A stretch of DNA of 64,000 nucleotides, from positions 6,052-70,051 of the IMG/VR virus record IMGVR_UViG_3300033075_001214, one strand, 5' to 3'. Of this stretch, positions 1-64,000 are shown piece after piece. The translations under genes were made by a program, and so were the position numbers. The DNA is from a virus (lineage: Duplodnaviria; Caudoviricetes). Positions within the stretch are counted from its first letter, which is position 1; the number at the start of each line of letters is the position of its first letter. The notes beneath the pieces are model-generated. The model saw only the letters and a list, made by a program, of their open reading frames with translations, was not told where the DNA came from and searched no databases.

Positions 1-36
1 CCAGTACTCAGGAGGTAACTTTACTTGGTTTATCAT
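1..36 (-). CDS. Possible 5' end of a leftward gene running off the window (MINQVKLPPEYW...)
   Basis: ATG at 36-34 on the minus strand, open to the window edge, divergent from the early genes. Confidence 0.3.
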   Translation of the reverse strand, partial: MINQVKLPPEYW

Positions 37-598
37 ATATTGGTCAATCATCATAACAAATAACGTTGTTATTCCAATATCAAGCAAGTTTTTGGTGATT
101 TTTTATCAATTCTTTGATTTCAGCCTAATTTGGCACTTTCTCTCATTTTACTAATGCCTCTTTTTGAGTGAATTTTAGTTTAAACTGTATAACTGCACTA
201 ATATAAATATGTTATTATTAATAATACTGTACTTATATAGACTACCGTAGCCAGTTTAAACTTTTTTTCTCATATTTTTAACCTCCAACTAACCCATAAA
301 GTACCCCCAAAAAAGTGACAAAACAACCCACAATCTTACATCACTTTTTTGCCCCAATTTTGACTTCTGCAACCTTATCCATACCTTCACTTCCAATGAA
401 AAATCCCACGCTCTTACACCCCCGCGCCCGGTGCTATAAAGTGTCCCGGTCGTTTCCTGGTTTGGGCTATCGACTTTTGACCCTCCCGGGTGTGCTATTT
501 TACACAGATCGACTTTTGAACATAATGTATTTACCTGATAATCAATCAGTTAGGACTCTATTTAACATAATACTAATTATATAACAGATCGTAATGCC

Positions 599-1114
599 AT
601 GGTAAAAGACGCAAACAGCCCGAAAGAGGGGAGAAACGACAATCGGAGAGATCAGGACGCGCGCGAGATAGTGCCGGGACATGTGTATAATCGCTTAAAC
701 GAATATACTAACCCATTAGCCAAAAAGGTTAATGAGCTACAAATCCATAATAAGACGATCCGAACGATAGCAAGTAAATACCCAGGTATGCATGCCAACA
801 TGATGCAAAGCCTATCAATAGTCGAAACGTATTTAATACTTCATAATAGACAGAGCCAGAATATAGAAACAATTTTAGACTGGTCGGGCGCTTCAATCCC
901 ATGGAAAAGGAAAGTAGGATCGGGTATAACCGAATTAATTTTAGAAGGCTATTTGATAACGAAAAAAAAGAGTATAACAATAAGCGAAGAAGGATTAAGG
1001 ATATTACAGGATTACAATACTATATTTGAAGAGAGTAAACAAATATACATAGACCGAGCGATAAAGGCAGCCGCTAAAAAGAAAGATAAAAATAAATTCC
1101 CTGATAATCAATAA
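599..1114 (+). CDS. Putative winged-helix (MarR-like) DNA-binding protein
   Basis: 171 aa; helix-turn-helix-wing pattern GITELILEGYLITKKKSITISEEGLRILQDY. Confidence 0.55.
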   Translation: MVKDANSPKEGRNDNRRDQDAREIVPGHVYNRLNEYTNPLAKKVNELQIHNKTIRTIASKYPGMHANMMQSLSIVETYLILHNRQSQNIETILDWSGASIPWKRKVGSGITELILEGYLITKKKSITISEEGLRILQDYNTIFEESKQIYIDRAIKAAAKKKDKNKFPDNQ

Positions 1115-1202
1115 GTTATAAAATAGTTGTTGCTTTATATATATATATTTATATATATTTACAGCATAATTAAACGGAAGCCGAACCGGAGCCAGGCACA
1201 AG

Positions 1203-1361
1203 ATGAAAACTTTACAGATAGGCGACACATACACAACGACAACAGGCAGCCAGGTAACAGTAAGACGCGCAGTAACAAAACACATGTTTATTGTTTCCTA
1301 TGGGTTCAACAGCCAAGGTAAGGACGTGACCGGAATGATCCACACCAGTTTAATAAAATAA
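1203..1361 (+). CDS. Small early protein, 52 aa (below ORF-track cutoff)
   Basis: Manually translated MKTLQIGDTY...SLIK*; A-rich leader; tiles with neighbours. Confidence 0.55.
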   Translation: MKTLQIGDTYTTTTGSQVTVRRAVTKHMFIVSYGFNSQGKDVTGMIHTSLIK

Positions 1362-1399
1362 AAATCTAAATGCGAGGGGAGGCATACAACCCCGACAAG

Positions 1400-1546
1400 A
1401 TGAAAACTTTAATTAATACACTCAACACGAGCGAGACGGCCGCGAAGGTAGCCGCTGGGATTGTAAACTTTGCCATCGCAGTAAGCGGAAGCACGTTTGT
1501 AATTTATGTAATCTACACGGCCGGACAGGCGCTAAATTATTGGTAA
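1400..1546 (+). CDS. Small membrane protein, 48 aa
   Basis: Manually translated MKTLINTL...GIVNFAIAVSGSTFVIYVIYTAGQALNYW*; one hydrophobic segment. Confidence 0.6.
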   Translation: MKTLINTLNTSETAAKVAAGIVNFAIAVSGSTFVIYVIYTAGQALNYW

Positions 1547-1548
1547 TA

Positions 1549-1710
1549 ATGGACCAACAGCCCCAGACCGAGCGCGAACGGATAACCCAGATAAAACAGG
1601 CGTTTGAAATGGGTTTAAAGATCGTAACCAAGCAACCGAAGCCGAACAAGCCGAGGACAGAAGCGCCACTATTTGGAGAATTTAACGCAGTACAAACGAA
1701 ACTATTTTAA
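1549..1710 (+). CDS. Small early protein, 53 aa
   Basis: Manually translated MDQQPQTERE...QTKLF*; 2-3 nt gaps to neighbouring ORFs. Confidence 0.55.
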   Translation: MDQQPQTERERITQIKQAFEMGLKIVTKQPKPNKPRTEAPLFGEFNAVQTKLF

Positions 1711-1713
1711 GGT

Positions 1714-1908
1714 ATGAAATCGCTATTTAATTACTATGTAGTAGACCGCAAGAGCGGAGTAAGTTACACGCCTATAATAGTAGGAAGTCAGGCGATAATT
1801 GCCACCGGAAACCGCGCGACAGATCCAACAGTAAAGCGAATTGACTTAAAGCTACTATTTAAAGGCCTTGCAGAAAGGCGCTACCGATTGACACCAAGAA
1901 CAATTTAA
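1714..1908 (+). CDS. Hypothetical early protein
   Basis: ORF track; operon tiling. Confidence 0.6.
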   Translation: MKSLFNYYVVDRKSGVSYTPIIVGSQAIIATGNRATDPTVKRIDLKLLFKGLAERRYRLTPRTI

Positions 1909-1934
1909 TTAAATAACCTTTAAACAAATGACCA

Positions 1935-2999
1935 ATGAACACATTTAGAAAGTATTGCCCAAATGTTTTTGTAGCCCAATGCACAGAACAACACCAAAAA
2001 GGAGAAGTTATAACACTTACAACCAAGTATGGAAAAGAAGTTGAGAACGAAGTACATAATTTTTTAGGCCAAACAAAAGACGGGTTTTTTCTGTACTCGA
2101 TAACCCGCACAGACGGCACCAACAGCCAGACAAGAGCAGCCGCCAAAGCTGAAAAGTTGGAAGGATACGCCAGTAACGCAGAAAAAAGAGCGGATAACTA
2201 CTATCAGGCAAGCCAGGAGGGGAAAGATTTTTTAAGCCTTGGAGAACCTATAAAAGTAGGACACCACAGCGAGCGAAGACACAGAAAGTTAATTGAGCGC
2301 AATTGGTCCCGTATGGGTAAAAGCGTAGCAGAGACGGAGAAGGCGAAAGAGTATGAAAGACGCGCAGAATATTGGAGCGCGCGCGCTAACAAAATTGATT
2401 TATCAATGCCGGATAGTTTAGAGTTTTTTGAATTCGAACTAGAGAAGGCCCGAAAATACCACCAGCACCTAAAAGACAACCCAGAGCAGCGAAGACACTC
2501 TATGAGTTTACAGTATGCAAACAAGGCAGCAAAAGATATTGAAACAAAATTGAAAATTGCCGTTAAACTTTGGGGAGGAGACGAAGACCAAGAAGAGCAA
2601 CAGCCCGAGCAGAAGACAATAGAAGAAATCAAAAAAGACAAGGAAGACGCGACAACAAAATTATTTGAGGAGTGCCGGGTATTTTTTGCATTCAGTGACG
2701 AGCAACTAAAGGAAGGGTTAAAAAAATATCCATTGATCGAAGGGGACAAACTTGTAAGTATTGGAGCTGGTGGGTATTGCCCCAAATCCAAAGCTGAAGA
2801 TTTAAAGAACGGTTTTAAACAAATCGAAAAGGATTATAAAAAAGCCGTTCAGGAGAACAAGCAAAGAAAGGCTAATATCTTGTATGAGCTAAAAAACCGC
2901 GAGGCGTTTTATACTGGAGAGATTGACGAGACGGCCGAGGCGTTAGGCGAAGACTACACACGCGAAGAAGTACAAGAAGTTTTTAACGAAAATCAATAA
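1935..2999 (+). CDS. DUF3560-domain protein with an additional C-terminal domain
   Basis: Signature LGEPIKVGHHSERRHRKLIER; C-terminal FFAFSDEQLKEG module. Confidence 0.85.
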   Translation: MNTFRKYCPNVFVAQCTEQHQKGEVITLTTKYGKEVENEVHNFLGQTKDGFFLYSITRTDGTNSQTRAAAKAEKLEGYASNAEKRADNYYQASQEGKDFLSLGEPIKVGHHSERRHRKLIERNWSRMGKSVAETEKAKEYERRAEYWSARANKIDLSMPDSLEFFEFELEKARKYHQHLKDNPEQRRHSMSLQYANKAAKDIETKLKIAVKLWGGDEDQEEQQPEQKTIEEIKKDKEDATTKLFEECRVFFAFSDEQLKEGLKKYPLIEGDKLVSIGAGGYCPKSKAEDLKNGFKQIEKDYKKAVQENKQRKANILYELKNREAFYTGEIDETAEALGEDYTREEVQEVFNENQ

Positions 3000-3003
3000 A
3001 TCC

Positions 3004-3315
3004 ATGAAAACAACGCTATTAAATCCGTTCTCTATAAGACTCAAGAAGCCGCCATTTATGGAAATGAGAACGGATCCAATATTTGAAAACGGTAATTTTA
3101 AAATTTATCAGTATTGTGATCAATACTTTATCCACACCTTTAAAAATATTGTGATTGCTGAGAGATGCAAACCAAACCCCACAATTTTCACCAACATAAA
3201 GGGAGAGACGCAACCAACCGAAGAAGCAGACATTTACCACCAGTTAGAACGCCCGCGCCAGGCAATGACTGAAGGCGTACAGGAGGCTAAAAAATTAAAA
3301 TTTGTAGTAAGATGA
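3004..3315 (+). CDS. Hypothetical early protein
   Basis: ORF track; tiling. Confidence 0.7.
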   Translation: MKTTLLNPFSIRLKKPPFMEMRTDPIFENGNFKIYQYCDQYFIHTFKNIVIAERCKPNPTIFTNIKGETQPTEEADIYHQLERPRQAMTEGVQEAKKLKFVVR

Positions 3316-3479
3316 AAGCTTATAAAATCAAATTTACCGGACGCTTAAAAAATGCAATCGGTAAGACGTACAGCCACACGATAACGGTAAAAGCAGAAAG
3401 TGAAGAAGCCGCGCGCCTGAAGATATACGACACGCACGACCACGCCAGTAATATAAAAATTAAACTATTGAAGCTATGA
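3312..3479 (+). CDS. Small early protein, 55 aa
   Basis: Manually translated MKAYKIKFTG...LLKL*; ATGA overlaps at both ends. Confidence 0.65.
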   Translation: MKAYKIKFTGRLKNAIGKTYSHTITVKAESEEAARLKIYDTHDHASNIKIKLLKL

Positions 3480-3664
3480 CAACGACCGAGAAATTTGATA
3501 CCATTTATGAAAGTTTTATAAATGGGCAGCGGACACAGACCCGCGAGCAATTCAAGAAGCTAACGAAACCCCAGCGCAAAGAGTTAATTAATTATTTGCG
3601 CGATGAATTCGACAACGTAGAGACCGCGACCGAGTGCAGAGAGTTTTTAATATCCATTTTATAA
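3476..3664 (+). CDS. Hypothetical early protein
   Basis: ORF track; ATGA overlap. Confidence 0.7.
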   Translation: MTTTEKFDTIYESFINGQRTQTREQFKKLTKPQRKELINYLRDEFDNVETATECREFLISIL

Positions 3665-3667
3665 CCC

Positions 3668-3696
3668 GAGCAAGCCCGGAGCAATCCGGGCAGCTC
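3668..3696 (+). promoter_or_regulatory. Intergenic GCAA-tetraloop hairpin without a U-tract
   Basis: gagc-aa-gcccgga GCAA tccgggc-a-gctc. Confidence 0.5.
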
Positions 3697-3712
3697 AAAA
3701 CCTTTTAAAAGT

Positions 3713-3988
3713 ATGAGTAAGTATATAAGAACAACACTAAAAAATTTCAGCGAGTTAACCGCCCGCCAAGTACTACACGCCCGCGACATCTTAGGAGAGG
3801 ACGCAGAAGAAACGCAGTGGGTAACAGACCCCACAGATAAAAACGCATGTTTACCGCTTTGCAATTTTATGCGCGCGCAGAATTCAAAACTTTGGGACGG
3901 GTTTTTTGGGGTGAGTTATTTCAGCGGCTATTTTATAAAGTTAGACCGAAGCCAGGAAATAGCTACTGTGGGTTACAGACATTGGTAA
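3713..3988 (+). CDS. Hypothetical early protein
   Basis: ORF track; WDG..G.SYFSG motif typical of small phage proteins. Confidence 0.7.
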   Translation: MSKYIRTTLKNFSELTARQVLHARDILGEDAEETQWVTDPTDKNACLPLCNFMRAQNSKLWDGFFGVSYFSGYFIKLDRSQEIATVGYRHW

Positions 3989-4011
3989 TGCAAACTAATT
4001 TTTAGAAAGCC

Positions 4012-4485
4012 ATGAAAGCAGAAATTCGAGATTATAAGTTAGATCCGCCATTTAACACAAACAGAGTTTATCAGGCGATTTTTGTCGATGGAGTAAAGAC
4101 CAATTTTTGGAGATTGAAACACCCCCAGCCAACAGACTTTTTAATTAACAAAAGTCTGCAGGACCTTGAGACCTTTTGCAGAATGATAAATGAAGGAGTA
4201 TTAAAACCCAGCAGCGAACTAGAGAGCTTTGATATTTGCAATTTTACTAAATGGAAACCCAAGAAAGTAAAAGTAATCCAGGCAGGAGAACAAGAGGAGC
4301 CCGATTATACGCAAAAACTATTTACCATATCCGGAAGCCCGCCAGACGTTGAAGAAGTAACCAAGAAAGCAGCTGAAAAACATTTTACCCAATATACAAA
4401 AATCGTAAACCGCGAAGCCGGGAAAATCCGGGACACCTGTTTAGTGATTTTATACGCCCGCGGAAGTTCATTTTATGCAATCTAA
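4012..4485 (+). CDS. Hypothetical early protein
   Basis: ORF track. Confidence 0.7.
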   Translation: MKAEIRDYKLDPPFNTNRVYQAIFVDGVKTNFWRLKHPQPTDFLINKSLQDLETFCRMINEGVLKPSSELESFDICNFTKWKPKKVKVIQAGEQEEPDYTQKLFTISGSPPDVEEVTKKAAEKHFTQYTKIVNREAGKIRDTCLVILYARGSSFYAI

Positions 4486-4513
4486 TTTTTAAACCAACAA
4501 AACGACCAAAAAC

Positions 4514-4930
4514 ATGAAAACAGTTTCAGATTTTAAGAAAGCCCTACAAGTAGGTACTAAGCTACACACAATATTTCATTGTGAAGCCAAGCGAGACGAG
4601 ACCGGCAACGTGTTAAGAGATCCGGACGGGTTACCAGTCTACACAGACAAAGACCTGGGAACCGCACCCGTGACAATTGTACAGACAACACAATTTGCCA
4701 TTGAGAGAACATGGAAAGACGGCACTAAAAAAGACAGCTGGTGTAAATACCCGAAGGCAAGCGAATGTGAAGTGAAAGAAAATAGTATAACTATTTTCGA
4801 AGACAACGACCGGAGAGGAAAAATAAAGGTTTTAACCTATACAATTGTAACCGCAACAGCCGCAGAGCGCACCAAATACGCAGGCATGACCACTGAAGAG
4901 AAAAGAACATACACAAATTCAGACCGATAA
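4514..4930 (+). CDS. Hypothetical early protein
   Basis: ORF track; AAAACGACCAA leader. Confidence 0.75.
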   Translation: MKTVSDFKKALQVGTKLHTIFHCEAKRDETGNVLRDPDGLPVYTDKDLGTAPVTIVQTTQFAIERTWKDGTKKDSWCKYPKASECEVKENSITIFEDNDRRGKIKVLTYTIVTATAAERTKYAGMTTEEKRTYTNSDR

Positions 4931-4933
4931 GCC

Positions 4934-5104
4934 ATGCAAACTATTTTAGAAGAGTTAACCACCAAGAAGGAGTTAATATTTAACCCGGAGACGTTAACAC
5001 ACGCACAGCGCGAGGAAATAATCCAAGCGAAGTACAGAGAAGATATTTATTTAACAGCCACACCAGACGGCAAATGGAAAGTTTGGAAACGAATTTTTAA
5101 CTAA
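4934..5104 (+). CDS. Small early protein, 56 aa
   Basis: Manually translated MQTILEELTT...WKRIFN*; fills the gap between genes. Confidence 0.6.
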   Translation: MQTILEELTTKKELIFNPETLTHAQREEIIQAKYREDIYLTATPDGKWKVWKRIFN

Positions 5105-5111
5105 TCAATTT

Positions 5112-5729
5112 ATGAAAACGCAACAATTTTCAAACCTCATTCAGATTGCAACCGGAAGGAATTTTCAGATTGCAACCGACAAAGAAGAGCTAACAAACGA
5201 AATGGATTATTTTGTTTACAGGATATTACCCGTAACAGGCAGGAAAATTTCATTCAAATGGACAGCGCCCAAGTCAGAAGAAAAATATCTAAGGTCATTT
5301 ATTACGGCCTTTACAACAAAGTACAGAGAGCCAAACCCAGCAGCATACAACCACGGCCCAGAATATTGTTATGGTGCCAGCAAATGGACAGACAAGACAC
5401 CAGAACAGCAAGAGGCAGCATATTACCACCACGCCAGTAATATGTACTCCAAAAAAGATTTAATGAACCAGGTTGAAGCTAATTTCAATAACCCAGGAAT
5501 AACAGCCGGACTAAATCGATACGGGTTTTATGCTACAGAATATGGAATAGGAACCTTTGTACTTTTTGCGACCCGATATGTAGAGCAAAGTATTTTTGAA
5601 ATGGCAGCCTATTTAAAACGCCAGGGGATTGCATTCAGTAACGAGTATTCAGACGCCCGTTGGGTTTTACGGTTTAAGATTAACGCCAGTAAGACCATAC
5701 ACGAAAACATTTTAGCATCATTTAATTAA
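5112..5729 (+). CDS. Hypothetical early protein
   Basis: ORF track, 205 aa. Confidence 0.75.
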   Translation: MKTQQFSNLIQIATGRNFQIATDKEELTNEMDYFVYRILPVTGRKISFKWTAPKSEEKYLRSFITAFTTKYREPNPAAYNHGPEYCYGASKWTDKTPEQQEAAYYHHASNMYSKKDLMNQVEANFNNPGITAGLNRYGFYATEYGIGTFVLFATRYVEQSIFEMAAYLKRQGIAFSNEYSDARWVLRFKINASKTIHENILASFN

Positions 5730-5735
5730 GACACC

Positions 5736-5945
5736 ATGAAGCCAGGAACCAGAATTTTATTTTCGAACGCAACCACACGCGAACACGCAGGAAGCCGCGA
5801 GCCTTTTTGGGGTAAGATTAAGGACACGTTGATACGAAACGGCCACACCGTTTATTTGACTGAATATTTGCAGCCAAGTAAGTACGGAGACCAGAGCACA
5901 CTAACAACGGTGAGACCGCACCAGATCGAAATGATTGAAGACTAA
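5736..5945 (+). CDS. Hypothetical early protein
   Basis: ORF track. Confidence 0.7.
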   Translation: MKPGTRILFSNATTREHAGSREPFWGKIKDTLIRNGHTVYLTEYLQPSKYGDQSTLTTVRPHQIEMIED

Positions 5946-5971
5946 GCAAACTAAATTTTAAAACGACCAAT

Positions 5972-6163
5972 ATGGAAACGATAGTATTTCAAATCGAATT
6001 AAATGACGGACGAGTATTTAGGGTATTTTGTGCCAATGCAACACAGAAGAAAAAGGTTATTGAAAGTTACTACAAGATTAAAGAGAAGGTGAAGGAGATA
6101 CGAACGGTAACCAACGGAGTACACACGCACCAGCAGTATGAGAAACTATTAACAACATTTTAA
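5972..6163 (+). CDS. Hypothetical early protein
   Basis: ORF track; TTTTAAAACGACCAA leader. Confidence 0.7.
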   Translation: METIVFQIELNDGRVFRVFCANATQKKKVIESYYKIKEKVKEIRTVTNGVHTHQQYEKLLTTF

Positions 6164-6174
6164 AACGACCAACT

Positions 6175-6405
6175 ATGAGTACAGGCCATTTAGTAAGACC
6201 AGACGGCACGATTAAGACCGAGCCGCACAAGCCAGGCAACGCCAACGGACTGCAGAAGCGATTAAGAGAATTGTACCTTGAGTATGTGAATGATCACTTG
6301 AGTCTATTTCACATTGCAGAACATTACGGACTTGATCCGGTAGACATAGACCAATTGATACATATCGGGAGAAAATTACACCAAGAATTTACGAACCATG
6401 ACTAA
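6175..6405 (+). CDS. Hypothetical early protein
   Basis: ORF track; TTTTAAAACGACCAA leader. Confidence 0.7.
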   Translation: MSTGHLVRPDGTIKTEPHKPGNANGLQKRLRELYLEYVNDHLSLFHIAEHYGLDPVDIDQLIHIGRKLHQEFTNHD

Positions 6406-6670
6406 GCAAACTAATTCCATAGACCTGAGCGAACTAAAAATAGGCGACAAAATTACGCACTATTGTTTTGGTCATCTTGTAGAGGGGACAGTCATCCAGA
6501 CGGACGGCATAGGCGTATGTACCAAGCACGAACCGATAAGATGGGGTAATGATGTATGTATTGAAACATGGATACAGCCCAGCGCCTATTTGCAGAAGAA
6601 ATGGGGAGCAGAAACCACGCCCGGAGCATGGTATAAAGGAGAGAGATTAAAATGTAAAGTAACAAGGTAA
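6398..6670 (+). CDS. Hypothetical early protein
   Basis: ORF track; overlaps with neighbours. Confidence 0.7.
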   Translation: MTKQTNSIDLSELKIGDKITHYCFGHLVEGTVIQTDGIGVCTKHEPIRWGNDVCIETWIQPSAYLQKKWGAETTPGAWYKGERLKCKVTR

Positions 6671-6975
6671 TGCCGTACACAACCGAGCGCGAGAAGCTAG
6701 ACAGTAAATTCCTGAAGAGGAGCGCTAAGTTAATTGAATGCCAGCGAGCAATGGTTCATTGGTGGCATGAGAAAGGTATGAGTATCCACAGTATAAGCAA
6801 ACTATTTAAGGTGAGCCGAAGATCCGTACAATTCATTTTATATCCGGACAGACACGTTAAGAACTTAGAAGATCGAGCAAAGCGAGGAGGAAGTAAGCAA
6901 TACTATGATCGGGAAAAGCATAATGAAGCTATGAATAACCATAGACGTTATAAACACAAGATATTAAAAAAGTAA
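6670..6975 (+). CDS. Helix-turn-helix DNA-binding protein
   Basis: GMSIHSISKLFKVSRRSVQFIL HTH pattern; basic C-terminus. Confidence 0.7.
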   Translation: MPYTTEREKLDSKFLKRSAKLIECQRAMVHWWHEKGMSIHSISKLFKVSRRSVQFILYPDRHVKNLEDRAKRGGSKQYYDREKHNEAMNNHRRYKHKILKK

Positions 6976-6979
6976 AGGC

Positions 6980-7023
6980 CCGGGGGAGTTTAAAACTTGG
7001 TCGTCTCTCCCGGTGTCCTTTTT
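6980..7023 (+). terminator. Probable intrinsic terminator with a 16-nt loop
   Basis: ccgggggag / ctctcccgg stem followed by a T-run. Confidence 0.5.
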
Positions 7024-7039
7024 AAAGCAAACTAATTTT

Positions 7040-7195
7040 ATGAATCTATACGAGTACACAATTGCATGGTCAAAAATCAAACACATGATGGAACCAAAAA
7101 TACCTATTTACACAGTCCAATGGAATCACCACCAATGGACCTTCACAGACGAGGCGGAAGCATGGAAATTTGCAAACTACTGGGGACTACTATGA
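7040..7195 (+). CDS. Small early protein, 51 aa
   Basis: ATG at 7040 within track ORF 7013..7195. Confidence 0.6.
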   Translation: MNLYEYTIAWSKIKHMMEPKIPIYTVQWNHHQWTFTDEAEAWKFANYWGLL

Positions 7196-7416
7196 AAACT
7201 ATATTTCTGTTACTATTACTAATCGCCTGCTCAGAGCCGGTGAAGTACGAAGAGACGCTGATTCGAATCACAGCGATTGAAGAGACGGCCACCGGATGTA
7301 CGTACAGCGTTGAAGCCGTAGTGCCCTACCAGCCGTACATAAAGACGCAAATCGAAGAGGATTGCGGCAAATACCAGGTAGGCGATAAAATTACAGTCCG
7401 TTGGATTGCTAATTAA
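7192..7416 (+). CDS. Small lipoprotein
   Basis: MKTIFLLLLLIAC lipobox; ATGA overlap (track ORF starts at 7066). Confidence 0.7.
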   Translation: MKTIFLLLLLIACSEPVKYEETLIRITAIEETATGCTYSVEAVVPYQPYIKTQIEEDCGKYQVGDKITVRWIAN

Positions 7417-7438
7417 CTAAAAACGAATATATTTGTTT

Positions 7439-7660
7439 ATGAAAAACTTAGATAGAATTTTTGCCGTGCTCAAGTCGTTAGGCTATGAGATCACTTTGGA
7501 GGAGAAACTGAAGGACTACCTGGATAGCTTGGACCTTGTTGAATTCGTCATGATGATTGAACAAGAGTTCAAGATCGTAGTCACTAACGAGGAGATCGCA
7601 GGAATCGTAACGGTGGAGGATGTATTGAAACTTGTCAACAAGAAACTAGATGCAAACTAA
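7439..7660 (+). CDS. acpP: Acyl carrier protein (phosphopantetheine-binding)
   Basis: LDSLDLVEFVMMIEQEFKI contains the D-S-L attachment motif; acidic, 73 aa; ...TVEDVLKLV C-terminal helix. Confidence 0.85.
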   Translation: MKNLDRIFAVLKSLGYEITLEEKLKDYLDSLDLVEFVMMIEQEFKIVVTNEEIAGIVTVEDVLKLVNKKLDAN

Positions 7661-7883
7661 TTTACTGTTATCCCAGACAGGGGCAGTGGCCCTATACCTT
7701 GCTGATCCAAGTAATTCGCAATTGGATTCAATAAACTATGGCAAGCCAACTGGAGGAGTTATTCGAGATGATAAGGCTTTCTTGCAGATTAATAATGGCG
7801 TATTGATTATTCCATCCGATAGAAGTTATAAGCGGTTCATTTCAAACTCATGGTATAACGACATAAACACAGACGAGTTATGA
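7650..7883 (+). CDS. Hypothetical protein
   Basis: ORF track; overlap tiling. Confidence 0.65.
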   Translation: MQTNLLLSQTGAVALYLADPSNSQLDSINYGKPTGGVIRDDKAFLQINNGVLIIPSDRSYKRFISNSWYNDINTDEL

Positions 7884-8098
7884 CTATATGCATGCCCAAT
7901 GAATGCACCTATCCCAATTGTCCATGCCCGCATCAACCGCTATATCGCATGCAAACTAATTTCGAAAAACCGTCCTATCAGGAACAGTTGAATTTTCTGG
8001 ATAGTTTGGGTGACAGCGTAATGATCCGGGCAATTAAGGAAAATGTAATCACTGTAAGAAACTTAGATTATGAGAAAGCCCCGCATCGCCAATCGTAA
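7880..8098 (+). CDS. Hypothetical protein with an N-terminal Cys cluster
   Basis: CMPNECTYPNCPC. Confidence 0.6.
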   Translation: MTICMPNECTYPNCPCPHQPLYRMQTNFEKPSYQEQLNFLDSLGDSVMIRAIKENVITVRNLDYEKAPHRQS

Positions 8099-8312
8099 TC
8101 CCGTGGTCCTGGAGACCTACACGCGCAGATATTACCGGGCGCATGAGATACCCGAAGTGTTAGGCATGACGCTGGAGGCATTTAATCACATCTATGAGCA
8201 ATTGACTGGAGAAACGTTCCCGCGCGGCCCCTCAAGAATTCCGGTTAAGGCAGTGGAATTAGTTCAGCAAGTCCAGGCAATGAAGAAGGAAGGTAAACAG
8301 ATCACGAAATAA
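8070..8312 (+). CDS. Putative HTH DNA-binding protein
   Basis: YYRAHEIPEVLGMTLEAF pattern. Confidence 0.55.
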   Translation: MRKPRIANRNPVVLETYTRRYYRAHEIPEVLGMTLEAFNHIYEQLTGETFPRGPSRIPVKAVELVQQVQAMKKEGKQITK

Positions 8313-8322
8313 AGAGATACTT

Positions 8323-8637
8323 ATGACAACAGATAAAGAGGAACTAAAAGATTTAAAGTTTTACATGAATAACGCAATGGATGATTTTGTAAGTACACCT
8401 ATAAGCGTCCTTCGTTATATCACAGAATTGGAATCTAAACTCGAAGCCAAAGACAAGGAGATTAAAAAGCTGAAAGAACAGGTATTAATCGGAGATATTT
8501 ATGCCGACTCAGTAGCCCGTGATGCGTTTGACGCTGGTTGGAGATTTAGACAAACCGAGATAGGCATAAGACCAGAGTCATCACAAGATAAAGACACTTA
8601 TTTTAAGCAATGGAATAAAACCATAATACCAACCTAA
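8323..8637 (+). CDS. Hypothetical coiled-coil protein
   Basis: ORF track. Confidence 0.7.
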   Translation: MTTDKEELKDLKFYMNNAMDDFVSTPISVLRYITELESKLEAKDKEIKKLKEQVLIGDIYADSVARDAFDAGWRFRQTEIGIRPESSQDKDTYFKQWNKTIIPT

Positions 8638-8644
8638 GTGAAAT

Positions 8645-8818
8645 ATGAAAGTTGAAACAGTTATAACAATTAGCTTGAAAACATCAAAAGAAGTATTTGA
8701 ATCTAAAGAGTTTCAAGATGTTATTAATAGTATCAAAACAGGAGAGATGAAAAGAGAATTTGAAAAGAGCCTTAAAATGAAGGCCGCATGTACCTATTGG
8801 ACTAATTATAAGCCATGA
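8645..8818 (+). CDS. Small protein, 57 aa
   Basis: Manually translated MKVETVITIS...YKP*; ATGA overlap with the next gene. Confidence 0.6.
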   Translation: MKVETVITISLKTSKEVFESKEFQDVINSIKTGEMKREFEKSLKMKAACTYWTNYKP

Positions 8819-8949
8819 AATACCTTATCCTTTTAATCCTACTGGCAAGCTGCTCACCTAAGGTAAGCAAGCACCAGAACGACTCGGTAGCTGATAGGTT
8901 GAGGCAAAGACACGCACCAGTAAAGACTCATAACCCAAGTATTCGATGA
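8815..8949 (+). CDS. Small lipoprotein, 44 aa
   Basis: MKYLILLILLASC lipobox; ATGA overlaps on both sides. Confidence 0.65.
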   Translation: MKYLILLILLASCSPKVSKHQNDSVADRLRQRHAPVKTHNPSIR

Positions 8950-9428
8950 TCAAATTTCTAAGCAGTAAAATTGTCCAGGCCTTCCCCCACAAGGACAAGA
9001 CACAAATTTTAAAATACATTCCGTTGATCTACGGAGTGGACAGCAATCTGAATAAGATTGAAGACCTGGTAGAGCGCAAGAAAATTGCGGCCGAGCAATG
9101 TGAGATAGAAGTCCCGGAGAATACCGAAGAACTTCGGAAAGTAATCATTGAATTCTTACGGCTCCAGCATCATAACAAGTTTGCTCTTTTAATCAGCAAG
9201 GAAGAACTATTGATAGAATGCCTGGATGTCCTAAGAGAACCCCTAGTCAATAGCAAGGATGATGACAAGCGGCTCAAGAACGTAAAGCTCAAGGGAGACG
9301 TGAATGAATTGTGTGACAAACTGGTTGCCGAAACAGAGCGCCTACGGATTGATATTTTCACCGAAGAGCATGCAGAAGAATCGAAGAAGGTCATTTCGAT
9401 CGAGGAACGGTTGAGAGCGAAAGGATGA
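8946..9428 (+). CDS. Helical protein, candidate terminase small subunit
   Basis: 160 aa, helical/coiled-coil; would directly precede terL if 9431-12181 were removed (positional inference only). Confidence 0.4.
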   Translation: MIKFLSSKIVQAFPHKDKTQILKYIPLIYGVDSNLNKIEDLVERKKIAAEQCEIEVPENTEELRKVIIEFLRLQHHNKFALLISKEELLIECLDVLREPLVNSKDDDKRLKNVKLKGDVNELCDKLVAETERLRIDIFTEEHAEESKKVISIEERLRAKG

Positions 9429-9430
9429 TT

Positions 9431-9458
9431 GTTATCCAACGTTTTAATGTTGGATAAC
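9431..9458. repeat. Terminal palindrome of array 1 (distal half of the split att site)
   Basis: GTTATCCAAC-8 nt-GTTGGATAAC, perfect 10-bp inverted repeat. Confidence 0.85.
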
Positions 9459-9904
9459 CGTTCTGCCTCTATGTGCAGTGCGTTTATTACAGATAAGTTG
9501 AACAATGAAATACTACAAGAAAATAAAAAATTTTAAACCAGCGCGTGGGCGATTCACCTAAATTAAAATGGAAAACATACAGCTATCACAAAACCTCACA
9601 GTTAATTACTTGACGACTATACAGCAAAGCCCCATGAAGGTGAGGTTCCATTGTACCTTTTTTGGAGAAGAGTTTATTGCGGATGTTTCAAAAAAGAATG
9701 TTGACAAAGATTGGGCAAGCATTGAGGGAGAAGGGCCAAGCGAATTATTTGACTCATTCACTTCACAAATGGAAGATGAGTATTGGGATAAGGTGAAGGA
9801 GTTGTTTAAAGAGTTCGAGAGCCAGGAGGTTTAAAATTTTTTATTTTCTCCGCACACATGAAGCTACAACGCACAGAACTAAGCATTGCACATAGAGGCT
9901 TGTT
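9456..9904. repeat. attC-like site 1 with a gene-containing loop
   Basis: AAC-cgttct-GCCTCTATGTGCAGTGC (9465-9481) pairs with GCATTGCACATAGAGGC (9883-9899)-tt-GTT; 16/17 bp. Confidence 0.8.
9568..9834 (+). CDS. Hypothetical protein inside the attC-1 loop
   Basis: ORF track, 88 aa. Confidence 0.75.
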   Translation: MENIQLSQNLTVNYLTTIQQSPMKVRFHCTFFGEEFIADVSKKNVDKDWASIEGEGPSELFDSFTSQMEDEYWDKVKELFKEFESQEV

Positions 9905-10113
9905 GTATGACGTTTGCCTCATGTGCGGCTGGGACAGGATTATGTAGGGCTGGACATTGCCATTGCATAATGGTTCTGGTGTATAGTGTCGTTGTGGCCC
10001 TACCCAAACTTAATGAGCCACACGGTTTTGCAACCTTTGGAAGTGCGTGGAAGTTGTGCGGGTTGCTTAACGGTGTGAGCGGTGAAACTGAAACTAAATA
10101 AATTGAAACTTAT

Positions 10114-10482
10114 ATGAATGAAACTCAAATTTTTCACGGAATACAACACATCGGTCTATTCATGGGATGGACTCATGATGAATTAAGGGTTTACTTAACT
10201 GTAAAATATCCTCAATCTAAAAATCTCGGCAAGTTGGCTTTCAATGAAAGTTGGGATTTACTTATGCCTGTGATTGATAAAATTGAAACCATTAAAACAA
10301 TTAACGATTCAGAGAAATTTAGATTTAACATTACTGGCGATGGTATAAGTATAACCCGTTTTGATGATGGGAGTGGTGTAATCTCACAAAGAGTTAATGA
10401 TTCAACTAATAGACTTCAATACGCCTTTGAGGTTGTTGTGGAATTTATAGAATGGTATAACCAACCTAATGTATACGCATAA
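10114..10482 (+). CDS. Hypothetical protein (SWD.LMPV..KIE...EFI.WYN family)
   Basis: ORF track; shared motif with the next gene. Confidence 0.8.
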   Translation: MNETQIFHGIQHIGLFMGWTHDELRVYLTVKYPQSKNLGKLAFNESWDLLMPVIDKIETIKTINDSEKFRFNITGDGISITRFDDGSGVISQRVNDSTNRLQYAFEVVVEFIEWYNQPNVYA

Positions 10483-10492
10483 CTAAAACTAA

Positions 10493-10840
10493 ATGATTAT
10501 GGAAGAGTCTAAAATCGAATTAAACAAACTTATTGCAACCTATCGGGGTAGTATTATCGTACAAAGATACCATGCTGAATGGCATCATTTAATGCCTGTA
10601 GTTCAAAAGATTTATAAGTTTTTAGAGGATAACTTTCTCGATGATTTTTGGACTACTAAAGGTATCTATTGGCAACATTCAAAGTTTAACAGTATGCCAA
10701 TTTACACCCCAATAGACATAGTTTACAAAAGGGTGATTGAATTTATAAAATGGCACAATAATACAATCCTTGTTAATAATAGTAAAAATGAATTGTACCA
10801 CGATTACCAAGCTGAAATAAAAAAAATAAATGACCTATGA
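10493..10840 (+). CDS. Hypothetical protein, paralog of 10114..10482
   Basis: EWHHLMPVVQKI...EFIKWHN. Confidence 0.8.
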   Translation: MIMEESKIELNKLIATYRGSIIVQRYHAEWHHLMPVVQKIYKFLEDNFLDDFWTTKGIYWQHSKFNSMPIYTPIDIVYKRVIEFIKWHNNTILVNNSKNELYHDYQAEIKKINDL

Positions 10841-11132
10841 TATGACACAAGAGCAAGTTAATGAAATGGAAAGTTGGTGCGATTGGGCATGCGCCAATAA
10901 AGAAAGAACTTCCAAAGTTTGGAAGGCTTTAAGACTTGGATACATACAGGGTATCTATCGAAGTAATCTTAAAAATGAAGAGGTTTTAAAACTACTGAAA
11001 TCAATGACCTTATCAATGGCAGCTCATCCTGACTGTTTTAAAAGACCGGACGGTGCGGCAAGTGAGTTTTACGACCTTGTCGAAATGGCTGAAAAAGTTC
11101 TCGAAGGTACTTTATATACTCGGCACGGATAA
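10830..11132 (+). CDS. Hypothetical protein
   Basis: ORF track; overlaps the previous gene. Confidence 0.7.
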   Translation: MTYDMTQEQVNEMESWCDWACANKERTSKVWKALRLGYIQGIYRSNLKNEEVLKLLKSMTLSMAAHPDCFKRPDGAASEFYDLVEMAEKVLEGTLYTRHG

Positions 11133-11211
11133 ACAAACTTAGGATGTGTGAGGGGTTTGCGCGGTGTGTTTATTGGTGCCGCCTGAGGGGCCACAATGCA
11201 CTATACACGGT

Positions 11212-11301
11212 GTTAGCGGTAGTGACAAAACGAAGCGTTGGCCAAAAGTAGGAAGAAGCTCTGCGCCTGCTTTTTTCAAGGGTTTTGGCATTACCGCTAA
11301 C
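11212..11301. repeat. Matched GTT...AAC cassette ends (non-coding interval)
   Basis: GTTAGCGGTAgTGaCAAAAC / GTTTTGgCAtTACCGCTAAC, 18/20 inverted repeat. Confidence 0.85.
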
Positions 11302-11328
11302 AAGTAATTTGTAATTTTCTATTGTAAC
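11299..11328. other. attI-like site 1
   Basis: AACAAGTAATTTGTAATTTTCTATTGTAAC, 22 bp upstream of the recombinase start; 26/30 identical to the reverse complement of 55820-55849. Confidence 0.7.
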
Positions 11329-11350
11329 CATTTGATAAACAATTAATGCC

Positions 11351-12181
11351 ATGAATATTTCTGCTCACATCGACTTCTTCAAACAGGAAATGAAACGTAG
11401 GGGATTAGGTAATTCAACCATTCAAAGCTATCCGTCCTACGTCAAAACATTCTTTGAACAATCAAAGGCAGATCACCCAAAGAATATTCATGAGCAAGAA
11501 ATCAGAGAGTTCTTAGGCAGATTCACGGAGCCCAATACACAACGGGCCTATCATTCGGCAATCAAAAAATTCTATGCTATCTGTTTGAATCAGGAACATA
11601 AGTTTCGATACATACCTTATTGCAAAGCCAGCAAAAAACTTCCTATTGTTCTATCCGTTGAAGAAATTCAACGGATGTTTGATGTTTGTGAAAATCTTAA
11701 ACATCGTGCTATCCTAGCATTGCTTTATTCATGCTCGTTACGCTCGTCAGAATTAATCAATCTAAAATGGACTGATATCGACCGATCAAGAATGATTATT
11801 AACATCCGACAGGCCAAAGGAAAGAAGGATAGGCAAGTTGGATTAAATCAAAAACTCATTGAAGTACTGGAGAACTACTATCGAAAGTACACTCCAAAGG
11901 AATATGTTTTCAATGGTCAGTTTTCTTTACAATATTCCAAAGAAAGCGTCCTGCAAGTTATCAAGCAGTTAGCCGATAAAGCACACATTGACAATAAACG
12001 TGTCTACACTCACCTCATGCGTCATTGCTCCGCTACACACATGCTGGAAAGCGGAGTTGACTTGAATCTCATTCAACGGATACTTGGTCACTCGTCTGTT
12101 AAAACGACCGCGATATACGCTCACATTTCGCATAACTTAATTTCACGTATTAACTCCCCGTTGACCGCCATCAACTTATAG
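11351..12181 (+). CDS. int: Tyrosine recombinase, IntI-related, short form
   Basis: R131, K156, H221-x-x-R224, H247, Y256; N-terminal SAM-like domain; KKLPIVLS.EE, KGKKDR and C-terminal SPL motifs. Confidence 0.92.
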   Translation: MNISAHIDFFKQEMKRRGLGNSTIQSYPSYVKTFFEQSKADHPKNIHEQEIREFLGRFTEPNTQRAYHSAIKKFYAICLNQEHKFRYIPYCKASKKLPIVLSVEEIQRMFDVCENLKHRAILALLYSCSLRSSELINLKWTDIDRSRMIINIRQAKGKKDRQVGLNQKLIEVLENYYRKYTPKEYVFNGQFSLQYSKESVLQVIKQLADKAHIDNKRVYTHLMRHCSATHMLESGVDLNLIQRILGHSSVKTTAIYAHISHNLISRINSPLTAINL

Positions 12182-12191
12182 TCTATCTTTG
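12161..12191 (+). promoter_or_regulatory. Bacteroidota-type promoter for terL
   Basis: TTG (12161-63), 20-nt spacer, TATCTTTG (12184-91). Confidence 0.6.
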
Positions 12192-12200
12192 CGTATCCCC

Positions 12201-14330
12201 ATGTACGCCAAGACAGACAACCCCTATCGATTCAAATACCTTGTCACAGGAATAACCGGACCCGGGATTCCTTGCGTCTACCTTCCGCCAGAACCCCCAG
12301 ATGAAGAAGTACTGTTTAAGAAAGAACAGAAGTTCGTTAGGCCAGTACCGCCCGAGTATCTGAAGACTTGGATGCAAGAATTTGTTGAAGGCCGAGAGAA
12401 AGACCCTGAGTTTATACATCCGCACCAAAATGAATTAACCAAATGGGAAGATCGGGAGTTTGAAAGATCAACCACTGGAGTGTGGATTTGGAATAAGGGA
12501 GTAAAGACCTATCTCACTGGCCCGTATTATAAATTTCTTACTGCCTGGGAATTATATTTTGGATTCCCAGATTATCGAGAAACGGATAAAGAAACATTTT
12601 ACTGGATTAAATATTGGGAAGAAGATCCAAATTCCTATGGCGGAACATTCAATACAATAAGGCGAGAAGGGAAGTCTGCAAAGATGGGGTTTTGGCTAAA
12701 TGACAGAACATCCACAAACTTTAATCACTTTGCCGGAATGCAGGGGGAAGATAATTCTAAGATTCAGGATTTCTATAATGAAATGGTGATGAATCCATTT
12801 TATAAAATGCCTTACTACTATCAGCCCGAATACGATACAACCACGCTACAAAAAAAAGGAGTACTGTTTAAGGATTCACCAAAGCGAAATAAAAAGCGCA
12901 AGTCATCTGGAAAGATGGTTTTGGGTTCTAAGATGGACTATAGAACAAGCGAGCCGAACAAATATGATCAGGCAATGCTTAATTCTTATGTCATGGAGGA
13001 AGCTGGGAAATTACTAACGAGTAGCGTTAAAGATCGATGGAAGTTTGTAAAGCCTTGTTTAAAGAAAGGTATATTAATTCGAGGCAAAGCATTCATTGGA
13101 ACCACCGTTGAATTTATGGATGTATCTGGCAAAGGAGGTAAAGCATACCAGAAACTATGTTTTGAATCTGACTTTGATATTCGGCAAAAGAATGGACAGA
13201 CCATTTCAGGATTGTATGCCGCCATGATGCCAGGTGATTGCGCACTGGAGGGGTTCTTTGATGAGCATGGTATCCCTGATCGCAAAGCCGCCATGAAATG
13301 GATCCTTGACGAGCGCGATGCTGTTAAAGATAACCCGAAAGATTATTCTGATTTAGTTAGAAAATATCCGACCAACTGGAATGAAGTATTTTACATCTCC
13401 GCAGACAAGTGCGAGTTCAATGTAACTATCCTTCAAGACCGTAAGGCAGAACTTCAAATGAATCCACCCCCATTACGGAGAGTTAACCTAAGCTGGCAGG
13501 ACGGTAAGCGATTTACTAAGATTGTTATAAGTGATGATCCGGCAAATGGTTGGTGTAAGATGGCATGGATTCCAAAAGACAAAGAATTAGAGTTGCTGAA
13601 TAATGTAGGTGTAAGGATGGAAAACGGAAGACAAAAATATTTTCCGAAGAACAATGCCATATTTTCAGCAGGAACCGACCCGATTGATTACGGAGTACGC
13701 GTAGATAACATGAGTGCTGAAGGCACCGATTCAAGAAGATCAAGACCCGTAATGAGTGTGAAGAGAAAATACGATCCTAACATTGATGGATTTTTAAGTC
13801 AGGAATTATTGGAGCGTAGAGCCCGGGAAAAATATCCCTATAAAACTAACAAACGGATATTAATGATGGACCATCGGCCTAGCGAGCCAAATATTTACTT
13901 TGAGCGATGCCTGATGATTTGTTGGTTGTTTGGAGTTCCAATGATGTGCGAAAGTCAAAAGCCAGGAGTAATCAATTACTTCAAAGAACATGGGTGCGAA
14001 GACTTTCAGCTCAACAAGTATGTCCCCAGTGCGCAATTAAAACCGTCAGACTTCGTAGACGGCACACCCGCCTCCACGATGATGAATCAGGAACTAACAG
14101 GACTTTTAGCAAGCCTGATCGAATACTTTGGGCACTTAGAACCCTTTATTGAATTCGTTGAAGATTTTTTACTATTCGATCCCACCGACACCAAGAAGTT
14201 TGACTATGCTATGTGTGCAGGCTGGAATGAAGTAGCCGAGAAAGTCAAACCCAAAACCACCGAAGTACCGCAGCACAAGATAACGGAGTATTTCAGGCGC
14301 TTCCGAAGGGATGGAAGTGTGATCAAATAG
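12201..14330 (+). CDS. terL: Terminase large subunit (crAss-like size)
   Basis: Walker A IRREGKS, Walker B VMEEAGK, RNase H AGTDP; 709 aa from the ATG at 12201. Confidence 0.9.
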   Translation: MYAKTDNPYRFKYLVTGITGPGIPCVYLPPEPPDEEVLFKKEQKFVRPVPPEYLKTWMQEFVEGREKDPEFIHPHQNELTKWEDREFERSTTGVWIWNKGVKTYLTGPYYKFLTAWELYFGFPDYRETDKETFYWIKYWEEDPNSYGGTFNTIRREGKSAKMGFWLNDRTSTNFNHFAGMQGEDNSKIQDFYNEMVMNPFYKMPYYYQPEYDTTTLQKKGVLFKDSPKRNKKRKSSGKMVLGSKMDYRTSEPNKYDQAMLNSYVMEEAGKLLTSSVKDRWKFVKPCLKKGILIRGKAFIGTTVEFMDVSGKGGKAYQKLCFESDFDIRQKNGQTISGLYAAMMPGDCALEGFFDEHGIPDRKAAMKWILDERDAVKDNPKDYSDLVRKYPTNWNEVFYISADKCEFNVTILQDRKAELQMNPPPLRRVNLSWQDGKRFTKIVISDDPANGWCKMAWIPKDKELELLNNVGVRMENGRQKYFPKNNAIFSAGTDPIDYGVRVDNMSAEGTDSRRSRPVMSVKRKYDPNIDGFLSQELLERRAREKYPYKTNKRILMMDHRPSEPNIYFERCLMICWLFGVPMMCESQKPGVINYFKEHGCEDFQLNKYVPSAQLKPSDFVDGTPASTMMNQELTGLLASLIEYFGHLEPFIEFVEDFLLFDPTDTKKFDYAMCAGWNEVAEKVKPKTTEVPQHKITEYFRRFRRDGSVIK

Positions 14331-14368
14331 CAATTTTTTATTACATTTATACCGCGATACCAAGTACT

Positions 14369-14451
14369 AAAGAAATTAAAACAGTCCCCGATTGTTTCGT
14401 GCCTAACTGATTCTTTCGAATCGACTTGGATCGCCACGGAATAATTCGGGG
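14369..14451 (+). promoter_or_regulatory. Structured 5' leader of HNH gene 1
   Basis: AAAGAAATTAAA followed by a 16-bp stem, 14386-14401/14435-14451. Confidence 0.55.
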
Positions 14452-14461
14452 CGTTTTATTT

Positions 14462-15013
14462 ATGGAAGAAATCTGGAAAGACATAGTTGGATTTGAGGGA
14501 TACTATCAAGTATCTAATTTAGGAAGAGTGAAATCATTAGATAGATTTATATTTAGGGTTTCTCATAACAGACATAAACCATCAACGGTTTTTCAAAAAG
14601 GGAAAATACTTTCATTAATCAAATATTATACACCTACCAGAAAAGATTATTATTATCGGGTAACATTAAAAAAGAACAAACCAAAATTTATTGTACATCG
14701 ATTAGTTGCAACAGCATGGATACCAAATCCATATAACTTACCCGAAGTCAATCATATAAACAAAATAAAAACTGATAATAGAGTAGTCAATTTAGAATGG
14801 GTTAATAGACGAGAGAATATGTCTCATGCATACCAAGGTAAGCCTAATAAAAGTTCTCAATTTACTGGAGTCGCATGGGCTAAAAGAGACAAAAAGTGGG
14901 AGTCTTACATAACTATTAATGGCAAAAGAAAATCATTAGGTTATCATGATACCGAAGAATTAGCAAATCAAGCCTACCAAGCAGCCCTTTTTGCTCATAA
15001 ATTAAAACAATAA
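14462..15013 (+). CDS. NUMOD4-HNH-AP2 homing endonuclease
   Basis: EEIWKDIVGFEGYYQVSNLGRVKS; VNHINKIKTDNRVVNLEW; SQFTGVAW...SLGYHDTEELA. Confidence 0.9.
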   Translation: MEEIWKDIVGFEGYYQVSNLGRVKSLDRFIFRVSHNRHKPSTVFQKGKILSLIKYYTPTRKDYYYRVTLKKNKPKFIVHRLVATAWIPNPYNLPEVNHINKIKTDNRVVNLEWVNRRENMSHAYQGKPNKSSQFTGVAWAKRDKKWESYITINGKRKSLGYHDTEELANQAYQAALFAHKLKQ

Positions 15014-15022
15014 GTTTTTCAT

Positions 15023-15030
15023 TAACTTTG
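15023..15030 (+). promoter_or_regulatory. -7 promoter element before the portal gene
   Basis: TAACTTTG matches TAnnTTTG. Confidence 0.5.
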
Positions 15031-15047
15031 TTCAAATACGATAAAAC

Positions 15048-17447
15048 ATGGCAGATGTCTATAATGGGGCCTATCCGTGGCCAGATGAATTTTGTCCGCC
15101 AGCCAAAAAAGAAAAAGATGCTTACGGACTACAGGCCGCCAAAGCCATGTACTACGCCAAAAACCGCTACGGATACCGCCTTTTTGATAACGACACCAAC
15201 TACAACGCGCTCGTAGAACTTGCTCAGGGACGCCAAAGCACCGACAACATCCGCAGAATGTTTGGATTCCACGACAACAAGGAATCCACCATGGATGACA
15301 ACGGTACGCTGGCCTATGTGGACATTCAAGTGATCAACCTGGCAACCAAGTATATCAACCGGACCGTAGCCAAACTTCAACGTAATAAATACGATATTAA
15401 TCTTTCAGCCATTGATCCTATTTCGGTAGACGAAGCCAAGGAAATGAATGCGAAGATCGAAACCTTCTACGAGCTCAGGGATTGGTTTAAGAATATCAAA
15501 CTCGATCCGAAAAAGTTCTTCCCAGATTTAAACTTAGACTTGCTCCCGGAATTTCCGGAAGAGTTAATGTTTCAGTTGAGCACTAACCAGAAGATTCAGA
15601 AAGTTATTGACGGAGAGAAGACAATCAAGTTACTCAACAACGTCATCAACAACACAGACCAGATCATGCGCGAGTATGATTGGGATAGCACGGTAATCGG
15701 GCGCGGGCATGTGCATTGTTACCTGGATGAGAACAAGATGCCGCGAGCCCAGCGAATTAATCCGAAGTACTGGGGAGGAAGTTATACCGAGAACGAAGAT
15801 TATAGCAGGTCCGAGTATCAGTTCTTTATTGAGTTTATCACCCGGAATCAGTTTAAGAAAGAGGCCGAGAACAAACTACCAAAGGACAAGATTGACGAAG
15901 TAATTAATGGGCACACCTTCGCCAATTCAATCAGTTCATACGGCAGCCTTCCTGATTTGCTCGATCATTACGATGGGTTAGAATATATCCCGGTGATGCG
16001 ATTCTATTTCCTGAGTAACGATAACAAATCAATCGTTACCTGGAAGAACGACAACGGGCAGCCGATGATTGATGAGCGCGGTTATGAGTACAATCAGTCG
16101 GAAGAAGCCACCCGGGAGCGCAATATCAAACGAATTTCTTATACATCCGTCTATGGAGGCACCTGGGTATTAGATAGCAACATTGTTTACGATTACGGAC
16201 GCAGGGATATTCCGCGGACGCAATTAGTCAACACGCGATTACCGATCATTACGTTTGCGCCTAACATGAAAGAGGGCCGGATTGTAAGCCTATTGGCTCA
16301 GATGGTGGAACCATTAACCATGCTAAACGTAGCCTGGAACAAAATCAAAGACATCCTTGCTAAAGGCCGGATGAATGTATGGGAATTAAATTTGAGTTCG
16401 TTTGAAAATGTAGCGTTAGGAGCAGGCGGAAAGAATTGGACCCCGCAGGAAGCAGTAGACTTTTTATTTCAGACCAATATTGCCGTTAGCCGGAACAATA
16501 CCAATCAATACGGTCAGCAGGTAGCCCCAGCCGTTCGTGAGATGGCTTCGGGATTACAATTAGCGGATTACTACAACACAATTGCCCAGTGTATCCAGTT
16601 CTTAAACGATCTTTCGGGGGCTACTGTAGCCGAACAGCCCCAGATGCCAGACCGGTTAGCCGTTGGTGCCATGAAAGCCAATATTGCAGCCGGAAATGAA
16701 GCCATTGAATATCTGGTCAACGGACACCGGCAAGTATATCACCAGGTCACCCACATGCTTTTGTTACTTACTCAAGCCGCTAAGCGTGACAAAGTAGCTA
16801 TCCAAGGAATGATTCCGGCATTAGGGAAATACACGACCGAGTATTTTGAGGTACCCGATTCACTCCCATATTGTGAATACGGATTAATGATGGAGACTGA
16901 GCCGAGCGAAGAAGAGTGGATGGCATTCTACGCAGAAGTAGCGTTGTCCGTTCAGGAAGGACGCCTCAATAGTTCTGATTCCGCATTCATCCGCATGGTG
17001 AAGAACCTGAAGCAAGCACGGTTTATTATGGCTAACCGCGAGCGCATCAATGAAATGAAGGCCGCACAATTCCGTCAACAGGAACAACAATTCCAGATGC
17101 AGGTAGGTGCCGATGCCGATAACCGCAAGACCGAACGCGAGATGGCATTGCTCGATAAGAAGAAGGAGGACGAAAAAGAGTTGATGGCTATTCAGGCACA
17201 AATTGATGATGCCATGATGACTAAGAAAGCTATGTTAGACGGTGAAGTCAACCAGGTATCCAAAATGGTTGAGCAGCAGATCAAGAAGCAGCAGGGCATC
17301 GATACAATTCTCAAAGAGGCACTACGATATAAGGGTGAGGTTTATAAATCAGATAAAAAGTTTCAGTCTGATACATACAAAGCTCAAAAACAAGTAGAGG
17401 CCGCAGAAATTACCTCAGAGAACAAACCAAAACCAGTCAAAAAATAA
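15048..17447 (+). CDS. Portal protein
   Basis: 799 aa after terL; helical C-terminal barrel; crAss-like size and synteny. Confidence 0.85.
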   Translation: MADVYNGAYPWPDEFCPPAKKEKDAYGLQAAKAMYYAKNRYGYRLFDNDTNYNALVELAQGRQSTDNIRRMFGFHDNKESTMDDNGTLAYVDIQVINLATKYINRTVAKLQRNKYDINLSAIDPISVDEAKEMNAKIETFYELRDWFKNIKLDPKKFFPDLNLDLLPEFPEELMFQLSTNQKIQKVIDGEKTIKLLNNVINNTDQIMREYDWDSTVIGRGHVHCYLDENKMPRAQRINPKYWGGSYTENEDYSRSEYQFFIEFITRNQFKKEAENKLPKDKIDEVINGHTFANSISSYGSLPDLLDHYDGLEYIPVMRFYFLSNDNKSIVTWKNDNGQPMIDERGYEYNQSEEATRERNIKRISYTSVYGGTWVLDSNIVYDYGRRDIPRTQLVNTRLPIITFAPNMKEGRIVSLLAQMVEPLTMLNVAWNKIKDILAKGRMNVWELNLSSFENVALGAGGKNWTPQEAVDFLFQTNIAVSRNNTNQYGQQVAPAVREMASGLQLADYYNTIAQCIQFLNDLSGATVAEQPQMPDRLAVGAMKANIAAGNEAIEYLVNGHRQVYHQVTHMLLLLTQAAKRDKVAIQGMIPALGKYTTEYFEVPDSLPYCEYGLMMETEPSEEEWMAFYAEVALSVQEGRLNSSDSAFIRMVKNLKQARFIMANRERINEMKAAQFRQQEQQFQMQVGADADNRKTEREMALLDKKKEDEKELMAIQAQIDDAMMTKKAMLDGEVNQVSKMVEQQIKKQQGIDTILKEALRYKGEVYKSDKKFQSDTYKAQKQVEAAEITSENKPKPVKK

Positions 17448-17449
17448 CT

Positions 17450-17553
17450 TATATTTGAATTATCGTAATTGTCATCTACAGTAGATTACGAAAAAGAAAT
17501 TAAATCCCCCACATGAGGGAGGCGAGTAGATGCGCTGAACTCAGGTGGGGGAT
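17450..17553 (+). promoter_or_regulatory. Promoter and structured leader of HNH gene 2
   Basis: TATATTTG (17450-57); AAAGAAATTAAA (17493-504); ATCCCCCAC/GTGGGGGAT stem. Confidence 0.55.
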
Positions 17554-17574
17554 ATTTTTTTAACATCTACAAAA

Positions 17575-18132
17575 ATGGAAGAAATTTGGAAAGACATTAA
17601 GAATTGGCAGGGGTTCTATCAGGTAAGCAGTGAGGGAAGGGTCCGTTCATTGGAAAGAACTATAGTAACAAAAAAGAATACCAAGCTAAAAATTGAATCA
17701 AGAATACTTAGTATAGCAAAAAATAAATGGGGATACAACCATGTTACCTTTTGGTTAAATAGGAAACAGCAGCATAAGAAAGTACATATAATGGTGGCTG
17801 AGTATTTTGTAGAGAAAATTAACGGATGTAACCAAGTAAATCATAAGGATAAAAATAAAGACAATAATCATTACACTAATTTAGAATGGGTTAGTAACCG
17901 AGAGAATTGCTCTCATTCACACGATAAAAAAAGATGCACATCTAAATACACAGGCGTATCATTTAAAAGAAATCTTAATAAGTGGGTAGCTCAAGCATAC
18001 ATATCGGGACAATCAAGATATCTAGGACTTTTTGAAACTGAGGAAGATGCCTCTGACGCATACCAAAATGCGTTAATGAAAAATAATATAATTAACAGGC
18101 ACTCCATTAAAAAAGAAAAGGCCACAAAATAA
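17575..18132 (+). CDS. NUMOD4-HNH-AP2 homing endonuclease
   Basis: MEEIWKDIK...; VNHKDKNKDNNHYTNLEW; SKYTGVSF...YLGLFETEEDA. Confidence 0.9.
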   Translation: MEEIWKDIKNWQGFYQVSSEGRVRSLERTIVTKKNTKLKIESRILSIAKNKWGYNHVTFWLNRKQQHKKVHIMVAEYFVEKINGCNQVNHKDKNKDNNHYTNLEWVSNRENCSHSHDKKRCTSKYTGVSFKRNLNKWVAQAYISGQSRYLGLFETEEDASDAYQNALMKNNIINRHSIKKEKATK

Positions 18133-18303
18133 ATTATGACCTTTTTAATGCTTTCTCCCGGAGGTTGGCGTCTCCGGGAGCCCTAAACTAATTGTATGAG
18201 GTTATCCCGTCTGGATAACACTACAAATGAAACAAATAAATTTGGTTTTTTCAAATCAATAGAATTTTAACGACCTTCGTAACGACAAACAACCCCAAAT
18301 ATC

Positions 18304-19488
18304 ATGACAGAAGCACCCGAAGGCAAGGTATATGATACCGACAAAAAAGAATGGATTGATGCTCCCGTAGAGGAAATCAAGAAGGAGGAAGTCAAAGAGG
18401 AGAAGAAAGAAGAGACTGAAAAGAAAGAGGAGAAAACCGAGACTCCCACCCCTGAAGAAGTTGCCGCCAAAGTTGCAGCCGAAACCAAAGAAACCAAGAA
18501 GGAAGAAGAGAAAACAACCAATCCTAAAAAGGATGAACTTCCCGCGTGGCTAAAAGAAAAGTACGGCATCGAGAACCAGGAGGAGCTTGATGAAGTTCTG
18601 GGAAGCAACAAAAAGTTAGCAGACGAACTCGAAAAGGAGCGCTCTAAAAAAGTATTCACTTCCGAGAAAGAAGAAAAACTTCATAAATTTCTACTCGGTT
18701 GGGACCTTGATAAAATCGGAGAAGGCATGGAGACGGCCGCAGTCCTCACAAGGATTGATATCCCAAACATTGATGGCAAGCGAGCCCTTGAAGAACAATT
18801 CATTTTGGATAATACCGAACTCACCCGGGAAGAAGCCAAGCAGTTATTTGCCCGTGAATTTCGTAAGAAGTATGAGGTCAAAAAAGCCGACTTTGACACC
18901 GATGAAGAGTACGAAGAAGAAAAAAAGTTGACGGAAATTCAGCAAAAGAAAGATGTCAGCAAAGCCCGTAAGTTCCTGGAAGAAAAACAGAAGGAACTAA
19001 AGGCCAAACCAGAGGAAAAGAAGCCGGAGAAAAAAGAAGATATTCCCACAGAATCCATCAAATCCTACGAAAATCAAATAAAATCGTTCTTTAAGAAGGA
19101 CAACAAAGAGTGGGATCGCTTCCAGTATAAAGACGAAACTGGCACTGAATTGTATGCCATCGTTTTGGATGCCGACAAGCGTAAACAGGTGCAGGATGCG
19201 ATGACTGCCTATGTGCAGCGACCTGATGTTTATGATAAAAATGGAAAAATTGATAACTTTGATGCCGAAGAGCTTGCGCTGAAGTTCACCCAATTGCTGT
19301 TTGGCAAGTGGATGGATCAAGAACATCACAAGCAAATCAAAATACTGGCACAGACGGTAAAAGCAGAGCAGTTAGCTGGCAAGAAACCCGACAAAACCAG
19401 TAAATCAATGGGTAAAGCGAGTGGACAAAGTTTTGATGAGCAGTTTGCAGAAGCTGCTAGAGTAGCGAAAGAAAAACGAGGAAAATAA
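18304..19488 (+). CDS. Putative capsid scaffolding protein
   Basis: Very E/K-rich, 394 aa, immediately upstream of the MCP. Confidence 0.65.
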   Translation: MTEAPEGKVYDTDKKEWIDAPVEEIKKEEVKEEKKEETEKKEEKTETPTPEEVAAKVAAETKETKKEEEKTTNPKKDELPAWLKEKYGIENQEELDEVLGSNKKLADELEKERSKKVFTSEKEEKLHKFLLGWDLDKIGEGMETAAVLTRIDIPNIDGKRALEEQFILDNTELTREEAKQLFAREFRKKYEVKKADFDTDEEYEEEKKLTEIQQKKDVSKARKFLEEKQKELKAKPEEKKPEKKEDIPTESIKSYENQIKSFFKKDNKEWDRFQYKDETGTELYAIVLDADKRKQVQDAMTAYVQRPDVYDKNGKIDNFDAEELALKFTQLLFGKWMDQEHHKQIKILAQTVKAEQLAGKKPDKTSKSMGKASGQSFDEQFAEAARVAKEKRGK

Positions 19489-19528
19489 CCGCGTCTTTGG
19501 TCAGGGAAACCAGTAACCAAAGAAAAAA

Positions 19529-20992
19529 ATGGCAGCAGTAAATACGTACCGCGATTGGTCCTTTGCATCGCAAGAGAACTATCCGGTGATTACCAACATC
19601 GACTTTTTGCTCGAACCGCAAATTGTCGAAGACTTGTTCAACGTCAATCCGCTCAATACCGACATCGGAGACTTCATGAAAATGAACCTGATGGAGAAGG
19701 TACAAGGCGAAGAAATCGTTCACCGCGAAAAACGCAAGCTGATCGATGCTCCTTTCATCAATTCATCCACCAGCGTAAACCTTGTTTATGGCGTAGCTTC
19801 CGTAGGTAACGGAGACCCTGCCGCATTCTCAGGCTTGGATTATATCCAGTTAGCATCTTCCGCGCACACTCCTACTTCCGGAGACCTTGCCAATACCTAT
19901 TCGTACATCCGCCCTGGCGATGTGATCGAATTCAAGAACCTTGCCTTCTGGCGCGTTCAAGGTAAGCGTACCAGTGTCGCTGATGCACACCGTTTGTACA
20001 TCACCAAACTGGATGCAAGCTATCCTCCTCTTGGAAACACGATTACCGTAGTGGGCTCAACCCATGGCGGAGATCAGGTGTCTGTTCCTACCGCGTTGTT
20101 TGAAGAAGCAACCTGGGGACAAACTGTAGGTATGATCCCTACCTTTAAGTCGTTCAAGTCTTACTTGTCAACCATTGCTGATATGTACGAAACTACAGAC
20201 AAGCAGTTGACCAACAAGACCTGGCCAATGAGGGATCCTGATTCCGGAAAGACTATCAATTTCTGGTATGAGGTAGGTGCCCGCGATACCGACATGCGTT
20301 TCATGATCAAAGAAGCCATGGCCGTATTCAATGTGCCAAAAGCAGATTCAGCAGCAGTAGCTTACGACCCTATTTCCGGTACCAACAAAACCCTGATCAG
20401 CACAGACGGATATATTCCGGTTCTTCGCGCCACAGGAGGTGCCGTTAAGAAAGAGTACGATGACAACATCACCCTGGCATTGTTTAACGACCTTGCCCGT
20501 CTTCGTAACCGGTTGAATCAGGAGAAAACTTCTATGATTCTTTACGGACAGGAATTCGGTAGCCGCGCTTCGGATGCAGTTACCACCCTTGGCGTAAACG
20601 GAGGTATCAAGTATGAGCACACAGACGTTGATCTGGAAATTGACACTATCCGCATTCCAAATGCAGTGTTCAAGATGAAGGAACTTCGTATCCTGAATCA
20701 CCCTGAATTAACCGCATTACCTGGCCGTATTTATCCTTGGTATTTCATTATCAAGCCGATGACGAAGGCTCAGGATGCTAAAACAGGCGTTCCTCTGGAA
20801 GCAATGACGATCATGTACAAATTCCAGGAAGGTAAAGGAGGCCGCGGTCACTACAAAGTATGGATGACTGGTGCCTATTCTCCTGATGGAAATAGCCGTC
20901 AGCGCGTTCGCACAATCGATTATCACTCTGAAAAAGGCGTTCGGGTAGTAGGTGCTGAGAAGCATATCCTCGGAATCCCTGCTCAGTATTAA
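19529..20992 (+). CDS. Major capsid protein
   Basis: 487 aa; portal-scaffold-MCP synteny; strongly biased codons; followed by a terminator. Confidence 0.85.
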   Translation: MAAVNTYRDWSFASQENYPVITNIDFLLEPQIVEDLFNVNPLNTDIGDFMKMNLMEKVQGEEIVHREKRKLIDAPFINSSTSVNLVYGVASVGNGDPAAFSGLDYIQLASSAHTPTSGDLANTYSYIRPGDVIEFKNLAFWRVQGKRTSVADAHRLYITKLDASYPPLGNTITVVGSTHGGDQVSVPTALFEEATWGQTVGMIPTFKSFKSYLSTIADMYETTDKQLTNKTWPMRDPDSGKTINFWYEVGARDTDMRFMIKEAMAVFNVPKADSAAVAYDPISGTNKTLISTDGYIPVLRATGGAVKKEYDDNITLALFNDLARLRNRLNQEKTSMILYGQEFGSRASDAVTTLGVNGGIKYEHTDVDLEIDTIRIPNAVFKMKELRILNHPELTALPGRIYPWYFIIKPMTKAQDAKTGVPLEAMTIMYKFQEGKGGRGHYKVWMTGAYSPDGNSRQRVRTIDYHSEKGVRVVGAEKHILGIPAQY

Positions 20993-21001
20993 AAAAATCC
21001 C

Positions 21002-21034
21002 CAAGGGGTGCGGATAACTGCACCCCTTGTTTTT
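21002..21034 (+). terminator. Intrinsic terminator after the MCP
   Basis: CAAGGGGTGC-8-GCACCCCTTG followed by TTTTT. Confidence 0.85.
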
Positions 21035-21057
21035 AAAACTAAGTAACCCAACAAAAA

Positions 21058-22200
21058 ATGGCAAAAAAAGCTGAAAACGCGGCTCCGGCCAGCGTAAACA
21101 CCCCCGATGTAGATGATTTTTTGAATGACAATTCTCCCGCAGAAGAACTCATTGACACCTCAAAACTGGATTTAAGCCAGATTCCGCCTCCGGAACCCCT
21201 ACATAATCCAATCCTTACCAACAAAAAGGAAGACACCGTAAAAGGCCCCAAACTTAAAGGAGAGCTCAGAAAATTCTCTTTTAGCCGGTTTGGACCTAAT
21301 AAACGGCCAATTACCACTGATTTGAGTGACCAGATGTTACCGCCCATCACCAAGCGGCATACGGCCATTTATCAGCTTTTAGGGCTTCAGGACGGAGCGT
21401 CCACCGACAAGCGTATTGAAAGGGAAATTAGCGAACGGGCAAATATTGTAGATACATCCGACTACGAGATGCATCCCACATATTCGATTTTCGACCAGTT
21501 TGAGAAGGATTTTGGGCGTCAGACCAAAGTAGTAACCTACTACGATGGAGTACAGCGGGTAAACTACAAGGACCCGATTACAGGCGAAAATCGTCCGGAT
21601 ATCCGTCAGAAAGTAGGAACCCCCCGATTCAGCCGAGGTCAGGCCGTGGTAGACATCATGCGTAACTACCATCAATATTTGTGGTGGGAATTGCACCCTG
21701 GCAACAAGACCAACAAATTCCGGGATAAAAGCAAGCCCGCTCTTTTCGAACGCATCGACCTGAAGCACTACAATCCGCACATGGATATGATCCGCAAGGA
21801 ATTGGAGTTTGATGCTATGAAGTACATCCGCGGATTACAACCCGGTCAGGTAATCGATCTTGCCACAGCGCTGGACATTCCTGTTATTGGTATGCAACCT
21901 TCTGCTTTAAAAACAGACTTGTACACCCTGGCTCAAAAGGATCCTGAAAAAGTATTATTCAAGGCACCGGATGAACTGATGAGCACGACTATCGAAATCA
22001 TGAGAGCCGTTGACCTGGGAATTCTGGATTACGATGCTCAACGCAAACAGTACTACTTTGCTCAGAACATCAACGAGCCGTTATTCGTAGTGCCCATGGA
22101 TGAGATTCCGTATGAAGCACTGGCTAAGTATTTAGTCGGTACCGAAGAGGGACAAATTGTGAAAGAAAAAATGATGGAGTTTATCTACTACTGGATATAA
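21058..22200 (+). CDS. Conserved head-module protein, function unknown
   Basis: 380 aa between two terminators, downstream of the MCP. Confidence 0.7.
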   Translation: MAKKAENAAPASVNTPDVDDFLNDNSPAEELIDTSKLDLSQIPPPEPLHNPILTNKKEDTVKGPKLKGELRKFSFSRFGPNKRPITTDLSDQMLPPITKRHTAIYQLLGLQDGASTDKRIEREISERANIVDTSDYEMHPTYSIFDQFEKDFGRQTKVVTYYDGVQRVNYKDPITGENRPDIRQKVGTPRFSRGQAVVDIMRNYHQYLWWELHPGNKTNKFRDKSKPALFERIDLKHYNPHMDMIRKELEFDAMKYIRGLQPGQVIDLATALDIPVIGMQPSALKTDLYTLAQKDPEKVLFKAPDELMSTTIEIMRAVDLGILDYDAQRKQYYFAQNINEPLFVVPMDEIPYEALAKYLVGTEEGQIVKEKMMEFIYYWI

Positions 22201-22220
22201 TCCTCCATTGAAATAACAGG

Positions 22221-22249
22221 AAACCCCGGGAGCAATTCCGGGGTTTTTT
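22221..22249 (+). terminator. Intrinsic terminator
   Basis: AAACCCCGGGA-GCAA-TTCCGGGGTTTTTT. Confidence 0.85.
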
Positions 22250-22296
22250 ATTGGTTAAAAAATCAGGTAACTTAGAGGCAAGAAAACCAATTTACC

Positions 22297-22959
22297 ATGC
22301 CTTCACTGCCGTTCATCACTGCAATCCGAAACGTTTCAGCCGATGTAACAACGGCAGAACTTCAGGACCTCACCGTAGCTTATGGCGGAGTCAATCCGGA
22401 TCGTGCCGACTTAGCGTTGTATGCCTATCTGTATAAGCGTGACGCCTCCCTCAACGATACCGCAGTAACCTTAGCCAACGATGCGCCAACTACAGTAACC
22501 GCTTGGGGATTTACCCTCAACGGAGATGGATGGTATGTAGCAATCATTTTTGGTTTTCCTATCTGGACAGCCGGGGCTTATACCCTTAATCAGTGTGTTT
22601 ATCATAGCGGATCTTATTACAAAGCCACTACATCAACAAGCGGAGTACCTGGTGTTTCTGTAGATTGGGATGAAATCACTGATATTTTATCAGAAGTGCT
22701 AAACCTATCAGCAGATAACGTTTATATTACTCAGACAAATAATTTTACGACCGCTATTCTTGAGAGCGGTAAACTTGGTGATGTGCTTCAGTCCTTGGGA
22801 CAGAAAATAATTCAAGGGAAACCTAAGAATGCGGATGATGCAGCCAGCGCTTCCTTTGGAGCCGCTATGGTTGAGAGCGCATGGATTAACCATCGAAGAG
22901 GAGATAATCAGGATGCCCAAGAAATAGTTGATTGGTTAACCGGACAATGGAATCCTTAA
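22297..22959 (+). CDS. Putative virion structural protein
   Basis: 220 aa, beta-rich N-terminus, in the structural operon. Confidence 0.6.
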   Translation: MPSLPFITAIRNVSADVTTAELQDLTVAYGGVNPDRADLALYAYLYKRDASLNDTAVTLANDAPTTVTAWGFTLNGDGWYVAIIFGFPIWTAGAYTLNQCVYHSGSYYKATTSTSGVPGVSVDWDEITDILSEVLNLSADNVYITQTNNFTTAILESGKLGDVLQSLGQKIIQGKPKNADDAASASFGAAMVESAWINHRRGDNQDAQEIVDWLTGQWNP

Positions 22960-22960
22960 T

Positions 22961-24289
22961 ATGGGGGCACCGATAAGAAGCGCAGAAGAAATTACCCAGA
23001 TCATCAATCGGGGTCAACACGCCATCGCAAGCCTTGGACTTGAAATAGTTCAGGATGCCAAACGTGGAGCTGATAATACCGATCCGGACTGGAGATGGAA
23101 ACAGATGCGATTGATCTTGCTCCGGTCGTTCTATCAAAACATTCTTACCGTTGATGGCGAAATCAATAATTTCTATGCTGCCAGCCTCAATGAGAAAGCA
23201 GAAAATAATATCCTTACCGGAATACTAAAACTTAGTGGAATATATTCTGGTCCAGCTATTCCTAAACTAACGGGGGATAACTTACCAATGTACTTTTTTC
23301 CGTCAACAAGCGGAGTAAGTTCAGGCGGTAATTCAGGCGGAGCAGCAACCCCAGGCGGAATCACTTTTGAAGCCCTTGATGTAGACGCACCAGGCGAAAT
23401 TGTTGATCGGATTGAAGCCAACGGAAGCAACTATGCGTTTTACATTGTCAATGTATATGGTAACGGAGTAGGTGAAGGAAGTAAAGGCGCTGTTTTGCTT
23501 GTCACTTGGAGAGGAGCATCGGCACCAGTAGTTACAGAATATGGTGGAGCGGATGTAGGAGGAACCACTGCAGGAGTAACGTTCAGCGCGGCCTTAGTAT
23601 CCGGCTATATTGAATTAACCGCTAACGTACCAACAGATAATTGGACCATCCGGGGAACGCGCATTTCCTTCCAGAATATTTCCTTCCAGAATCCATTAGG
23701 CCCTATGCCTCCCGGGGGAACAACTAATCAATTACTACGTAAATCCAGTAATCTTGATTATCAAACGGAGTGGTTTACGTTGCTATGGCAACACATTACC
23801 GATGTTACCGCGTCTCTTGCTGAGATCAATCGAGTTGCTGGAGTGACTTCTCCGATTCAGACGCAATTAGCCGCACGATTACTATTGGCAGGGGGGACGA
23901 TGTCAGGTGCCATTGAAATGGCCAACAATAAAATCACAGGACTAGCCGCAGGAACATCAAACGGAGATGCTTTACGGTATGAGCAGTTAAAAATATCGGG
24001 TAGTGAATCAATTTTATTCACCACTGTTCAATTAGGATTTTGGGACATGGTTGCAACGTCTACAATTTTTGTATCTCACGGTCTGGATTACACCAAAATA
24101 ATCTCATGCCACATAAAAATATTAGGAGATAGCGGTATAGGAGGATATGACCTGACATCGGCCGGGACAACGGGTTATGATTCATCTAATATAATAGCAT
24201 CAAGAGATGCATCGGGACTTTTTGATAGTAGTTCGTTCAACGATCCAGCAATAAATAGGGGTGAAGCTCTAATTTTTTACCGACCTTAA
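22961..24289 (+). CDS. Putative tail fibre/hub protein
   Basis: GGTTNQLLRKSSNLDYQTEW and EINRVAGVTSPIQTQL fibre-type motifs. Confidence 0.65.
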   Translation: MGAPIRSAEEITQIINRGQHAIASLGLEIVQDAKRGADNTDPDWRWKQMRLILLRSFYQNILTVDGEINNFYAASLNEKAENNILTGILKLSGIYSGPAIPKLTGDNLPMYFFPSTSGVSSGGNSGGAATPGGITFEALDVDAPGEIVDRIEANGSNYAFYIVNVYGNGVGEGSKGAVLLVTWRGASAPVVTEYGGADVGGTTAGVTFSAALVSGYIELTANVPTDNWTIRGTRISFQNISFQNPLGPMPPGGTTNQLLRKSSNLDYQTEWFTLLWQHITDVTASLAEINRVAGVTSPIQTQLAARLLLAGGTMSGAIEMANNKITGLAAGTSNGDALRYEQLKISGSESILFTTVQLGFWDMVATSTIFVSHGLDYTKIISCHIKILGDSGIGGYDLTSAGTTGYDSSNIIASRDASGLFDSSSFNDPAINRGEALIFYRP

Positions 24290-24290
24290 T

Positions 24291-27248
24291 ATGGCATACG
24301 CAAGTCCCATGAAGATAGCAAACGGTTTAGTCTTAGACTTCACCGTTGACAATGCAGATACCGCAGCCGATACATTCCTTGGCCTCAACGCTAGCGGAGA
24401 AGTCACCAAGTTTGCCAGTGTTCCAAGAGCAAGAGTAAGTGGAGGTGGAAATCTTACCGAAGCAACCTCTTCCGTCCTTACCATCACCGGAGGAAGCGCA
24501 GCCGTATTAACCTCCGGGTTAACTATTCAGGTTAAGCAAGCCAGCGGATCTCAGGCGGGATACTTATCCAGTGCTGATTGGACAACCTTCAATAATAAAC
24601 TTGGAACCTCACTTACTTCGGCTTATGTATATGTAGGCAATGGATCAAACGTAGCCACCGGTGTAGCAATAAGCGGAGATATCACCTTAACCAATACAGG
24701 TAACGTTCAAATTGTAGCTGGTGCCATTGTTAATGCAGACATCAATGCAAGCGCAGCGATCGCAGTATCCAAGTTAGAAGCCCTTACAGCCAGTCGTGTA
24801 TTAGGCTCAGATGGAAGCGGCATTATTCAGGCACTCAATACTGCAACGTATCCTTCACTGACTGAATTAGCTTACGTGAAAGGCGTAACCAGTGCGATTC
24901 AAACCCAACTTAACAACCGGCTATCTGTAACGTTATCATCTCCCACCAATGGCGATGTGATCACCTACAATGGATCCGCCTGGGTAAATTCTCCATCAAG
25001 CACTGGGGTACCAACCGGAGGAACCACCGCCCAAATCTTACGTAAGATTGACAACACGAATTATAATACCGAGTGGCATACATTGGTTGCCTCAGATATT
25101 ACTGATGTATCGTCTACGGCAGCGGAATTAAATAAGTTATCGGGGGTAACCACCACGTCAACTCAGTTCAATTTCCTTAATACACTAAGCGGGAATGTCC
25201 AAGATCAATTAGCCGCTAAGGTAGGGACATCCCTCACTCAGAACTATATGTTAGTAGGAGACGCGTCTAATATTGTTACCCCCTTAGCGCCAGGTACCAA
25301 TGGTTATGTTCTTACTTCTGTATCTGGAGTGCCCACATGGGTAAGCCCGGGTGTTGGTGGAACAGTTACATCAGTAGCAGCTTCTGGGGGAACCACCGGA
25401 ATGTCCTTCACAGGTTCACCGATTACTACCAGTGGCACCTTAACACTTACAGGAACTTTAGCAATAGCCAACGGAGGAACAGGTTTAACAGCATTAGGTA
25501 CTGCTAATCAATTAATCCGCGTTAACGCTGGAGCGACAGCATTAGAGTATTTTACTCATGCATTTGGTGATATGGTGCTTGCTTCAACACAGACAAATAC
25601 CGGCACAAAGACTTTCTTAGACGGAAGTTTTAAACTGCGTAACGTAGCCAACACATTTGACGCGATTTTCAGTAATACTAATACGGCTGACAGGACTTAT
25701 ACTCTACCAAATGTAAGCGGAACAATAGGTCTAACCTCAGATTTAGGTGGATGGTTAACAGGAACTCTTACAGCGGATCAAACAGTACTACTAAATAATA
25801 ACCTTCGTTTTTTTGGAATATATGGATCCCCATCAATATCACAACCTGCTTCACTTGGTATTGGATTAGGGGTAGTTGAATTAGGAGTCGGTAGCGGGGC
25901 TGGTAATAATGGGTATTCAAACGCAAGATCGGGAATGCAGATAGGGTCTAATGATATATCTATGAAGTTTGCCTCTACCAGTTCTGGGTCATTCATTGTA
26001 ACAGATGGAAAAACGACTAAGGATGGTATTAAATATGCTGCCAGTGGCTATGAAACTAATGACCTAACGTTAACCAGCAGGGGGTATGTATTAGGTGCTA
26101 AAACATACTCAGCGAGACAAACTTTTGCTAGTGGAAACGATGGAAGTATTTTATTAGGATCACATACGGCAGATCACACTACGGCTACTAATGGGGTTAT
26201 GTATTATAACTCTACAGCTAATGAACTTAGAGCTAGAATTAATGGTGCTTGGGTTGCATTGGGGGCTGGTGGAGGTATAGGTGGTTCTACAGGAGCAACA
26301 GATAATTCTGTTTTAAGAGCAGACGGAACCGGAGGAGCTACATTACAAAATAGCGGATTAATAATTGATGACAGTGCTAACCTCACACTAGGAGTCGCAG
26401 CATTAGCTGGTGGCACAAGAACTTTTGGAGTAGACGGATCGGCTACAGATATAGGACTTACGATATACACCAAAGGAGCGGGTAGCTTAGAGATAGGAGG
26501 AGGAAACACAAGTCTTACCAGAATAAATCACGGAGACGCAGCTACTTCCACCGCGACCAGAATGTTATCGTTAACGAAAAGAACTTCAGGTACAGCCGCA
26601 GCCGGTTTTGGCTTAAATCAAACTTGGGATATTGAAAGCGGTTCTGGAAATCTTGCGACAGCAGTAGGATTTACAGCCACTTGGAGTGTAGCTACAGATG
26701 CATTGGAAACCAGTAGTTATGTCCTTGCTACCAGAAAAGCAGGCGCATCTTTTGATGCTTTCAGTATCAATGGAGATAATATGGCCTTGTTGTCAGGAGT
26801 TCCTGCTAACTGGCAATCTATGGAACGGGGGGTTTATCTTCCTAATAGAACAGTCGCTCCAACAACCGGTATAGCCAATGGGGTAGCCTTGTTTGCGGAA
26901 GACGTAAATAGCTCATCTGAATATTTTGTGATGTCGGAATCAGGGGCTAAAGTAAATATCTCAGGATTATTTGAACCTGTAACAGAGTCAGGAACAACGT
27001 TTACGCTTAATGAAACCCATAGAAATAAAATTGTTCTCTGTACAAACAGCGGAGCAATAACGGTAACCGTTAACACGGGGAAAGCGGCAGGATGGAATTG
27101 TATGCTTGTGGCTACTCATGCTACAGGAACTATTTCTCTTTCAGCAAGCAGCACAACAATCAATGGAGTCACAGCTACCACCGCGCAGTTTGATACGCTT
27201 TCGATCGTTCATTATGGTTCTGAAAATTACTTATCTAAATTAGGATGA
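24291..27248 (+). CDS. Tail fibre protein
   Basis: 985 aa, G/T/A/S-rich; repeats shared with the previous gene. Confidence 0.75.
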   Translation: MAYASPMKIANGLVLDFTVDNADTAADTFLGLNASGEVTKFASVPRARVSGGGNLTEATSSVLTITGGSAAVLTSGLTIQVKQASGSQAGYLSSADWTTFNNKLGTSLTSAYVYVGNGSNVATGVAISGDITLTNTGNVQIVAGAIVNADINASAAIAVSKLEALTASRVLGSDGSGIIQALNTATYPSLTELAYVKGVTSAIQTQLNNRLSVTLSSPTNGDVITYNGSAWVNSPSSTGVPTGGTTAQILRKIDNTNYNTEWHTLVASDITDVSSTAAELNKLSGVTTTSTQFNFLNTLSGNVQDQLAAKVGTSLTQNYMLVGDASNIVTPLAPGTNGYVLTSVSGVPTWVSPGVGGTVTSVAASGGTTGMSFTGSPITTSGTLTLTGTLAIANGGTGLTALGTANQLIRVNAGATALEYFTHAFGDMVLASTQTNTGTKTFLDGSFKLRNVANTFDAIFSNTNTADRTYTLPNVSGTIGLTSDLGGWLTGTLTADQTVLLNNNLRFFGIYGSPSISQPASLGIGLGVVELGVGSGAGNNGYSNARSGMQIGSNDISMKFASTSSGSFIVTDGKTTKDGIKYAASGYETNDLTLTSRGYVLGAKTYSARQTFASGNDGSILLGSHTADHTTATNGVMYYNSTANELRARINGAWVALGAGGGIGGSTGATDNSVLRADGTGGATLQNSGLIIDDSANLTLGVAALAGGTRTFGVDGSATDIGLTIYTKGAGSLEIGGGNTSLTRINHGDAATSTATRMLSLTKRTSGTAAAGFGLNQTWDIESGSGNLATAVGFTATWSVATDALETSSYVLATRKAGASFDAFSINGDNMALLSGVPANWQSMERGVYLPNRTVAPTTGIANGVALFAEDVNSSSEYFVMSESGAKVNISGLFEPVTESGTTFTLNETHRNKIVLCTNSGAITVTVNTGKAAGWNCMLVATHATGTISLSASSTTINGVTATTAQFDTLSIVHYGSENYLSKLG

Positions 27249-29125
27249 ATTTAAGTCTTATAAATATGCTTTTAGATGGGGGTTCTTTTGATCCTTCCCA
27301 ACTTTCAAATAAAGCCTTTTGGTTCAATGCGTCCGATCCTGCAAGTGGTGAGGTTACAAGCTGGACTGATCGGTTTTTAATTGGTAATGCCGTACCCGTT
27401 GCCGCACGAAATACACCTAACAAAGTAACCGATGGAGACTTACCAGCTATTGAATTTACACGGGCTAACAATGAGATATTAAGAATCCCCGCGATTACAG
27501 GGATAGTCACTTATACCTTATTCGTAGTTTTAAAAGCTAAAGGAACTACCAACAATCAAAAGGTTATCGGGAACGGTGGAGCGTCTGACACTACTCACGG
27601 TTTTGATGTTAACATTCAAACCGACAATTTTAGAATTAACAATAGAAACACCAACACGCAGCAGCAGAAGTCATTTGCTTTTACTGACACAGCCAGCTAC
27701 CACGTAATAACTGTAAAATTTCAATCGGTTAGTACAACCGCCTTAAACGCTTTCAATAGAACGGTGTTTAAGCAAAACAACGTAGTTAAAATAACCGATG
27801 GCGATGCACAACCTTTATTTACTTCCTCAGTAGGTTTTGACATTGGTAGCGATGCCGCCAATGTTAGTTTTGATGGGTACATACGCGAAATAATTTGCGT
27901 TAAGGAGTGGATGAGCGAAGCCAACGAACTTAAAGTTTATCAATACTTAAATGCAAAGTGGGGTTTATCCGTTACCACTACAATGCCATCCTATACATTC
28001 CCAGGCTCAGTAGCTAACAACTCTACAAACTGGGCAGTAGCAACATTAGGCACAGCTAACCTTGTAGGCGATGTTTTTGAGTACGATAACAGCGAAGGTG
28101 CAAGGCCGGTACTTATTGCGATGCATGGCTATACAGAATTGGCGGCAACTTTAGGCGCTGACTTTTATACCCGTTTGGCTAAGTTAGGATTCTTTGTGTT
28201 AGGCCCACAGATGCGAAGCCGAAACAGCAGCACAGGCACAAGGGATTCATCAGGGCAGGAGATTTATGACATTTACGACATCTATCAAAATGCCATATCT
28301 AAGCTTTCCACGATGGGAGTTATCGACTCAACTAAAGTTATCATGGCTGGATACTCAGGAGGCGGTGGTAATACTTACGCTTTCTTAAACAGATTCCCCG
28401 ACTTTTGTCCTGCGACAGTCGTTCACTTTGGGATTTCTGATTACGGATATGATGGAACTTATTCATGGTATGTAGAAGAACCAAGCAGACAAGCACAGTT
28501 AGACACCGATGTGGGAAGTCCAAGGGCATCATTCCTGAATGAATACAGAACAAGAAATAGTTTAGAAGGTATTGCCATCAACTACCAGGGCAAACTTTTT
28601 ATTTTCCACGATGATTTAGATACAGCTGTTCACCTGGATCATTCAAGCCGGGTAAAAGATGCCTATACCGCCTTAAGCAGAATAGTACAGGAAACAAAAT
28701 ACGGGGCCATTAATTCCGATACCGAACTGTATTACTCAGTTACAACAAACACCGATTCACCCCGATGGATACACGGCAACCCAACCGGTGCCGCGGGTAT
28801 TATTTCAGCAGAGCCACAATGGACACCAACGCTATTAGCCGCACAACCTTTTGAGATACCAGCCACCGGAACGGTAAAAATTTTGGGCTGGATAAGAACT
28901 AAAAAATTCTACATTATTTTAGGTAATGGCACCGTAGCAAATAACGGTAAAACCCGAAGCGCAGAATTAACATACGATTGGACAAATAACTCTTACACCA
29001 TTACACCACTACTCGAAAGTGGTGCATCTGATGAAACGGTAGCTATTACTGTTATCGGAGGAGCACACGCGGGAAAGACAGCAAGCGGAACAATTTCAAC
29101 ACCAACTTTATTTACCCCAGTTTAA
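27245..29125 (+). CDS. Lectin (LamG/ConA-like) plus alpha/beta-hydrolase virion protein
   Basis: SFDGYIREII LamG-type motif; LIAMHGY oxyanion region, GYSGGG nucleophile elbow, FIFHDDLD. Confidence 0.7.
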   Translation: MNLSLINMLLDGGSFDPSQLSNKAFWFNASDPASGEVTSWTDRFLIGNAVPVAARNTPNKVTDGDLPAIEFTRANNEILRIPAITGIVTYTLFVVLKAKGTTNNQKVIGNGGASDTTHGFDVNIQTDNFRINNRNTNTQQQKSFAFTDTASYHVITVKFQSVSTTALNAFNRTVFKQNNVVKITDGDAQPLFTSSVGFDIGSDAANVSFDGYIREIICVKEWMSEANELKVYQYLNAKWGLSVTTTMPSYTFPGSVANNSTNWAVATLGTANLVGDVFEYDNSEGARPVLIAMHGYTELAATLGADFYTRLAKLGFFVLGPQMRSRNSSTGTRDSSGQEIYDIYDIYQNAISKLSTMGVIDSTKVIMAGYSGGGGNTYAFLNRFPDFCPATVVHFGISDYGYDGTYSWYVEEPSRQAQLDTDVGSPRASFLNEYRTRNSLEGIAINYQGKLFIFHDDLDTAVHLDHSSRVKDAYTALSRIVQETKYGAINSDTELYYSVTTNTDSPRWIHGNPTGAAGIISAEPQWTPTLLAAQPFEIPATGTVKILGWIRTKKFYIILGNGTVANNGKTRSAELTYDWTNNSYTITPLLESGASDETVAITVIGGAHAGKTASGTISTPTLFTPV

Positions 29126-29128
29126 AAG

Positions 29129-32035
29129 ATGATCACGATATTCAACCTTCTGGGGGGATTTGGAGGAAGTTCTAATCAAATTAATGATGTATTATTTACA
29201 ACTAAAATAATATATCGAAACAATGTCGCAATAGAATTAGATGCCTATCCTGTAGGTAATGTAAATATCACATCCCATCGATGGGAAATAAGAAGGATGT
29301 CCGACAATGCTCTGGTAGGATTATCCCTAAATGCAAATGCTTCAATTGACACAGTAACTACCCCTGGATACTATAAAATAAGTTATAAAGGTAAAACAGT
29401 CACCGATCAATATGTAAGACAGTGGGATGACGTAGTAGTATGGTATCCTGAATTTACAGAACAGGAAGCAGATGACGTTTACGATTTAGCCTCTGGAAAC
29501 ATTTATCATGATTATGCAAGTGCAAATAATACTGGTCGTAAGATTTACATTAAAGGAACTGGTACTGGATATGTTGCCTTATTGAATTTATGGGGAACAA
29601 CAGGTGGATTTCAGAATTATGTTCGTGTGCAAAGAGAACATAATGAAGTTCATACAGGTGTTTCTGGTTCAGATATGATTAGTTTTGGAGGGGCTAGATA
29701 TGTATTCATTGATGGGTATAATACCGATGGCACTCCGGGATGGGAAGCCCATAATCCAACAGGCGGATTGTTTGAATTTAGATGCGAAAACATTCTAGGG
29801 GGTGTAACAAATCTTCACGTAGGTGGATTAAAATTAATTAGAGATGGAGCTTCTAATGATAGAGCTAGTATTTCAATCATTCCTCCGGTAAACTCAACAT
29901 ATAATGCAACTAATTGGGTTTATGATAAAATGGCCATTCATGGTTGTAGTATCACCAATTCAGGAGCAGAGGGGATTTATGTCATGTACACCAACGACAC
30001 TCCTCAGTCTACCTACATCCCTCCAAAAGCAAGGGATATGATAATTGCATGGAATACTGTTACGAATTCGGGCAATGATGCTATTCAAAATGCATCTTGT
30101 GTAGGCAGTACTAGGGTACACGATAATACGATTGATACATGGGGTATTCAAGGAAGTAGTGGTCATGAAGCTGCTTTTTCATGGAATGAGGGTAACTCAG
30201 GATTGTGTTATAATAACTATGCGATTAATGGGAAAATGGCCATTAGTGCTAAGTCAGGATTAACACCTTGGGACATCCAGGCTGGTCAGACAACCCCCCA
30301 AAGAGTGGCATTCTATAATAATGTATTTATAGAAGGAACCCCTCCTGCAGTGGGAGGCACAGAACCTGTATTTAGTTATTTTCAAGCTAATAATACGGGT
30401 AATTCGGCAGATTGGCCAGTGCAAATATTTAACAACACGTTTTTATGTAATAAACTAGGAATTACGTTTGCCTTCAATAGTGCAGGAGGGTTTACGATTC
30501 CAACACTAAAATTATTTAATAATATTTTTGTAAAAACAGGAGGCTCAAACGAGTATTCATATACTGGCGCAGGCACTTATCCTAGTTCTCCCGTTATTAA
30601 TAATATTGTAAGATCGTTCTCTAGTTATTCAGACTTACTATTTACAAGTAGCGCTAACTTGAGACCGTCTTCATTAACATCACCAGTATTCACAGGAGCA
30701 ACAGATACAGATACCTATATTTCAGGTATTGACTTTAATGATGCTGACGGATTCCCATCCTATGACGGAGCTGCTTACACTCATGGTGCTTATACAAGAG
30801 ATGATCTAAAAACAATAACCCCTACAGTGGATGATGCAGCGGCAGCTTCCTTTACAGTTGCCCCAGCAGTAGGATCTCTCACATATTCTGGAGGAACCAT
30901 CACCTTCCAAGCTAATAAACCGGGACTGCTTTATTACGTAGTGGTATCCAATGGAGACTCAACTCCAACCAATGATCAGATAATAGCTGGTTTAAATGCG
31001 GCAGGATCAACAGCTCTAAATTCAGGAGAAATTTTTGATGCGGGCACAGGATCTGGAGGATCAGAGGTATTTACTGATAGGAATGAGAGTACGGCTTATG
31101 ACATGCACTGCATTTTTGTAACCAGAGATAATATACGACAAGCAGCCTCTACTAAAGTTGATTTTACCACCGCAGCAGATACTACTCCTCCCGTTCTTTC
31201 TGGATGGGAAGTTAGAAATGCTAATCCGAATAGATTATATTTTAACTCTAGTAAGGTAATTACAGGTACTACTTATGGAGGATTCACTATTGACCAAATA
31301 CTAGGTACTACTATAACCGTTACAGGACTTACTGTTAATTCAGGACAATTAACAGATCATTATTTTTCATTAAGCGGAAATCTTTTAGCTATTGATTATC
31401 TCGCACGGATAGCCTACTCTGGTAGTGGTTCTAATATTCAGGATACAGCTTCTACTCCCAATGCATTGGCTTCTTTTGCGGCTACTGTGATAACTAACTC
31501 AATAACGTATAGTAAGAGAATAAACGTTAACATTACTTCCTTTGGTCAGAATCTTGTATCCTCTACAGCATGGAATAATGCTGATTTAGCAACCGCAGGA
31601 GTGCAGACAATAATCTCCAATCTTGACGATATTAATAATACACCAACAGGATATGCTTTTGAAATTGCAAACGCCTTCCATGCGCTTAATAATTCAGTGA
31701 ATGCAACCGCGGGGACTTACATAAGTGAAGCAAATGCATTGGTAAGGGGGGCGGAATCTTATAGTAGTGGGGATGCCGCTGGTACCTTTAGATTTTCAGG
31801 ACTCACAAGTGGAAAGTCTTTCGACCTTATTTATTTAATCAAAAATACTTTTGGTACTGGTGCAGGAAACATTAATGTTAACGGAGCTGGCGCAGTGGGG
31901 TACACTACTGGAACTAAAGAAGGTAAGGTGAGTGGTACAGTGAATGGTAGTGGCTATATAGATGTAGTAATGACTCAAACAACCTCTAATACCTCTGAGT
32001 GTATGGTGGCAATTATTTTAGTGGTTTATCCTTAA
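29129..32035 (+). CDS. Tailspike/depolymerase with a right-handed beta-helix and Ig-like domains
   Basis: IHGCSITNSGAEGIY, IAWNTVTNSGNDAIQ, VHDNTI, FYNNVF, IFNNTF parallel beta-helix repeats. Confidence 0.75.
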   Translation: MITIFNLLGGFGGSSNQINDVLFTTKIIYRNNVAIELDAYPVGNVNITSHRWEIRRMSDNALVGLSLNANASIDTVTTPGYYKISYKGKTVTDQYVRQWDDVVVWYPEFTEQEADDVYDLASGNIYHDYASANNTGRKIYIKGTGTGYVALLNLWGTTGGFQNYVRVQREHNEVHTGVSGSDMISFGGARYVFIDGYNTDGTPGWEAHNPTGGLFEFRCENILGGVTNLHVGGLKLIRDGASNDRASISIIPPVNSTYNATNWVYDKMAIHGCSITNSGAEGIYVMYTNDTPQSTYIPPKARDMIIAWNTVTNSGNDAIQNASCVGSTRVHDNTIDTWGIQGSSGHEAAFSWNEGNSGLCYNNYAINGKMAISAKSGLTPWDIQAGQTTPQRVAFYNNVFIEGTPPAVGGTEPVFSYFQANNTGNSADWPVQIFNNTFLCNKLGITFAFNSAGGFTIPTLKLFNNIFVKTGGSNEYSYTGAGTYPSSPVINNIVRSFSSYSDLLFTSSANLRPSSLTSPVFTGATDTDTYISGIDFNDADGFPSYDGAAYTHGAYTRDDLKTITPTVDDAAAASFTVAPAVGSLTYSGGTITFQANKPGLLYYVVVSNGDSTPTNDQIIAGLNAAGSTALNSGEIFDAGTGSGGSEVFTDRNESTAYDMHCIFVTRDNIRQAASTKVDFTTAADTTPPVLSGWEVRNANPNRLYFNSSKVITGTTYGGFTIDQILGTTITVTGLTVNSGQLTDHYFSLSGNLLAIDYLARIAYSGSGSNIQDTASTPNALASFAATVITNSITYSKRINVNITSFGQNLVSSTAWNNADLATAGVQTIISNLDDINNTPTGYAFEIANAFHALNNSVNATAGTYISEANALVRGAESYSSGDAAGTFRFSGLTSGKSFDLIYLIKNTFGTGAGNINVNGAGAVGYTTGTKEGKVSGTVNGSGYIDVVMTQTTSNTSECMVAIILVVYP

Positions 32036-32069
32036 ACAATTATATTTACCAAAATAAAATCCCCATATT

Positions 32070-32570
32070 ATGACAGAAACAACCCAAATCAACAAAGAAA
32101 AATTAAACTTATTCGTGCTTACCGGTAAGCACTACCTCAACAGCACAAAAAAGAAATCAAGGCTATGGATGGCGGTGGATGCTATTCTCCCCAAAGCAAC
32201 CAAGCTCCTTACCAGAGTTGAAAAAGAGCGCGAACTGGCCCGCGTGAATCTTTGTAAGAAGACAGCATCAAAGCACATTGAGTACGACAAAAATGGCCGT
32301 TATCAATTTACCGCTGAGGACTTCAAAATCCTTCAAGAAAAACTGGATGCCATTGACGAAGCCTTGGTAACAATTCCAACTATGATCATTCCGAAAGGAG
32401 AATACCCGGAATTAGGCCTTACCTACGATATCCGTCAGGCATTTCAGGGGATTGTTATTCCGGAGCCCGACTACAAGTTGGACGATCCCGAATTAGATGC
32501 TAAATTAGAGAAAGAAAACAAGGCTCTGGAAGCTGAGGAAGAGGAAGCCTTGGCTGAAGCCGAAGAATAA
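32070..32570 (+). CDS. Hypothetical protein (possible assembly chaperone)
   Basis: 166 aa with an acidic tail, between the fibre and connector genes. Confidence 0.55.
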   Translation: MTETTQINKEKLNLFVLTGKHYLNSTKKKSRLWMAVDAILPKATKLLTRVEKERELARVNLCKKTASKHIEYDKNGRYQFTAEDFKILQEKLDAIDEALVTIPTMIIPKGEYPELGLTYDIRQAFQGIVIPEPDYKLDDPELDAKLEKENKALEAEEEEALAEAEE

Positions 32571-33235
32571 TGAATATTAACCAGGCGATTCAATTAGTGC
32601 GATTCATTCTGAATAAAGACCAGAATGGAAACATTACGGGCGATAACTTCAACCTAATGGCCCCCATCGCTCAGATGTCCGTACTTCAGGATCGCCTGGG
32701 TAATATCAAGAAATATCAACCCGGAAGTCCTGTTCCAAATTATGGATTTTCTGTATCTCAGAAAGCACGGGAAGAACTCATGCCACTGATGGTAAAGCCT
32801 ACTACCACAGCCGTAGCCGCTGGACTGGCCACCTATCCGGCAAATTACCTGTACTACAATACGATCGAAACGGCAGCCGGTAAATTGATCACAGAGGCCA
32901 CACAGGACGAGATTGTTGAATTAAATAATTCTTCAATCACTCCCCCATCGACTACGTTCCCGAAATTCGTCATGCATAGTGATGGGTTTTATATTTATCC
33001 CACTTCGATCACTTCTATTAAAATATCTTACATCCGTAAACCCGATACTCCTATCTGGGCTTACACGATTTCTAATAACGAAGAGGTCTATGATGCCGGA
33101 AATAGTCAGGATTTTGAGTTATCAGAGACAACACATTTTGAAATTGTGATGCAAATCTTACAGATGTCAGGAGTTAACCTGAATATGCTTCAAGTCACAC
33201 AATATGCTCAGGCGATGGAGGCGCAAGGCAAATGA
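32570..33235 (+). CDS. Head-tail connector/ring protein
   Basis: KISYIRKP...WAY...DFELSE motif; synteny. Confidence 0.7.
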   Translation: MNINQAIQLVRFILNKDQNGNITGDNFNLMAPIAQMSVLQDRLGNIKKYQPGSPVPNYGFSVSQKAREELMPLMVKPTTTAVAAGLATYPANYLYYNTIETAAGKLITEATQDEIVELNNSSITPPSTTFPKFVMHSDGFYIYPTSITSIKISYIRKPDTPIWAYTISNNEEVYDAGNSQDFELSETTHFEIVMQILQMSGVNLNMLQVTQYAQAMEAQGK

Positions 33236-33888
33236 GAACCAAATGGTCCTACGCTGAATCGGTAATCAAGGAATTGCAAAATGACTATCCGGGCCGTGAT
33301 CTTAAAGTAGATCCGCGTGAGGTTCTTTTGCGGCTTGATGCCATGGTAAACCAAATGGCGAAATCTGGCTTCATTGAGAACTGGAAGATGGGAAACGGGG
33401 CTCAATTGGATGAGCAGTTTATCACTACCTGGGAATGGCTTACGATCACCGATCCGGCCAACAAACTACCCAGCTACTTCACCATACCGGCCAACTACGT
33501 CAATCTCCCCAGAAACGGAGGGATTGAACAGGTGTACTTTGAGAATTCCTTTAGTGGCAATAAAACCAGGTATTTCGATCCGGTAATCATCAAAAGTTTC
33601 AGAGATGTAACCGCCTACCGTAATAATATGGCTGGCAATCTTGAGGGTAGAATCTCAGGATACGCCAAAGGAAGAACCTTTGTTTTTGATCGCGGAGATG
33701 TAGGCACCAAATACGGACGAGCCGGAATAAGGCTTGCTATCCGAGATAGCTCTGTTATTGGAGATGATGATCCATATCCGATTCCTGCAGACATCGAACA
33801 ATCAATTATTGCTGAATTGGTAGACTGGTTCCGGGAGCGCAGAAAGCAGCCAACCGATACGATTAAGGACGCAAACGATAAAGCCTGA
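33232..33888 (+). CDS. Tail ring protein
   Basis: 218 aa; YPIPADIEQSII C-terminal motif; synteny. Confidence 0.6.
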   Translation: MRTKWSYAESVIKELQNDYPGRDLKVDPREVLLRLDAMVNQMAKSGFIENWKMGNGAQLDEQFITTWEWLTITDPANKLPSYFTIPANYVNLPRNGGIEQVYFENSFSGNKTRYFDPVIIKSFRDVTAYRNNMAGNLEGRISGYAKGRTFVFDRGDVGTKYGRAGIRLAIRDSSVIGDDDPYPIPADIEQSIIAELVDWFRERRKQPTDTIKDANDKA

Positions 33889-34676
33889 TGGAAAACATAG
33901 ACCCTAAAAATCGGTTTTTCAAAGTAGCCAGTATCGTTGATCAGGTATGCATCGATCTTGATTTGCCCGTTGATAAGTACTTCAATAAGTTCTTATCCTG
34001 GGCATTGTTTGACATCACGGACCTTAAAATGGACGCGGCTAACGATGTTATCACCGTTAAGCTACCGATCTCCGAAGTCAATTCTGTTACTCTTCCGGGT
34101 GACTATGTGGATTGGGTGAAGATTGGTATTCCGTGGGGACAATACGTTAAAACCTTTGCGGTTAACAGCGACCTGAGTACAGAAGAAAGAACCGTTGGAA
34201 ATCCGGAATTTAGTAAGGATTACCCTCCCGGATGGCTGCCAAACGGCACTGATATTACTCAATATGGAGGCTACGAGTTCAGCAACTACGGAGGCCGGTC
34301 GTTATTTTCAGCAGGCGGAGGACTTCCGAGCCGCGGACACTTCAAAGTAGTCGGTCGGCCAGGCAATAACTACGAGCTCCTTCTGGACGCAGGAATTCCT
34401 TCTGAGGAGATTTACATCGAGTACATCGGCCTTGGAATCAACCCTTGCGGAGAAACGGTCCTGAGCCCGTATTTAGGCCAATGGCTACGCGCAGATTTAC
34501 ACCATGCATGGGAGAAGTTTGCCCCACCAGCAAGACGGTCCGAGGCGGCTATCCAGCGCACAGGCCGTCAACTATGGCATGAAGAACAGAAAGTCAGGGG
34601 ACGAACCAATAAATTAACCCCTGATGATGTATTGTCGGCAACGCGCAAAGGCTATCGGCTTACTAATAAAATTTAA
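33888..34676 (+). CDS. Tail ring protein
   Basis: 262 aa; VTLPGDYVDWVKIG; synteny. Confidence 0.6.
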   Translation: MENIDPKNRFFKVASIVDQVCIDLDLPVDKYFNKFLSWALFDITDLKMDAANDVITVKLPISEVNSVTLPGDYVDWVKIGIPWGQYVKTFAVNSDLSTEERTVGNPEFSKDYPPGWLPNGTDITQYGGYEFSNYGGRSLFSAGGGLPSRGHFKVVGRPGNNYELLLDAGIPSEEIYIEYIGLGINPCGETVLSPYLGQWLRADLHHAWEKFAPPARRSEAAIQRTGRQLWHEEQKVRGRTNKLTPDDVLSATRKGYRLTNKI

Positions 34677-37600
34677 TGGCTGAAAAAGATATTCCCATAT
34701 CTCCCACAGGTGGCATCAACCAGGATGACAGCTTATTCGTGCCGCCTCCCGGTTCAGGTGGAATTTCTCCTTTTGAACAAGGAGATTACCGCTATGCCCT
34801 GAATGCCCGGATAGGCTCATCCATCGAAGATAACTCCGCATCGGTAGAGAACTTTCCGTCAACTCTCCTGATTGACAACTATTGGACATGGAACGGATCC
34901 GCTTTTGTTTCCGGAAGCGCTCCGGTAGGCACCAATACAGGATTAAATAAATATGAAGACCGGGATGCCAACAAGGTTTACTGGTTTGTCCACAACAGCA
35001 ACGGAGATCATCAAATTTTGATGTTTGTAAAGTATGAACGCAAGATTTATGAAATCCTCAAATGGTCTGGATTAGATTTTGACACAACCAAATTAGTCTC
35101 TTCCTGCAAAATCAATAAATACCTAATCTTCACAGACTACAATTCAAATCCTAGAATTGTTGATGTTGAAGATATTTACAAACTGAAATTCACATTAGGG
35201 GTAAATTTCAGTGAGTTTCATATCAGTTTTGCTAAGTGGGCACCTCTTATGCCTCCTTTGGTCACCGCTTATACTTCCGAAGAGAACGACTTCATGAAGG
35301 ATGGAGCCTTTCAATTCTCCTACCTATACGTATATAAAGGCGGATTCAAGTCTACACTGGCTCCTCCGTCCGTTTGGGCGTCCAATAAGATACTTGGCAA
35401 TTCCTACGTGTTTCAGATTGCTTTGCCGGGCTATATTTACGACAAAGAAAATGATTCATTTTTTACCCATTCAGAATCTAAATTTTACGAATTCGTAGAA
35501 TACATTGAATTAGTTTATCGGGAAAGCCCAATTCAGCCCTGGAAGATATTCCAGCGCCACGAAGTAGCCGCTTCAGGAAATCAACTTTTCTATTTCAGAA
35601 ATAACGGAGACATCGCTATCATTCCTGATATTCAGGGGAATCAATATGCCGATGCCGTTCCTTTCCTTTCAGGATCATGCGAAGCGATTGATAACCGCCC
35701 TATGTTTGGCGATAATTTAGATGATTTAGAGGTTCCTGCTTTTGAAGTTGAGGATGTCGAAGTTTATAGTTCTGATTTACTGGATACATGGAATGAAACT
35801 GGAGCTGGATTTTCAGGAATCAGCGCTCCCATGCAGGCTATCAAAACCGGACAGTCTTTAGTTAATCAGTTTAGTTTCAAGCCCAGGGCAATCTACAAAC
35901 TGGGAATTGTTTACTACCATCATACCGGACGCACATGGCTGGCTATTTCACCCTCCAACTGGATATACCAGATACCAGCAGATGTAACGACCTCAAATCC
36001 CGTTTCTTTTGATCTATTCTATGCACTTGGATTTACTATTCCGGCAGGAATTAATCCACCAGAAGAAGCGGTAGGGTATTCCATTGTTCGCACGGATGCC
36101 TTAAATTTTGAATTCTTCCTTGAGGGAGTGTGCAATACGATCCGATACCTCGGGAAAGCAACTTCTCCCAGCGGTACTCTTGCGGTTGACTATCAGGCTA
36201 CCCCCATCGCAGTTCAGTCTATCATCAACGACCGTACTAACGCAGAAAATCCATCCAATGATATTGACCTGGCTCGTATGGCAGCTACGGCCTATCGAGA
36301 GGATATTGATGTTTCAAATGTTAATCTGGCCAGTAGAATCTACTTTGAATGTAATAACTGGATAAATTCCGTTAAGGGAAATGCAGGAGGAACAAGTTCT
36401 CGTGTATCCAACGACCTGTTCTATAATTTTAAAAAAGGAGATCGGTTACGGTTTTGTAGTTACGATCCAGCAGGAGGACCAGTGCTTGCTTGGTACGATG
36501 AGGAAATAATTGAGTTTACAGGTCGCGGATTTATTGTCAATAAGCCCTCAACTCTCACCTCATTTCCTAAAATTTCGGATGCTTCCTGGAACCCCGCATT
36601 TCAGCAGATTGAAGTATATCGATTAAAGAAAGTTAATCCAGAGGATAATTTCCTGTTTTATGAGATAGGAGAATATTATCCGATTACTAACCCGGGCACA
36701 GTAAGTCGGGATTTTTCCAAGCGTGACTTCACATGGTCAGGAAAGGCTAATGTTTCAGGCTCCCTTATCGGAGACAGTCTATATCCCATTTACATTAAAA
36801 TGCCAATTGTTAATGGGGATGTATGGTCTGTTTATAAGAATTTCACGTTCGACTACTATTCAGCAGCATCCGGGAAAACGGGTATTTCAAGTATTACCCG
36901 ATTCACTCAGATGAACGAAAACCCGCGAAATGCAGGCGGCACATGGAACCGAAACCATGGACGCGCTTTTCCGGCTTATGAATATCTACCTACTCAGTTT
37001 CGGAAAGAAGGCCAGATTAGATTTGGCTTAAAGTTTCTCGAAGACAGCCTGTTTATTGGAATTAACACCTTCCTTGAACGAAACCAATACATCTATCCTG
37101 CAGAGTATGGACGAATCCGGTGCATGGTTAACACCAGCAACGCTCAGGTCGAATCGGTTGGAAACGTACTTTTAGTTATCGGAGAAGCTGAATCATGGTC
37201 AGTATATGTCAACCGTACAACGCTGGAAGATTTATCCGGCCGCTCACAGGTATCCATTTCCGATAAGGTTCTGGGCTCATACAATACTCTTTTAGGCAGC
37301 CATGGCACCCTAAATCCGGAATCTATGTCTAAGGAATCCGGCATGGTCCTTTGGTGGAATGCCAAACGGGGAATCTGGATTCGTTATAGCCGGGATGGTC
37401 TTACTGAGATAAGTAAGTACGGCATGAAGAACTGGTTCAAGGATTTAGGTGATCTCCTCAATCAGTACTACTATTCAGGCACCGCTCCCAAAGTAATTAG
37501 TGTGTTTGATGACTACCATGAAGAATGGCTAACCTACATCAATCACTCATCCTTACCAGGCTCCTTCAAGGGATATAGTTCCTACAAGTGTGCATCCTTC

Positions 37601-38134
37601 GCAGAACGCAATGCCGACAAACGTTGGAAGTCAATCTGGGATTATAGTCCTGATCTGTTCGCATCTATGGATAACGAAGTGTATAGCATTGTTGGCAGCA
37701 CCATTCAGATTCATGAGCAAGGAACGGACTTTGGTTCAGTCTACGGAGTGAAGAAAGATACCATCCTGGAACTGGTTGCCAATCCGGAATATCGGAAAAA
37801 CAAGACATGGAGATCGGTTGCACTTACTACTTCAGATAAGTGGGAATTTACTTCCATCAAAGGCGACTGGAAAAGCAATTCAGGAACCCGCCAGCAAACG
37901 GAAATACTTTTGGCTCAATTGCAGGCAAAGGAAGATACGTACTGGGCATGGATACGTAGAGATGGAAACTCGCCTAATTCAGCAACGTTTGAGGAAGGTG
38001 TGGTGAAGGGAAATTCAATGCGCAGCAAAACCTTGTTGCTCCAGATAAAACTGGATCCGACCATTGATTACCTAAGCTTATTTCACTGGTTGAATGTAAG
38101 CTACGATGACAGCGAAAAGAATGTAAAAAATTGA
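34676..38134 (+). CDS. Tail nozzle/muzzle (stabilisation) protein
   Basis: 1152 aa; GGINQDD...GDYRYALNAR N-terminus; beta-propeller-like composition. Confidence 0.75.
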   Translation: MAEKDIPISPTGGINQDDSLFVPPPGSGGISPFEQGDYRYALNARIGSSIEDNSASVENFPSTLLIDNYWTWNGSAFVSGSAPVGTNTGLNKYEDRDANKVYWFVHNSNGDHQILMFVKYERKIYEILKWSGLDFDTTKLVSSCKINKYLIFTDYNSNPRIVDVEDIYKLKFTLGVNFSEFHISFAKWAPLMPPLVTAYTSEENDFMKDGAFQFSYLYVYKGGFKSTLAPPSVWASNKILGNSYVFQIALPGYIYDKENDSFFTHSESKFYEFVEYIELVYRESPIQPWKIFQRHEVAASGNQLFYFRNNGDIAIIPDIQGNQYADAVPFLSGSCEAIDNRPMFGDNLDDLEVPAFEVEDVEVYSSDLLDTWNETGAGFSGISAPMQAIKTGQSLVNQFSFKPRAIYKLGIVYYHHTGRTWLAISPSNWIYQIPADVTTSNPVSFDLFYALGFTIPAGINPPEEAVGYSIVRTDALNFEFFLEGVCNTIRYLGKATSPSGTLAVDYQATPIAVQSIINDRTNAENPSNDIDLARMAATAYREDIDVSNVNLASRIYFECNNWINSVKGNAGGTSSRVSNDLFYNFKKGDRLRFCSYDPAGGPVLAWYDEEIIEFTGRGFIVNKPSTLTSFPKISDASWNPAFQQIEVYRLKKVNPEDNFLFYEIGEYYPITNPGTVSRDFSKRDFTWSGKANVSGSLIGDSLYPIYIKMPIVNGDVWSVYKNFTFDYYSAASGKTGISSITRFTQMNENPRNAGGTWNRNHGRAFPAYEYLPTQFRKEGQIRFGLKFLEDSLFIGINTFLERNQYIYPAEYGRIRCMVNTSNAQVESVGNVLLVIGEAESWSVYVNRTTLEDLSGRSQVSISDKVLGSYNTLLGSHGTLNPESMSKESGMVLWWNAKRGIWIRYSRDGLTEISKYGMKNWFKDLGDLLNQYYYSGTAPKVISVFDDYHEEWLTYINHSSLPGSFKGYSSYKCASFAERNADKRWKSIWDYSPDLFASMDNEVYSIVGSTIQIHEQGTDFGSVYGVKKDTILELVANPEYRKNKTWRSVALTTSDKWEFTSIKGDWKSNSGTRQQTEILLAQLQAKEDTYWAWIRRDGNSPNSATFEEGVVKGNSMRSKTLLLQIKLDPTIDYLSLFHWLNVSYDDSEKNVKN

Positions 38135-38159
38135 GTTAAATTGCATAAAATATAAGGTT

Positions 38160-38711
38160 ATGGCAGCAAAAGATTATTTCGGTATGCTAGCAGGAGGCGC
38201 ACCATTCAGCGGAGGGCCTAATAAAAACCTGAAAAAACAAATTGACGAACTGATTAAAAATCGTCCTGAGTACACAATTAAGGACGAAGCCTATCAGAAT
38301 CAAGCGCTCGCTAAAAATCAAGCCTTCGGACGAGATCGCGGAATTCAACAAGCCGAGGATAACATCCAAACGCAAGCCGCAGACGCAGTAGGTCAGGCAC
38401 AACAAGTAAGTGGAAGTTCCAACGCAATTTTAGATACCATTGCCGGAATTACTGGCAACGCCAATAACAGCCTCCGGAGTTTAGGAATTGATGAAGCTAA
38501 TATTCAATCCGGTCGTATGCGCGATCTGTATGGTGCCAATAACGCCATGATTGATGAGAAGGATAAAGAATGGAACTTCAATGTGAACGAACCATACCAG
38601 AATCAAATTCAGGAGCTTCGGAATCGCAGAAAAGCACGACAAGAGAATTTCTTCAAAATTTTAGATACCATCGGTGGACTTGGCGTTAGTGCCGCTACCA
38701 TGAAAGCGTAA
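38160..38711 (+). CDS. Putative ejection (pilot) protein
   Basis: Q/N/A-rich coiled coil with G-rich hydrophobic ends. Confidence 0.6.
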   Translation: MAAKDYFGMLAGGAPFSGGPNKNLKKQIDELIKNRPEYTIKDEAYQNQALAKNQAFGRDRGIQQAEDNIQTQAADAVGQAQQVSGSSNAILDTIAGITGNANNSLRSLGIDEANIQSGRMRDLYGANNAMIDEKDKEWNFNVNEPYQNQIQELRNRRKARQENFFKILDTIGGLGVSAATMKA

Positions 38712-38714
38712 TCA

Positions 38715-40640
38715 ATGGCATACCGCGAATTCCGTAATGAAGCCACCTATGAAGCCCCTCAGTTTGAGGGAATGCCTCGTACCCTTGCAGCGTTAGATAC
38801 GGCTAATCGGATTAAGGCGCAAAGAGCAAATGTTGATCGTCAAGAATTAGAAAATCTTAAAAAGATCAACCCTGTAGCTCCGTATGCTCAAACGGTAAAA
38901 GAAGTTATTGATGACGTGTCTGTAATTGTTGAGGGGTATAACATGATTAAAAATGACCCCAAATTAAAAAGTACTTTACTTCCCAGGTTACAGGTGCTTC
39001 AATCAAATACTGAAGGTAAAATAGCAAGAGCTAATACAATAAAAGGATCAGTAGACCGACTCAAAACGCAGATTGCTCAGTCTCAAAATGATAATAAAAA
39101 TTTCAAGCCAGATGTTATCAATGATAAATTAACTGAGATTGAAGATCCCACATTAACTTTGGATGAGCGTGAGGCTAAACTTAATGAAGCCGTTCAGCTT
39201 GCGCAGAATCCATTACTGACATTCAATGTTAATAAACGAGCAAAGGACTACGTTGATGAACAGGGTCAGATTGAAGAGGGTAGTGACAATACTTATGCGT
39301 CTGGTGCCCAAAAACAAAAATCATCAAAGGGAAAATTCTTTGAAAATGGAGTGAATAAAATTGGCCCGAAAGTAGTTGAGAACTTTCTTAGTGATAAAGA
39401 CACCAATCGGTACTACGATGCTGTAGTGACTCAAAAAATTGCAGAGGACTATAAAAAAATTGCAGCAGGGCAAATTGATGAGATACCTGATACTAAGGAT
39501 GGTTTGACTTTAAAGGTAATGATTCAGATGGCTGAGGGTACAGGAGGTCAAACTCCTGATCCTTCCATGAAGGAAGCAGCCATTAATTTCATGAAGGAGA
39601 TGCCTGAATTAAATCCTATTGATAAACGAACGCCCTTTGAGATAAAGTCTGATTTAATAATTCCTGAGTTAAAGAGATATGAAGCTATATCTAACAAGAA
39701 TTCAGCAGATTACTCCAAGAGTAATCCATGGAATAAATTTTCATCCAGCGGTTCTGTAAACACCAATATGCAATTCGCTCAAGGCCACATACCTAATCAT
39801 GGGCCATCTGTTGTTGCCGTAACTAAGACAGGAAATGTCCCCAGCGCAAAAGCAGCTAATCCAAGTGGAGTAGTAAGGAATTCAATTACGGGTAAGACTT
39901 CTAAAATAGGTGGAGCTGGCGCTGATGTATCGGTCGTTGATTGGTATTACGGAGTCGTGGATAAAAACGGAGTGCCTATTAATATTCCAAGCGAAGATAC
40001 AGAACAGGCTATTGAATATATTAACGCTGCTCCTATACAGGAGGTTCGCAATTGGAGTGGTGCTTTTCCTGTAGCAAGAGGGTCAATGCTTAATAAATCA
40101 AACATTATTGACGCCAAGCAAAAACTACAAAAAGTAGTCACGGATTTAGAGAGAAGAAAAGATAACCTGAGCGAAGTTGAAAAGGGCGACCTTTATGAAT
40201 TGTCTAAACAGTTAAATGAAGAAGATAATCCCGATTTTTCTAATGAAATAGTTCAGTCATATTTGAAGGATATAGTAAGCAACGTCACCTATAAAATGGA
40301 TGAAGCAACAGCCACATCTTATGAGGCACAAACAGGTATCAATCCATTATCTAAAAAGGCGATGACTCCTGATCAGAAGGCTGTTAAAGAAGCGGTCGAT
40401 AAACGTATTCGAGGATTAGCGGAAGAAGAAAAAAGAGTTAAGGAACAAAATGAAGCTATCCGAAAAGCAGGACTTAATCCTGAGCAAAAACAAGATGCAC
40501 AAGTTCCTGAGATGGGGCTACAAAAGCCAAAAGGTGAGCAGAAACCTAAACCTAAAGTTGCATCACAGACAGAGGTTGATAAATTACCAAAAGGCACTAC
40601 CTTTATATGGACTGACGGCAAGGAGTACGTCAAAGAATAA
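38715..40640 (+). CDS. Putative internal virion/ejection protein
   Basis: 641 aa helical; C-terminal KLPKGTTFIWTDGKEYVK motif. Confidence 0.6.
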   Translation: MAYREFRNEATYEAPQFEGMPRTLAALDTANRIKAQRANVDRQELENLKKINPVAPYAQTVKEVIDDVSVIVEGYNMIKNDPKLKSTLLPRLQVLQSNTEGKIARANTIKGSVDRLKTQIAQSQNDNKNFKPDVINDKLTEIEDPTLTLDEREAKLNEAVQLAQNPLLTFNVNKRAKDYVDEQGQIEEGSDNTYASGAQKQKSSKGKFFENGVNKIGPKVVENFLSDKDTNRYYDAVVTQKIAEDYKKIAAGQIDEIPDTKDGLTLKVMIQMAEGTGGQTPDPSMKEAAINFMKEMPELNPIDKRTPFEIKSDLIIPELKRYEAISNKNSADYSKSNPWNKFSSSGSVNTNMQFAQGHIPNHGPSVVAVTKTGNVPSAKAANPSGVVRNSITGKTSKIGGAGADVSVVDWYYGVVDKNGVPINIPSEDTEQAIEYINAAPIQEVRNWSGAFPVARGSMLNKSNIIDAKQKLQKVVTDLERRKDNLSEVEKGDLYELSKQLNEEDNPDFSNEIVQSYLKDIVSNVTYKMDEATATSYEAQTGINPLSKKAMTPDQKAVKEAVDKRIRGLAEEEKRVKEQNEAIRKAGLNPEQKQDAQVPEMGLQKPKGEQKPKPKVASQTEVDKLPKGTTFIWTDGKEYVKE

Positions 40641-43600
40641 TGGAAGAGTTATTAACTACAGAGCCCGGACCTCCTAAAGGCGCAAAGCCCGTAAACGGTA
40701 TTGCCAAAACCATCGCTCCTCCTGTAGGGGCAAAAAAAAAAGAGGATACCGTAAGCGAACCAAGCTCCAACGATGGTTCGACTCAAGCTGGTTTGGACGT
40801 TTCTCAAGAGCCTGGGCCAAAGGGAGCCAAGCCTTCAGGAAAGAGTACAGAAAGTAAAGAGCAAGAACTATTTAATCGTTATTCTGCCGATCTTGAAAAA
40901 GGATTACTTGATCTGTATTCTAAAAAATACAAAACTGAAGAGGACGACTTTATTAAGAGTATAGGTGGCTTTAAAGAACCTGATTTAACCAATAAAGACG
41001 AGGTAGATTCTTATAATAAAAAAGTAAATCAATTAAAAGAATTTCAGCAAAAACGAGGCAAGGAGATAGATGATGAATTTAAAAATCATTATGAGACATC
41101 TACCAAAAGTGCCTTAGAGAGATTCAATAAAAATGCTATAAAAAAGGCTGAGAGGGCAACCGAGAAATCTCCTGCATCGCCTTTTGTTGAAGAACTTAAA
41201 AATGCTCCTCGTCCTATCTCAATTAATCCTGAAAAGGACGCCAGAAAGATAGTATCACAATTCCAAACTGAAATTACCGGTAAGCCTGAATCTCAGGGAT
41301 TGGTGCAGGATGCATATTTAGCCGCAAGTAATGTACCCGGTGCGATAAATAAAGCCTTTGTTAGCGGGATGGCCGCCACGCCCAAAACGGTAGCCATGTT
41401 AGCTCAAAAATTAGATCAGCTAACTGGAATGCCTGCTAAAGGAATAGAAGAATATGCAACATATCAATTAGGTGAGTATGTTGAAAACAAAGCAAAAGAA
41501 TTAGGCTTAACTGTTCTTCAAAATCCAGACTACGCAGGATTTATGACATCTACCTTACCTCAAGCGGTAGGGTCAATGCTATCAATGATGCTACTTGGAG
41601 GAAGAGGAGCAACCACGAACCCTTTTGTTACTCAAAGTATAGCAAAGCAGGCCGCAACGACACTTACATCTAAAACTGCTATGGTTGGGGCAATGCAGGC
41701 AAGCGTTCCTGAATTTGAGGCCGCAAAAGCGGCTGGTAAAACAGATGAAGAAGCGTTTAATGTGTTCTTACAAAATATTCCTGGTGGTCTTACTGAATCT
41801 GTTCAGATGGCAAATATGTTTGGTCGTCTTAATCGAATGACAAACAATGGGCTTATGAATGCGATTAAGCTAAGTACAGCCAACGGTTTAGAGGAAGCAT
41901 CTCAAGAAGCAATTCAACAATATCTAACCAATAAAGTTGCGCAAGGCAGTTATGATCCTGAGCGTGATCTAAAAGAAGGAATGGGTGAAGGTGCTGGAGC
42001 TGGTTTTATTGTTGGATTTGTCTTGCCCGGTGCGATTGCGGCTATGGATAAAATGAGTCCTGAACAGAAGACGCAGACAAAAGCAGTTCTTCAAAGAATG
42101 CTTGAGCAGGGGTATTATATAAGAACACCTCAATCATTCAGTAAAACTATTAAGTCACCATCTCAAGTCGTATCCGAAGCCCGCACTTCTGTAAAGAGTG
42201 CTGATGATACGCAAGGCGCTGAGGCGGCCGCTGAAAAGATATTGGAAACAACGCAGGGGAATCAACAACCGAATATTACTGATACAGCGCAAGATGAACC
42301 AACTTCATTAAGAGGAGTTAAATATTCCGATATAATAGTCGGAGATCAAAGGCTTGATGACATCTTGGATGAAAATAATTTAACCAATCTTGAGAAAGAT
42401 AAAGTAAGAGATATTTTTTCTCGTGGAGTTGATTATTTTAAATTTGACAAAGAAGGAGAACAAAGATTTCAGGAGAAATTTGCGAACCCCGAAGATATTA
42501 CTGATGTAACTGAGGCTTTACTCACTGGGTTAAGCGCAGCAAAAGAATCTGCTTTTAACTTTTATAATCAGAAGAATTACGACAATGTAAAAGATGCCAT
42601 TAATTACATCATTCAAAATCCCAACGAGTATTCTTCTAATGTTGTAAAAGCAGTAAGTAAGATAAAACAAAAATTAAATAATTCATCATCAATGAGTAGA
42701 CTATACGCTATTGATGTGATGAAGGAATTAGGAATTAAAACGCAATCCCCTAACGCGACAGAAGGGCAAGACCAAAATCTCCAAACCGATGGCAAAGAAA
42801 GGAACGGGCAAGGGCGGCAAGAAGGGCTGTTAACCCAAGAGACCGGAGGATGGAAGGCTGGCGATATTATCCCAGCTAACTATCCCCAGCCGGAGCGTGT
42901 CATCAAATCAATTGACGGTGACCTAAGCGAAACAATGGTTAAGGTTACCTTTGAAGATGGTACTCAAGGTGCTATTCAAAAGAAGAAGCCATCTCCGGTT
43001 GTGGAAGAAAAATCAGTAGAAACAAAACAGTCTACTCCCGATCAGGCACTTAGTAAATACGAAAATGATGAAAAATATACCATTGACGATTTAGTAGACG
43101 AACTTGAATCATCGGATAATCCTAAAATTCAGGAAGCAGTTGCTAAATATCGGGCCGATGTAAAAGAAGGATTAGAAGTGTGGGGCGGACGTGAAGATTC
43201 TGAAGCCAGGGAGACCGGATTCGTTAATGAGATCAGGAAGATCACATCTCCCCAACAACAACCAAACCCCGACATCACCACCGTAGGCGACAACTACGTT
43301 AAGCGTGACAACCGTTGGTTCGTGAAAGACGCAGAGGGTATCGAGCGGCCATTGATTTCCGATAATCCGAACAAGACGATAGAGGAACAAAATACAGAGT
43401 TAGCTCAAGCGAAGGAATTAAAAACTCAACTTGAATCCGAAACTCCTGTTAAAGTTGATCTGAGCCCAACGGGTAAAAGCCGCATTGCGGAAATGGAGGC
43501 GCACACACCTGAAGGCCGCGTCCGCAAGTGGTTATTTGGTGGAGGTCAATTATTGTGGAATAGTAAATCCCAAGGTGAAGGGAAGCCTACACTGAGAGGG

Positions 43601-44641
43601 CTTAAAGATGAAACTGGCTACAGTAACAAGGAGCGTCAGGATATAAAACAATATGTTCATGATACGAATGGTGTCAGCGTAGAGCAAGCAGCAGAGCAAT
43701 TAGCCGCGCAATATCAGGATCGCTCACCGCAGGAATATCGAAATGCCATCATTGAAGTATTTTCAAGTGATCCTAAAAAATGGTATGAGCAACAAGTCCG
43801 TGACGAGGATCCGGAATATGCTTTACAAGAAGAACAACGCTTTCAGGAAGCCGGTCAGTTAACCGAGCAGATCAAACAACTTGAAACACAGGAAGAAGGA
43901 GTAAAAGAAATCAACCAACAATTATATGAAAACGAGAGAAGAGTTAATTACGGCAGCGCGGCAACGGAAGGCCAAACAGCAGGAGGACAAGTGGCAAGCC
44001 CGGGAAGTGGAGGCCAGGCGCAAGTCCAACCAAGAGAGAGTATTCGAAAAAATAGGGATGCGAATAAAAGTAAGCAAGCCCTAGAAGAACTCAAGTCCAA
44101 GAACCTTACCCATGTCCCCGGGTTAGGCATGGGTGCAAATCAGGCGAAAGGAACGTACATCTCCACCGAAGAACTAGGAAATCGCTACGAGAGACGAGGT
44201 ACGCCTGTTAAGGTTAAAGTCAACATCCAGAATCCGTTCGTATCTGAAGGCAATGAATTCTATGATATCCAGCGGGAAATAATTCAGTCACGCTTTGGTA
44301 AGGAGAAAATCGAAGACCTAACTGAAACAGAATCAGATTTACTGGCTGAAATGGTCACCGAACACTTTACCACAGAAGGGTTCGATTCTATCTACATGCC
44401 TCAGTCAGAAACGCAGGAAGGCGAGCTGATCGTATTTGATCGCAGTAAGGTCACCATCATGGATGATGCGAGAATTGAGTACGAAAACGCGGTCCATGAA
44501 TCTACCCAGACTACCTTACAGTTAGAATTTATTCCTGATTCGGAGTTTCTGAAAACGGATAAACCGATTGAATTACGGGAGAAACAAAAGAAAATTCGAA
44601 AGGACTTGGCCCGGTTGAATCAACTTATAAAGTGTCGATAA
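40640..44641 (+). CDS. Large internal virion (polyvalent-type) protein with an ART-like C-terminal domain
   Basis: 1333 aa; GTYISTEE...KVNIQNPF...EGFDSIY...GELIVFD. Confidence 0.6.
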   Translation: MEELLTTEPGPPKGAKPVNGIAKTIAPPVGAKKKEDTVSEPSSNDGSTQAGLDVSQEPGPKGAKPSGKSTESKEQELFNRYSADLEKGLLDLYSKKYKTEEDDFIKSIGGFKEPDLTNKDEVDSYNKKVNQLKEFQQKRGKEIDDEFKNHYETSTKSALERFNKNAIKKAERATEKSPASPFVEELKNAPRPISINPEKDARKIVSQFQTEITGKPESQGLVQDAYLAASNVPGAINKAFVSGMAATPKTVAMLAQKLDQLTGMPAKGIEEYATYQLGEYVENKAKELGLTVLQNPDYAGFMTSTLPQAVGSMLSMMLLGGRGATTNPFVTQSIAKQAATTLTSKTAMVGAMQASVPEFEAAKAAGKTDEEAFNVFLQNIPGGLTESVQMANMFGRLNRMTNNGLMNAIKLSTANGLEEASQEAIQQYLTNKVAQGSYDPERDLKEGMGEGAGAGFIVGFVLPGAIAAMDKMSPEQKTQTKAVLQRMLEQGYYIRTPQSFSKTIKSPSQVVSEARTSVKSADDTQGAEAAAEKILETTQGNQQPNITDTAQDEPTSLRGVKYSDIIVGDQRLDDILDENNLTNLEKDKVRDIFSRGVDYFKFDKEGEQRFQEKFANPEDITDVTEALLTGLSAAKESAFNFYNQKNYDNVKDAINYIIQNPNEYSSNVVKAVSKIKQKLNNSSSMSRLYAIDVMKELGIKTQSPNATEGQDQNLQTDGKERNGQGRQEGLLTQETGGWKAGDIIPANYPQPERVIKSIDGDLSETMVKVTFEDGTQGAIQKKKPSPVVEEKSVETKQSTPDQALSKYENDEKYTIDDLVDELESSDNPKIQEAVAKYRADVKEGLEVWGGREDSEARETGFVNEIRKITSPQQQPNPDITTVGDNYVKRDNRWFVKDAEGIERPLISDNPNKTIEEQNTELAQAKELKTQLESETPVKVDLSPTGKSRIAEMEAHTPEGRVRKWLFGGGQLLWNSKSQGEGKPTLRGLKDETGYSNKERQDIKQYVHDTNGVSVEQAAEQLAAQYQDRSPQEYRNAIIEVFSSDPKKWYEQQVRDEDPEYALQEEQRFQEAGQLTEQIKQLETQEEGVKEINQQLYENERRVNYGSAATEGQTAGGQVASPGSGGQAQVQPRESIRKNRDANKSKQALEELKSKNLTHVPGLGMGANQAKGTYISTEELGNRYERRGTPVKVKVNIQNPFVSEGNEFYDIQREIIQSRFGKEKIEDLTETESDLLAEMVTEHFTTEGFDSIYMPQSETQEGELIVFDRSKVTIMDDARIEYENAVHESTQTTLQLEFIPDSEFLKTDKPIELREKQKKIRKDLARLNQLIKCR

Positions 44642-44642
44642 G

Positions 44643-45059
44643 ATGGCAGAGTTAGAAGACGAAGAGTTTGAGAAATTGTTGCTGGAGAAACAGCACCGCG
44701 AGATGATTTCGTCTTTGCGACTAATGGTAACCGCTCTTGAAAAGGTAGGCTCATCCGATGCTTCTATAATCAGGGCTATTCAGCAAAACAGTGAGAGTGT
44801 CATTGAGTTTGTTAAAAAAATAGCCGAACAAAAACCCGCACAACTCCCCGAAATTAATCTGAATCAGGATCAGGTCATCACTGAAATCAAAAGGTTATCC
44901 GACCAATTGGTGCCGTTTGTAGAAGAGTTAAAATCACTTTCCGTCAAATTCAAAGAATCGGTAGAAGCCATTCAGAGCAAGAAACCAACGGAATGGGAGT
45001 TTGTTATCGACCGGGGGTTCAGCAACCGCATCGAGAAGATCACCGCAAAACCAAAATAA
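44643..45059 (+). CDS. Hypothetical coiled-coil protein
   Basis: ORF track. Confidence 0.65.
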   Translation: MAELEDEEFEKLLLEKQHREMISSLRLMVTALEKVGSSDASIIRAIQQNSESVIEFVKKIAEQKPAQLPEINLNQDQVITEIKRLSDQLVPFVEELKSLSVKFKESVEAIQSKKPTEWEFVIDRGFSNRIEKITAKPK

Positions 45060-45063
45060 TTTG

Positions 45064-45071
45064 TAAATTTG
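45064..45071 (+). promoter_or_regulatory. -7 promoter element
   Basis: TAAATTTG, 14 nt before the ATG at 45086. Confidence 0.45.
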
Positions 45072-45085
45072 ATAAATCTAAAAAT

Positions 45086-45526
45086 ATGCCAAAGTCAACA
45101 TCCGCATCCAACTCCATCTTAGCATTGATTTACAACGCTACAGCATGGGCCAACATTGCTGATAATGCAGCATCTTCGCCAATTACCAGCATTTACATAG
45201 CCGCTCATACAAGTAGTCCTGGCGCTTCCGGTGGACAAGCCACTAACGAAACAGCCTATACCAACTACGCGCGTGTAGCAACAGCAAGAAGTACCGGAGG
45301 AACAGGATGGGCCGCTCCATCGGCAGGAGCAACGTTGAATAATGGACTTATCCAATTACCTCAGTGTGGTGTAACAGGTGCAACGCTTACTCATGTAAGT
45401 ACAGGAAGAGATAGCGCAGGAGCGGGATTGATTTTCCATTACGGGGCATTGAATAGTTCGTTGGCGGTATCTAACTTGATCCAGCCGCAATTTGCCGCAA
45501 GTGCGCTGACCGTGACCGAGGCGTAG
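45086..45526 (+). CDS. Putative structural protein
   Basis: ATG at 45086 (track starts at 44993); IYIAAHTSSPG...NETAYTNYARVA motif typical of phage tail-region proteins. Confidence 0.7.
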   Translation: MPKSTSASNSILALIYNATAWANIADNAASSPITSIYIAAHTSSPGASGGQATNETAYTNYARVATARSTGGTGWAAPSAGATLNNGLIQLPQCGVTGATLTHVSTGRDSAGAGLIFHYGALNSSLAVSNLIQPQFAASALTVTEA

Positions 45527-45527
45527 T

Positions 45528-45830
45528 ATGATCGACATCTTAGGATATACCTGTTCAATCTGTAATGCCGATGTAAGGGTTGAGGGTACTATTGACCCCA
45601 AGATAACCTGGTCATGTGGGCATGATGGAAATATTGTTCATGCGAACTTGAAAGGTCGGTTGTTTGGATTGAATCAGATTGAAAATGGAGTATTAGAAGA
45701 GAAAGACATTCCTGCAATGCACCGGGATAATTTCATTAAAGAGTATCCTTTGGAGAATGGCAAATTCAGAATAAAGAATTGGTTTGAATACATTGATAAG
45801 TTTCATCAACAGTCTAAAGTAACCATGTGA
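45528..45830 (+). CDS. Hypothetical protein with a CxxC...CxH motif
   Basis: YTCSICNADV...SCGH. Confidence 0.6.
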   Translation: MIDILGYTCSICNADVRVEGTIDPKITWSCGHDGNIVHANLKGRLFGLNQIENGVLEEKDIPAMHRDNFIKEYPLENGKFRIKNWFEYIDKFHQQSKVTM

Positions 45831-46687
45831 TGAAAAGTGTACGGGAGATGGTAGATTGTGAAATTGAAGGCCGGGTACGAGAGTATCAGTGGGTTAAGAC
45901 GCCATCTCAAACAACGACAGCGAGATTGTGGTTTGATCTTGCGTTAAGTCCAGGTAATCCACCGGCCAAATTCTATTTTGATGCGCCTCCCCTTATCGCT
46001 AAACAAATTACTCAAAGTGCGGATGGAGGAATATTTCATGGATCAGCCGTTACGCCTTACAGTAAATATCTTAGACGTAGTATAACATTATCACCAAGCG
46101 CTACGCCTATTCCTATGAGAATGATCTTATTAGATTATCTGTTATACTATCCTACGATTGATGATTCTGTGACCGATCCTCAACTAATGGATAATACGGT
46201 TACGCTTGGAAGATACACCACAGGCGAAGGTGTTCAAATGATAGCCGTTTCCTTAGCGGGAAGAGTAGGCGGAGCAAGTTTCACGGTTAGCTACACTAAC
46301 TCTGAAGGTGTTGCTGGCAGGACCTCTGAAATAGTTTTTCAAAACTCATCCGCTGCTATAGGAACAATCTTGTACAACGGAATTAATAATAATATTTCAG
46401 CCATGCCCTTTATCGGATTACAATCAGGTGACAGGGGTGTTAGAAGTATAGAAAGCATCACGATGATTACTCCCGATGTGGGGTTATTTGCTTTGGTGTT
46501 AGTTAAGCCTATTGGAACTACCCTGATCAAAGAATTAGGATCACCCGTAGAAATCGACTACTTCATTCATAAGAATGAAATGCCAAGAATCTACGATAAT
46601 GCGTTTTTAAATTACATCTGTCTGCCTAATGGATCGCTTTCAGCTATATCTATTCAGGGGGATTTAAAAGTTATTTGGGATAATTAA
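45827..46687 (+). CDS. Putative structural protein
   Basis: 286 aa; paralogous to the next gene (LLDYLLYYP; GEGVQMIAV; FTVSYTNSEG). Confidence 0.65.
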   Translation: MMKSVREMVDCEIEGRVREYQWVKTPSQTTTARLWFDLALSPGNPPAKFYFDAPPLIAKQITQSADGGIFHGSAVTPYSKYLRRSITLSPSATPIPMRMILLDYLLYYPTIDDSVTDPQLMDNTVTLGRYTTGEGVQMIAVSLAGRVGGASFTVSYTNSEGVAGRTSEIVFQNSSAAIGTILYNGINNNISAMPFIGLQSGDRGVRSIESITMITPDVGLFALVLVKPIGTTLIKELGSPVEIDYFIHKNEMPRIYDNAFLNYICLPNGSLSAISIQGDLKVIWDN

Positions 46688-46698
46688 AAAATACAACT

Positions 46699-47871
46699 AT
46701 GCCTGGTTTTGCAAGTGAAGATCAATTTTTACAAGCCCTCAGCAATGGACAAGTATTCAATGCTGAATGGGGTAAAAACTTTAACCCTACCGCAGCGGCC
46801 GTAGCAAACGAGTGGCATACGCTATTCAGAGGTGCAGGTAATCCTGGCGCTGATGCGATCTTTAATGCGGGTACTAACTTACTGTTTCAGGCGGTGAAGG
46901 ATAATACCGCAAGCGCAGGAGCAATTCAACATGGCGGAAACGTACAAGCTTCGAATTTCTATAAATACTTAATGAGTGGTAGTGCCGTTAGCGCAGCAGC
47001 TACTGTAGTACCGGGATGGTTAGCACTTATTGATGTGATTGGATTTTATCGTGTCACTTCAGTAACAACAGCAACCGCGCAGGGAACTACCAACACGCTA
47101 TCTCAGTCTGATACTTTCACGGCTAATACTGATGATACGATGACGTATTCATCAACAGCTAACATTCCTAGTAATATCTTAACGGGAACAAGAGTACGAT
47201 TAACTACAACCACTACATTACCCGCACCATTAGCAACTGCTACCGATTACTATGTAATCCGTCTTACGGATTCAACTTTCTATCTGGCAACATCCTACGC
47301 AAACGCCATTGCGGGAACGAGAATTGATTTAACGACAACGGGAACTGGAACACATACAATCACATGGTTGCTTCCACGTTATACCAATGGGGCCGGAGTT
47401 CAGGCAATATTCTTTAATTCAAACGCAACGGCTATGGGTGCCGCTACACCTAACTTATCATTAGGATATACAAATAGTGCTCAGGCTACATCAAGAGCAA
47501 CTCCAACAGTATTGCCAATTGGAAAATCAGCAGCATCTAATAGCCATATTTTATACACCGGAGCAACTGGTACAGGTAAATATAATTTTACGGTACCCCT
47601 ACAAGCGGGAGATGCAGGCATCGCTGAAATAAACACGATACAAAATTCTGTCTCTTATGTATCGGGTGAATACTCCGTAGCGCTTATTAAAGTACTAGGT
47701 AAATTTCCTTTATCCACTTTGGGGCTTGCATGTGAACGTAATTTCAAATACGAATTCCCATCACTGCCGAGAATTTATGATGGGGCTGCTTTGTACTTCT
47801 TATGGGGATCAGGCGTAGCTACCCCTGCCTCAAGTGCATTCTCTGGTTCGCTTAACTTTATATGGAACTAA
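46699..47871 (+). CDS. Putative structural protein
   Basis: 390 aa; GAGVQAIF; LGYTNSAQ; SLPRIYDGAAL. Confidence 0.65.
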   Translation: MPGFASEDQFLQALSNGQVFNAEWGKNFNPTAAAVANEWHTLFRGAGNPGADAIFNAGTNLLFQAVKDNTASAGAIQHGGNVQASNFYKYLMSGSAVSAAATVVPGWLALIDVIGFYRVTSVTTATAQGTTNTLSQSDTFTANTDDTMTYSSTANIPSNILTGTRVRLTTTTTLPAPLATATDYYVIRLTDSTFYLATSYANAIAGTRIDLTTTGTGTHTITWLLPRYTNGAGVQAIFFNSNATAMGAATPNLSLGYTNSAQATSRATPTVLPIGKSAASNSHILYTGATGTGKYNFTVPLQAGDAGIAEINTIQNSVSYVSGEYSVALIKVLGKFPLSTLGLACERNFKYEFPSLPRIYDGAALYFLWGSGVATPASSAFSGSLNFIWN

Positions 47872-47872
47872 A

Positions 47873-48754
47873 GTGCTACTCAGTAATTACAGTGCCGCTT
47901 ATTTTGCCTCCTGTGGCCGCGAGATAGGAGCGCAGGGAGGAATAAATAATCTGTTTACCTACTACAACGCAGGTACCGCAAGGGCTTTTTATACGGGGGA
48001 TCATGTAATTACAAATCAAACAGATAAAGCCAATCTACCTTCAGGCAACCGTCAGCCTTATGCTTATGTATGGGCACCAAAAGCGGGGGAATTATCCTCT
48101 ACTACGTATATAAGCGGAACTGGCGAACTTGTAGCAAGTGGAGCATTAGGATATGGCATTGATGCGAACCTAACAGGAGATGGAGATATTACCAATGCAG
48201 CATTAGGATTAATTGTATCAGCAGCAGCAAGTCTTACTGGTAATGGAGATATTACCGGGGAGTTACTAGCCTTCCTTAATGGATCCGCTACACTTGATGG
48301 AGTAGGCGATTTATCCGGTGACTTAGGGGCTCTTGCTGATTTATTAGCCGCCATTTCAGGATCAGGAGATTTGGTTAGTGCCATATTAGCGAAAGGTGAA
48401 TTGTCGGCAGATATTGTAGTCACAGGCACCGGACTTACCCTGGAGAACGTAAGAGAGGCTGTATGGTCCGCAATTGCTTCTGAATTTAACGAACCCGGCA
48501 CGATGGGTAACAAGATGAATAGTGCAGCCAGCGCGGGTGATCCATGGTCTACATTACTTCCAGGTTCGTATGGAGATGGAGAGGCGGGTAAGATACTTGC
48601 CCAGATTCAAACTTTAGTTGATGAGCTTCATAAAATTCAGGGACTTAATATTGATGCCCCCGTTACAATTACTCCTACATCCAGATCAGCTACTGGGATT
48701 GATATTGTAATAGGCGGAGACGGAGAGACAATTTCTACACTTGAACGGCAATGA
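47873..48754 (+). CDS. Putative fibre-like protein with G/D/L repeats
   Basis: GTG start at 47873 inferred; repeated LTGDGDI/SGSGDL units. Confidence 0.6.
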   Translation: MLLSNYSAAYFASCGREIGAQGGINNLFTYYNAGTARAFYTGDHVITNQTDKANLPSGNRQPYAYVWAPKAGELSSTTYISGTGELVASGALGYGIDANLTGDGDITNAALGLIVSAAASLTGNGDITGELLAFLNGSATLDGVGDLSGDLGALADLLAAISGSGDLVSAILAKGELSADIVVTGTGLTLENVREAVWSAIASEFNEPGTMGNKMNSAASAGDPWSTLLPGSYGDGEAGKILAQIQTLVDELHKIQGLNIDAPVTITPTSRSATGIDIVIGGDGETISTLERQ

Positions 48755-49662
48755 GTTTAGTGGGTATATATAAAATTACATCTCCATCAGGTAAAGTCTA
48801 TATTGGACAGAGTTGGGATATACATAATCGTTTCAAAACATATAAATGTAATCCTAATAAAAAACAAAGTAAGATATACAACTCAATTCATAAGTATGGC
48901 TGGGATGCCCATACTAAAGAAATACTTATAGAGTTAAAATCTGATACAACTCAGAGCAATCTTGATGATTGGGAAAAATTCTACATTAATTTTTATAGAA
49001 GTTGTGGGTTTTCCATGTTGAATATAAGAGATGGCGGATCTAGAGGAAAGCATAGCGCAGAAAGTATAGAGAAGATGAGGGGCCGTAAGGCAACAGAGAA
49101 ACAAATCAATGCTAACAAAGGCAATAAATATGCTTTAGGGGTAAAGAAAACAGATGAACAGAAAGAAGCTATATCGAATAGACTTAAAGGAGTTCCCCTT
49201 CATCCCAATACGATAATAGCATCCATTAATTATAATAAAGGCAGAAAGCATACAAAAGAACGTATAGAGAAAAAGAGAATCTTTATGATCGGGAAAAAAC
49301 ATGGATTAGGCCATAAGTGGTCAGCCGATGAGAAGAAAATGATTAGCGAAAGGATGAAGGGGAAGAAAAATAGTCTTGGGTATAAATTAACAGAAAATCA
49401 TAAAAAAATAATATCAGAAGCTAACAAAGGGAAAAATATAAGTCAAGAATTACGAGAATTAAGTCGTAATAGAATGATTGGTAACAAACTTGGTTTAGGC
49501 GGTAAGTCATCATCTAGAAAAGTTAAATGCCTTAATAATGGGGTTGAGTACGAGTCGGTTAGGGCTGCGGCCAAAGAACTTTCTATTAATGAATCTCATA
49601 TCCCACAAGTTTGTAGGGGAAAAGAAAATCATGTTGGCGGTTATAAATTTACCTACGCATGA
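48751..49662 (+). CDS. GIY-YIG homing endonuclease with NUMOD3-like repeats and NUMOD1
   Basis: VGIYKITSPSGKVYIGQS; HTKERIEK-type repeats; YESVRAAAKEL C-terminus. Confidence 0.92.
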   Translation: MSLVGIYKITSPSGKVYIGQSWDIHNRFKTYKCNPNKKQSKIYNSIHKYGWDAHTKEILIELKSDTTQSNLDDWEKFYINFYRSCGFSMLNIRDGGSRGKHSAESIEKMRGRKATEKQINANKGNKYALGVKKTDEQKEAISNRLKGVPLHPNTIIASINYNKGRKHTKERIEKKRIFMIGKKHGLGHKWSADEKKMISERMKGKKNSLGYKLTENHKKIISEANKGKNISQELRELSRNRMIGNKLGLGGKSSSRKVKCLNNGVEYESVRAAAKELSINESHIPQVCRGKENHVGGYKFTYA

Positions 49663-49907
49663 GTTTAAATTCCTTAAAAATAGCCAGTGACGGATACTTA
49701 AAACGGACTACGAAAGCAGCCCTGATCATTGCTGTTTCGGGTTATTTGAACTTTGGAACAACGCCTCCAATACCCACACAATCCCCTATTGCATCTGAAA
49801 TCACAGGCGGAGGCTATCAGGACGCAACACGAAGACAACAATTAAACGAGCAGGATGAGCAAGAAATATTGTTAATTTGTGAAGCGTTTCTACGATGCCA
49901 CTCATAG
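49659..49907 (+). CDS. Hypothetical protein
   Basis: ORF track; ATGA overlap. Confidence 0.6.
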   Translation: MSLNSLKIASDGYLKRTTKAALIIAVSGYLNFGTTPPIPTQSPIASEITGGGYQDATRRQQLNEQDEQEILLICEAFLRCHS

Positions 49908-52900
49908 ACTGCATAAAGGCCAGCAACCTGGCAACCGAACCCGAAATCGAAGCCTTAACCTCGAAAGTAAGCGCCATGGTTCAAAAGGGCGTTCCTGAAA
50001 TCGAAGCTGAATACACCGTTAAAAATGAATTCATCAACGATGTTTATGAAAAACTTAACAAGGACTTAAACGCGGTCAAGAAATCTGCAGGCGTTAAAAC
50101 TTCCAGAATTGACAAGGTTGAGCCACCGAATTTCAAGGAGCCGCCACCAAAGAAAGAACAGGGCGAAGAACCACCACCAAAGCCACGCAACTACGCGATT
50201 GCCGATCGTATCCTGAATAGCGATGCCAATGAAGCTATCAAGCGAGGCATCAAAGAGAAAGGCGCTTCCTACGTTCCTAAAGGGCTTGATATCACATTGG
50301 GCGAGGCTAAGAACCTCATTGAGTTATATGGTGACAAAGCCGATGGAATTGTTCGGGATTTAACCAATGGCTTAACCTGGGATACGCGCACTGCATTAAC
50401 CGCCAAACTTTACGAGAAATATGTAGAGGAGGGTCGTAATGAGGAGGCTGTTAATATCGCTATGTGGCAGGCAGAACAGTCATTACAAGCCGGACGCGCC
50501 AGTAACGCAGCTAAGATTTGGAAGATGATCACCGAAAGCGGTGAGGAAAATATTGTTCTATCGATCGAGCGTGAACGTCAGGCACAGCGGGATCAATTGA
50601 TTGAGCCCGTAGCAAAGGAGTTACAACAAACCCGCGAGCAGATTGAGGCGGAGATAAGGAAGCAGGTAGAAGCCCGGGTTCAGAAAGAGGTTGGTGATCG
50701 ACTGAAAAAAGCTAAATTAATTACAAAGGAGAAGCGTAAGGAAATTGCTGATTTCTTTGACGGGCTCAAGATTGATACGAAGAATAAGGGAATGATGAGC
50801 GCTTCAGTCATCCCTGGTATTACACTGCTCCCGCATGTATGGAATGCTTCCGTTGATATTATGAAGCAGGCAATCCTTACCGGAGCGGATGTAGCTAATG
50901 CAATTCAGGCAGGGATTGATTACATCAAGGCTAATCAAAAAGAAGCCATTGATGAGGAGAAGTTCAAGGAATTCATGGCTCCGAAACTGGAAGCCATTGT
51001 TCCCAAAGAACCTGTTAAACGCGAAGGTATTGATGATGAGAAAATCAAAACTCCTAAAACGCTCAAGGGTCGCAAGAAGAAAGAATTCATTGATGAAGTT
51101 ATTCAGGCGTACAACGAGGGTAAATTAACCGATAAGAAGTTTGAGGAAATTTATGCTGGTAAGATGGGCTTCAAGGAGTTTACTGAAGCCGATCGAAAGC
51201 GCATCCGGGAATTAGCTAAAACAATCAGTGAGGCGGAAAAATTTGAAAATGTTCTTCGGGAAGATTTTACCGATGAGAATATTAATAAATACAAAGACCT
51301 GATCAAACAAGCGAAGCAAGCCAACAACTTACTTCAGGAGTTTGCTCAGGCACCAGCCAGCATTGAGGATACCCTGATCAGTATCATGCAGGGGAATTTA
51401 TTGTCTCCACTCTCCCAGGTAGCCAACATCTACTACAACGTGAATTATCAACCGTTGCGATTCATGAGTATGTTAGGGGGATCATTTGTGGATTATTCAT
51501 TATCTAAACTCGCTAAAATAGGATTGGCTAGTAAGGCCATGGAAGTCCGTACCATTGATCCGATCGCTTTACAGAAAGGATACTTCAAAGGTGGGTGGAA
51601 TGGCGCCATTGAAGGAGCGCAACAAGTCGTTACCGGAGTTGATCAGGATCCGCGTAGCCTTCGGGAGATACAAACGAATTTCAGCCCAGTACGCGCTATC
51701 CAAAGATGGTCCGACAAGAATCGTAGCGCAGCACAGAAAGCCAACGACTACGTAGAAGGAACGCTGGGTATTCCGGCAGAGGCAATGTTTCGGTTGCTGA
51801 ACCTGGGGGATAAACCTTTCCGGAGGGCGGCAGAGATGGCGAAGGCGATGGAGATGGCTTCCTTGAGAGGATTGAAAGGCAACGATTTATTAAAGTTTCT
51901 GGTCGTTCCTGATCCGGAATCGGCCGCCTTAATTAAGCAAGCCGGAGATGAGGCCACGTTTCAACAGTCGGAAGGATTTGGAAAAAAGATTCAGCAATAC
52001 ATTACCGACTTCTTAAATACGATTGCGAAGATACCCTACGTAGGTAAGCCCGCCAAGGTTCTATTAAAATCTCAAATTCCATTTGTTAAAACACCATGGA
52101 ACGTAGCCGCAGAAACATTACAGTATGCAGCGCCTCCGATCACGATGGCGATAGGCATACGTCAGATTGCTACAGGCAATAAGCGAGGGGGAAGTATTAT
52201 GATTGGAAAAGCTATGGTTGGTGCTGTGATTCAAATCGTAGCCTATCAATTATTTATCAAGGGGTTACTGACCGGGGATGATGATAAGGAAAAGAAGAAA
52301 CGTGACTTTCAATTTGATAATGTGCCGCCACCTAACAGTATTAACACAACCGCCATCGCACGAGGACTAGCGGGGCAGGGATGGGAAACAAAGGATGGCG
52401 ATATTTGGTCTCCTTATACCAAGATGGGGGTTACAGGAATTTTGTTTGATCACTACTCCAATACATACAAAGAGCGAGTGGCCAACAACGAACCTTTACT
52501 AGACGTAGACGCCTACTTGTCAGATATGATTACTTCCGGCCCTAAAGTAGCCAGTTCATCGCTTGATCAGACGTTCTTACAAGGTACCAGTAAGTTACTG
52601 GAGGCAGTGAAAGACGGAGGAAATAAAAAGACTACCGACTGGATTATTACTACCACAGAAGCAGTCGGATCGATCGTTTACCCCAATACCCTTGCCACTA
52701 TCAGTAAGGCATCCGATGAATACTTGCGCGATGTTCAGGACGATTCATTCTGGAAAAAACTAGGGAATGTCTATCAGAACAAAATGTTTATGGGTGACGC
52801 CTTGCCCGCCAAGGTGAGTATCTGGGGAGATAAGGTAACAGGGAATCCGGAAGGACGTAATAAGTACGTGTATTATCTGTTTGATCCTACTAAATTCAAA

Positions 52901-53293
52901 GAGGTGAGCACAGATGACTTTCGATACAAATTATATCAAGACTTCAAGAAAGACTACGATGCCGATTGGCTTCCCGGTGCCCCATCTAAAACAATCACTG
53001 TAAAGGGTGAAAATATTAAACTTGACGGCACTCAGTACGAGTTACTTTCTACCTATGTAGGCCAGGAACGCAAGGATATGACACAGGCCTATATCAATTC
53101 CAAATCCTATGAGCGAGCCAGTGATGCCGATAAGAAAGAAGAACTAAAGGCTATTTATCGGGATGCTTCAGAACTAGGCCGTGAACGGTTCATGATTGAC
53201 ATGGGGTACACCGTAAGCCGGATGATTCCTTTGGAGTTAGAACAAGCAAATCGGAGGATGCAACGGAAGCAAAATAAGTTCAAACCTAAGTAA
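49895..53293 (+). CDS. Large internal virion/ejection protein
   Basis: 1132 aa, helical, with a hydrophobic central region. Confidence 0.6.
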   Translation: MPLIDCIKASNLATEPEIEALTSKVSAMVQKGVPEIEAEYTVKNEFINDVYEKLNKDLNAVKKSAGVKTSRIDKVEPPNFKEPPPKKEQGEEPPPKPRNYAIADRILNSDANEAIKRGIKEKGASYVPKGLDITLGEAKNLIELYGDKADGIVRDLTNGLTWDTRTALTAKLYEKYVEEGRNEEAVNIAMWQAEQSLQAGRASNAAKIWKMITESGEENIVLSIERERQAQRDQLIEPVAKELQQTREQIEAEIRKQVEARVQKEVGDRLKKAKLITKEKRKEIADFFDGLKIDTKNKGMMSASVIPGITLLPHVWNASVDIMKQAILTGADVANAIQAGIDYIKANQKEAIDEEKFKEFMAPKLEAIVPKEPVKREGIDDEKIKTPKTLKGRKKKEFIDEVIQAYNEGKLTDKKFEEIYAGKMGFKEFTEADRKRIRELAKTISEAEKFENVLREDFTDENINKYKDLIKQAKQANNLLQEFAQAPASIEDTLISIMQGNLLSPLSQVANIYYNVNYQPLRFMSMLGGSFVDYSLSKLAKIGLASKAMEVRTIDPIALQKGYFKGGWNGAIEGAQQVVTGVDQDPRSLREIQTNFSPVRAIQRWSDKNRSAAQKANDYVEGTLGIPAEAMFRLLNLGDKPFRRAAEMAKAMEMASLRGLKGNDLLKFLVVPDPESAALIKQAGDEATFQQSEGFGKKIQQYITDFLNTIAKIPYVGKPAKVLLKSQIPFVKTPWNVAAETLQYAAPPITMAIGIRQIATGNKRGGSIMIGKAMVGAVIQIVAYQLFIKGLLTGDDDKEKKKRDFQFDNVPPPNSINTTAIARGLAGQGWETKDGDIWSPYTKMGVTGILFDHYSNTYKERVANNEPLLDVDAYLSDMITSGPKVASSSLDQTFLQGTSKLLEAVKDGGNKKTTDWIITTTEAVGSIVYPNTLATISKASDEYLRDVQDDSFWKKLGNVYQNKMFMGDALPAKVSIWGDKVTGNPEGRNKYVYYLFDPTKFKEVSTDDFRYKLYQDFKKDYDADWLPGAPSKTITVKGENIKLDGTQYELLSTYVGQERKDMTQAYINSKSYERASDADKKEELKAIYRDASELGRERFMIDMGYTVSRMIPLELEQANRRMQRKQNKFKPK

Positions 53294-53333
53294 GCAAATT
53301 TATCCTTAAATTTACCTAACAAAACCCATCGCC

Positions 53334-53834
53334 ATGATCAACCAGAATCTAGTCAATAACGAAGTTAAGGTCGAGCGAATCACCACCGGTACAACCCATC
53401 CGTACCTGGGAGCGATCCCTACCAAGGGCACCATTCCGCTTGCTGAAACACTTACCGGCACAATCACTACCGATAATGCAGGAGCTTCCGCAGGACTGAT
53501 CGTTCTGGGTTCAGGAACCATATTTTTGACCGAAGTCTATCCGGGTGATTTTATCTACGATGATGACGCAGCCATCCGCAAGGTAGTAGCTGTATTTTCC
53601 GATACCATGCTCGAATTAGAGGAGAAATTCCCTGCCAGTGTATCCAGCATAGCCCTCAAGGTGCCCAAGCGCTCTTATTACAAGGCTATCACGGCTCGTT
53701 CTTCCGGAACCGTAGACGCAGAATTACAGGAGTCTTCTTTTGTTATTGGCTCCAGTACCGTAACAGGAGGATCTCCTTTGGCGTATGATGCCAGTACAGC
53801 GAATTCAGAAATAGAATTCACCTGTTCTAAATAA
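53334..53834 (+). CDS. Putative structural protein
   Basis: 166 aa beta-rich; LTGTITT...SGTIFLTEV.PGDFI motif. Confidence 0.55.
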   Translation: MINQNLVNNEVKVERITTGTTHPYLGAIPTKGTIPLAETLTGTITTDNAGASAGLIVLGSGTIFLTEVYPGDFIYDDDAAIRKVVAVFSDTMLELEEKFPASVSSIALKVPKRSYYKAITARSSGTVDAELQESSFVIGSSTVTGGSPLAYDASTANSEIEFTCSK

Positions 53835-54394
53835 TGGTCAATAAACACCATACCAAGGTTTTTATCCTAAAGCCTGATGGCACAGAAGTACCCCTTGCTC
53901 AGTGGCAGGAGGAAAATGGCTACGAGGTAGGAAGTGCCCGCATTGCCAAACATTTCTGGTTTACGGAATCTAAGTTTTTAGAGAACATTCAAGACTACGG
54001 AAAGTTAGTAGTTTGTGAATTACTCATGAAAGTAGCCGATAAGTACCGCGACATGAAATCCGCTTCCGTTCGGGTTAATTCATTCAACCGAAGCCGGGAA
54101 AAACAAGAACAATTGATCGCTGATGGATTTAAGGCCGCAGCAGTATCTCCCCATGAATTTTACCTGGCTATGGATGCCGATACAGATACGGAACAGGAAA
54201 CCCGGCTCAATGCAGCCATGATCCGGGAGGCCGCCAAGCAGTTGGGGATTAAGATAAGAATTGGATTTGAACAATATCTCGCTGATAAAAATACGTTTGT
54301 GCATTTTGACTGCGCTCCAGAATATTTTGCGCCAGGTAAACCGTGGCATCATCTCAATCATCCGCGTCAATGGGAAACTGAAAACCAATGGTAA
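53834..54394 (+). CDS. Endolysin, peptidase M15-like
   Basis: NSFNRS...SPHEFYLAMD...FVHFD zinc-binding pattern; adjacent to membrane genes. Confidence 0.8.
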   Translation: MVNKHHTKVFILKPDGTEVPLAQWQEENGYEVGSARIAKHFWFTESKFLENIQDYGKLVVCELLMKVADKYRDMKSASVRVNSFNRSREKQEQLIADGFKAAAVSPHEFYLAMDADTDTEQETRLNAAMIREAAKQLGIKIRIGFEQYLADKNTFVHFDCAPEYFAPGKPWHHLNHPRQWETENQW

Positions 54395-54759
54395 TACTAC
54401 AATCTTTAACAGGTTCATTAACTCCAGACGGGGCTCTTTCCGGAGACTACGCATTAGGATTGGCTTTTGGCGTCATTGGATTTTTATTGGTAGCTGTAGC
54501 CACCTTAGTAGGAAATTATTTCATTTCAACACTCAAGGGCATCAAGGAGGAGATTAAGAATGTGCATACCCGAATTGATACCCGGGAGACGGAGCATGAC
54601 CAGTTAGCCAAGCATCATGAAGAAACTAAGATGCAGGTGCTTCTTATCAAAAGTAAGTTAGATACAGATGGTGAAAAACTAGCTATGAATATTGCGATGA
54701 AACTCAGGGCTATGTCTACCCGTCCTCCTGGATTTTACGATAACGAAACTGAAGAATGA
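54388..54759 (+). CDS. Holin-like membrane protein
   Basis: N-terminal TM followed by a coiled coil; lysis context. Confidence 0.5.
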   Translation: MVILQSLTGSLTPDGALSGDYALGLAFGVIGFLLVAVATLVGNYFISTLKGIKEEIKNVHTRIDTRETEHDQLAKHHEETKMQVLLIKSKLDTDGEKLAMNIAMKLRAMSTRPPGFYDNETEE

Positions 54760-55211
54760 ATCTATCCAACGAAAACGGTGATTTGATCTTAAAGATTATT
54801 GGCGGGATTATTGCGTTCTTCTCGCTCCGATGGATCATCAAATTATTTGCCGGTGTTGATAAGAAACTCAACTTGAAAGAATTCAAAGACTTTGTGGCCT
54901 TTGGATTGTTTATCTGGGCATTCGTTTATATTCTTCTCACAGAAGCTAACCGGCCAGCCTCTTCCGCGCATGTATTTTCAGAGATTTGGATTTTCTTTAT
55001 CATTACCGCGTTGTTAAGTGTACTAGCTAAGAATGAAATCTTTGATAGTTTTAGCCGGGCCTTAGAGTTGTTGATCAAGTTACGAACCAAAGTTTCTTAT
55101 GAAAGTGATACTATCAAAAGCACTACCAGTCATTCTACTACTGTTAGTCGGGCTGAGTCTGGGATACCTGATAGCTCCCAAGCAGGACAAACAGATAAAG
55201 AGGGAGTTTGA
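54756..55211 (+). CDS. Holin-like protein (3 TM segments)
   Basis: Three hydrophobic segments and a polar tail. Confidence 0.55.
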   Translation: MNLSNENGDLILKIIGGIIAFFSLRWIIKLFAGVDKKLNLKEFKDFVAFGLFIWAFVYILLTEANRPASSAHVFSEIWIFFIITALLSVLAKNEIFDSFSRALELLIKLRTKVSYESDTIKSTTSHSTTVSRAESGIPDSSQAGQTDKEGV

Positions 55212-55446
55212 GCGACAAAAGAAGGAGATACAATCTCAGATTCAGCAAATTCAAGCCTTGCAAAAACAGGTAGCCAACAAAGATTCTGTGTGGACCAAAG
55301 TTGTCCAACTTCATAAAGACTCCCTGATTCTCGAACGCAAAACCACAACCCGGCTGCATCATGAAAATAAACGTCTTAAAAATCGTCCTGTTCCTAATTG
55401 GAGCCATGCTGATCTGGACTCCATTATCGGCACAATCATCCGATAG
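55099..55446 (+). CDS. Spanin-like protein (N-terminal TM, coiled coil)
   Basis: VILLLLVGLSLGYLI followed by a Q/K-rich coiled coil; overlaps neighbours. Confidence 0.5.
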   Translation: MKVILSKALPVILLLLVGLSLGYLIAPKQDKQIKREFERQKKEIQSQIQQIQALQKQVANKDSVWTKVVQLHKDSLILERKTTTRLHHENKRLKNRPVPNWSHADLDSIIGTIIR

Positions 55447-55756
55447 CCTGTATTGTTCTCCAATCTGGAAGATTCGAAAACTTACATCCATTGCTCAACG
55501 GGTGCCCGTGCTCGATAGCCTGGTTGATGCGCAGGTAGCTGAAATCAATCGCTTAAATAGTATTGTAGCCGGAGATGACATCATTCTCAAGGCAAGGGTA
55601 AAGCAAATAGGCCTTCTCGTAGATGAAAAGACTAAACTAAACGAACTCAATTCCATCCAGGTAAAACTCACCGATCAGGAGAAACGCGACAAGCGCCAAT
55701 GGAAAGGAATTGCTATTGTGCTGGGGGTGCTATGTTTGGTGCAGGTGTTTTATTAG
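55361..55756 (+). CDS. Spanin-like protein (signal peptide, coiled coil, C-terminal TM)
   Basis: Hydrophobic N- and C-termini; last gene of the lysis cassette. Confidence 0.45.
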   Translation: MKINVLKIVLFLIGAMLIWTPLSAQSSDSLYCSPIWKIRKLTSIAQRVPVLDSLVDAQVAEINRLNSIVAGDDIILKARVKQIGLLVDEKTKLNELNSIQVKLTDQEKRDKRQWKGIAIVLGVLCLVQVFY

Positions 55757-55819
55757 AATTTCTGCTTGTGCCAATTGACGTGAACAGGAAAAATTTTTGT
55801 ACGCTTTGATTGTCTGTAA

Positions 55820-55849
55820 GTTACAATGATAAATTACAAATAACTTGTT
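55820..55849. other. attI-like site 2
   Basis: GTTACAATGATAAATTACAAATAACTTGTT; 26/30 identical to the reverse complement of 11299-11328. Confidence 0.7.
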
Positions 55850-55894
55850 ATGCACAATTGGCGATTGCATACGAGGCAAAACTTCCTCGCGGAG

Positions 55895-56251
55895 CTACCC
55901 GCCATAAAGTTCATCTCCTTTTTTCCAAGTGTCGTACTTGCCATCCCGCACGTTTTGCCCAGCCGCACCATCGCCAACAGTCGGCTGCCGGACAGGTTTG
56001 TTTGTGGGTAGCCAACCTTCTTCACATGGTAGTCCACATTGATTACAACACCACACGGTTGTCTCCCCAACCCTGTCTTTGCATTGGCAGCCTTGCATAA
56101 CACCATGTTTATGCGAGTTTTGCTCAGTGTGCAGTTTCCAAAGTGAATCCAACGCGCCATGTATAACATAATCTCCTACTTGATGTGAGAATGTTATTTC
56201 TTTACGAAGTATCTCCGCGCACCGTTCTTTAAATTCTTTTTCTGTTATCAT
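55895..56251 (-). CDS. Cassette gene that starts inside an attC loop; Cys-rich C-terminal half
   Basis: 118 aa; codon 51 (Val) is the GTT/AAC core at 56101-56099; CQC...CCNQC..C. Confidence 0.7.
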   Translation of the reverse strand: MITEKEFKERCAEILRKEITFSHQVGDYVIHGALDSLWKLHTEQNSHKHGVMQGCQCKDRVGETTVWCCNQCGLPCEEGWLPTNKPVRQPTVGDGAAGQNVRDGKYDTWKKGDELYGG

Positions 56252-56299
56252 AGTGTGTAGTTTTTAAGTCGCAAAACCCTCATAAACATTTGATGCGTT
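56099..56299. repeat. attC-like site B (201 bp)
   Basis: AAC-acc-ATGTTTATGCGAGTTTTGC (56105-23) pairs with GCAAAACCCTCATAAACAT (56271-89)-ttgatgc-GTT; 17/19. Confidence 0.85.
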
Positions 56300-56309
56300 A
56301 TGTGCAAGG

Positions 56310-56531
56310 CTACAATCCGTTTTCAAATTGAAGTAAGTTTTTAAGACCGTATCTGTTCAACCAATCACTTGTAAAAAAGTCAATGTTATTTAAACCACAA
56401 AACTTAAATTCATCAACCGATTCTTTCGGAACTTTTTGATTTGTGTATGCTTCAAATTCAGTTACACAATCATTTAATTCCATTTTGTTATATTTTCTTA
56501 TTAGTTCTATTGCTAAAAAAAGTTCTTTCAT
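56310..56531 (-). CDS. Cassette gene, hypothetical, 73 aa
   Basis: Lies between matched ends GTTATGTGC (56297) and GCACATAAC (56571-79). Confidence 0.75.
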   Translation of the reverse strand: MKELFLAIELIRKYNKMELNDCVTEFEAYTNQKVPKESVDEFKFCGLNNIDFFTSDWLNRYGLKNLLQFENGL

Positions 56532-56576
56532 TTCGTTTTCAAATTAAATTTAGTGCTGATAATCCGCCCAGCACAT

Positions 56577-56700
56577 AACAGCGGTTTGTAGCAAAAAGGG
56601 CTGACGTGCTACATTCATCATTTGTGGTTCTAATCGGCAGTAGTGCAAGGTTGAAACAATATGATTCTAAATCCCTTTCAGCTACAAGCCGCAAAACGTT
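56577..56700. repeat. attC-like site A (124 bp, classical size)
   Basis: AAC-a-GCGGTTTGTAGC-aaaaaGGG ... CCCtttca-GCTACAAGCCGC-aaaac-GTT. Confidence 0.88.
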
Positions 56701-56726
56701 AGACAACATTGAAGCAGTTGTCTAAC
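56698..56726. repeat. Terminal palindrome of array 2
   Basis: GTTAGACAAC-9 nt-GTTGTCTAAC; overlaps the stop codon of 56722..57432. Confidence 0.85.
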
Positions 56727-57432
56727 AACGCTTCATCCAGATATTATCCTCCTTCATAGCATAGTACGTCACGCCTTCCACTTCGTACTCCCAATTCGAA
56801 TCGTGCTGGAAATACACATGATCTCCAGGACTCAGGTCTGGCCGTGAGCGAATATGGCGCACCGTTCCTTCAAGCATCTTATGAATTGGCTCCACAGATA
56901 GAATAAACCCACTGTCTACCGTTGCGTCTTCGTGTGGCTTTACTAACACCCAACCGGCCTGCATCCGTGTCCCTACGCAAATCAATGCGTCTGGCAGGGC
57001 TTTAAATACGGAATAGGACTCATGCTCTTCATGCAGGTTCTCAGGCTCCGTCACATTGGGATGAAAGTAAACGGTCTCGCCTACTTCCGCATCCACCAGT
57101 GCTCCGATATCCGCCAGCGATAAAAAGTCAATTTGCTCTTTGGTAGAAGGATAATATTGAATCGTAGCCGACTTTCGGCCCATTAAGGCCATAGTCTGCA
57201 GGGTATCATGCCCTACATATATCCGGTGGTTAGGCACTCCTGGATCGATCGGTTGATAATTCGTGTCACTGTAAGCCGTTGGTTTAGCTATAACTAAGCC
57301 TTTCCGGACCTTGCGCATATACCGGTCGCGCTCCTGATCAATGTACCAGGCATTATTCCGGCCTATCAGGTTGCCTTCCTTGAGGTCGTCAAATACGTTG
57401 TCAACACGGATTAGATAGTGGTCGTAGAGCAT
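56722..57432 (-). CDS. Protein with two tandem GroES-like domains
   Basis: GWVLVKP...SGFIL...EGTVRHI...PGDHVYF...YEVEGVTYYAMKEDNI; an N-terminal copy with VGETVYFH. Confidence 0.7.
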   Translation of the reverse strand: MLYDHYLIRVDNVFDDLKEGNLIGRNNAWYIDQERDRYMRKVRKGLVIAKPTAYSDTNYQPIDPGVPNHRIYVGHDTLQTMALMGRKSATIQYYPSTKEQIDFLSLADIGALVDAEVGETVYFHPNVTEPENLHEEHESYSVFKALPDALICVGTRMQAGWVLVKPHEDATVDSGFILSVEPIHKMLEGTVRHIRSRPDLSPGDHVYFQHDSNWEYEVEGVTYYAMKEDNIWMKRC

Positions 57433-57436
57433 ACCC

Positions 57437-57444
57437 CAAACCTA
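57437..57444 (-). promoter_or_regulatory. -7 promoter element, possibly giving a leaderless mRNA
   Basis: TAGGTTTG on the minus strand, 4 nt before the ATG at 57432. Confidence 0.45.
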
Positions 57445-57561
57445 AGAAATAAAAACGAATATATTAGTGTTTTTTTATTACGAATATTTGTTTTATCATT
57501 GTAGAGACAAAAAGAAGCCCACCGGCTTTTAACCAGCGGGCCCTAACCCCAACAGTTATGA

Positions 57562-57599
57562 CAAACAAAACTATCCCGGCTGTCCCCACAACCGGGATA
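57562..57599 (-). terminator. Intrinsic terminator for 57625..57888
   Basis: TATCCCGG/CCGGGATA stem followed by GTTTTGTTTG on the minus strand. Confidence 0.6.
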
Positions 57600-57624
57600 T
57601 TATCTTCAAGCCCGAAACGCTTTA

Positions 57625-57888
57625 TTAAGCGTTCAGTAGCGTATGAACCTGAGCAACCGTCTGCATCACGTAGAACTCCTGATCTAAACCAGTTTGAGCC
57701 TCTACAACGCGTCCGTACAACATGCCAAGTCCGGTAAGATTGATAGCGCCAGCATCCAACGTGTTAACCGGAGTTACCTCCTTAATGTCGGTTGATTTAA
57801 AGGCTCTCGCAAAAACACCGTTCAGACCATACGATCCGTCAGCTTTTTGTTCAACGCGGTACACATGCAGGTTAATTGAATTTGCCAT
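57625..57888 (-). CDS. Hypothetical protein (monocistronic, possibly a virion protein)
   Basis: 87 aa; TAAATTTG upstream on the minus strand; terminator downstream. Confidence 0.75.
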   Translation of the reverse strand: MANSINLHVYRVEQKADGSYGLNGVFARAFKSTDIKEVTPVNTLDAGAINLTGLGMLYGRVVEAQTGLDQEFYVMQTVAQVHTLLNA

Positions 57889-57929
57889 GATTTAAAGTTT
57901 TTAAGTGAATCAAATTTAAGGAAAAATTT

Positions 57930-58868
57930 GTGAGCAATTACTACACCTTCAAGTTTTCTCAATTCCCCGGTGATCTCATTAACTTTCTCCCTGGTATCAA
58001 GCACGTATGCCAACGGGACGGAAAGCAGGCAATACTGATTTTAGGGCTTGATATTAACTGGCAATCCGTAGGAGCTCTAACCCGTAAATCCCCCGCCACG
58101 ATCAATAAAGAAACCTTTGAATCTTTAAAGTCTCTTTTGCTCAGTCAATACTACATCGCTCAAGTGATTTCATGGGAGGACTTTGCGCCAGACACCTACA
58201 GACTATGGTGTGATTTCTTCAAGATTCTCCGTTCTCCATCGGAAATGATTCAATTTCATAATCAGCATTTCTCTCACCTTGTAGACCTCGATAAAATCTA
58301 CCTTACCCCTACCAACATTCCTTACGGAAACATTCACCGTTGGCCATGGTATTGCTATCCTGATATGGCATGTGATCTGAGTGAACCTTGGATTGAAGTT
58401 GCCCCGGATGACTCACTTGAGGATGCCATTGTAATCAACAGAACTTTGAGATCACGAAATGAATCAATTAATTATAAGTTTCTAAAGCCGTTTGATAAAA
58501 AAATAATCTTTGTGGGATTTGATGATGAGTTTGATGAATTTATTATATCAAATAATCTGATTGATGATGAGTTAATTTATGATGACGATGAAGATTTTCA
58601 GGTTTATAACGATGCTCAGATAGCTACAAATATAAAACACGTTAAGCCTACAAACTTACTAGAACTTGCTGTTATTATCCGATCCTGCAAATTCTTCATG
58701 GGCAATCAGTCGTTATGCTTTGCGCTTGCTGAGGCCATGAAAGTGCCGCGCATTTTAGAAACTTGTTCATATCTGCCAAACGTCATACCTTCGGGCGAGA
58801 AGGCTTATGACTTTTACTTTCAATCCAGTCTGGAATATTACTTTAATCAATTGAATGATGAATCGTAG
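57930..58868 (+). CDS. GT9-like (heptosyltransferase-type) glycosyltransferase
   Basis: PGDLINFLPGIKHV; LLELAVIIRSCKFFMGNQSLCFALAEAMKVP. Confidence 0.8.
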   Translation: MSNYYTFKFSQFPGDLINFLPGIKHVCQRDGKQAILILGLDINWQSVGALTRKSPATINKETFESLKSLLLSQYYIAQVISWEDFAPDTYRLWCDFFKILRSPSEMIQFHNQHFSHLVDLDKIYLTPTNIPYGNIHRWPWYCYPDMACDLSEPWIEVAPDDSLEDAIVINRTLRSRNESINYKFLKPFDKKIIFVGFDDEFDEFIISNNLIDDELIYDDDEDFQVYNDAQIATNIKHVKPTNLLELAVIIRSCKFFMGNQSLCFALAEAMKVPRILETCSYLPNVIPSGEKAYDFYFQSSLEYYFNQLNDES

Positions 58869-59115
58869 ATCGTTTCTTTTATCTATTCCGTTTATTGCGG
58901 GAGCATCAAAGATTCTTGCAAAAGAGACCGTTAATCCATTAGACAAATATCCAGATATGGGGTGGATTTCTTCACGCAACGGAATTCTTACTACATCTGA
59001 CCCAAAGATTATCTACTGGTTAGATAATCACCCCCATAATCTTACTAAGAAGTTTGGTACTATTGAATGGAAAAATAAAAAGTTTGGTAAAGTAATTTTT
59101 AAACGCACCCAATGA
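58855..59115 (+). CDS. Small protein with a twin-arginine-like signal
   Basis: MMNRRSFLLSIPFIAGASKILA. Confidence 0.55.
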   Translation: MMNRRSFLLSIPFIAGASKILAKETVNPLDKYPDMGWISSRNGILTTSDPKIIYWLDNHPHNLTKKFGTIEWKNKKFGKVIFKRTQ

Positions 59116-60518
59116 TCTCCCTCCCCAACGTCACCCTCGTCTGCATCGATACCGTTAATTACGGTCCGGCCATCAACGCGATCAATAAGTCGCTGGAAAA
59201 AATCACTCCCGCTAAGACAATATTCTTTACAGACATCGCTTGTGTGGCCAATGATGACTTTGATGTAATTAATATCAAACATCTGTATAGCAAGAAGGAT
59301 TACTCTAAGTTCATGATGAAGGAACTTGGGAAGTATGATTTCGACACATCACATATCCTGGTAATTCAATGGGATGGCTACGTGATTGATGAAAACGCAT
59401 GGGATGATGAGTTTCTAAAGTATGATTATCTGGGCGGCCTTTGGTTATATGATGATGGTCACGCAAACGGCAATGGTGGGTTCTCGTTACGGTCAGTAAA
59501 ACTTCATGAAGCGCTTACTGAAGATGATTTTATTTTACCCGCAGCATTTGAAGATGATGCTATCTGCCGCACGTACCGGAATTATCTGGAACAAAAGTGG
59601 GCTATGAAATTTGCCCCCGATGAACTTTGTGAGAAATTTTCCTTTGAACTTCGCAGGCCGCGTCAAGAAACTTTCGGCTTTCACTCCTTCTTCCATCAAC
59701 CGTTCAAGGAGCATATTGTAATCAAAAGGACGGGAGCTCTCGGAGATGTAATACAAACTGAGCCCATCATGGAATATTTTCACAAGCAAGGGCATCCGGT
59801 CGTATTGCAGACAACGCCATCTTTTTTTAACGTGTTTGCCATGCATCACTTTCCGGTGATCAGTTACGAAAGATTTGACAAGTCGGTGCGGCATCGGGTG
59901 ATTAACTTGGACATGGCTTACGAGATTAAGCCCCGTCAATTACACCTTAAATCTTACTTTGAAGCCGCTGGAATCACTGATTATAAACTCAGAAACCCGA
60001 AGTTAACTTATAAGTTAAGTAAGGAAACGCGGCTATTCAAACAGAAATATGTAGTCATTCATATCGACAAGCGCGAGACATCTCACCGGAATCAGTTTGG
60101 CGTAGACTGGAGTTCGGTAAGAAAATACCTTGAAGGCCGCGGATACCTGGTTGTTCAGGTTGGTAAAAACGAGCATGATCTGGCGGGCATCGAGTTTAAT
60201 TGTGTGACTGAGGCTATGCTCATGTGGACATTGGCTGGCGCTGATTTAATGTTAGCTGTCGATTCAGGACCTTCCCATGTGGCCGTAGCTCTTGGAATTC
60301 CTGCGGTTATTCTTTTCGGATCCGTGTCCCCATGGTATATTCACGCTGATATGGATAAAATCACCCCTATCTTTACTGAGTGCCCGATCAAGAAACAATT
60401 TTGCTGGCATGAGAAAGTAGGCACTACCGGCAGTGTTTGTGAAGTCGACTCCGAACTCCCTCCGTGCTGTGAGTATGATACCAGTAAAATAATTGATGCT
60501 ATAAATAAGATGTTATGA
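59112..60518 (+). CDS. DUF5672 plus GT9-like glycosyltransferase fusion
   Basis: LPNVTLVCID...QWDGYV...GNGGFSLRS; GALGDVIQT...LAVDSGPSHVAVALGIPAVILFG. Confidence 0.85.
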   Translation: MISLPNVTLVCIDTVNYGPAINAINKSLEKITPAKTIFFTDIACVANDDFDVINIKHLYSKKDYSKFMMKELGKYDFDTSHILVIQWDGYVIDENAWDDEFLKYDYLGGLWLYDDGHANGNGGFSLRSVKLHEALTEDDFILPAAFEDDAICRTYRNYLEQKWAMKFAPDELCEKFSFELRRPRQETFGFHSFFHQPFKEHIVIKRTGALGDVIQTEPIMEYFHKQGHPVVLQTTPSFFNVFAMHHFPVISYERFDKSVRHRVINLDMAYEIKPRQLHLKSYFEAAGITDYKLRNPKLTYKLSKETRLFKQKYVVIHIDKRETSHRNQFGVDWSSVRKYLEGRGYLVVQVGKNEHDLAGIEFNCVTEAMLMWTLAGADLMLAVDSGPSHVAVALGIPAVILFGSVSPWYIHADMDKITPIFTECPIKKQFCWHEKVGTTGSVCEVDSELPPCCEYDTSKIIDAINKML

Positions 60519-61081
60519 TCTGGAAAGATATTAATGGTTGGGATGGGTATTATCAGGTTAATACAATTGGCCAGGTTAAATCTTTAAAAAGAACTGTTTT
60601 GACAAAAAGAGGTTATCTGTTTCATGTCCGCGAGATAATATTAAAACCATCAAATGATAAAGATGGTTATCCTCAAGTTGTTTTTATCAGAAATCAAAAA
60701 AGAAAAACTTATAAAATCCATCAACTTGTAGCTAAGACCTTTATTAGTAATCCTAACAATAAACCTCAGATAAACCATAAAAATGGAATTAAATCAGATA
60801 ATTGCGTTTTAAATTTAGAGTGGTGTACGGCTTCTGAGAATGCTATTCACACATACACCCATCTTAATAGAATAGGAATTACATACAATAAGGGAAAATT
60901 CGGAAAGAATAATCCTTTATCAAAAATAGTAGTTCAGATAAATTTAGTTTCAGGTAAGAAAACTATCTGGCATGGAATTACTGAGGCGTCCCGAGAAACA
61001 GGTATTCAAAGAAGCAAAATAGGTTCTGTGTGTAATGGTCGAAGAAAAACAGCGGGTGGATTTAAATGGAAATTTGCATGA
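60515..61081 (+). CDS. NUMOD4-HNH-NUMOD1 homing endonuclease
   Basis: IWKDINGWDGYYQVNTIGQVKS; INHKNGIKSDNCVLNLEWCT; GITEASRETG. Confidence 0.92.
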   Translation: MIWKDINGWDGYYQVNTIGQVKSLKRTVLTKRGYLFHVREIILKPSNDKDGYPQVVFIRNQKRKTYKIHQLVAKTFISNPNNKPQINHKNGIKSDNCVLNLEWCTASENAIHTYTHLNRIGITYNKGKFGKNNPLSKIVVQINLVSGKKTIWHGITEASRETGIQRSKIGSVCNGRRKTAGGFKWKFA

Positions 61082-61614
61082 TCATCCCTAACGTTCACGG
61101 CAACGGAGACTTACACCTGGCTATCCTGAAAGCAATCTGTGGAGATGTTTCGGGCAAGTCAATGGTCGATTTGATGTGTTACAGCGCTCCATACACTCCG
61201 CGCATAGGGTTCAAAGAATCAACTTACATCGATATTCAGGACCGAGGATTTGACTTTCCGGCAGAGAAAAAGAACTTCATACTTACCGATGTACTGAAAT
61301 ACAGTCCTGATAAGAAGTTTGATGTGGCTTTCTGTTTAGACGGCATCGAGCATCTGTCTCATGAGGACGGGTGGCAATTGCTAGACCTAATGCAAAAAAT
61401 ATCCGCTTTGCCTGTTATTTTTACTCCCCTTGGAGAAACTCAGATTAAACGAGACGCTCATCCGGATAGCCATAAATGTGGCTGGTATCCGGAAGAACTA
61501 CCGGATTGGAACACCTTGATATTTCCGGACTGGCATCCGACTTTAGGGGTTGGTGCCTGGTACGCATGGAAAGGAAATGATAACGCTTATGAAACTTTAA
61601 AAACCATACTATGA
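61078..61614 (+). CDS. Class I SAM methyltransferase-like protein
   Basis: SMVDLMC...KFDVAFCLDGIEHL; start placed at the ATG at 61078 (ATGA overlap). Confidence 0.65.
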   Translation: MIIPNVHGNGDLHLAILKAICGDVSGKSMVDLMCYSAPYTPRIGFKESTYIDIQDRGFDFPAEKKNFILTDVLKYSPDKKFDVAFCLDGIEHLSHEDGWQLLDLMQKISALPVIFTPLGETQIKRDAHPDSHKCGWYPEELPDWNTLIFPDWHPTLGVGAWYAWKGNDNAYETLKTIL

Positions 61615-62249
61615 CACCAGAATTAATTGACCTTGCCGTTGAACGGGCTATTGCCCGTCAGTCCAAACTTAACCATGAAGCCTTGCGGGTGCCGATGTTG
61701 GGCAGCTTGCAAATTCGTCACCTGCTTAATAATCTGGGCGGACTGGCATCGCATTATCTGGAGCATGGCGTCCATAAGGGCGGAAGTTTCTGTTCAGCCG
61801 TATTTCAAAACCAATTGCTTACCGCTACGGCTGTAGATTCCTTTGAATCGGATTTGACGAACCAGGTGGATCCAGCAGAACCGATATTCCTTGAGAATGC
61901 CAATACGTTCCTGCATCCGGGAACTACGTTCAAATTGATCAAGTCGGATAGCTTTGCGGTAAGTCCCGATCAGATTGAGAACAAAATTGACCTGTTCTAT
62001 TTTGACGGAGACCATAGCTATGCGAGCCAGCGTAAGGCCTTGACTCACTTCAAAGACGCGATGGAGGAAGAGTTTATCTATTGCGTTGATGACTACATGC
62101 TAGAAGAAGTCCGCAAGGGTACCCAGGATGGAATCGAAGAAGCGGGCTATCAAAAGTTGTACGAGCGCGAGTTGGTGACCGCTTCGGAGTATGATAACGA
62201 GAGTTGGTGGAGAGGATGGTATGTAGCTTTACTGAAGAAAACAATTTAA
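61611..62249 (+). CDS. Class I SAM methyltransferase (Methyltransf_24-like)
   Basis: YLEHGVHKGGS; IDLFYFDGDHSY; YCVDDY. Confidence 0.85.
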   Translation: MTPELIDLAVERAIARQSKLNHEALRVPMLGSLQIRHLLNNLGGLASHYLEHGVHKGGSFCSAVFQNQLLTATAVDSFESDLTNQVDPAEPIFLENANTFLHPGTTFKLIKSDSFAVSPDQIENKIDLFYFDGDHSYASQRKALTHFKDAMEEEFIYCVDDYMLEEVRKGTQDGIEEAGYQKLYERELVTASEYDNESWWRGWYVALLKKTI

Positions 62250-62262
62250 CCCCCAATAATTC

Positions 62263-63012
62263 ATGACTTTGGGCGGAGCAATTTTCTACCACAATGCACT
62301 TCAATACGATTACTGTATTGCGGAAGCTATTCAGAATTTGAAGGACTTCTGTGATAAAGTAATCGTAGTGGATGCGGGATCAACCGATGGAACGGCTGAT
62401 ACGTTGATGCACTTGTTTGACCGACAGTGTAAGTTCACCCGGGTAGATGAGTGGGAGCAACAACACGGAAGGGAAAAACTAAGCTACTTTGCAAACATCG
62501 CTCTTGGATTGCTTAATACAGATTATGTCTATCACGCTCAAGCGGACGAGATAGTACACGAAGATAGTTTTCCTTGGATTCGGAAGGCCATGGAGGATAA
62601 TTTGCCCGGCTATATGTGTCGGAGGTATAACCTTTGGAGAGACCCGTATCACATGCTGAATGTGGAACAAGGCCGGAAACCCTGCAGTACGGAGATCGTT
62701 CGTTTGTGCAAGAAAGGGGCTCAAGCCGTTGGAGATGCTGAATCGTTAGGCTGCGATCAGGTATATATCGACTACCTGGATAAAATTGAGATATTCCATC
62801 TTGGTTTTGTTCGCAAACGCGAGGTCATGAAGTCGAAAATTATCAACATGCAGGTAAAGGTATTCGAGATGGCAGGCTACGATCAAAAGTTAGACCGCCA
62901 CGAAATCTTTCAGCCGATGGACTACTTCAGTGAGGAGGATTTGATTCCGATTCACAAGCCGCTTCCGAAGGTGATTCAGGAGTGGGCAAAGGAGCGGATG
63001 CCTGCTTCATAG
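62263..63012 (+). CDS. GT2-family glycosyltransferase
   Basis: CDKVIVVDAGSTDGT; YHAQADEIVHE; EIFHLGF. Confidence 0.85.
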   Translation: MTLGGAIFYHNALQYDYCIAEAIQNLKDFCDKVIVVDAGSTDGTADTLMHLFDRQCKFTRVDEWEQQHGREKLSYFANIALGLLNTDYVYHAQADEIVHEDSFPWIRKAMEDNLPGYMCRRYNLWRDPYHMLNVEQGRKPCSTEIVRLCKKGAQAVGDAESLGCDQVYIDYLDKIEIFHLGFVRKREVMKSKIINMQVKVFEMAGYDQKLDRHEIFQPMDYFSEEDLIPIHKPLPKVIQEWAKERMPAS

Positions 63013-63331
63013 CCAACATAGCCCTTACCTTCTCATTAATGACACGCCATCGGGTATATTTCCGGATGGCGTTTTTTAGGTTTATAGCCGTACAGTAGTA
63101 GCGATCTTTCCGGTATTCGATATGATGCCGGAGCTGGATGCCTAGTTTTGTCTGGACGGTCTCACTCATCTTATATTGCACCGGGGTTCCCACATGAGTT
63201 TCAAGGTCAAATTCCCATTGAATCATCCCTTTTGAAAGTGGACGTGAAGCAAGTTTCTTTAATTCCGTCTTTACAGGAGTTTTAATCTCCTGCTTGATCG
63301 GTTCTGGCTTTATGGGTTCAAATTCATCCAT
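62927..63331 (-). CDS. Hypothetical protein
   Basis: ORF track; C-terminal tail overlaps the GT2 gene convergently. Confidence 0.55.
   Translation of the reverse strand: MDEFEPIKPEPIKQEIKTPVKTELKKLASRPLSKGMIQWEFDLETHVGTPVQYKMSETVQTKLGIQLRHHIEYRKDRYYCTAINLKNAIRKYTRWRVINEKVRAMLAMKQASAPLPTPESPSEAACESESNPPH
63044..63077 (+). terminator. Intrinsic terminator
   Basis: ACGCCATC...GATGGCGT followed by TTTTT. Confidence 0.7.
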
Positions 63332-63501
63332 GAGAAAAATAGTCTACTGATAACATAGAGGATAAGAAGGCCAGTGATTACGTTCAGGATGGGAAAAATG
63401 ATCCCTAGTTTTCGCTCGCTGTTCAGTTTTTGAACCGCTTTCTGAGCGCGATGCCTGGCAAAGCGCTGCGACCAGTCTTCGAATTTTATAGGCTTCACCA
63501 T
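63310..63501 (-). CDS. Small membrane protein
   Basis: LGIIFPILNVITGLLILYVISRLFFSW TM segment. Confidence 0.65.
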   Translation of the reverse strand: MVKPIKFEDWSQRFARHRAQKAVQKLNSERKLGIIFPILNVITGLLILYVISRLFFSWMNLNP

Positions 63502-63507
63502 ACTAAT

Positions 63508-63867
63508 TTAAGGTTTTTCCGTCATAAATACATCCGACTCCCGGAGCATCAAGTATTCTTCCCCGTCCAGAGGTATCCGGGTGCCTGCAAATTGTCCGTA
63601 CAAAACCCGATCTCCGACCTTGACTTTCAACGGCCGACCATTACGGATTTCGTCAACAATCTCTTTCAGAATAGCCAACGCGTTCGGATTGGTGTCCGTA
63701 CTGATATTGACTTTCAGGTTATGCAGGGGGACGCCAGTGCCCACGGCCACAACGGTGCCGGAGAGTTTCTTTAACCTGTTTTCTTCCGCCACAAGGAAGC
63801 CGCTTCGGGTTTCTTCCTGGGGATCCGGTTTGATTAAAATCCGGTCATCTAAAGGTTGGTAGTTCAT
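63508..63867 (-). CDS. groES: Co-chaperonin GroES with an extended roof loop
   Basis: QPLDDRILIK; SGTVVAVGTG; KVKVGDRVLY; EEYLMLRESDV. Confidence 0.95.
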   Translation of the reverse strand: MNYQPLDDRILIKPDPQEETRSGFLVAEENRLKKLSGTVVAVGTGVPLHNLKVNISTDTNPNALAILKEIVDEIRNGRPLKVKVGDRVLYGQFAGTRIPLDGEEYLMLRESDVFMTEKP

Positions 63868-64000
63868 TACTTTTGGGGTAAGTAGGTTATAATTGATTTC
63901 GTTGTGAGCAGCATTCCCGATACAGAGGCCGCGTTCTCCAGTGCAAGCCTAGTTACTTTGGCCGGATCGATTACGCCAGCAGCCAGCAGGTCTTCGTACT
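63867..64000 (-). CDS. groEL: Chaperonin GroEL, C-terminal fragment (truncated by the window edge)
   Basis: Manually translated [43 protein letters not shown]; TAATG overlap with groES. Confidence 0.9.

Follow-up and report, generated by a model that had tools for sequence, protein, structure and literature searches.

The analysed stretch of DNA (the window, 64 kb) comes from a phage contig of 70 kb that was found in wastewater metagenomes. Between accessory genes and the terminase of this phage lies the gene of a compact tyrosine recombinase, which is preceded by a conserved docking motif and two candidate gene cassettes that end in a palindrome. A second array of related build is found elsewhere in the window (Table 1). 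The recombinase matches the Pfam families Phage_integrase (8e-38) and Phage_int_SAM_4 (1e-10), and its catalytic residues R131, K156, H221, R224, H247 and Y256 are invariant across five relatives. The closest solved structure is the archaeal XerA (4a8e, 1e-30). When aligned with VchIntIA (2a3v), residues 11-173 correspond to 10-177 and residues 195-272 to 241-318, leaving 21 residues at the place of the 63 that form the IntI-specific domain, and positions 179-237 of the integron integrase profile TIGR02249 are unmatched as well. The protein reaches 167.5 bits with this profile (cut-off 265), and the scores for PRK15417 (90, cut-off 435), XerA_Arch (201, cut-off 220), XerD (170, cut-off 330) and XerC (154, cut-off 335) complete a series in which every curated cut-off is missed. 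It is best classified as an IntI/Xer-type enzyme and not as IntI. The IntI-related enzyme of the original prediction is retained as a tyrosine recombinase at the expected place, but it is devoid of the IntI-specific domain and falls below the IntI cut-offs. Classical integron integrases need this domain for hairpin sites, and its absence weighs against the integron reading.

Table 1. Features of the two arrays and of the recombinase gene (positions in the window)
Feature	Position	Strand	Description
Distal palindrome, array 1	9431-9458	+	arm 9431-9442, loop 9443-9446, arm 9447-9458 ending TAAC
Cassette 1	9459-9971	+	513 nt; ORF 9568-9834 (88 aa, no family)
Cassette 2	9972-11301	+	1330 nt; ORFs 10114-10482, 10493-10840, 10830-11132 (no family)
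Docking site (attI-like)	11299-11340	+	putative crossover core AAC 11299-11301, then conserved stretch with two TTGTAA repeats
Compact tyrosine recombinase	11351-12181	+	276 aa; no IntI-specific domain
Second docking motif copy	55820-55849	-	inverted; no recombinase gene beside it
Array 2, cassette A	55848-56297	-	450 nt; ORF 55895-56251 (118 aa)
Array 2, cassette B	56298-56698	-	401 nt; ORF 56310-56531 (73 aa)
Distal palindrome, array 2	56698-56726	-	DNA fold z = -4.9; overlaps stop codon of gene 56722-57432 (-)

The docking motif proper (30 nt, 11299-11328) ends 22 nt before the ATG of the recombinase gene and has exactly two matches in the window, compared to none expected from 100 shuffles. 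The palindrome at the far end of array 1 has 12-nt arms and a 4-nt loop (DNA fold z = -5.6) and is taken to be what was once the outward-facing half of the docking site. In each cassette there are two complementary arm pairs, a longer outer pair and a 12-nt core pair, in which GTTRNNNNNNGT pairs with ATNNNNNNYAAC, the middle six bases being private to the cassette. The outer arms of cassette 1 (9465-9481 and 9883-9899) are arranged around its ORF, which is also enclosed by a perfect 22-nt inverted repeat (9518-9539/9828-9849). Its core arm (9903-9914) faces a degenerate end (9960-9971), and here lies a weak point of the array, as this middle junction ends in AAT at 9971 instead of AAC and the pairing of its arm to 9903-9914 is poor. 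In cassette 2, outer arms were found by eye at approximately 9978-10005 and 11188-11213, and the integrase-proximal core hairpin is formed by the arms 11212-11223 and 11290-11301. As the outer arms enclose the cargo in the window, the complete hairpin of cassette 2 would have a loop of 1.2 kb, which is a difficulty for the integron reading. Scans of the window against Rfam (gathering threshold) and for tRNAs gave no match. A blastn search with positions 8000-15000 returned an HNH endonuclease as the sole match, located outside the integron-like region, and the array itself had no blastn match in isolated phages.

Array 2 (55820-56726) comprises two cassettes, a terminal palindrome and the docking motif, and the only integrase of the record is located 44 kb away. 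The ORF of cassette A, whose end arm is 55848-55859, begins within the hairpin site and crosses the core at 56099-56101. Cassette B consists of a classical-type hairpin site (56568-56711), which matches L143 and L183 at about 70%, followed by its ORF between the core arms 56568-56579 and 56297-56309. With at least two cassette sites and no integrase nearby, array 2 counts as a CALIN, i.e., an attC cluster without integrase, with sites of the type of the window family; it may be served in trans by the recombinase of array 1. The layout had been anticipated in the original prediction: the motif with a GTT core 22 bp upstream of the recombinase gene, the alternating GTT...AAC cassette ends and hairpins with their closing palindrome and the recurrence of this grammar in array 2, with inverted motif, cassettes and palindrome, are all present.

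The core pairs recur beside related integrases. A strict search found 63 pairs in 116 kb upstream of these genes and 7 in 158 kb downstream, corresponding to 0.54 and 0.044 pairs per kb and thus to a 12-fold enrichment. As the 63 pairs were selected for complementarity, the low number found downstream serves as the control. In all 63, the six middle bases are private to the unit and complementary inside it, and a G-T mispair is fixed. A first permissive scan (G-T allowed, 10/12) gave 1128 matches and was uninformative, and a 16-nt docking-site pattern applied to viral contigs retrieved 117 stretches, nearly all of them due to chance, with only the already-known loci being real. Inverted 12-nt arms that flank each gene next to a tyrosine recombinase might also be the inversion sites of phase-variable segments, and invertons are common in Bacteroidota. 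This explanation is extremely unlikely, since the G-T asymmetry of the arms is never flipped within an array, gene orientation is uniform within clades and arrays and relatives differ by the presence or absence of units, not by inversion.

Structure conservation was assessed on 26 hairpin sites, which were folded one by one; the structure was mapped from one member and then counted. In the common fold, 78.5% of the cells are paired, compared to 63.5 +/- 1.8 in shuffled sites (0 of 500 reach the observed value). The covariation score is 0.38 as opposed to 0.16 (0.08-0.18 when slid), and 12 of the 15 pairs of the fold show changes on both sides, i.e., compensatory changes. No pairs were predicted by RNAalifold on a MAFFT alignment of the sites, because the variable loops spoil the alignment. 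The integrase-sense strand folds more stably in 22 of the 26 sites (p = 3e-4), a bias that could partly reflect RNA structure, as this is the mRNA-sense strand in the phages. Every cargo ORF of both arrays points towards the docking site, as proposed beforehand, and the gene is on the integrase-sense strand in 56 phage-clade cassettes, whereas chromosomal arrays show the opposite orientation throughout: the bacterial chromosomal relatives of the recombinase lie beside long cassette arrays with classical gene orientation. Reversed cargo characterizes the whole phage clade.

Comparison with related phages revealed where the arrays vary. In one of them (L141), the integrase is 96% identical and both sides of array 1 are syntenic, positions 432-4200 matching 5948-9458 of the window and positions 9937-20824 matching 11287-22574. 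The flanks enclose 5.7 kb in L141 and 1.8 kb in the window, of unrelated sequence; homology stops at 9458 and resumes at 11287, both breaks falling directly after TAAC. The alignments of L001, L002, L006, L126, L127 and L201 begin at 11287-11299 with different cargo leftward, and the homology to seven relatives that begins in this interval characterizes an attI-type site, with the bond placed to within TAAC. The different gene order of L006 is, by reasoning, not accounted for by an inversion between the two docking motifs. In nearly all of the approximately 70 loci listed, whose integrases are 45-96% identical, a core that ends in YAAC is located about 50 nt upstream of the integrase start codon, with conserved sequence to its right and variable sequence to its left, and about 50 further related loci share the core and hairpin grammar of the window. 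The cargo of related phages includes N6/N4 and C5 DNA methylases, and the conserved non-coding ends of cassette 2 also flank a C5 methylase in L002. A contig from another sample matches 10068-11300 with 0 base substitutions and one gap and diverges directly after 11300, and contig cover in three other metagenomes is little or none in 9619-9969 and resumes in the 9970-10086 bin. The limits of the units in the original prediction (9458-9970 and 9971-11300) are the points at which alignments with relatives break off, and the cassette variation between conserved flanks that it foresaw is seen in L141 and in the cultured phages described below, with breaks at the predicted cores. Array 1 DNA is unmatched in 150 related loci and cassette 1 DNA in any relative, and an exact-protein search with the last-cassette ORF returned the source contig and near-copies, with no second context.

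A recombinase gene that adjoins a conserved site would also fit an ordinary lysogeny module, in which the enzyme would integrate the phage via an attP overlapping the docking motif, the cargo would be a moron island and the hairpins would be terminators; accessory genes are often located beside attP. To the authors who described the Freya and Leef phages, the integrases indicated that these phages may be temperate (PMC8776804). For the arrays themselves such a module is very unlikely. To the left of the core, the sequence is syntenic with L141 and belongs to the phage, not to a host, and at all phage-clade loci with enough sequence the core is bordered by cassettes or phage DNA; the long arrays next to bacterial relatives of the enzyme point in the same direction. 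Integration leaves unexplained why cores are repeated within the array, why the core arms at the two ends of each unit are private and complementary, why the hairpins covary, why a second docking motif has an array but no integrase and why near-identical cultured phages differ by whole units. The same recombinase could have an additional role in lysogeny. The terminase had no match in 401 sampled Bacteroidota genomes, a result that says nothing about lifestyle or absence. Terminase and portal were not matched by tblastn at 20 more distant integrase loci, so the module occupies different phage backbones.

The cultured Polaribacter phages Freya_1 to Freya_10 have flanks that are 99.9-100% identical and arrays that differ by whole units at the same core. 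The array is missing in Freya_1 (0 nt) and consists of unit 1 in Freya_2 (~842 nt), of units 1 and 2 in Freya_5 (1744 nt), of all units except unit 2 in Freya_8 (4040 nt) and of all units in Freya_10 (4942 nt), each boundary coming after YAAC. These phages make the system testable at once. The deletion in Freya_8 falls within 69 nt of repeat similarity and could also be produced by homologous recombination, and the same process could underlie sample-to-sample breakpoints at 10108 and ~11118, which coincide with the borders of conserved site sequence and not with cores. Such cases, together with conserved non-coding ends of ~70-140 nt whose enclosed cargo differs between the window, L002 and other samples, would fit a recombinase-independent shuffling, in which the hairpin repeats serve as substrates of homologous recombination or template switching during co-infection and the recombinase is incidental. 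As a general account it is quite improbable: the breaks relative to the docking site are exact although only ~11-12 nt are common with the cassette ends, the complementary private six-base middles fit a circle cut at the core and do not follow from homologous exchange, and the association with the recombinase clade holds over dozens of loci and several phage backbones. No circle and no empty site of the same population was found among the assembled contigs of public runs, in which rare forms are hidden.

The anatomy, its conservation, the covariation, the strand bias and the unit-wise variation between relatives are direct observations, and the region in all likelihood represents a phage-encoded integron-type gene-capture platform. 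We infer catalysis by the recombinase encoded at 11351-12181, a single-stranded substrate, circles and the mode of expression. The enzyme would cut and rejoin at a short core, YAAC on its coding strand and GTT on the other, which is found in the docking site immediately 5' of the recombinase gene and again at a single end of each cassette. A cassette would leave as a circle through recombination of two cores and enter at the docking site, so that rows of accessory genes could be built, reordered and exchanged between phages. In the circle, the arms would form a single extended imperfect hairpin. Like an attC site, it is most likely recombined in folded single-stranded form, with the integrase-sense strand as the substrate, and the cargo may sit on either side of the hairpin stem. 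As cargo genes, integrase and phage operon all run in the same direction, expression by read-through is proposed in place of an integron promoter.

Most of this layout is known from classical integrons, such as class 1 and Vibrio chromosomal integrons. These likewise have a tyrosine recombinase gene with a docking site at its 5' end and units that are closed by imperfect palindromes containing AAC/GTT cores. In both systems, each unit begins with bases complementary to its own far end, structure is conserved over sequence, one strand folds better and the content varies between relatives. On the integrase-sense strand, the layout of the window corresponds to a classical integron read on the bottom strand. 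In contrast to classical integrons, the core box has 12 nt with a fixed G-T mispair and not 7 nt, the cargo genes point towards the docking site and may be inside the hairpin loop, the system is phage-borne, two platforms accompany one enzyme and the IntI-specific domain is missing. The platform can be regarded as a phage version of the integron, with a simpler enzyme and with cassette genes that face the opposite way. To our knowledge, integrons are regarded as bacterial and as dependent on the special integrase domain, and they are considered uncommon in Bacteroidota and almost lacking in phages.

CALINs have been described in virulent phages, Polaribacter phage P12002L among them (Qi et al. 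2023, PMC9892861); no cognate phage recombinase was reported for these arrays, and the sites were tested with the bacterial IntI1. Common to both are hairpin-bounded cassettes in phage genomes, in that study also in a phage of Bacteroidota, and DNA methylase cargo. The window differs in that it encodes its own, non-IntI enzyme beside the docking site. The enzyme shares its compact two-domain build with Xer-type recombinases (XerC/XerD, archaeal XerA), but a dif-like 28-nt site, a partner recombinase and a context of chromosome-dimer resolution are missing in the window. That folded single-stranded DNA can be a substrate of Xer-type enzymes is shown by the integration of CTX-type phages through XerCD. 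The promoter stem-loop cassettes of T4-type phages, in which small accessory genes flanked by conserved stem-loops are exchanged as modules in hyperplastic regions, are similar in gene content and modularity. We know of no dedicated recombinase, docking site or AAC/GTT cores for these cassettes, which are thought to be moved by homologous recombination, whereas the window has all three. A description of a phage-borne integron-like system with its own compact recombinase was not found in the literature searched.

Beyond the window, it seems reasonably probable, with less assurance than for the platform itself, that Bacteroidota and their phages harbour a separate, phylum-wide lineage of integron-type systems with compact recombinases, of which one enzyme clade is phage-borne and has mirror-image cassettes that carry the gene on the strand able to fold. 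These recombinases would either never have had, or have lost, the domain held essential for hairpin-site recombination, and the recombination site would be a two-loop stem with cargo in either loop. With mirror-image cassettes, the phages would keep a cassette pool of their own, distinct from that of their hosts, through which small accessory or counter-defence genes, e.g., orphan DNA methylases, might be traded. A phage with a complete, apparently active platform and a simpler enzyme offers a concrete mechanism for the swapping of small accessory genes at fixed hot spots and raises the question of how much of IntI hairpin recombination really requires; a recombination tool might also be developed from the compact enzyme and its sites. 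The enzyme family is abundant: at E <= 1e-30, homologues of the recombinase form 2667 clusters, none of which bears a name other than XerD or tyrosine recombinase, and with thousands of such homologues the system is not unique to the phage of the window.

The window (positions 6052-70051 in a virus record of 70 kb with an estimated completeness of 91%) carries almost all its genes on the + strand, and ten studies have near-identical DNA among their wastewater and activated-sludge metagenomes. Judged by its sequence, the region around the recombinase gene is a genuine phage cassette platform of the integron type. The tyrosine recombinase with a 30-bp motif 22 bp upstream, and the attC-like hairpins and closing palindrome beyond it, were all recovered as originally predicted (see the table), and the cargo ORFs of array 1 are enclosed by long-range inverted repeats. 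A second, inverted copy of the motif lies at 55820-55849, with no further copy in the window and none expected by chance. On the minus strand, the parts of 55820-56726 follow one another in the order of array 1, which bears out the proposed recurrence of the grammar.

Recombinase gene, its 3' neighbours and the elements of array 1 (window positions)
Feature	Position	Remarks
Closing palindrome of array 1	9431-9458	
Hairpin left of docking motif	arms 11212-11223 and 11290-11301	
30-nt docking motif	11299-11328	ends 22 nt 5' of recombinase ATG
Tyrosine recombinase, 276 aa	ORF 11351-12181	Phage_integrase 8e-38; SAM_4 N-terminal domain 1e-10
Large terminase	12189-14330	3' of recombinase gene
Portal	15048-17447	3' of recombinase gene, after terminase

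The enzyme had been described as IntI-related. It shares with IntI the SAM_4 type of N-terminal domain and the C-terminal SPL tail, but it is not an IntI. In an alignment with VchIntIA, 21 residues of the phage enzyme face 63 of IntI; positions 179-237 of the integron-integrase profile find no counterpart in it, and its score stays below every curated cut-off (IntI, XerC, XerD and XerA). In a survey of tyrosine recombinases, the insertion was not fully conserved in an integron-like subgroup (PMC8138268). The best solved relative is the archaeal XerA, and R131, K156, H221, R224, H247 and Y256 are invariant across five relatives. The family comprises 2667 clusters at E <= 1e-30, all of about 275-290 aa, which bear just two names, XerD or tyrosine recombinase.

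The grammar of the cassette sites was derived from about 150 loci with related integrases, collected by metagenome and genome scans. Nearly all of the ~70 loci listed (45-96% identity) have a YAAC-ended core ~50 nt 5' of the integrase start codon, with conserved sequence to the right of the core and variable sequence to its left. Strict pairs, defined as a 12-nt arm starting with GTTR and a 12-nt arm ending in YAAC with at least 11 of 12 Watson-Crick matches and at most 1.5 kb apart, numbered 63 in 116 kb upstream of the integrase compared to 7 in 158 kb downstream. They share the consensus GTTRNNNNNNGT with ATNNNNNNYAAC, in which the six central bases vary between units and are complementary inside one unit, and a G-T mispair occupies position 11 without exception. 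Most core pairs enclose a gene, and the 50-170-nt spacers between consecutive pairs share one hairpin fold: a TAAC/GTTA box, a bulge of 4-5 nt confined to the 5' side, a 4-bp stem, a mismatch, another 12-18 bp and a variable loop. Across 26 sites, 78.5% of the cells were paired compared to 63.5 +/- 1.8 after shuffling (reached by none of 500 shuffles), the covariation score was 0.38 (0.16 shuffled, 0.08-0.18 with slid partners) and 12 of the 15 pairs of the fold had changes on both sides. The integrase-sense strand was the more stable in 22 of these sites (Wilcoxon p = 3e-4), a bias that in phage sites coincides with the mRNA strand. Two sites of the window are likewise more stable on the + strand (11186-11322, -23.2 vs -18.0 kcal/mol; 9880-10006, -20.3 vs -16.8). 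Weaker points are the junction at 9971, which ends AAT and has a poorly pairing arm, and cassette 2, whose full hairpin would require a 1.2-kb loop. A TATATGTA-like or TTTGTAA-like word follows the docking-site core at a distance of 3-5 nt (window 11302-11320), and GTATATGAG-like words lie 5-7 nt beyond the core in cassette sites of one class (e.g. L006 9583-9600 and L141 6623-6640, both related phages); such words may be where the second recombinase subunit binds. Another class of sites differs in its outer arm, which is GC-rich.

Followed along the integrase-sense strand, the elements are gene, YAAC-ended arm, hairpin, GTT-started arm, gene, YAAC-ended arm, docking site and integrase, as in the bottom strand of a classical integron. 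If a unit is cut at the core and circularised, its two private core arms would come together, hence the complementary ends of each unit; in the circle, core pair and outer pair would form a single stem with a loop at either end. The classical position of the gene, between the core arms, is seen in contigs L001, L149 and L136 and in window array 2; in window array 1, L006 and the cultured Freya phages the gene lies between the outer arms. The mechanism proposed here is a prediction well supported by comparison between relatives.

The reversed orientation of the cassette ORFs proved to be real. In phage-type loci, the gene of 56 cassettes lies on the strand that folds, the integrase-sense one, whereas bacterial chromosomal arrays of related integrases, like classical integrons, have it on the opposite strand. 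These arrays come from Flagellimonas, Maribacter, Pedobacter, Sediminibacterium and Cyclobacteriaceae, and their integrases, 36-44% identical to that of the window, likewise lack the IntI domain. In a quick-search tree of 114 integrases, whose root is not fixed, one clade (SH-aLRT 99, 72 rows) contains all 30 phage-orientation loci, the window included, and eight of the ten with classical orientation are placed elsewhere; gene orientation goes with the clade. Arrays of the bacterial contigs L239, L229, L249, L246, L226, L240, L221, L217 and L257, which come from the taxa named above and others, follow the 12-nt core grammar too, that of L226 lying on the opposite strand and downstream of its integrase.

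Variable cassettes between conserved flanks were found in related phages. A syntenic phage, L141 (integrase 96% identical), matches the window on both sides of array 1 (5948-9458 to L141 432-4200; 11287-22574 to L141 9937-20824), with unrelated DNA of 1.8 kb in the window and 5.7 kb in L141 in between. The left break falls exactly 3' of the TAAC ending the closing palindrome and the right one at the TAAC preceding the docking motif. Alignments of L001, L002, L006, L126, L127 and L201 to the window begin at 11287-11299, each with different cargo on the left. Cargo includes a DPPY-type methylase in L001 (identified by eye), a C5 methylase in L002 (1.6e-45) and an N6/N4 methylase (2e-28) with many small no-family ORFs in L141. 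The viral contig L001 (IMGVR_UViG_3300020036_003211) is an inverted self-duplication whose halves (1426-7263 and 7467-12924) both align to window 11298-18375, in opposing orientation; it most likely arose during assembly. In L006, integrase and docking site (9940-10828 vs window 11298-12181 and 55806-55858) are 93% identical at the protein level, whereas its other genes are only ~50% identical and differently ordered. Because the module is so similar in an otherwise distantly related phage, it seems that the platform itself is passed from one phage backbone to another.

Cultured Polaribacter phages offer a unit-wise comparison. Freya_1 to Freya_10 have the gene order of the window (small ORFs, integrase, terminase further on) and an integrase 31% identical to its own. 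Their flanks are 99.9-100% identical and the sole difference is whole cassette units upstream of the integrase. In Freya_1, _2, _5, _8 and _10 (L279/L281-L288; MT732463-MT732472), the last conserved gene lies 0, ~842, 1744, 4040 and 4942 nt from the docking site, corresponding to an empty site, unit 1, units 1 and 2, the full array lacking the 902-nt unit 2, and the full array, respectively. All array boundaries come after a 12-nt YAAC-ended arm; the Freya_8 deletion falls inside 69 nt of repeat similarity and could also have arisen by homologous recombination. The original paper does not mention these differences and interprets the integrase solely as an indication that the phages could be temperate (PMC8776804). 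A role of the same recombinase in lysogeny is possible; a search of 401 Bacteroidota genomes did not turn up the terminase, a result without bearing on this question.

In contigs from other wastewater runs, window cassette 2 adjoins different DNA. One contig reproduces window 10068-11300 with no base substitution and one gap, followed by 471 unmatched nt from 11301. In others, the three cassette-2 ORFs are swapped between 10108 and 11108-11120 (~11118) while the flanking site sequences are preserved, a pattern like that of arrays whose sites are homogeneous, the Vibrio repeats being an example. Homologous exchange could account for this replacement. The same foreign sequence follows 10108 in two studies.

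Bacterial integron fragments have been reported in some phages, as have integrase-less site clusters in virulent phages, a Polaribacter phage included, with no report of a cognate phage enzyme (PMC9892861), and integrons were almost absent from Bacteroidetes according to IntegronFinder 2 (PMC9024848). No description of a phage-borne, compact-enzyme cassette platform was found in the literature searched; what sets this platform apart from classical integrons is the compact non-IntI enzyme, the mirror-image cargo and the presence of two arrays.

Within the window, a 118-aa Cys-rich ORF (55895-56251, minus strand) begins in a cassette-site loop and continues across the outer arm and the core, so that this recombination site doubles as coding sequence. 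Between terminase and portal, ORF 14426-15013 has an AP2 domain in the source gene call and a ~72% DNA match over 130 nt to HNH homing endonucleases of Staphylococcus/Enterococcus phages, and is probably a homing endonuclease insert. For a small early gene (7439-7660), the precomputed source-contig annotation lists a weak Pfam match to PP-binding (acyl carrier protein).

Follow-up and report, generated by a model that had tools for sequence, protein, structure and literature searches.

XerCD uses a folded single-stranded hairpin of CTX phage attP as its substrate, and pdif modules consist of genes bracketed by Xer sites. The shuffling of PeSL modules in T4-type phages is thought to proceed via homologous recombination at regulatory hairpins. 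In classical integrons, the IntI insertion contacts extrahelical attC bases. The attC sites of integrons measure 57–141 bp (PMC5027507), and clusters of such sites (CALINs), together with integron fragments, have been reported from phages, including a Polaribacter phage, with methyltransferases as common cargo (Qi et al. 2023, PMC9892861). That work employed IntegronFinder and dealt with classical short attC sites, which were tested with IntI1 (PMC9892861). The literature searched contained neither an account of a Xer-like phage integron nor one of genes lying within attC loops.

The DNA analyzed here (the window, a stretch of 64,000 nucleotides) derives from a Bacteroidota phage from wastewater, which carries an integron-like gene-swapping platform. 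As judged from sequence, positions 9431–11301 are an integron-like cassette array, a reading based on the homology of relatives, which sets in exactly at ...CTAAC|, 50 nt upstream of the recombinase gene. In 90 related arrays two kinds of hairpin alternate, termed H1 (GTT...AAC, R-box-like) and H2 (L-box-like). We estimate a probability of roughly two in three that the long inverted arms of the window are H2 stems of integron-like sites, in a cassette platform run by the phage's own Xer-like recombinase. Genes lodged in the loop, in units that appear mobile, are what seems to be new here.

The array, its giant hairpins and the recombinase

The last conserved phage gene ahead of the array (8946..9428, + strand; 160 aa in the ORF list) is matched by contigs from other samples to about 9400–9415, beyond which they diverge. 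At the far end of the array lies a terminal 28-nt palindrome (9431..9458, +), a short H1 hairpin of GTT...AAC form with 10 bp, the mismatch G9441.T9448 and then 2 bp. This H1 member differs between samples, and a contig of run X1 carries a variant palindrome in its place (loose end at 9415). Cassette unit 2 follows (9459..9970, +), comprising a 6-nt spacer, a giant H2, a 2-nt spacer and a hybrid, non-pairing H1; cassette unit 1 (9971..11300, +) comprises T9971, a 7-nt spacer, a giant H2, a 3-nt spacer and a short R-box-like H1 hairpin (11212..11301, +), of which the 3' AAC is the array/attI junction. The arms of this H1 (11212–11231 and 11282–11301) form 18 pairs, with a G.T at offset 10 and a 50-nt loop. 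An attI-like region (11302..11350, +) extends from the array to the recombinase start and is kept in relatives, where everything upstream differs; an inverted copy occurs at 55820–55849. This copy belongs to a second array (55820..56727, −), inverted and without an adjoining recombinase, which is laid out in the usual manner: its genes occupy H1 loops, its H2 loops measure ~149 and ~90 nt, and a palindrome at 56700–56727 terminates it.

For the giant hairpins, an earlier note on this DNA had described arms of 17–22 bp pairing across about 400 and about 1190 bp, and all of these arms are present. Site 1 consists of AAC 9456–9458, a 6-nt spacer, arms 9465–9481 and 9883–9899, a 2-nt spacer and GTT 9902–9904; the arms lie 401 nt apart and form 17 pairs, including one G.T, around a loop with an ORF of 88 aa (9568–9834). 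Nested in this site (9518..9849, +) and closing around the same ORF is a perfect 22-nt AT-rich inverted repeat, 9518–9539 and 9828–9849; inner repeats of like kind occur in 24 relatives' cassettes, 24–40 nt inside the outer arms. Site 2 consists of AAT 9969–9971, a 7-nt spacer, arms 9979–10000 and 11188–11208, a 3-nt spacer and GTT 11212–11214. Its arms, 1187 nt apart, form 20 pairs with one bulged T and one G.T, and its loop holds three tightly packed cargo ORFs (10114..11132, +) of 122, 115 and 100 aa in the ORF list (10114–10482, 10493–10840 and 10830–11132), which were also found in contigs of runs X1, X2 and X5. A single bulged base had been attributed to both sites; site 2 has it, but site 1 has the G.T mismatch instead. 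The spacers are unequal by exactly 4 nt, as had been claimed, with the longer side distal from attI: 6/2 and 7/3 at the giant sites, and 7/3 and 5/1 at two sites of the second array. The intervals 9431–9458, 9902–9971 and 11212–11301 had been called empty, and they do hold no credible gene, but they are not spacers; those of 28 and 90 nt are themselves hairpins, and that of 70 nt is a hybrid whose ends are unpaired. The "empty" GTT...AAC intervals are the R-box-like hairpins in which the cut falls.

The region 9400–11350 contains three long-range stems; 200 dinucleotide shuffles averaged 0.16 and never reached three, and chance is excluded as the origin of the stems. Single-strand folding, one of the checks proposed in the earlier note, placed both long-range arm pairs in the predicted folds, and the + strand folds better by ~10 kcal/mol (−78.3 kcal/mol, versus −68.4 kcal/mol for the other strand). 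On these predictions, the giant sites would fold as single strands over >1 kb.

The adjoining gene (11351..12181, +) encodes a Xer-like tyrosine recombinase of 276 aa (Pfam Phage_integrase). All of its NCBIfam scores lie below cutoff, with XerA as the best; TIGR02249 gave 167.5 bits (cutoff, 265), split in two stretches, and the best PDB matches were the XerA structures 4a8e and 5hxy. Aligned with VchIntIA (2a3v), the protein has 21 residues where IntI has 63, and the IntI-specific insertion, the additional domain used by IntegronFinder, is absent, which counts against our main reading. Candidate catalytic residues (R131, K156, H221, R224, H247 and Y256) are invariant in five relatives. The four cargo ORFs and the 160-aa upstream gene gave zero Pfam or PHROG matches, and blastn of 8900–12200 against GenBank phages gave zero matches.

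Sites and junctions in related arrays

For a survey of the site family, stems were collected upstream of the recombinase in the 90 related arrays, with downstream regions as controls. This yielded 139 H1 and 77 H2 stems, compared with 19 in the controls. A G.T on the coding strand, at fixed offsets, is present in 119/139 H1 and 66/77 H2 stems, and the reverse T.G is rare (9 H1, 6 H2); 57 of the 77 H2 sites show a spacer asymmetry of 3 or 4 nt. Most H2 sites are short (60/77), genes usually being held in H1, and 17/77 have loops of >150 nt; about one H2 in five holds genes, as in the window. High-confidence giant H2 sites number eight, at six loci whose recombinases are 49–96% identical to that of the window, and zero were found downstream. 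Stems are longer at giant than at short sites (median 21.5 versus 18 bp, p = 0.006). One relative, L034, has the giant H2, short H1 and attI in the same order as the window, with a methyltransferase-like cargo in its H2 slot; homologous cargo occupies the H1 slot in L001 and L048. In these relatives (60/77) and in the second array of this phage, sites of the form AAC-N(n+3/4)-arm...arm-N(n)-GTT have short loops; the giant sites are therefore of this same type, their loops being filled with cargo. Comparison of the window's short H1 with the same-base, gene-holding H1 of L075 revealed no recognizable trace of an emptied slot. Arrays of the same kind also occur in bacteria, adjoining the same recombinase type.

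L001, L002 and L003 match the DNA of the window from 11296–11298 onwards, the content upstream being unrelated, and all arrays end in ...YAAC ~50 nt before the recombinase. In the cultured Polaribacter phages Freya_1, 5, 8 and 10, between 0 and 4.9 kb of small ORFs is inserted exactly at ...AAC| before the integrase, and the arrays in this respect have the fixed insertion point beside an integrase gene that is expected of attI. A contig of run X1, from another study, is identical over 10068–11300 and continues from 11301 (AA|C) with a different spacer and arm; in a different X1 contig another H1 end is joined at 9967, so the left neighbor varies too. The unit at 9971–11300 and the Freya isolates are comparative evidence for cassette mobility between arrays, with joining at the core triplet. 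Excision or circle junctions were not seen in the run data, which are assembled contigs and not reads, and in which uncovered parts, depths and absent inversions carry no weight. Both at the attI junction and in the foreign contig, the crossover coincides with the AAC that ends the short GTT...AAC hairpin and not with the gene-closing stem, and this puts the genes on the "wrong" side of the site. The inside-out cassette architecture proposed in the earlier note is supported by this crossover at the H1 AAC, by the paired arms, which are kept, and by the short-loop counterparts.

Proposed mechanism and alternative explanations

On the coding (+) strand, every cassette consists, in order, of a first base C or T, a 6–7-nt spacer, H2, a 2–3-nt spacer and H1 (GTT...AA). 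Folded together, H1 and H2 would give a rod of two stems that ends in a loop on either side and bulges asymmetrically in the middle; each stem has a G.T mismatch about 11–13 bp from the center. Cargo can hang in either loop. Placed in the H1 loop, as in most of the family, it resembles a classical cassette with a short attC behind it; placed in the H2 loop, as in both window cassettes, it is enclosed in what looks like a giant hairpin, with H1 short and empty. The recombinase would cleave the + strand, once folded, at AA|C, just as IntI acts on the bottom strand, and the G.T (A.C on the opposite strand) and the bulge would select the strand. A passage in PMC5027507, citing Loot 2010, states that a long attC loop lowers recombination if the site is extruded from double-stranded DNA. 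Given this penalty, giant sites would depend on a long single-strand supply, with >0.4–1.2 kb of ssDNA needed, for example from phage replication or recombination intermediates. We hold it possible, though doubtful, that all of the following apply: the rod is pseudo-symmetric with both loops as legitimate cargo slots, cassettes with cargo in the L-stem loop are fully active, the recombinase works on >1 kb of folded ssDNA, the G.T mismatches are read without the IntI insertion, and ORF-for-ORF replacement in conserved frames shows cassette building.

Conservation of arm pairing was assessed in orthologous frames, namely the window versus L070 and L070 versus L130; an all-against-all count of "compensatory" changes was rejected as circular for non-orthologous stems, which had been chosen for pairing. 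The arms of site 1 differ from those of L070 (4372–4388 and 4801–4817) at three positions, all compensated, with the G.T kept, and the two positions differing between L070 and L130 are both compensated. The earlier note had named arms not conserved as pairs in homologs as an observation that would count against it; in both of these comparisons the arms are conserved as pairs. The three compensatory arm changes, the longer stems and the portion of unit 1 in another contig suggest, at the level of sequence comparison, that giant sites are maintained. Signs of decay count against the main reading: the hybrid H1 at 9902–9971, whose 5' arm resembles an H1 starting near position 2030 of L070, is unpaired, and L002 (3437–4493) has unmatched H2 arms.

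Unrelated ORFs occupy near-identical frames in L055, L070 and L130, as well as in other samples at 9558, 10108 and 11118, pointing to a second process, perhaps homologous recombination, that also shapes the arrays. This process could have placed genes in H2 loops. Taken further, the giant H2 pairs would be by-products: homologous recombination or ORF swapping would have put genes and conserved frames into the loops of short sites, any movement would run via the short H1 alone, and the long-range H2 pairing would be idle. That L002 and L070 have common H2 arms but an unlike inner module, and that hybrid H1 and H2 elements occur, fits this explanation as well. We nevertheless consider it unlikely, as compensatory changes hold the arms paired across 400–520 nt, the giant stems are longer than the short ones and not more decayed, giant sites keep the G.T and the spacer asymmetry, and the unit appears in a second context with exact junctions.

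The stems might instead act in RNA, in a single early transcript whose 5'/3' pairing with G.U around each gene would serve processing (e.g. by RNase III), insulation or stabilization. The coding-strand G.T mismatch would be a stable G.U in RNA, and perfect AT-rich inner repeats of 15–26 bp close around ORFs. Cargo mostly has one orientation, with 61 of the longest loop ORFs on the + strand and 22 on the − strand; this count cannot separate a DNA from an RNA role because cargo orientation is coupled to site polarity. Against an RNA role as the sole explanation, which we judge improbable, gene content varies between arrays at the GTT/AAC carried by H1 stems, the majority of H2 sites are free of genes, and the bacterial arrays adjoin the same recombinase type; no Rfam family was matched, and at a permissive threshold nothing came up beyond a snoRNA hit put down to chance. 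The stems could also serve in DNA and RNA alike, the inner repeats being the likeliest candidates. Inverted repeats of 17–22 bp flanking genes beside a tyrosine recombinase also call to mind an inverton or shufflon, in which the neighboring enzyme flips the enclosed genes. This is barely credible here: the arm sequence differs in every pair, and a 5'-arm G opposite a 3'-arm T is near-fixed (206 G.T versus 11 A.C over H1 and H2), a polarity that inversion within the arms would scramble. Arrays vary in content while orientation stays constant, and the assembled contigs, in which absence carries no weight, show neither orientation variants nor strand-changing joints.

Comparison with known systems

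Three assumptions made for integrons are relaxed in the arrays described here, namely a compact attC of 57–141 bp, cargo outside the hairpin and an IntI domain that reads the hairpin. The arrays nonetheless vary cassette by cassette at the AAC junction, including in cultured isolates that differ only in cassette content. Were the giant sites active, they would set a lower bound on the length of ssDNA available in phage infection, and recognition would require no more than the bases of the two stems together with the central bulge. A large pool of mobile genes in Bacteroidota and their phages would then escape standard integron finders, in which attC length is capped and the IntI domain is obligatory. 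Unrelated ORFs held in conserved frames provide a concrete handle on the origin of cassettes, an open question for integrons.

With the Xer, CTX and pdif systems the phage platform shares a simple Xer-type enzyme, and CTX is a precedent for a folded ssDNA substrate. Unlike dif, the phage sites have no conserved 28-bp dif-like core, their structure being conserved while their sequence varies, and they are arrayed next to the recombinase gene, at an attI-like site of their own. Dimer resolution of the dif type, with a single site of ~28 bp and two 11-bp arms, does not fit, as many unlike sites flank variable cargo. PeSL modules resemble the arrays in their small early phage genes, their conserved, structured intergenic modules and the shuffling of ORFs between conserved flanks, but they have no dedicated recombinase or AAC/GTT junctions. 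For the inner repeats, and for swaps of ORFs alone, PeSL modules may be the closer parallel.

Phage CALINs likewise combine phage-borne attC-type sites with cassettes and methyltransferase cargo, but for them PMC9892861 describes no Xer-like recombinase of the phage's own, no attI junction and no site with genes in its loop. The likeness to classical integrons (class 1; Vibrio cholerae IntIA/VCR, PDB 2a3v) extends to a recombinase gene beside a fixed insertion site, followed by an array of small promoter-less cassettes. In both systems the sites are imperfect hairpins built on AAC/GTT cores, their central spacer is unpaired and their pairing does not depend on sequence; the junction fits an AA|C cut, and one strand folds better. 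In contrast to integrons, the phage recombinase has no IntI insertion, the strand is marked by a fixed G.T and a one-sided spacer excess of 3–4 nt instead of extrahelical bases, and R'/R'' complementarity reaches 15–20 bp. Integron cassette genes, expressed from a promoter at the attI/intI end, face away from attI, whereas all cargo ORFs of both phage arrays face it and are transcribed towards it. The R''-spacer-L''...L'-spacer-R' layout and the AAC/GTT cores of attC are present in the window, but with cargo inside the hairpin, between L'' and L', in sites of ~450 and ~1250 nt, compared with attC sites of 57–141 bp whose cargo lies outside.

Gene-enclosing stems upstream of the recombinase

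The window belongs to a 70-kb virus record, with genes on the + strand. Four small ORFs lie in the 1.9 kb between a conserved 160-aa gene (8946–9428, + strand) and a Xer-like tyrosine recombinase of 276 aa (11351–12181, + strand), which is followed by the large terminase subunit. Within this stretch, the arms described in an earlier note were recovered at 9465–9481 with 9883–9899 (site 1) and at 9979–10000 with 11188–11208 (site 2). Three long-range stems were found in 9400–11350, compared with a mean of 0.16 in dinucleotide shuffles, and none of 200 shuffles contained three. Both stems also appeared in predicted single-strand folds, and for 9420–9990 the predicted fold of the + strand was 10 kcal/mol better than that of the − strand. 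The unequal spacers claimed for these hairpins were likewise borne out, at 6/2 and 7/3 nt here and at 7/3 and 5/1 nt in a second array (55820–56727), and a G opposite T was seen in all four pairing outer stems of the first. The arms, spacers, shuffle test, and predicted folds together confirmed the overall observation of gene-enclosing hairpins.

The remaining stems of this array comprised a 28-nt palindrome (9431–9458), a nested perfect repeat of 22 nt (9518–9539/9828–9849), and a 90-nt hairpin (11212–11301). The 70 nt at 9902–9971, previously taken as an empty interval, are a hybrid of the R-box-like stem class GTT…AAC (H1). Its 5′ arm matches an intact H1 starting near position 2030 of L070, one of the loci of related recombinases; the 3′ arm comes from another H1, so the ends do not pair, and the whole resembles a scar left when a deletion joined two H1 loops. 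The second array is inverted and carries an attI-like motif without an adjoining recombinase. A minus-strand ORF there (55895–56251) begins in the loop of an L-box-like stem (H2), crosses the H2 arm and AAC core, and continues into the H1 loop.

Stem classes and cargo position across the family

A stem scan was carried out over 90 non-redundant arrays, with the downstream side of the recombinase as comparison. Stem density was three times higher upstream (1.57 versus 0.50 per kb), and the excess consisted of H1, which begins with GTT and ends with AAC (139 upstream versus 12 downstream), and H2, which lies 5–7 nt after AAC or AAT and 1–3 nt before GTT (77 versus 7). The two alternate along the strand. 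The spacer excess was 3 nt in 31 and 4 nt in 26 of the 77 H2. G on the 5′ arm stood opposite T on the 3′ arm in 119/139 H1 (offset 10–12) and 66/77 H2 (offset 8–15), equivalent to A·C on the opposite strand; the reverse T·G was uncommon (9 H1 and 6 H2). H1 corresponds to the extended R″/R′ pairing of one cassette and H2 to the attC stem L″/L′. Stacked in a circular cassette, the two would make a rod with the 6/2 bulge mid-way and a loop at both ends.

H1 loops were long and gene-bearing in 110/139 cases and H2 loops were at most 150 nt in 60/77, as in the classical arrangement, where a short attC follows the gene. Long loops were present in 17 of the 77 H2, and 8 of these, in six loci whose recombinases share 49–96% identity with that of the window, had stems of at least 16 bp with the G·T in place and an asymmetry of 2–6; no downstream stem in the same scan had this combination. 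L034 repeats the window order of giant H2, short H1, and attI, L017 carries cargo in an H1 and also in the following H2, and homologous methyltransferase-like cargo occupies the H1 slot in L001 and L048 and the H2 slot in L034. The second array of the window has the usual family layout. From these counts and cases, the site has two slots, and the gene-in-H2-loop arrangement is its minority form and no separate element.

In the usual arrays and in the window alike, the junction between variable and conserved DNA lies at the 3′ AAC of H1. The gene is closed by H1 in the usual arrays, whereas in the window it is closed by H2, with H1 reduced to a hairpin of 28–90 nt. The spacer after the gene-closing stem differs (6–7 nt in the usual arrays versus 2–3 nt in the window), so exchanging the labels H1 and H2 cannot remove the difference, and the proposed inside-out architecture is supported.

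Short H1 hairpins in L002 (5050–5155 and 5494–5583) and L003 (5850–5948) share an internal design of a 9-bp base, a 3 × 3 mismatch (TGG versus CTT), a T/A run, and a GC-rich loop holding the same G-rich box that borders ORFs elsewhere. Such a design hints at a possible origin as cargo slots that lost their genes.

Exchange of units and maintenance of the pairing

For DNA comparison, the loci of five closely related recombinases were retrieved. Homology to three of them starts at 11296–11298, inside the AAC closing the 90-nt hairpin, and the DNA upstream is unrelated. In 134 loci drawn from collections of viral and metagenome sequences, every array closes with …YAAC some 50 nt upstream of the recombinase start. 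On these sequence grounds, the 1.9-kb stretch is a cassette array. The cultured Polaribacter phages Freya_1 to Freya_10 (genome records of 44.0–48.9 kb) encode a recombinase 31% identical to that of the window. The aligned Freya_1, 5, 8, and 10 (L206–L211; MT732463, MT732467, MT732470, and MT732472) are otherwise near-identical, differing by 0 to 4.9 kb of small ORFs whose insertion falls exactly at …AAC|, ahead of the conserved stretch that leads up to the integrase. The insertion point lies 49 nt before the integrase, with up to 12 small ORFs per difference, and an HNH endonuclease gene follows the integrase. In the paper describing these phages, the integrase figures only as an indication that they could be temperate; for experiments on the family as a whole, the isolates are a system already at hand. 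Many metagenome contigs (e.g. L019, L029, L059, L063, and L069) begin 50–200 nt upstream of the recombinase gene, which fits assemblies breaking at a population-variable array.

Logan contigs of four wastewater runs were aligned to 8900–12200. Run X1 and the likely source runs, X19 and X20, belong to different studies. In X1, a 1703-nt contig is identical to 10068–11300 and continues from 11301 into a new spacer of 7 nt followed by an H2-type arm, in place of attI. A second X1 contig carries a different H1 3′ arm, also found in L002, up to 9967. The unit 9971–11300 (a spacer, the giant H2 around its three genes, a second spacer, and the short H1) is therefore present with other neighbors on both sides; the joined sequence exists in assembled contigs, and the reaction itself is not thereby seen. 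The right-hand divergence, between A11300 and 11301, fits cleavage at AA|C, as on the attC bottom strand, and such a cut would account for the AAT variants.

The arms are conserved as pairs. Site 1 and its ortholog at L070 4372–4817, which shares arms and flanks and encloses a different ORF, differ at three positions, all compensated, with the G·T kept; the L070 and L130 frames show two differences, both compensated, across about 520 nt. Long-loop H2 stems were also longer than short-loop ones (median 21.5 versus 18 bp, p = 0.006). Compensated changes and longer stems suggest that the giant pairing is maintained.

Near-identical frames, built from the outer arms, a pair of interior segments (each about 30 nt), a perfect AT-rich inner repeat, and G-rich boxes, enclose unrelated ORFs (L055 1–700, L070 4860–5520, and L130 425–1010), the swap spanning approximately start to stop codon. 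The same replacement was seen for the window's own frames (9558, 10108, and 11118) in contigs from three studies. The G-rich boxes (type GCGYG..TGG) lie on both sides of the ORF in direct orientation. The innermost repeats, a third class, AT-rich, usually perfect, and 15–26 nt long, sit 24–40 nt inside the outer arms at either side and close around the ORF in 24 cases, in H1 and H2 slots (e.g. 9518–9539/9828–9849 in the window, L002 4651–4989, L070 4940–5380, and L013 5069–5903).

In the mechanism that we infer, the recombinase would use these sites, with the folded + strand as substrate, H2 pairing needed, and long single strands available. Long loops are reported to lower attC recombination where extrusion from double-stranded DNA is required (PMC5027507). 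Giant sites would thus need intermediates of replication or recombination. A route into H2 loops unrelated to the recombinase is kept alive by the non-pairing hybrid H1, a four-gene unit of L002 whose arms are unmatched, and the unrelated ORFs inside near-identical frames, all of which could stem from conserved frames exchanging their contents by homologous recombination. Cargo orientation is coupled to strand polarity, so the stems may also act at the RNA level, above all the inner repeats, which may be RNA processing or insulating stems or extensions of the DNA hairpin. Inverted repeats could also denote invertons, but the nearly fixed G·T polarity and the lack of orientation variants among assembled contigs make this unlikely.

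Relation to known integrons

The window recombinase has the Phage_integrase fold and scores below every NCBIfam cutoff, XerA scoring best; its best solved-structure relatives are archaeal XerA. Aligned with Vibrio IntIA (2a3v), it has 21 residues where IntI has 63, and the IntI-specific insertion is thus absent. Searches of one literature library found no publication on the phage family, the insertion-less recombinase, or a strand-polarized G·T. Few integrons were reported for Bacteroidetes in IntegronFinder surveys (10.1101/2022.02.28.482270). The same H1/H2 arrays were found in Pedobacter glucosidilyticus chromosomes (DSM 23534, L169 6619–10763), downstream of an insertion-less recombinase with an N-terminal extension, and likewise downstream of the same recombinase type in genome assemblies of a Sediminibacterium and a Chitinophagaceae bacterium (L155 7364–12276 and L186 1791–4563). 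The bacterial recombinases carry 70–200 extra N-terminal residues. The mismatch in these arrays is A·C on the recombinase strand, placing the array in flipped orientation relative to the phage layout.

Clusters of attC and integron fragments on phages are known (PMC9892861), but those sites are classical and short, were found with IntegronFinder, and were tested with IntI1. What the window adds is the variant with genes in the loop, which recurs in further lineages, along with arms maintained by compensatory change and one unit seen in two contexts; the system is a variant of the integron kind.

Follow-up and report, generated by a model that had tools for sequence, protein, structure and literature searches.

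The 974 bp between positions 55757 and 56730 are probably an acquired block that carries a two-cassette array of an integron-like system of Bacteroidota phages. The window analysed here comprises 64 kb (64,000 nucleotides) of a 70,051-bp single-contig virus record, and the block sits between two of its operons. The interpretation is partly supported: comparisons among viral sequences speak for the structure of the array and for its evolutionary mobility, and its activity and its service in trans by a recombinase encoded some 44 kb away are putative. The window offers a compact, fully defined test case, consisting of a pair of cassettes, a single terminal motif, and a candidate enzyme.

Layout and surroundings of the block

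The rightward block of large ORFs ends in a group of small ORFs (the so-called lysis operon), none of which matched a Pfam family significantly, and the last stop codon of this block lies at 55756. The operon that faces it is transcribed leftward and terminates with a Cpn10-like gene (56722-57432, minus strand). A sequence-only reading of the stretch had placed an integrase-less cassette array at this convergent junction, composed of an attI-like motif, two attC-like sites, paired cores, and a terminal palindrome. All of these elements were found where it had put them, between the rightward and leftward operons. They are listed here together with the two integrase-proximal features discussed below.

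55757-56730, no strand: whole insert, 974 bp relative to the closest relative, L171 (blastn)
55820-55849, minus strand: 30-bp attI-like terminal motif, starting with the AAC of the left core and containing TTGTAA direct repeats
55848-56297, plus strand: cassette 1, 450 bp (Cys-rich module, TAAC core, hairpin B)
55895-56251, minus strand: ORF118, a mosaic protein read through the core, with its N-terminal 50 codons in the loop of hairpin B
56094-56305, plus strand: hairpin B (attC-B), composed of TAAC, 3-nt spacer, 19-nt arm, 147-nt loop, arm, 7-nt spacer, and GTTA
56298-56698, plus strand: cassette 2, 401 bp (ORF73 module, leader, hairpin A)
56310-56531, minus strand: ORF73, cargo, with 20 homologues
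56532-56579, minus strand: conserved leader between the core and the ORF73 start codon
56569-56707, plus strand: hairpin A (attC-A), 70 bits and E 3e-13 against the covariance model R1
56698-56726, no strand: terminal 10/9/10 palindrome, fold z -4.2
11299-11328, plus strand: second copy of the 30-bp motif, 22 nt before the integrase start
11351-12181, plus strand: IntI/XerA-like tyrosine recombinase, 276 aa (PF00589, PF13495)

Read along the plus strand, the 30-bp motif (on the reverse strand) is followed by GTTA at 55847, the Cys-rich coding module, TAAC at 56098, hairpin B, GTTA at 56297, ORF73 and its leader (on the minus strand), TAAC at 56576, hairpin A, and GTTA at 56698. On this strand, a cassette begins with the TTA of one GTTA core and extends to the G of the following one; its first element is a cargo ORF encoded on the opposite strand, after which come, usually, a conserved leader of ~45 nt, then a TAAC core, and finally an attC-like hairpin. 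Transcription of the cargo is directed at the attI-like motif, as had been noted. The left core, GTTATGCA (55847-55854), has an inverted copy, TGCATAAC, at 56094-56101, and the core GTTATGTGC (56297-56305) has its inverted copy, GCACATAAC, at 56571-56579. The 19-nt arms of hairpin B (56105-56123 and 56271-56289) are 89% complementary and separated from the cores by spacers of 3 and 7 nt; those of hairpin A lie at 56581-56600 and 56673-56692, with spacers of 1 and 5 nt. The GTTA core at 56698 doubles as the first arm of the 10/9/10 palindrome, which we read as an empty GTTA...TAAC module.

Short inverted repeats prove little alone, since those of 8-9 nt are common in this DNA (27 pairs in a 1.1-kb stretch). 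Chance as an explanation for the repeats described here was ruled out by the 70-bit family score, by covariation, and by a 96.8% identical 401-bp copy elsewhere, all of which are presented below. No recombinase was identified among the 10 ORFs scanned between 53334 and 57888, no transposase was found among the ORFs scanned in the window, and no integrase lies within 44 kb of the array. ORF73 and ORF118 matched no Pfam, PHROG, or NCBIfam family.

Proteins that are 76-95% identical to the Cpn10-like product sit on syntenic contigs, which permits comparison of the same junction in related phages. In the closest relative, L171 (Cpn10-like protein 95% identical, nucleotide identity 88%), blastn homology with the window ends at 56731 and resumes at 55756, with 95 unrelated bases between these points in L171. 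The array is also absent from L118-L125, where the Cpn10-like gene either overlaps the last lysis gene (L121 and L125), is separated from it by 116 nt (L118-L120), or is separated from it by a gap that a different 112-aa gene occupies (L123). A search with R1 returned no matches in the loci of these relatives (L118-L125 examined) or in L171. Given that L171 and four further relative lineages are without the array, we treat 55757-56730 as an insertion, and the alignments suggest that 974 bp were gained here, or lost elsewhere. Content thus varies among relatives, as would be expected of the mobile platform that had been proposed, and the invariance between related phages that the earlier reading had named as a refutation was not observed. 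The outer ends of the block do not form clean core junctions, and the block is larger than its two cassettes; owing to these ends, the block itself may have come by another route, and it may have been acquired whole, bringing its own terminal motif.

The palindrome lies within the insert, is missing in relatives, and covers and supplies the stop codon of the Cpn10-like gene. The product of this gene (56722-57432) has 236 aa, the last 75 of which match Cpn10/GroES (PF00166, 2e-05). Comparison of L171 1145-1237 with 56722-56733 of the window reveals that the Cpn10-like protein of L171 bears a 28-aa acidic C-terminal tail; the insert truncates this tail in the protein of the window, the palindrome providing the new stop codon.

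The hairpin family and the cassette junctions

Hairpin A belongs to a large covarying family. A blastn comparison of the region with phage records gave one unexpected match, of 56 nt at 96%, in a 635-kb uncultured phage in which similar elements lie between small ORFs. A 17-nt pattern taken from the leader retrieved 114 viral contigs, dozens of which share the plan TAAC, one base, stem, five bases, GTTA. The plan of the family as a whole consists of TAAC, a short spacer, a stem, a spacer 4 nt longer, and GTTA. Of the 26 elements listed, 22 have offsets that are 4 apart when left unforced, and the same asymmetry is seen in both hairpin A (1/5) and hairpin B (3/7). Alignment of 25 family elements is good at both ends; RNAalifold returned no structure from the MAFFT alignment because the loops misalign, and the structure was supplied by hand and then tested for pairing and covariation. 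In the specified structure, 88% of cells are paired (shuffles give 70.5%, and sliding the partner gives 26-37%), and 10 of the 12 stem pairs have changed on both sides, with the four core pairs invariant. Judged by eye against the integron core consensus RYYYAAC / GTTRRRY, GTTAGAC fits and GTTATGT and GTTATGC do not; TAAC/GTTA is invariant.

From this attC-like hairpin family we built the covariance model R1, of which hairpin A is the only significant match in the window; hairpin B and the integrase-proximal structures were missed in the same search. Among viral loci, R1 produced 161 matches in 58 loci, always on a single strand within any locus and in runs of as many as 13 copies. The carriers include IMG/VR contigs, cultured Flavobacterium phages, two jumbo phages, and Bacteroidota MAGs (contigs of Chitinophagales, Flavobacteriales, and other Bacteroidota). 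In the cultured Flavobacterium phage vB_FspS_filifjonk9-1 (L165; MN812206.1, 5044-15111), nine family hairpins lie between small leftward genes, and three of the genes between hairpins are annotated as DNA methyltransferases. Rfam searches gave no match at E up to 1 for 55500-57000 of the window, and none at gathering score for L043, L087, and L165.

Hairpin A folds as predicted on both strands (z about -2.1). Together with its leader it recurs in copies of 93-95% identity in L030, L055, L094, and L027, with unrelated flanks on both sides, and hairpins in general assort independently of both neighbouring ORFs. In front of unrelated ORFs in dozens of contigs the leader is conserved at >90% identity, and it is 96% identical to that in the jumbo phage LR745206.

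The cargo modules recur in the same manner. At least 24 contigs, representing six different gene neighbourhoods, carry a homologue of ORF73 with 96% identity (P0215). At the nucleotide level, 288 bp of the window (56583-56296) are 97.6% identical in L172, L174, L176, and L177, and 292 bp (56583-56292) are 97.3% identical in L175. A stretch of 401 bp that includes hairpin A (56692-56292) is 96.8% identical to L173 2115-2515, which belongs to a different array; this independent copy reproduces the boundary that had been predicted for the 401-bp cassette. All six loci with the ORF73 module (L172-L177) are R1 arrays, and their neighbouring genes differ. Downstream of the module, similarity ends directly after the TAAC core, where five different hairpins follow across the loci; upstream of the hairpin of the module, it ends at the preceding TAAC core. 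The Cys-rich module (92.8% identical) and hairpin B (95.4% identical) are both present in L179 in other contexts, with divergence of the latter directly after the GTTA core. In that locus the Cys-rich module overlaps with the beginning of a 90-aa gene (1468-1740) that is called separately and whose start codon appears, by position, to be the ATG inside the core. Altogether, the four modules of the block each recur at about 93-97% identity in unrelated arrays. With the family match and the covariation, these recurring modules bear out the earlier proposal that the region is a genuine cassette array without an integrase of its own.

Breaks at the cores are a general property of these arrays. An unrelated cassette that is common to L008, L038, and L065 displays the same core-junction behaviour, and in an all-against-all megablast comparison 40 of 96 HSP ends fall at a core, compared to 11% at random positions. 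The five bases beyond the 4-base core were also examined for complementarity. Across a cargo module they are perfectly complementary in 28 of 51 cases (mean 3.8 of 5), compared to a mean of 2.0 across a hairpin and of 2.2 in shuffled pairs (maximum 2.7 in 2,000 shuffles). Cores that match across the cargo module, and not within the hairpin, are what a circular intermediate leaves behind when it is opened inside its core, as in integrons. Homology breaks off exactly at the 4-base cores, and the flanks there have no similarity that could sustain homologous exchange.

Both cores of a hairpin behave as breakpoints, which is not predicted by the single-crossover integron model and calls for an extra assumption. 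While breaks on the leader side can be explained by homologous exchange in the 45 nt that are shared, there is no leader between hairpin B and its module, for which reason either the use of both strands as substrates or another step has to be considered. Two stricter schemes were rejected. Canonical polarity (an ORF followed by its own attC) is at odds with the ORF73 module, which keeps its upstream hairpin in 5 of 7 contexts and has a different downstream hairpin in most, and a strict single-crossover model is insufficient, given that hairpins also part from modules at the other core.

Cassette 1 suggests that exchange at cores can also affect the interior of a protein. Homologues of ORF118 retrieved by a profile-free search are of three kinds, covering residues 1-52 only, the Cys-rich part only, or the last 29 residues only, and a few more span the first two parts. 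P0154-P0156, whose C-termini differ, share residues 1-52 at 91-96% identity, and P0151-P0153 combine residues 41-105 with other N-termini. The first junction always falls at GV(MQ), for which the core supplies the codons; of the two arms of hairpin B, one is situated in the 5' leader of ORF118, and residues 44-50 are encoded by the other. Elsewhere, the TAAC core of ORF118 appears to serve as a start codon. In cassette 1, ORF118 is thus put together in frame across the TAAC core. As this core reads GTT-ATG, in-frame domain fusion would be feasible besides whole-gene swaps.

The candidate recombinase and competing explanations

The protein encoded at 11351-12181 contains Phage_integrase and SAM_4 domains (PF00589, 8e-38; PF13495). 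It scores 201 against NF040815, the XerA/integron-integrase model (cut-off 220), and 167 bits, in two stretches, against TIGR02249, the integron integrase model (cut-off 265). Its alignment with VchIntIA falls into two blocks, between which residues 174-194 (21 aa) face residues 178-240 (63 aa); with 21 residues where IntI has 63, the recombinase is without the IntI-specific insertion. The SPL tail is kept. The family is populous (2,694 proteins at E of 1e-20 or better), and homologues with 36-82% identity occur within ~2 kb of family hairpins in five loci: L169 (77% identical to the protein of the window, with four hairpins upstream), L170 (69%, with one hairpin and an MT-A70 gene upstream), L116 (43%, with an array of six), L129 (about 40%, with six hairpins), and L147 (36%, with a hairpin nearby). 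In L169, L170, and L116, as in the window, a TAAC core and ~50 nt precede the integrase start codon, and in these three loci and at 11351 in the window the cargo lies upstream of the integrase in the same orientation. Among complete records with family hairpins, no recombinase homologue was found in MN812206, LR745206, NC_028924, or LR756502; the first two hold arrays, and the last two single or weak matches. The recombinase could simply be the lysogeny integrase of the phage.

The array and the recombinase locus are connected by the 30-bp motif, whose copies at 55820-55849 (minus strand) and 11299-11328 (plus strand) are identical at 26 of 30 positions. No further copy was found in the 70-kb genome or in any fetched locus, and the motif does not fold (z -0.1).

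Based on these observations, we propose that a tyrosine recombinase would use folded single strands as substrates and catalyse the exchange, with the I2-less IntI/XerA-like protein family encoded at 11351-12181 as the candidate enzyme. The 276-aa protein could act in trans on the array via the 30-bp motif common to both loci. Hairpins and cargo modules may lose their linkage when homologous exchange takes place in the shared leader, or when both strands are used, and the cargo would be expressed from the leader, with a putative promoter function, as well as by read-through from the leftward Cpn10-like operon.

It is important to weigh this mechanism against the view that the block is inert in its present genome, which we consider unlikely, though it is the most serious of the alternatives. 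In that case, array DNA would have arrived from another phage by illegitimate or homologous recombination, and the 276-aa recombinase would only integrate the phage or serve the locus adjoining it. Such a fossil fits the outer ends of the insert, which are not core junctions, as well as the presence of only one canonical hairpin, the complete phages that hold arrays without this integrase, and a recombinase of Xer size. It is difficult to reconcile, however, with a 30-bp motif that is common only to the array and the integrase-proximal site, or with cores that are all intact and that match at 8-9 of 9 positions on either side of each module, and the 93-97% identity of the modules to copies elsewhere indicates that exchange was recent.

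By analogy, the nearest counterparts outside integrons are the PeSLs of T4-type phages, an established precedent in which a promoter-like sequence and a stem-loop flank small accessory ORFs in variable regions and are associated with gene gain, loss, and replacement (PMC2839356, PMC4122927). If the leader and stem-loop were likewise a promoter/terminator unit, homologous recombination could shuffle the genes with no site-specific enzyme involved, and both the ~45-nt leader that is >90% identical before unrelated ORFs and the independent assortment of hairpins relative to both neighbouring ORFs would follow naturally. We nevertheless find this improbable, given that junctions on the leaderless side are exact and share the 4-base core alone, with no flanking similarity, that the cores flanking a module are mutually complementary, which is not a product of homologous exchange, and that the arrays are in physical linkage with a recombinase family. 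More doubtful still is the suggestion that a transposase or host Xer proteins move the modules as small non-autonomous elements, with hairpins as preferred targets only: while the modules are bounded by perfect 9-bp inverted repeats, occur in many contexts, and are often found in arrays without a phage recombinase, no transposase was detected among the ORFs scanned in the window, modules always alternate with hairpins on one strand, and a hairpin and its module also travel as one unit (401 bp).

Extension of the integron-like reading beyond this genome is more tentative, and we place it somewhat short of probable. According to this broader proposal, Bacteroidota phages would possess their own integron-like machinery, distinct from bacterial integrons, with an I2-less IntI/XerA-type recombinase, hairpins with a fixed 4-nt spacer asymmetry, and cargo located between cores or in the hairpin loop. 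Such machinery could carry out whole-gene swaps and in-frame domain fusions (as in ORF118), one enzyme could serve several platforms per genome, and unrelated phages, ranging from 38-kb siphoviruses to 640-kb jumbo phages, would pass around cassettes such as those of DNA methyltransferases.

Known systems and further observations

The arrays resemble integrons and CALINs in that single-gene cassettes are split by structured sites that are imperfectly palindromic and have AAC/GTT cores, each core behind a hairpin is part of the following cassette, and a related tyrosine recombinase has a SAM_4 N-terminal domain and an SPL tail. As in integron attC sites, AAC...GTT cores are conserved and a variable stem is kept by compensatory change (10 of 12 pairs), and, as at the integron cassette boundary inside the 3' core, the remainder of the core matches its own inverse core (perfectly in 28 of 51 modules). 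CALINs share the lack of an integrase and, in phages, DNA methyltransferase cargo. A CALIN is defined by at least 2 attC sites that are close together and recognized by the standard attC model, with no intI nearby; in the window, the family model R1 finds one site, and a second is supported by its structure and its homologue in L179.

Differences from integrons are nonetheless considerable. The recombinase is without the IntI-specific insertion, which in IntI reads extrahelical bases, and closely related integrases lie downstream of the cargo and co-oriented with it, whereas the integron integrase is adjacent and divergent. The cargo is inverted relative to the attC convention and has its own conserved leader, whereas integron cargo is promoterless and read from Pc. 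Spacers of 1 and 5 nt (with a constant 4-nt asymmetry) differ from the roughly equal spacers of attC sites, hairpin loops can contain coding sequence, and both cores act as breakpoints. A screen of 10,705 phage genomes by Qi et al. (2023) identified three integrons, one In0 element, and 17 CALINs (PMC9892861). In the same study, 5 of 6 phage attC sites recombined with IntI1, the exception being P12002L_attC1 (PMC9892861). The P12002L_attC1 oligonucleotide corresponds to an R1 match at L167 30001-30062, which makes this site the sole experimentally tested member of the R1 family, and one that IntI1 did not recombine.

Sedentary chromosomal integrons (e.g. those with Vibrio VCRs) also combine few hairpin types with many unrelated cargo genes and TAAC/GTTA-type cores. 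The carriers here are phages, however, and a hairpin type recurs at 93-95% across unrelated contigs, not within one host lineage. In the pdif modules of Acinetobacter plasmids, genes lie between inverted recombinase sites in Xer-dependent modules, and the enzyme is encoded elsewhere. Modules bounded by inverted sites and an Xer-type enzyme elsewhere are common to both systems; unlike in pdif modules, a hairpin of 60-200 nt brings the cores together here, and no 11-6-11 dif-like duplex sites were seen.

Integrons are considered to be devices of bacteria, and reports from phages so far consist of a few captured integrons and short CALINs that were found with bacterial attC models. In the literature searched we found no description of the R1 family, its leader, or the linked short recombinase. 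What is described here is a distinct hairpin family that forms long arrays across many Bacteroidota phages, single cassettes common to unrelated genomes at 93-97% identity with junctions at 4-base cores, and a short IntI-like recombinase family beside some of the arrays. If the enzyme acts on these sites, the system would offer a mechanism for rapid turnover of small accessory phage genes, many of them counter-defence-like, an example of hairpin recognition without an I2 domain, and a natural system for in-frame domain shuffling.

Several additional features concern cargo and the integrase-proximal locus. Cargo found beside family hairpins (L169 5576-6876, L170 241-777, L172 1144-2369, and L179 1813-2307) includes nucleoside deoxyribosyltransferase, PAPS-reductase-like, MT-A70, N6_N4 and Dam methyltransferase, and AdoMet_dc-like types, a repertoire that looks like DNA modification and counter-defence. 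In L168, in L170, and on the contig of P0080, integrase homologues lie ~60-850 nt from the starts of long contigs (29-76 kb), which may be due to breaks in assembly at repeated hairpins or to a nearby genome end.

In the window, a perfect 22-nt inverted repeat (9518-9539 and 9828-9849) surrounds an 88-aa ORF (9568-9834) and is probably a gene-in-loop hairpin of the integrase-proximal locus. A second palindrome, at 9432-9459 (10/8/10, GTTAnnCAAC...GTTGnnTAAC), has the same form as that at 56698-56726. Beside the integrase, positions 11211-11302 contain a 92-bp ORF-less unit with matched GTTAGCGGTA / TACCGCTAAC cores and a strong fold (z -4.5), which looks like an empty module; its core GTTAGCGGTAAT is also present in the arrays of L006, L018, and L038, and at an in-frame VSGK junction in P0154. 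Finally, five copies of a 21-nt motif (ATGCAAACTAATTTTTAGAAA-like) precede small early ORFs between 3988 and 7969, and may represent an early promoter or translation-start signal.

Follow-up and report, generated by a model that had tools for sequence, protein, structure and literature searches.

A small phage gene that starts inside a hairpin on a probable integron-like cassette of Bacteroidota phages

We analyzed a 64-kb stretch of DNA, hereafter referred to as the window, which represents most of a 70-kb virus record estimated to be 91% complete. Positions 55895–56251 of its minus strand encode ORF118, a protein of 118 amino acids in which the list of open reading frames, homologues, and selection delineate three modules. 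The N module (codons 1–51; 56099–56251) is a helical, two-helix domain of a widespread family. The Cys-rich module (codons 52–91; 55979–56098) displays a CxC...CCxxC pattern. The remainder begins with the GTT codon of Val92 (55978–55976) and forms a low-complexity tail rich in Gly, Ala, and Asp (55895–55978), which is enclosed by its own 8-bp inverted repeat.

The N module is under purifying selection in its annotated frame only, with pN/pS values of 0.08–0.25 in that frame and of at least 0.7 in the other frames. Differences among relatives in the Cys module are mostly synonymous changes at third codon positions. Given the invariance of C55, C68, C69, and C72, together with that of G62, T64, N70, and G73, this module probably adopts a small zinc-binding fold. 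Selection on the N module, synonymous change in the Cys module, and an older two-domain homologue (P0034, described below) show that ORF118 is a real gene, and we consider it rather likely that this small phage gene travels on a cassette of the integron type. An AlphaFold model of ORF118 built from 26 sequences has a mean pLDDT of 58.8 and is confident only for the two helices of the N module (residues 4–18 and 27–46); the tail falls below 50 and scores as disordered. Profiles from Pfam and PHROGs assigned neither ORF118 nor the neighboring ORF73 to a family, and tblastn of ORF118 against 50,697 phage records returned no match. A search of the ESM Atlas gave no match above 0.85, a zinc-ribbon ribosomal protein family being a weak lead only. 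A compensated frameshift is found among relatives at 55979–56000, where one base is lost and one gained 12 nt apart. This change converts KPVRQP to YTVGSR, altering six residues, yet keeps a 7-nt inverted-repeat arm, which suggests that DNA as well as protein is constrained at the end of the Cys module.

The 5′ half of ORF118 is embedded in an imperfect hairpin of 219 nt with a 147-nt loop, designated hairpin B (56309–56091, minus strand). Its 5′ arm (56309–56271) comprises a core box (56309–56297) that ends in AAC, a 7-nt spacer (56296–56290), and a 19-nt stem (56289–56271). The 3′ arm (56123–56091), which corresponds to codons 43–54, comprises the other strand of the stem (56123–56105), a 3-nt spacer (56104–56102), and a core box that begins with GTT at 56101. 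As the original prediction noted, the ATG of ORF118 at 56251 lies within the loop, codons 43–50 in the 3′ arm read EQNSHKHG, and the GTT core at the foot of this arm (56099–56101) is the codon for Val51. The N module is thus encoded by the loop and the 3′ arm. The prediction also placed the Cys-rich half outside the hairpin; this half does lie beyond hairpin B, but smaller inverted repeats flank it, together with another in-frame GTT, that of Val92.

On the minus strand, hairpin B folds with an energy of −32.7 kcal/mol (z = −3.2), and none of 200 shuffled sequences folded as well; the corresponding values for the plus strand are −24.3 kcal/mol and z = −1.5. In addition, the cognate 5′ arm outscored all 200 shuffled arms. 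Hairpin B is therefore not a chance palindrome. Each of its core boxes deviates by one base from the consensus of the 7-nt R″ (RYYYAAC) or R′ (GTTRRRY) box of attC, with AAC and GTT present. The site had been called an attC, yet it is not a canonical one: it is 219 nt long, lacks single-base bulges, and occurs in a genome whose recombinase is devoid of the IntI insert. A scan of positions 53000–60000 against Rfam identified no matching family, the two sub-threshold hits being chance matches. A third hairpin (55858–55883/56116–56141) was considered and rejected; its pieces are complementary but not colinear.

Hairpin B is one of two hairpins in a short array on the minus strand. Ahead of it lies the ORF73 cassette (56297–56579), which contains ORF73 (56310–56531) and a leader (56528–56583) and has 9-nt reverse-complement ends. 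This cassette is preceded by hairpin A (56566–56712), which has spacers of 5 and 1 nt, a short loop, and no ORF inside. The array is closed by an empty unit of 29 nt (56698–56726) with 10-nt complementary ends, which overlaps the stop codon of a GroES-like gene. At its opposite end is an attI-like terminal motif of 30 bp (55820–55849, minus strand) that starts with the last AAC core of the array. A second copy of this motif (11299–11328, plus strand) marks the end of another array and lies 22 bp upstream of a recombinase gene. Two copies in the window compare with 0 expected by chance; both arrays end in the motif, and the genes of both read toward it. The array adjoining the recombinase gene (9458–11298) contains arms 444 and 1236 nt apart that enclose one and three genes, respectively, as well as short, GC-rich units without genes. 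No integrase is encoded within 44 kb of the ORF118 locus.

The recombinase gene (11351–12181, plus strand) encodes a Xer-like protein of 276 amino acids, the sole tyrosine recombinase in the genome. Its score stays under the cut-off for every family, with 201 bits against the best-matching model, XerA-type (cut-off 220), and 167 bits against the integron integrase model (cut-off 265). The match to the latter consists of two stretches that skip positions 178–238, and the protein thus lacks the insert specific to IntI. In cultured phages, the closest relatives of this protein are the integrases of phages that infect Polaribacter and Cellulophaga. From its adjacency to the first array and the repeated 30-bp motif, we infer that this protein is the candidate enzyme acting on the hairpin sites.

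Comparison with relatives reveals that hairpin B is one instance of an integron-like grammar of cassettes found in Bacteroidota phages. In this grammar, the AAC core is followed by a long spacer and a covarying stem, and a short spacer precedes the GTT core. A scan for the whole grammar identified two loci in the window (9458–11212 and 56101/56579) and none in five shuffled windows. Contigs of relatives contain rows of small genes pointing in one direction, and nearly all of their GTT junctions are matched by an upstream arm specific to the junction. The spans between arms range from 63 to 1236 nt; short ones are empty, those of ~190 nt hold an N module, and long ones hold one to three whole genes. 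We compared 21 different hairpins, each of which has its own stem. Cognate arms pair at 8.4 of 9 positions, as opposed to 5.1 of 9 for non-cognate arms, and on the gene-sense strand the stems contain 374 Watson–Crick pairs, 28 G·T pairs, and 4 A·C pairs. The 5′ spacer exceeds the 3′ spacer in all 19 hairpins that were measured, by 3–4 nt in 18 of them. GTT is invariant in relatives, and the 5′ core is often AAT instead of AAC. These alignments indicate that structure rather than sequence is conserved. Units between hairpins begin after GTT and end before AAC or AAT, and their own ends are complementary over 7–10 nt (9 nt in the ORF73 unit, 8 nt in the ORF118 unit). The same rule holds in L012, L014–L016, the Polaribacter phage Leef_1, and an uncultured 635-kb phage. 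In integrons, complementary unit ends are a trace of the circular cassette (PMC2727003).

The original prediction offered two models for hairpin B. In the first, crossover occurs at 56297 and the gene travels intact; in the second, crossover occurs at the other core (GTT 56101) and C-terminal parts are swapped in frame. The prediction held that sequence could not tell which core is cleaved. We compared the locus with related contigs, among them contigs from four metagenomes of different studies, a comparison that separates the two models and reveals that both events have occurred in nature. The evidence for modules, cassettes, and breakpoints is drawn from comparative sequence, from which we infer the mechanism of recombination.

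The ORF73 cassette is identical up to AAC 56297 in five contexts, which diverge from the next base onward. It is followed by hairpin B and ORF118 in the window and in L048, which we count as one context. At the same position, L049 has an integrase gene, L050 and L051 have other hairpins, with another gene and with a methyltransferase gene, respectively, and contig L052 ends. In none of the contexts compared does it take hairpin B along. Contigs in all four metagenomes break at 55846–55851 and at 56296/7, each with a different sequence in front of 56296. A contig from run X2, a wastewater sample, joins 55846 to 56297 through six shared bases and thereby skips the 450-nt ORF118 cassette; this empty-site joint was seen in one contig of one run, with 30 nt on its shorter side. 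Other skip joints (hairpin B loop, ORF73, hairpin A loop) have short sides and an unknown intervening sequence and were excluded from the evidence, and stretches of the locus without contig cover were not on their own counted as absence. An equivalent unit of 429–438 nt that consists of a hairpin and a gene is 97–99% identical in L014, L015, and L016, which place it in three different surroundings. The contexts of ORF73, the breaks in the metagenomes, and the L014–L016 units indicate that a hairpin travels with the gene behind it. We conclude from these alignments that the AAC core at 56297 is the main cassette boundary, as in the first of the two models, and that ORF118 moves intact with the hairpin in front of it. 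The cassette as moved spans 55847–56296 on the minus strand, with a 6-nt ambiguity at its ends, and includes the spacer, the hairpin with the N module, the Cys module, the tail, and a closing AAC box. The argument that classical spacer asymmetry favors this crossover fails, however. The extra bases of canonical attC sites reside on the R″-L″ arm (PMC2727003), and a crossover at 56297 makes that arm the shorter one here.

The two GTT codons of ORF118 are additional breakpoints. A word-indexed protein search identified 33 relatives of ORF118, among which more than 10 N-terminal pieces of ~50 residues cannot be aligned with one another, and all are fused to a near-identical Cys piece at ...V|MQGC.... 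Conversely, the N piece of ORF118 also precedes quite different C-terminal parts through V|SGK or V|MQA. Val51 is the sole nearly invariant column in the alignment of the 33 homologues. A search without a word index among 1.8 billion representatives returned 63 matches, which fall on separate parts of the protein: ~35 cover residues 1–50 only, some of them at the C-terminus of larger proteins, ~20 cover the Cys part only (residues 52–87), and three cover the tail only (residues 88–118; P0033, P0052, and P0057). A handful cover both halves. One of these, P0034, joins the two domains without the junction motif, and the two-domain protein is therefore older than the junction. Exact-pattern scans of viral contigs yielded 0 loci for the Cys junction, 6 for the general junction, and 12 for the closing motif, nearly all of which are chance matches within unrelated genes; L028 and L031 alone are related. 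A pattern scan of metagenomes yielded one short contig, L035.

Re-pairing can also be followed at the DNA level. The N module of L005 is 95% identical to that of ORF118, and homology stops one base past GTT 56101, where a different body begins; its left end lies 5 nt inside the spacer and hence not exactly at the core. Contigs from runs X2 and X4 join an alternative body of the L005 type at 56098. L039 and L042 have in common only a body of 290 nt (97% identical) that extends from GTT to the closing box, and their N modules are unrelated. L044 and L014–L016 have in common only the Cys module (137 nt, 97% identical), which ends at the second GTT, and the tail of ORF118 alone is 94% identical in L006–L011. 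Wherever a long ORF crosses a GTT core, the GTT is in frame as a codon (five core types in three phage lineages). Partners at GTT joints share 7–11 nt of junction sequence, which is shorter than an assembler word, and assembly artefacts can therefore be dismissed for the pairwise junctions. Where short-read contigs combine three modules, the assembler could have formed chimeras across the conserved Cys module, which exceeds 31 nt. Taken together, these comparisons indicate that the GTT codons of Val51 and Val92 are additional, rarer breakpoints at which modules are re-paired in frame. The second of the two models thus identified a real, secondary exchange point at GTT 56101, but one that is used less often and less cleanly than 56297. 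By the terms of the original prediction, this model required that the halves of the protein do not always occur together, and they are indeed found apart (L005, matches to single modules, L039/L042, and the X2 and X4 contigs).

Could exchange at GTT be the main pathway, with routine cutting at the in-frame core splicing a new protein each time? The core that is invariant on the sense strand is GTT, the 5′ core being AAC or AAT, many pairings of N and C parts exist, and the longer arm occupies the R″-L″ position if the sense strand corresponds to the top strand (PMC2727003). However, the units that are 97–100% identical across contexts end at AAC cores and keep the hairpin and the gene behind it together, and the ORF73 cassette consistently leaves hairpin B behind. 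We therefore consider a predominant role for the GTT core very improbable.

A different explanation, which we regard as the main rival, dispenses with site-specific recombination altogether. The hairpins would be stems that govern the processing or stability of transcripts, and the mosaics would result from ordinary phage recombination at short linkers similar to the PeSLs of T4-type phages. PeSLs are short structured motifs that flank small, non-essential genes at sites of insertion, deletion, and replacement (Arbiol et al. 2010, PMC2839356; PMC4122927); they drive modular shuffling and make mini-circles (PMC2839356). Several features of the arrays are compatible with this explanation. The excess of G·T over A·C pairs (28 versus 4) lies on the transcribed sense strand and would also fit RNA structure, all arrays share the direction of transcription, and one related contig encodes RecT. 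Moreover, breakpoints are found not only at cores but also in a spacer, at stem edges, and at the second GTT. On the other hand, the overlap at junctions amounts to merely 6–11 nt, and the stems are specific to each unit and covary, which renders them unusable as common linkers. Nor does the explanation predict complementary unit ends, a repeated 30-bp motif, or adjacency to an integrase. PeSLs are defined by a conserved sigma-70 promoter and a terminator stem-loop, recombine by homology, are intergenic and untranslated, and have neither covarying stems nor core boxes. Promoter-like sites show no enrichment (5 observed versus 4.5 expected), and no T-run follows the stems. On balance, stems acting at the level of transcripts seem unlikely to us to account for the arrays.

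The same organization is present in cultured Polaribacter phages. Gene 37 of Leef_1 (L036, 4590–4930) has its start codon in a hairpin loop and reads GTT as codon 44. Behind it lies a unit whose ends are complementary over 9 nt, followed directly by an integrase gene. The phages Freya_1 (L045 and L047) and Freya_10 (L046 and L037) have identical flanks and differ by a 4.9-kb block of ~12 small genes, inserted exactly after an AAC core and directly upstream of the integrase gene. The flanks of the insertion include ~20 nt of similar sequence, and the block could also have been gained by short-homology recombination. The paper that describes the Freya phages (PMC8776804) contains no mention of hairpins or of a variable region. 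The genomes of the other eight Freya isolates are intermediate in size and would provide single-cassette steps. In L049 (positions 1–1143), which comes from another metagenome, the exact ORF73 cassette lies directly upstream of a different 276-amino acid integrase gene. The cassette is therefore present in both integrase-linked and integrase-less arrays.

The arrays resemble integrons in many respects. Their sites are imperfect hairpins recognized, as in integrons, by shape rather than by sequence (PMC2727003), and they combine AAC and GTT cores with a stem that an unpaired spacer divides into two parts, a variable loop, and a G after AAC. Each cassette begins with a sequence complementary to its far core box, arrays terminate in a distinct site beside a tyrosine recombinase gene, and cassettes are gained and lost exactly at the core, with AAC here on the gene-sense strand. 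Despite these similarities, several differences are apparent. The phage recombinase lacks the IntI-specific insert. Canonical attC sites have two or three extrahelical bases on the R″-L″ arm (PMC2727003), whereas hairpin B has none and instead has spacers of 7 and 3 nt. The hairpin stands in front of its gene and folds better on the gene-sense strand. Integron genes are oriented away from attI, with Pc driving their expression, whereas genes here read toward the terminal motif. Finally, a loop here may contain a start codon, a protein domain, or an entire gene, and the second core also serves as a breakpoint.

These similarities and differences bear on the possibility that the arrays are ordinary bacterial attC cassettes, captured by phages as CALINs and moved by IntI of the host. 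CALINs have been reported in phages, including Polaribacter phage P12002L, whose attC-like sites form such an element; of two sites assayed in E. coli, IntI1 recombined one (Qi et al. 2023, PMC9892861). The phage-borne arrays in that report lack an adjacent integrase, as does the ORF118 locus. We find that the hairpins of P12002L follow the same grammar, with ORFs in phase, and the AAC/GTT cores and complementary ends match those of integron cassettes (PMC2727003). However, single-base extrahelical bulges are replaced by a spacer asymmetry of 3–4 nt, the 5′ core is often AAT in relatives, genes point toward the terminal motif, and loops reach 1.2 kb. Furthermore, arrays in several phages adjoin a Xer-like recombinase without the IntI insert. 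We judge capture from bacteria to be improbable, and less likely than stems acting in transcripts. The abstract and section 3.4 of PMC9892861 treat the sites as bacterial integron components carried by phages and do not mention a phage recombinase, genes that start in loops, or in-frame exchanges. We found no publication on genes that start inside such hairpins or on a phage recombinase tied to them.

The anatomy, covariation, coding status, and breakpoints of these arrays are observations, onto which we place a mechanism in conditional terms. The hairpin site precedes its gene, and its freely variable loop would have come to hold the start codon and a 50-residue N domain. Recognition of attC sites does not involve their variable terminal structure (PMC2727003), and by analogy the loop may hold coding sequence because recognition does not depend on it. 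Translation would cross the 3′ arm and its GTT core before reaching the remaining codons. The Xer-like recombinase may cut the folded single strand, mainly the gene-sense strand, at AAC, and occasional use of the opposite strand or of the other core may produce in-frame swaps at GTT. In attC mutants that lack extrahelical bases, strand choice is partly lost and crossover shifts to the R″ box (PMC2727003). It is tempting to speculate that Bacteroidota phages have an integron-like system of their own, in which a short Xer-like recombinase reads bulge-less hairpins with an imperfect choice of strand, such that both cores recombine. Because genes that cross a core all do so in codon phase 0, the minor pathway would resemble exon shuffling, with heads, bodies, and tails of small phage proteins re-paired at specific sites. 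We offer this proposal as a tentative one, possible rather than probable. Loops of 150–1200 nt would fold poorly as single-stranded DNA, which counts against recombination of folded hairpins.

The in-frame breakpoints recall the Rci shufflon of PilV (PMC5430464), in which sites for a tyrosine recombinase lie in frame within a gene and the ends of a protein are exchanged. Shufflons, however, flip segments of a single genome between conserved repeats of double-stranded DNA. The units described here, in contrast, stand in direct order, vary from genome to genome, and undergo mainly the movement of whole genes. No alternative inverted segment on the opposite strand reads into the junction at the ORF118 locus.

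Bacterial integrons are known for collecting whole genes. The arrays described here exhibit the same logic in phages and differ in three ways: the recombinase belongs to another lineage, the sites stand in front of genes, and the sites are translated. If the recombinase makes the exchanges at GTT, the arrays would constitute a natural, site-specific device for the shuffling of protein domains, which would help to explain the many small orphan proteins of phages. Such loci would mislead gene callers as well as integron finders. The presence of the same build in the cultured phages Leef_1 and Freya makes the question directly testable.

Additional observations concern the surroundings of the arrays. 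The array at the ORF118 locus starts at the stop codon of a gene on the minus strand (56722–57432) that encodes 236 amino acids; the last 75 residues match GroES (Cpn10), and the N-terminal 160 match nothing. No relatives of this GroES-like protein were found in viral contigs. Short-read contigs (L004, L005, and L048–L052) end at most a few hundred bases from arrays or inside the leader, and such arrays are thus likely to be under-represented or fragmented in assemblies. The 56-nt leader ahead of ORF73 (56528–56583) is widely repeated and includes a small hairpin. It has the appearance of a leader common to several cassettes and perhaps serves as a promoter or a translation signal. A 96% identical copy heads a different gene in the same grammar in the uncultured 635-kb phage LR745206, and the depth of the leader in metagenome contigs is ~10 times that of its flanks.
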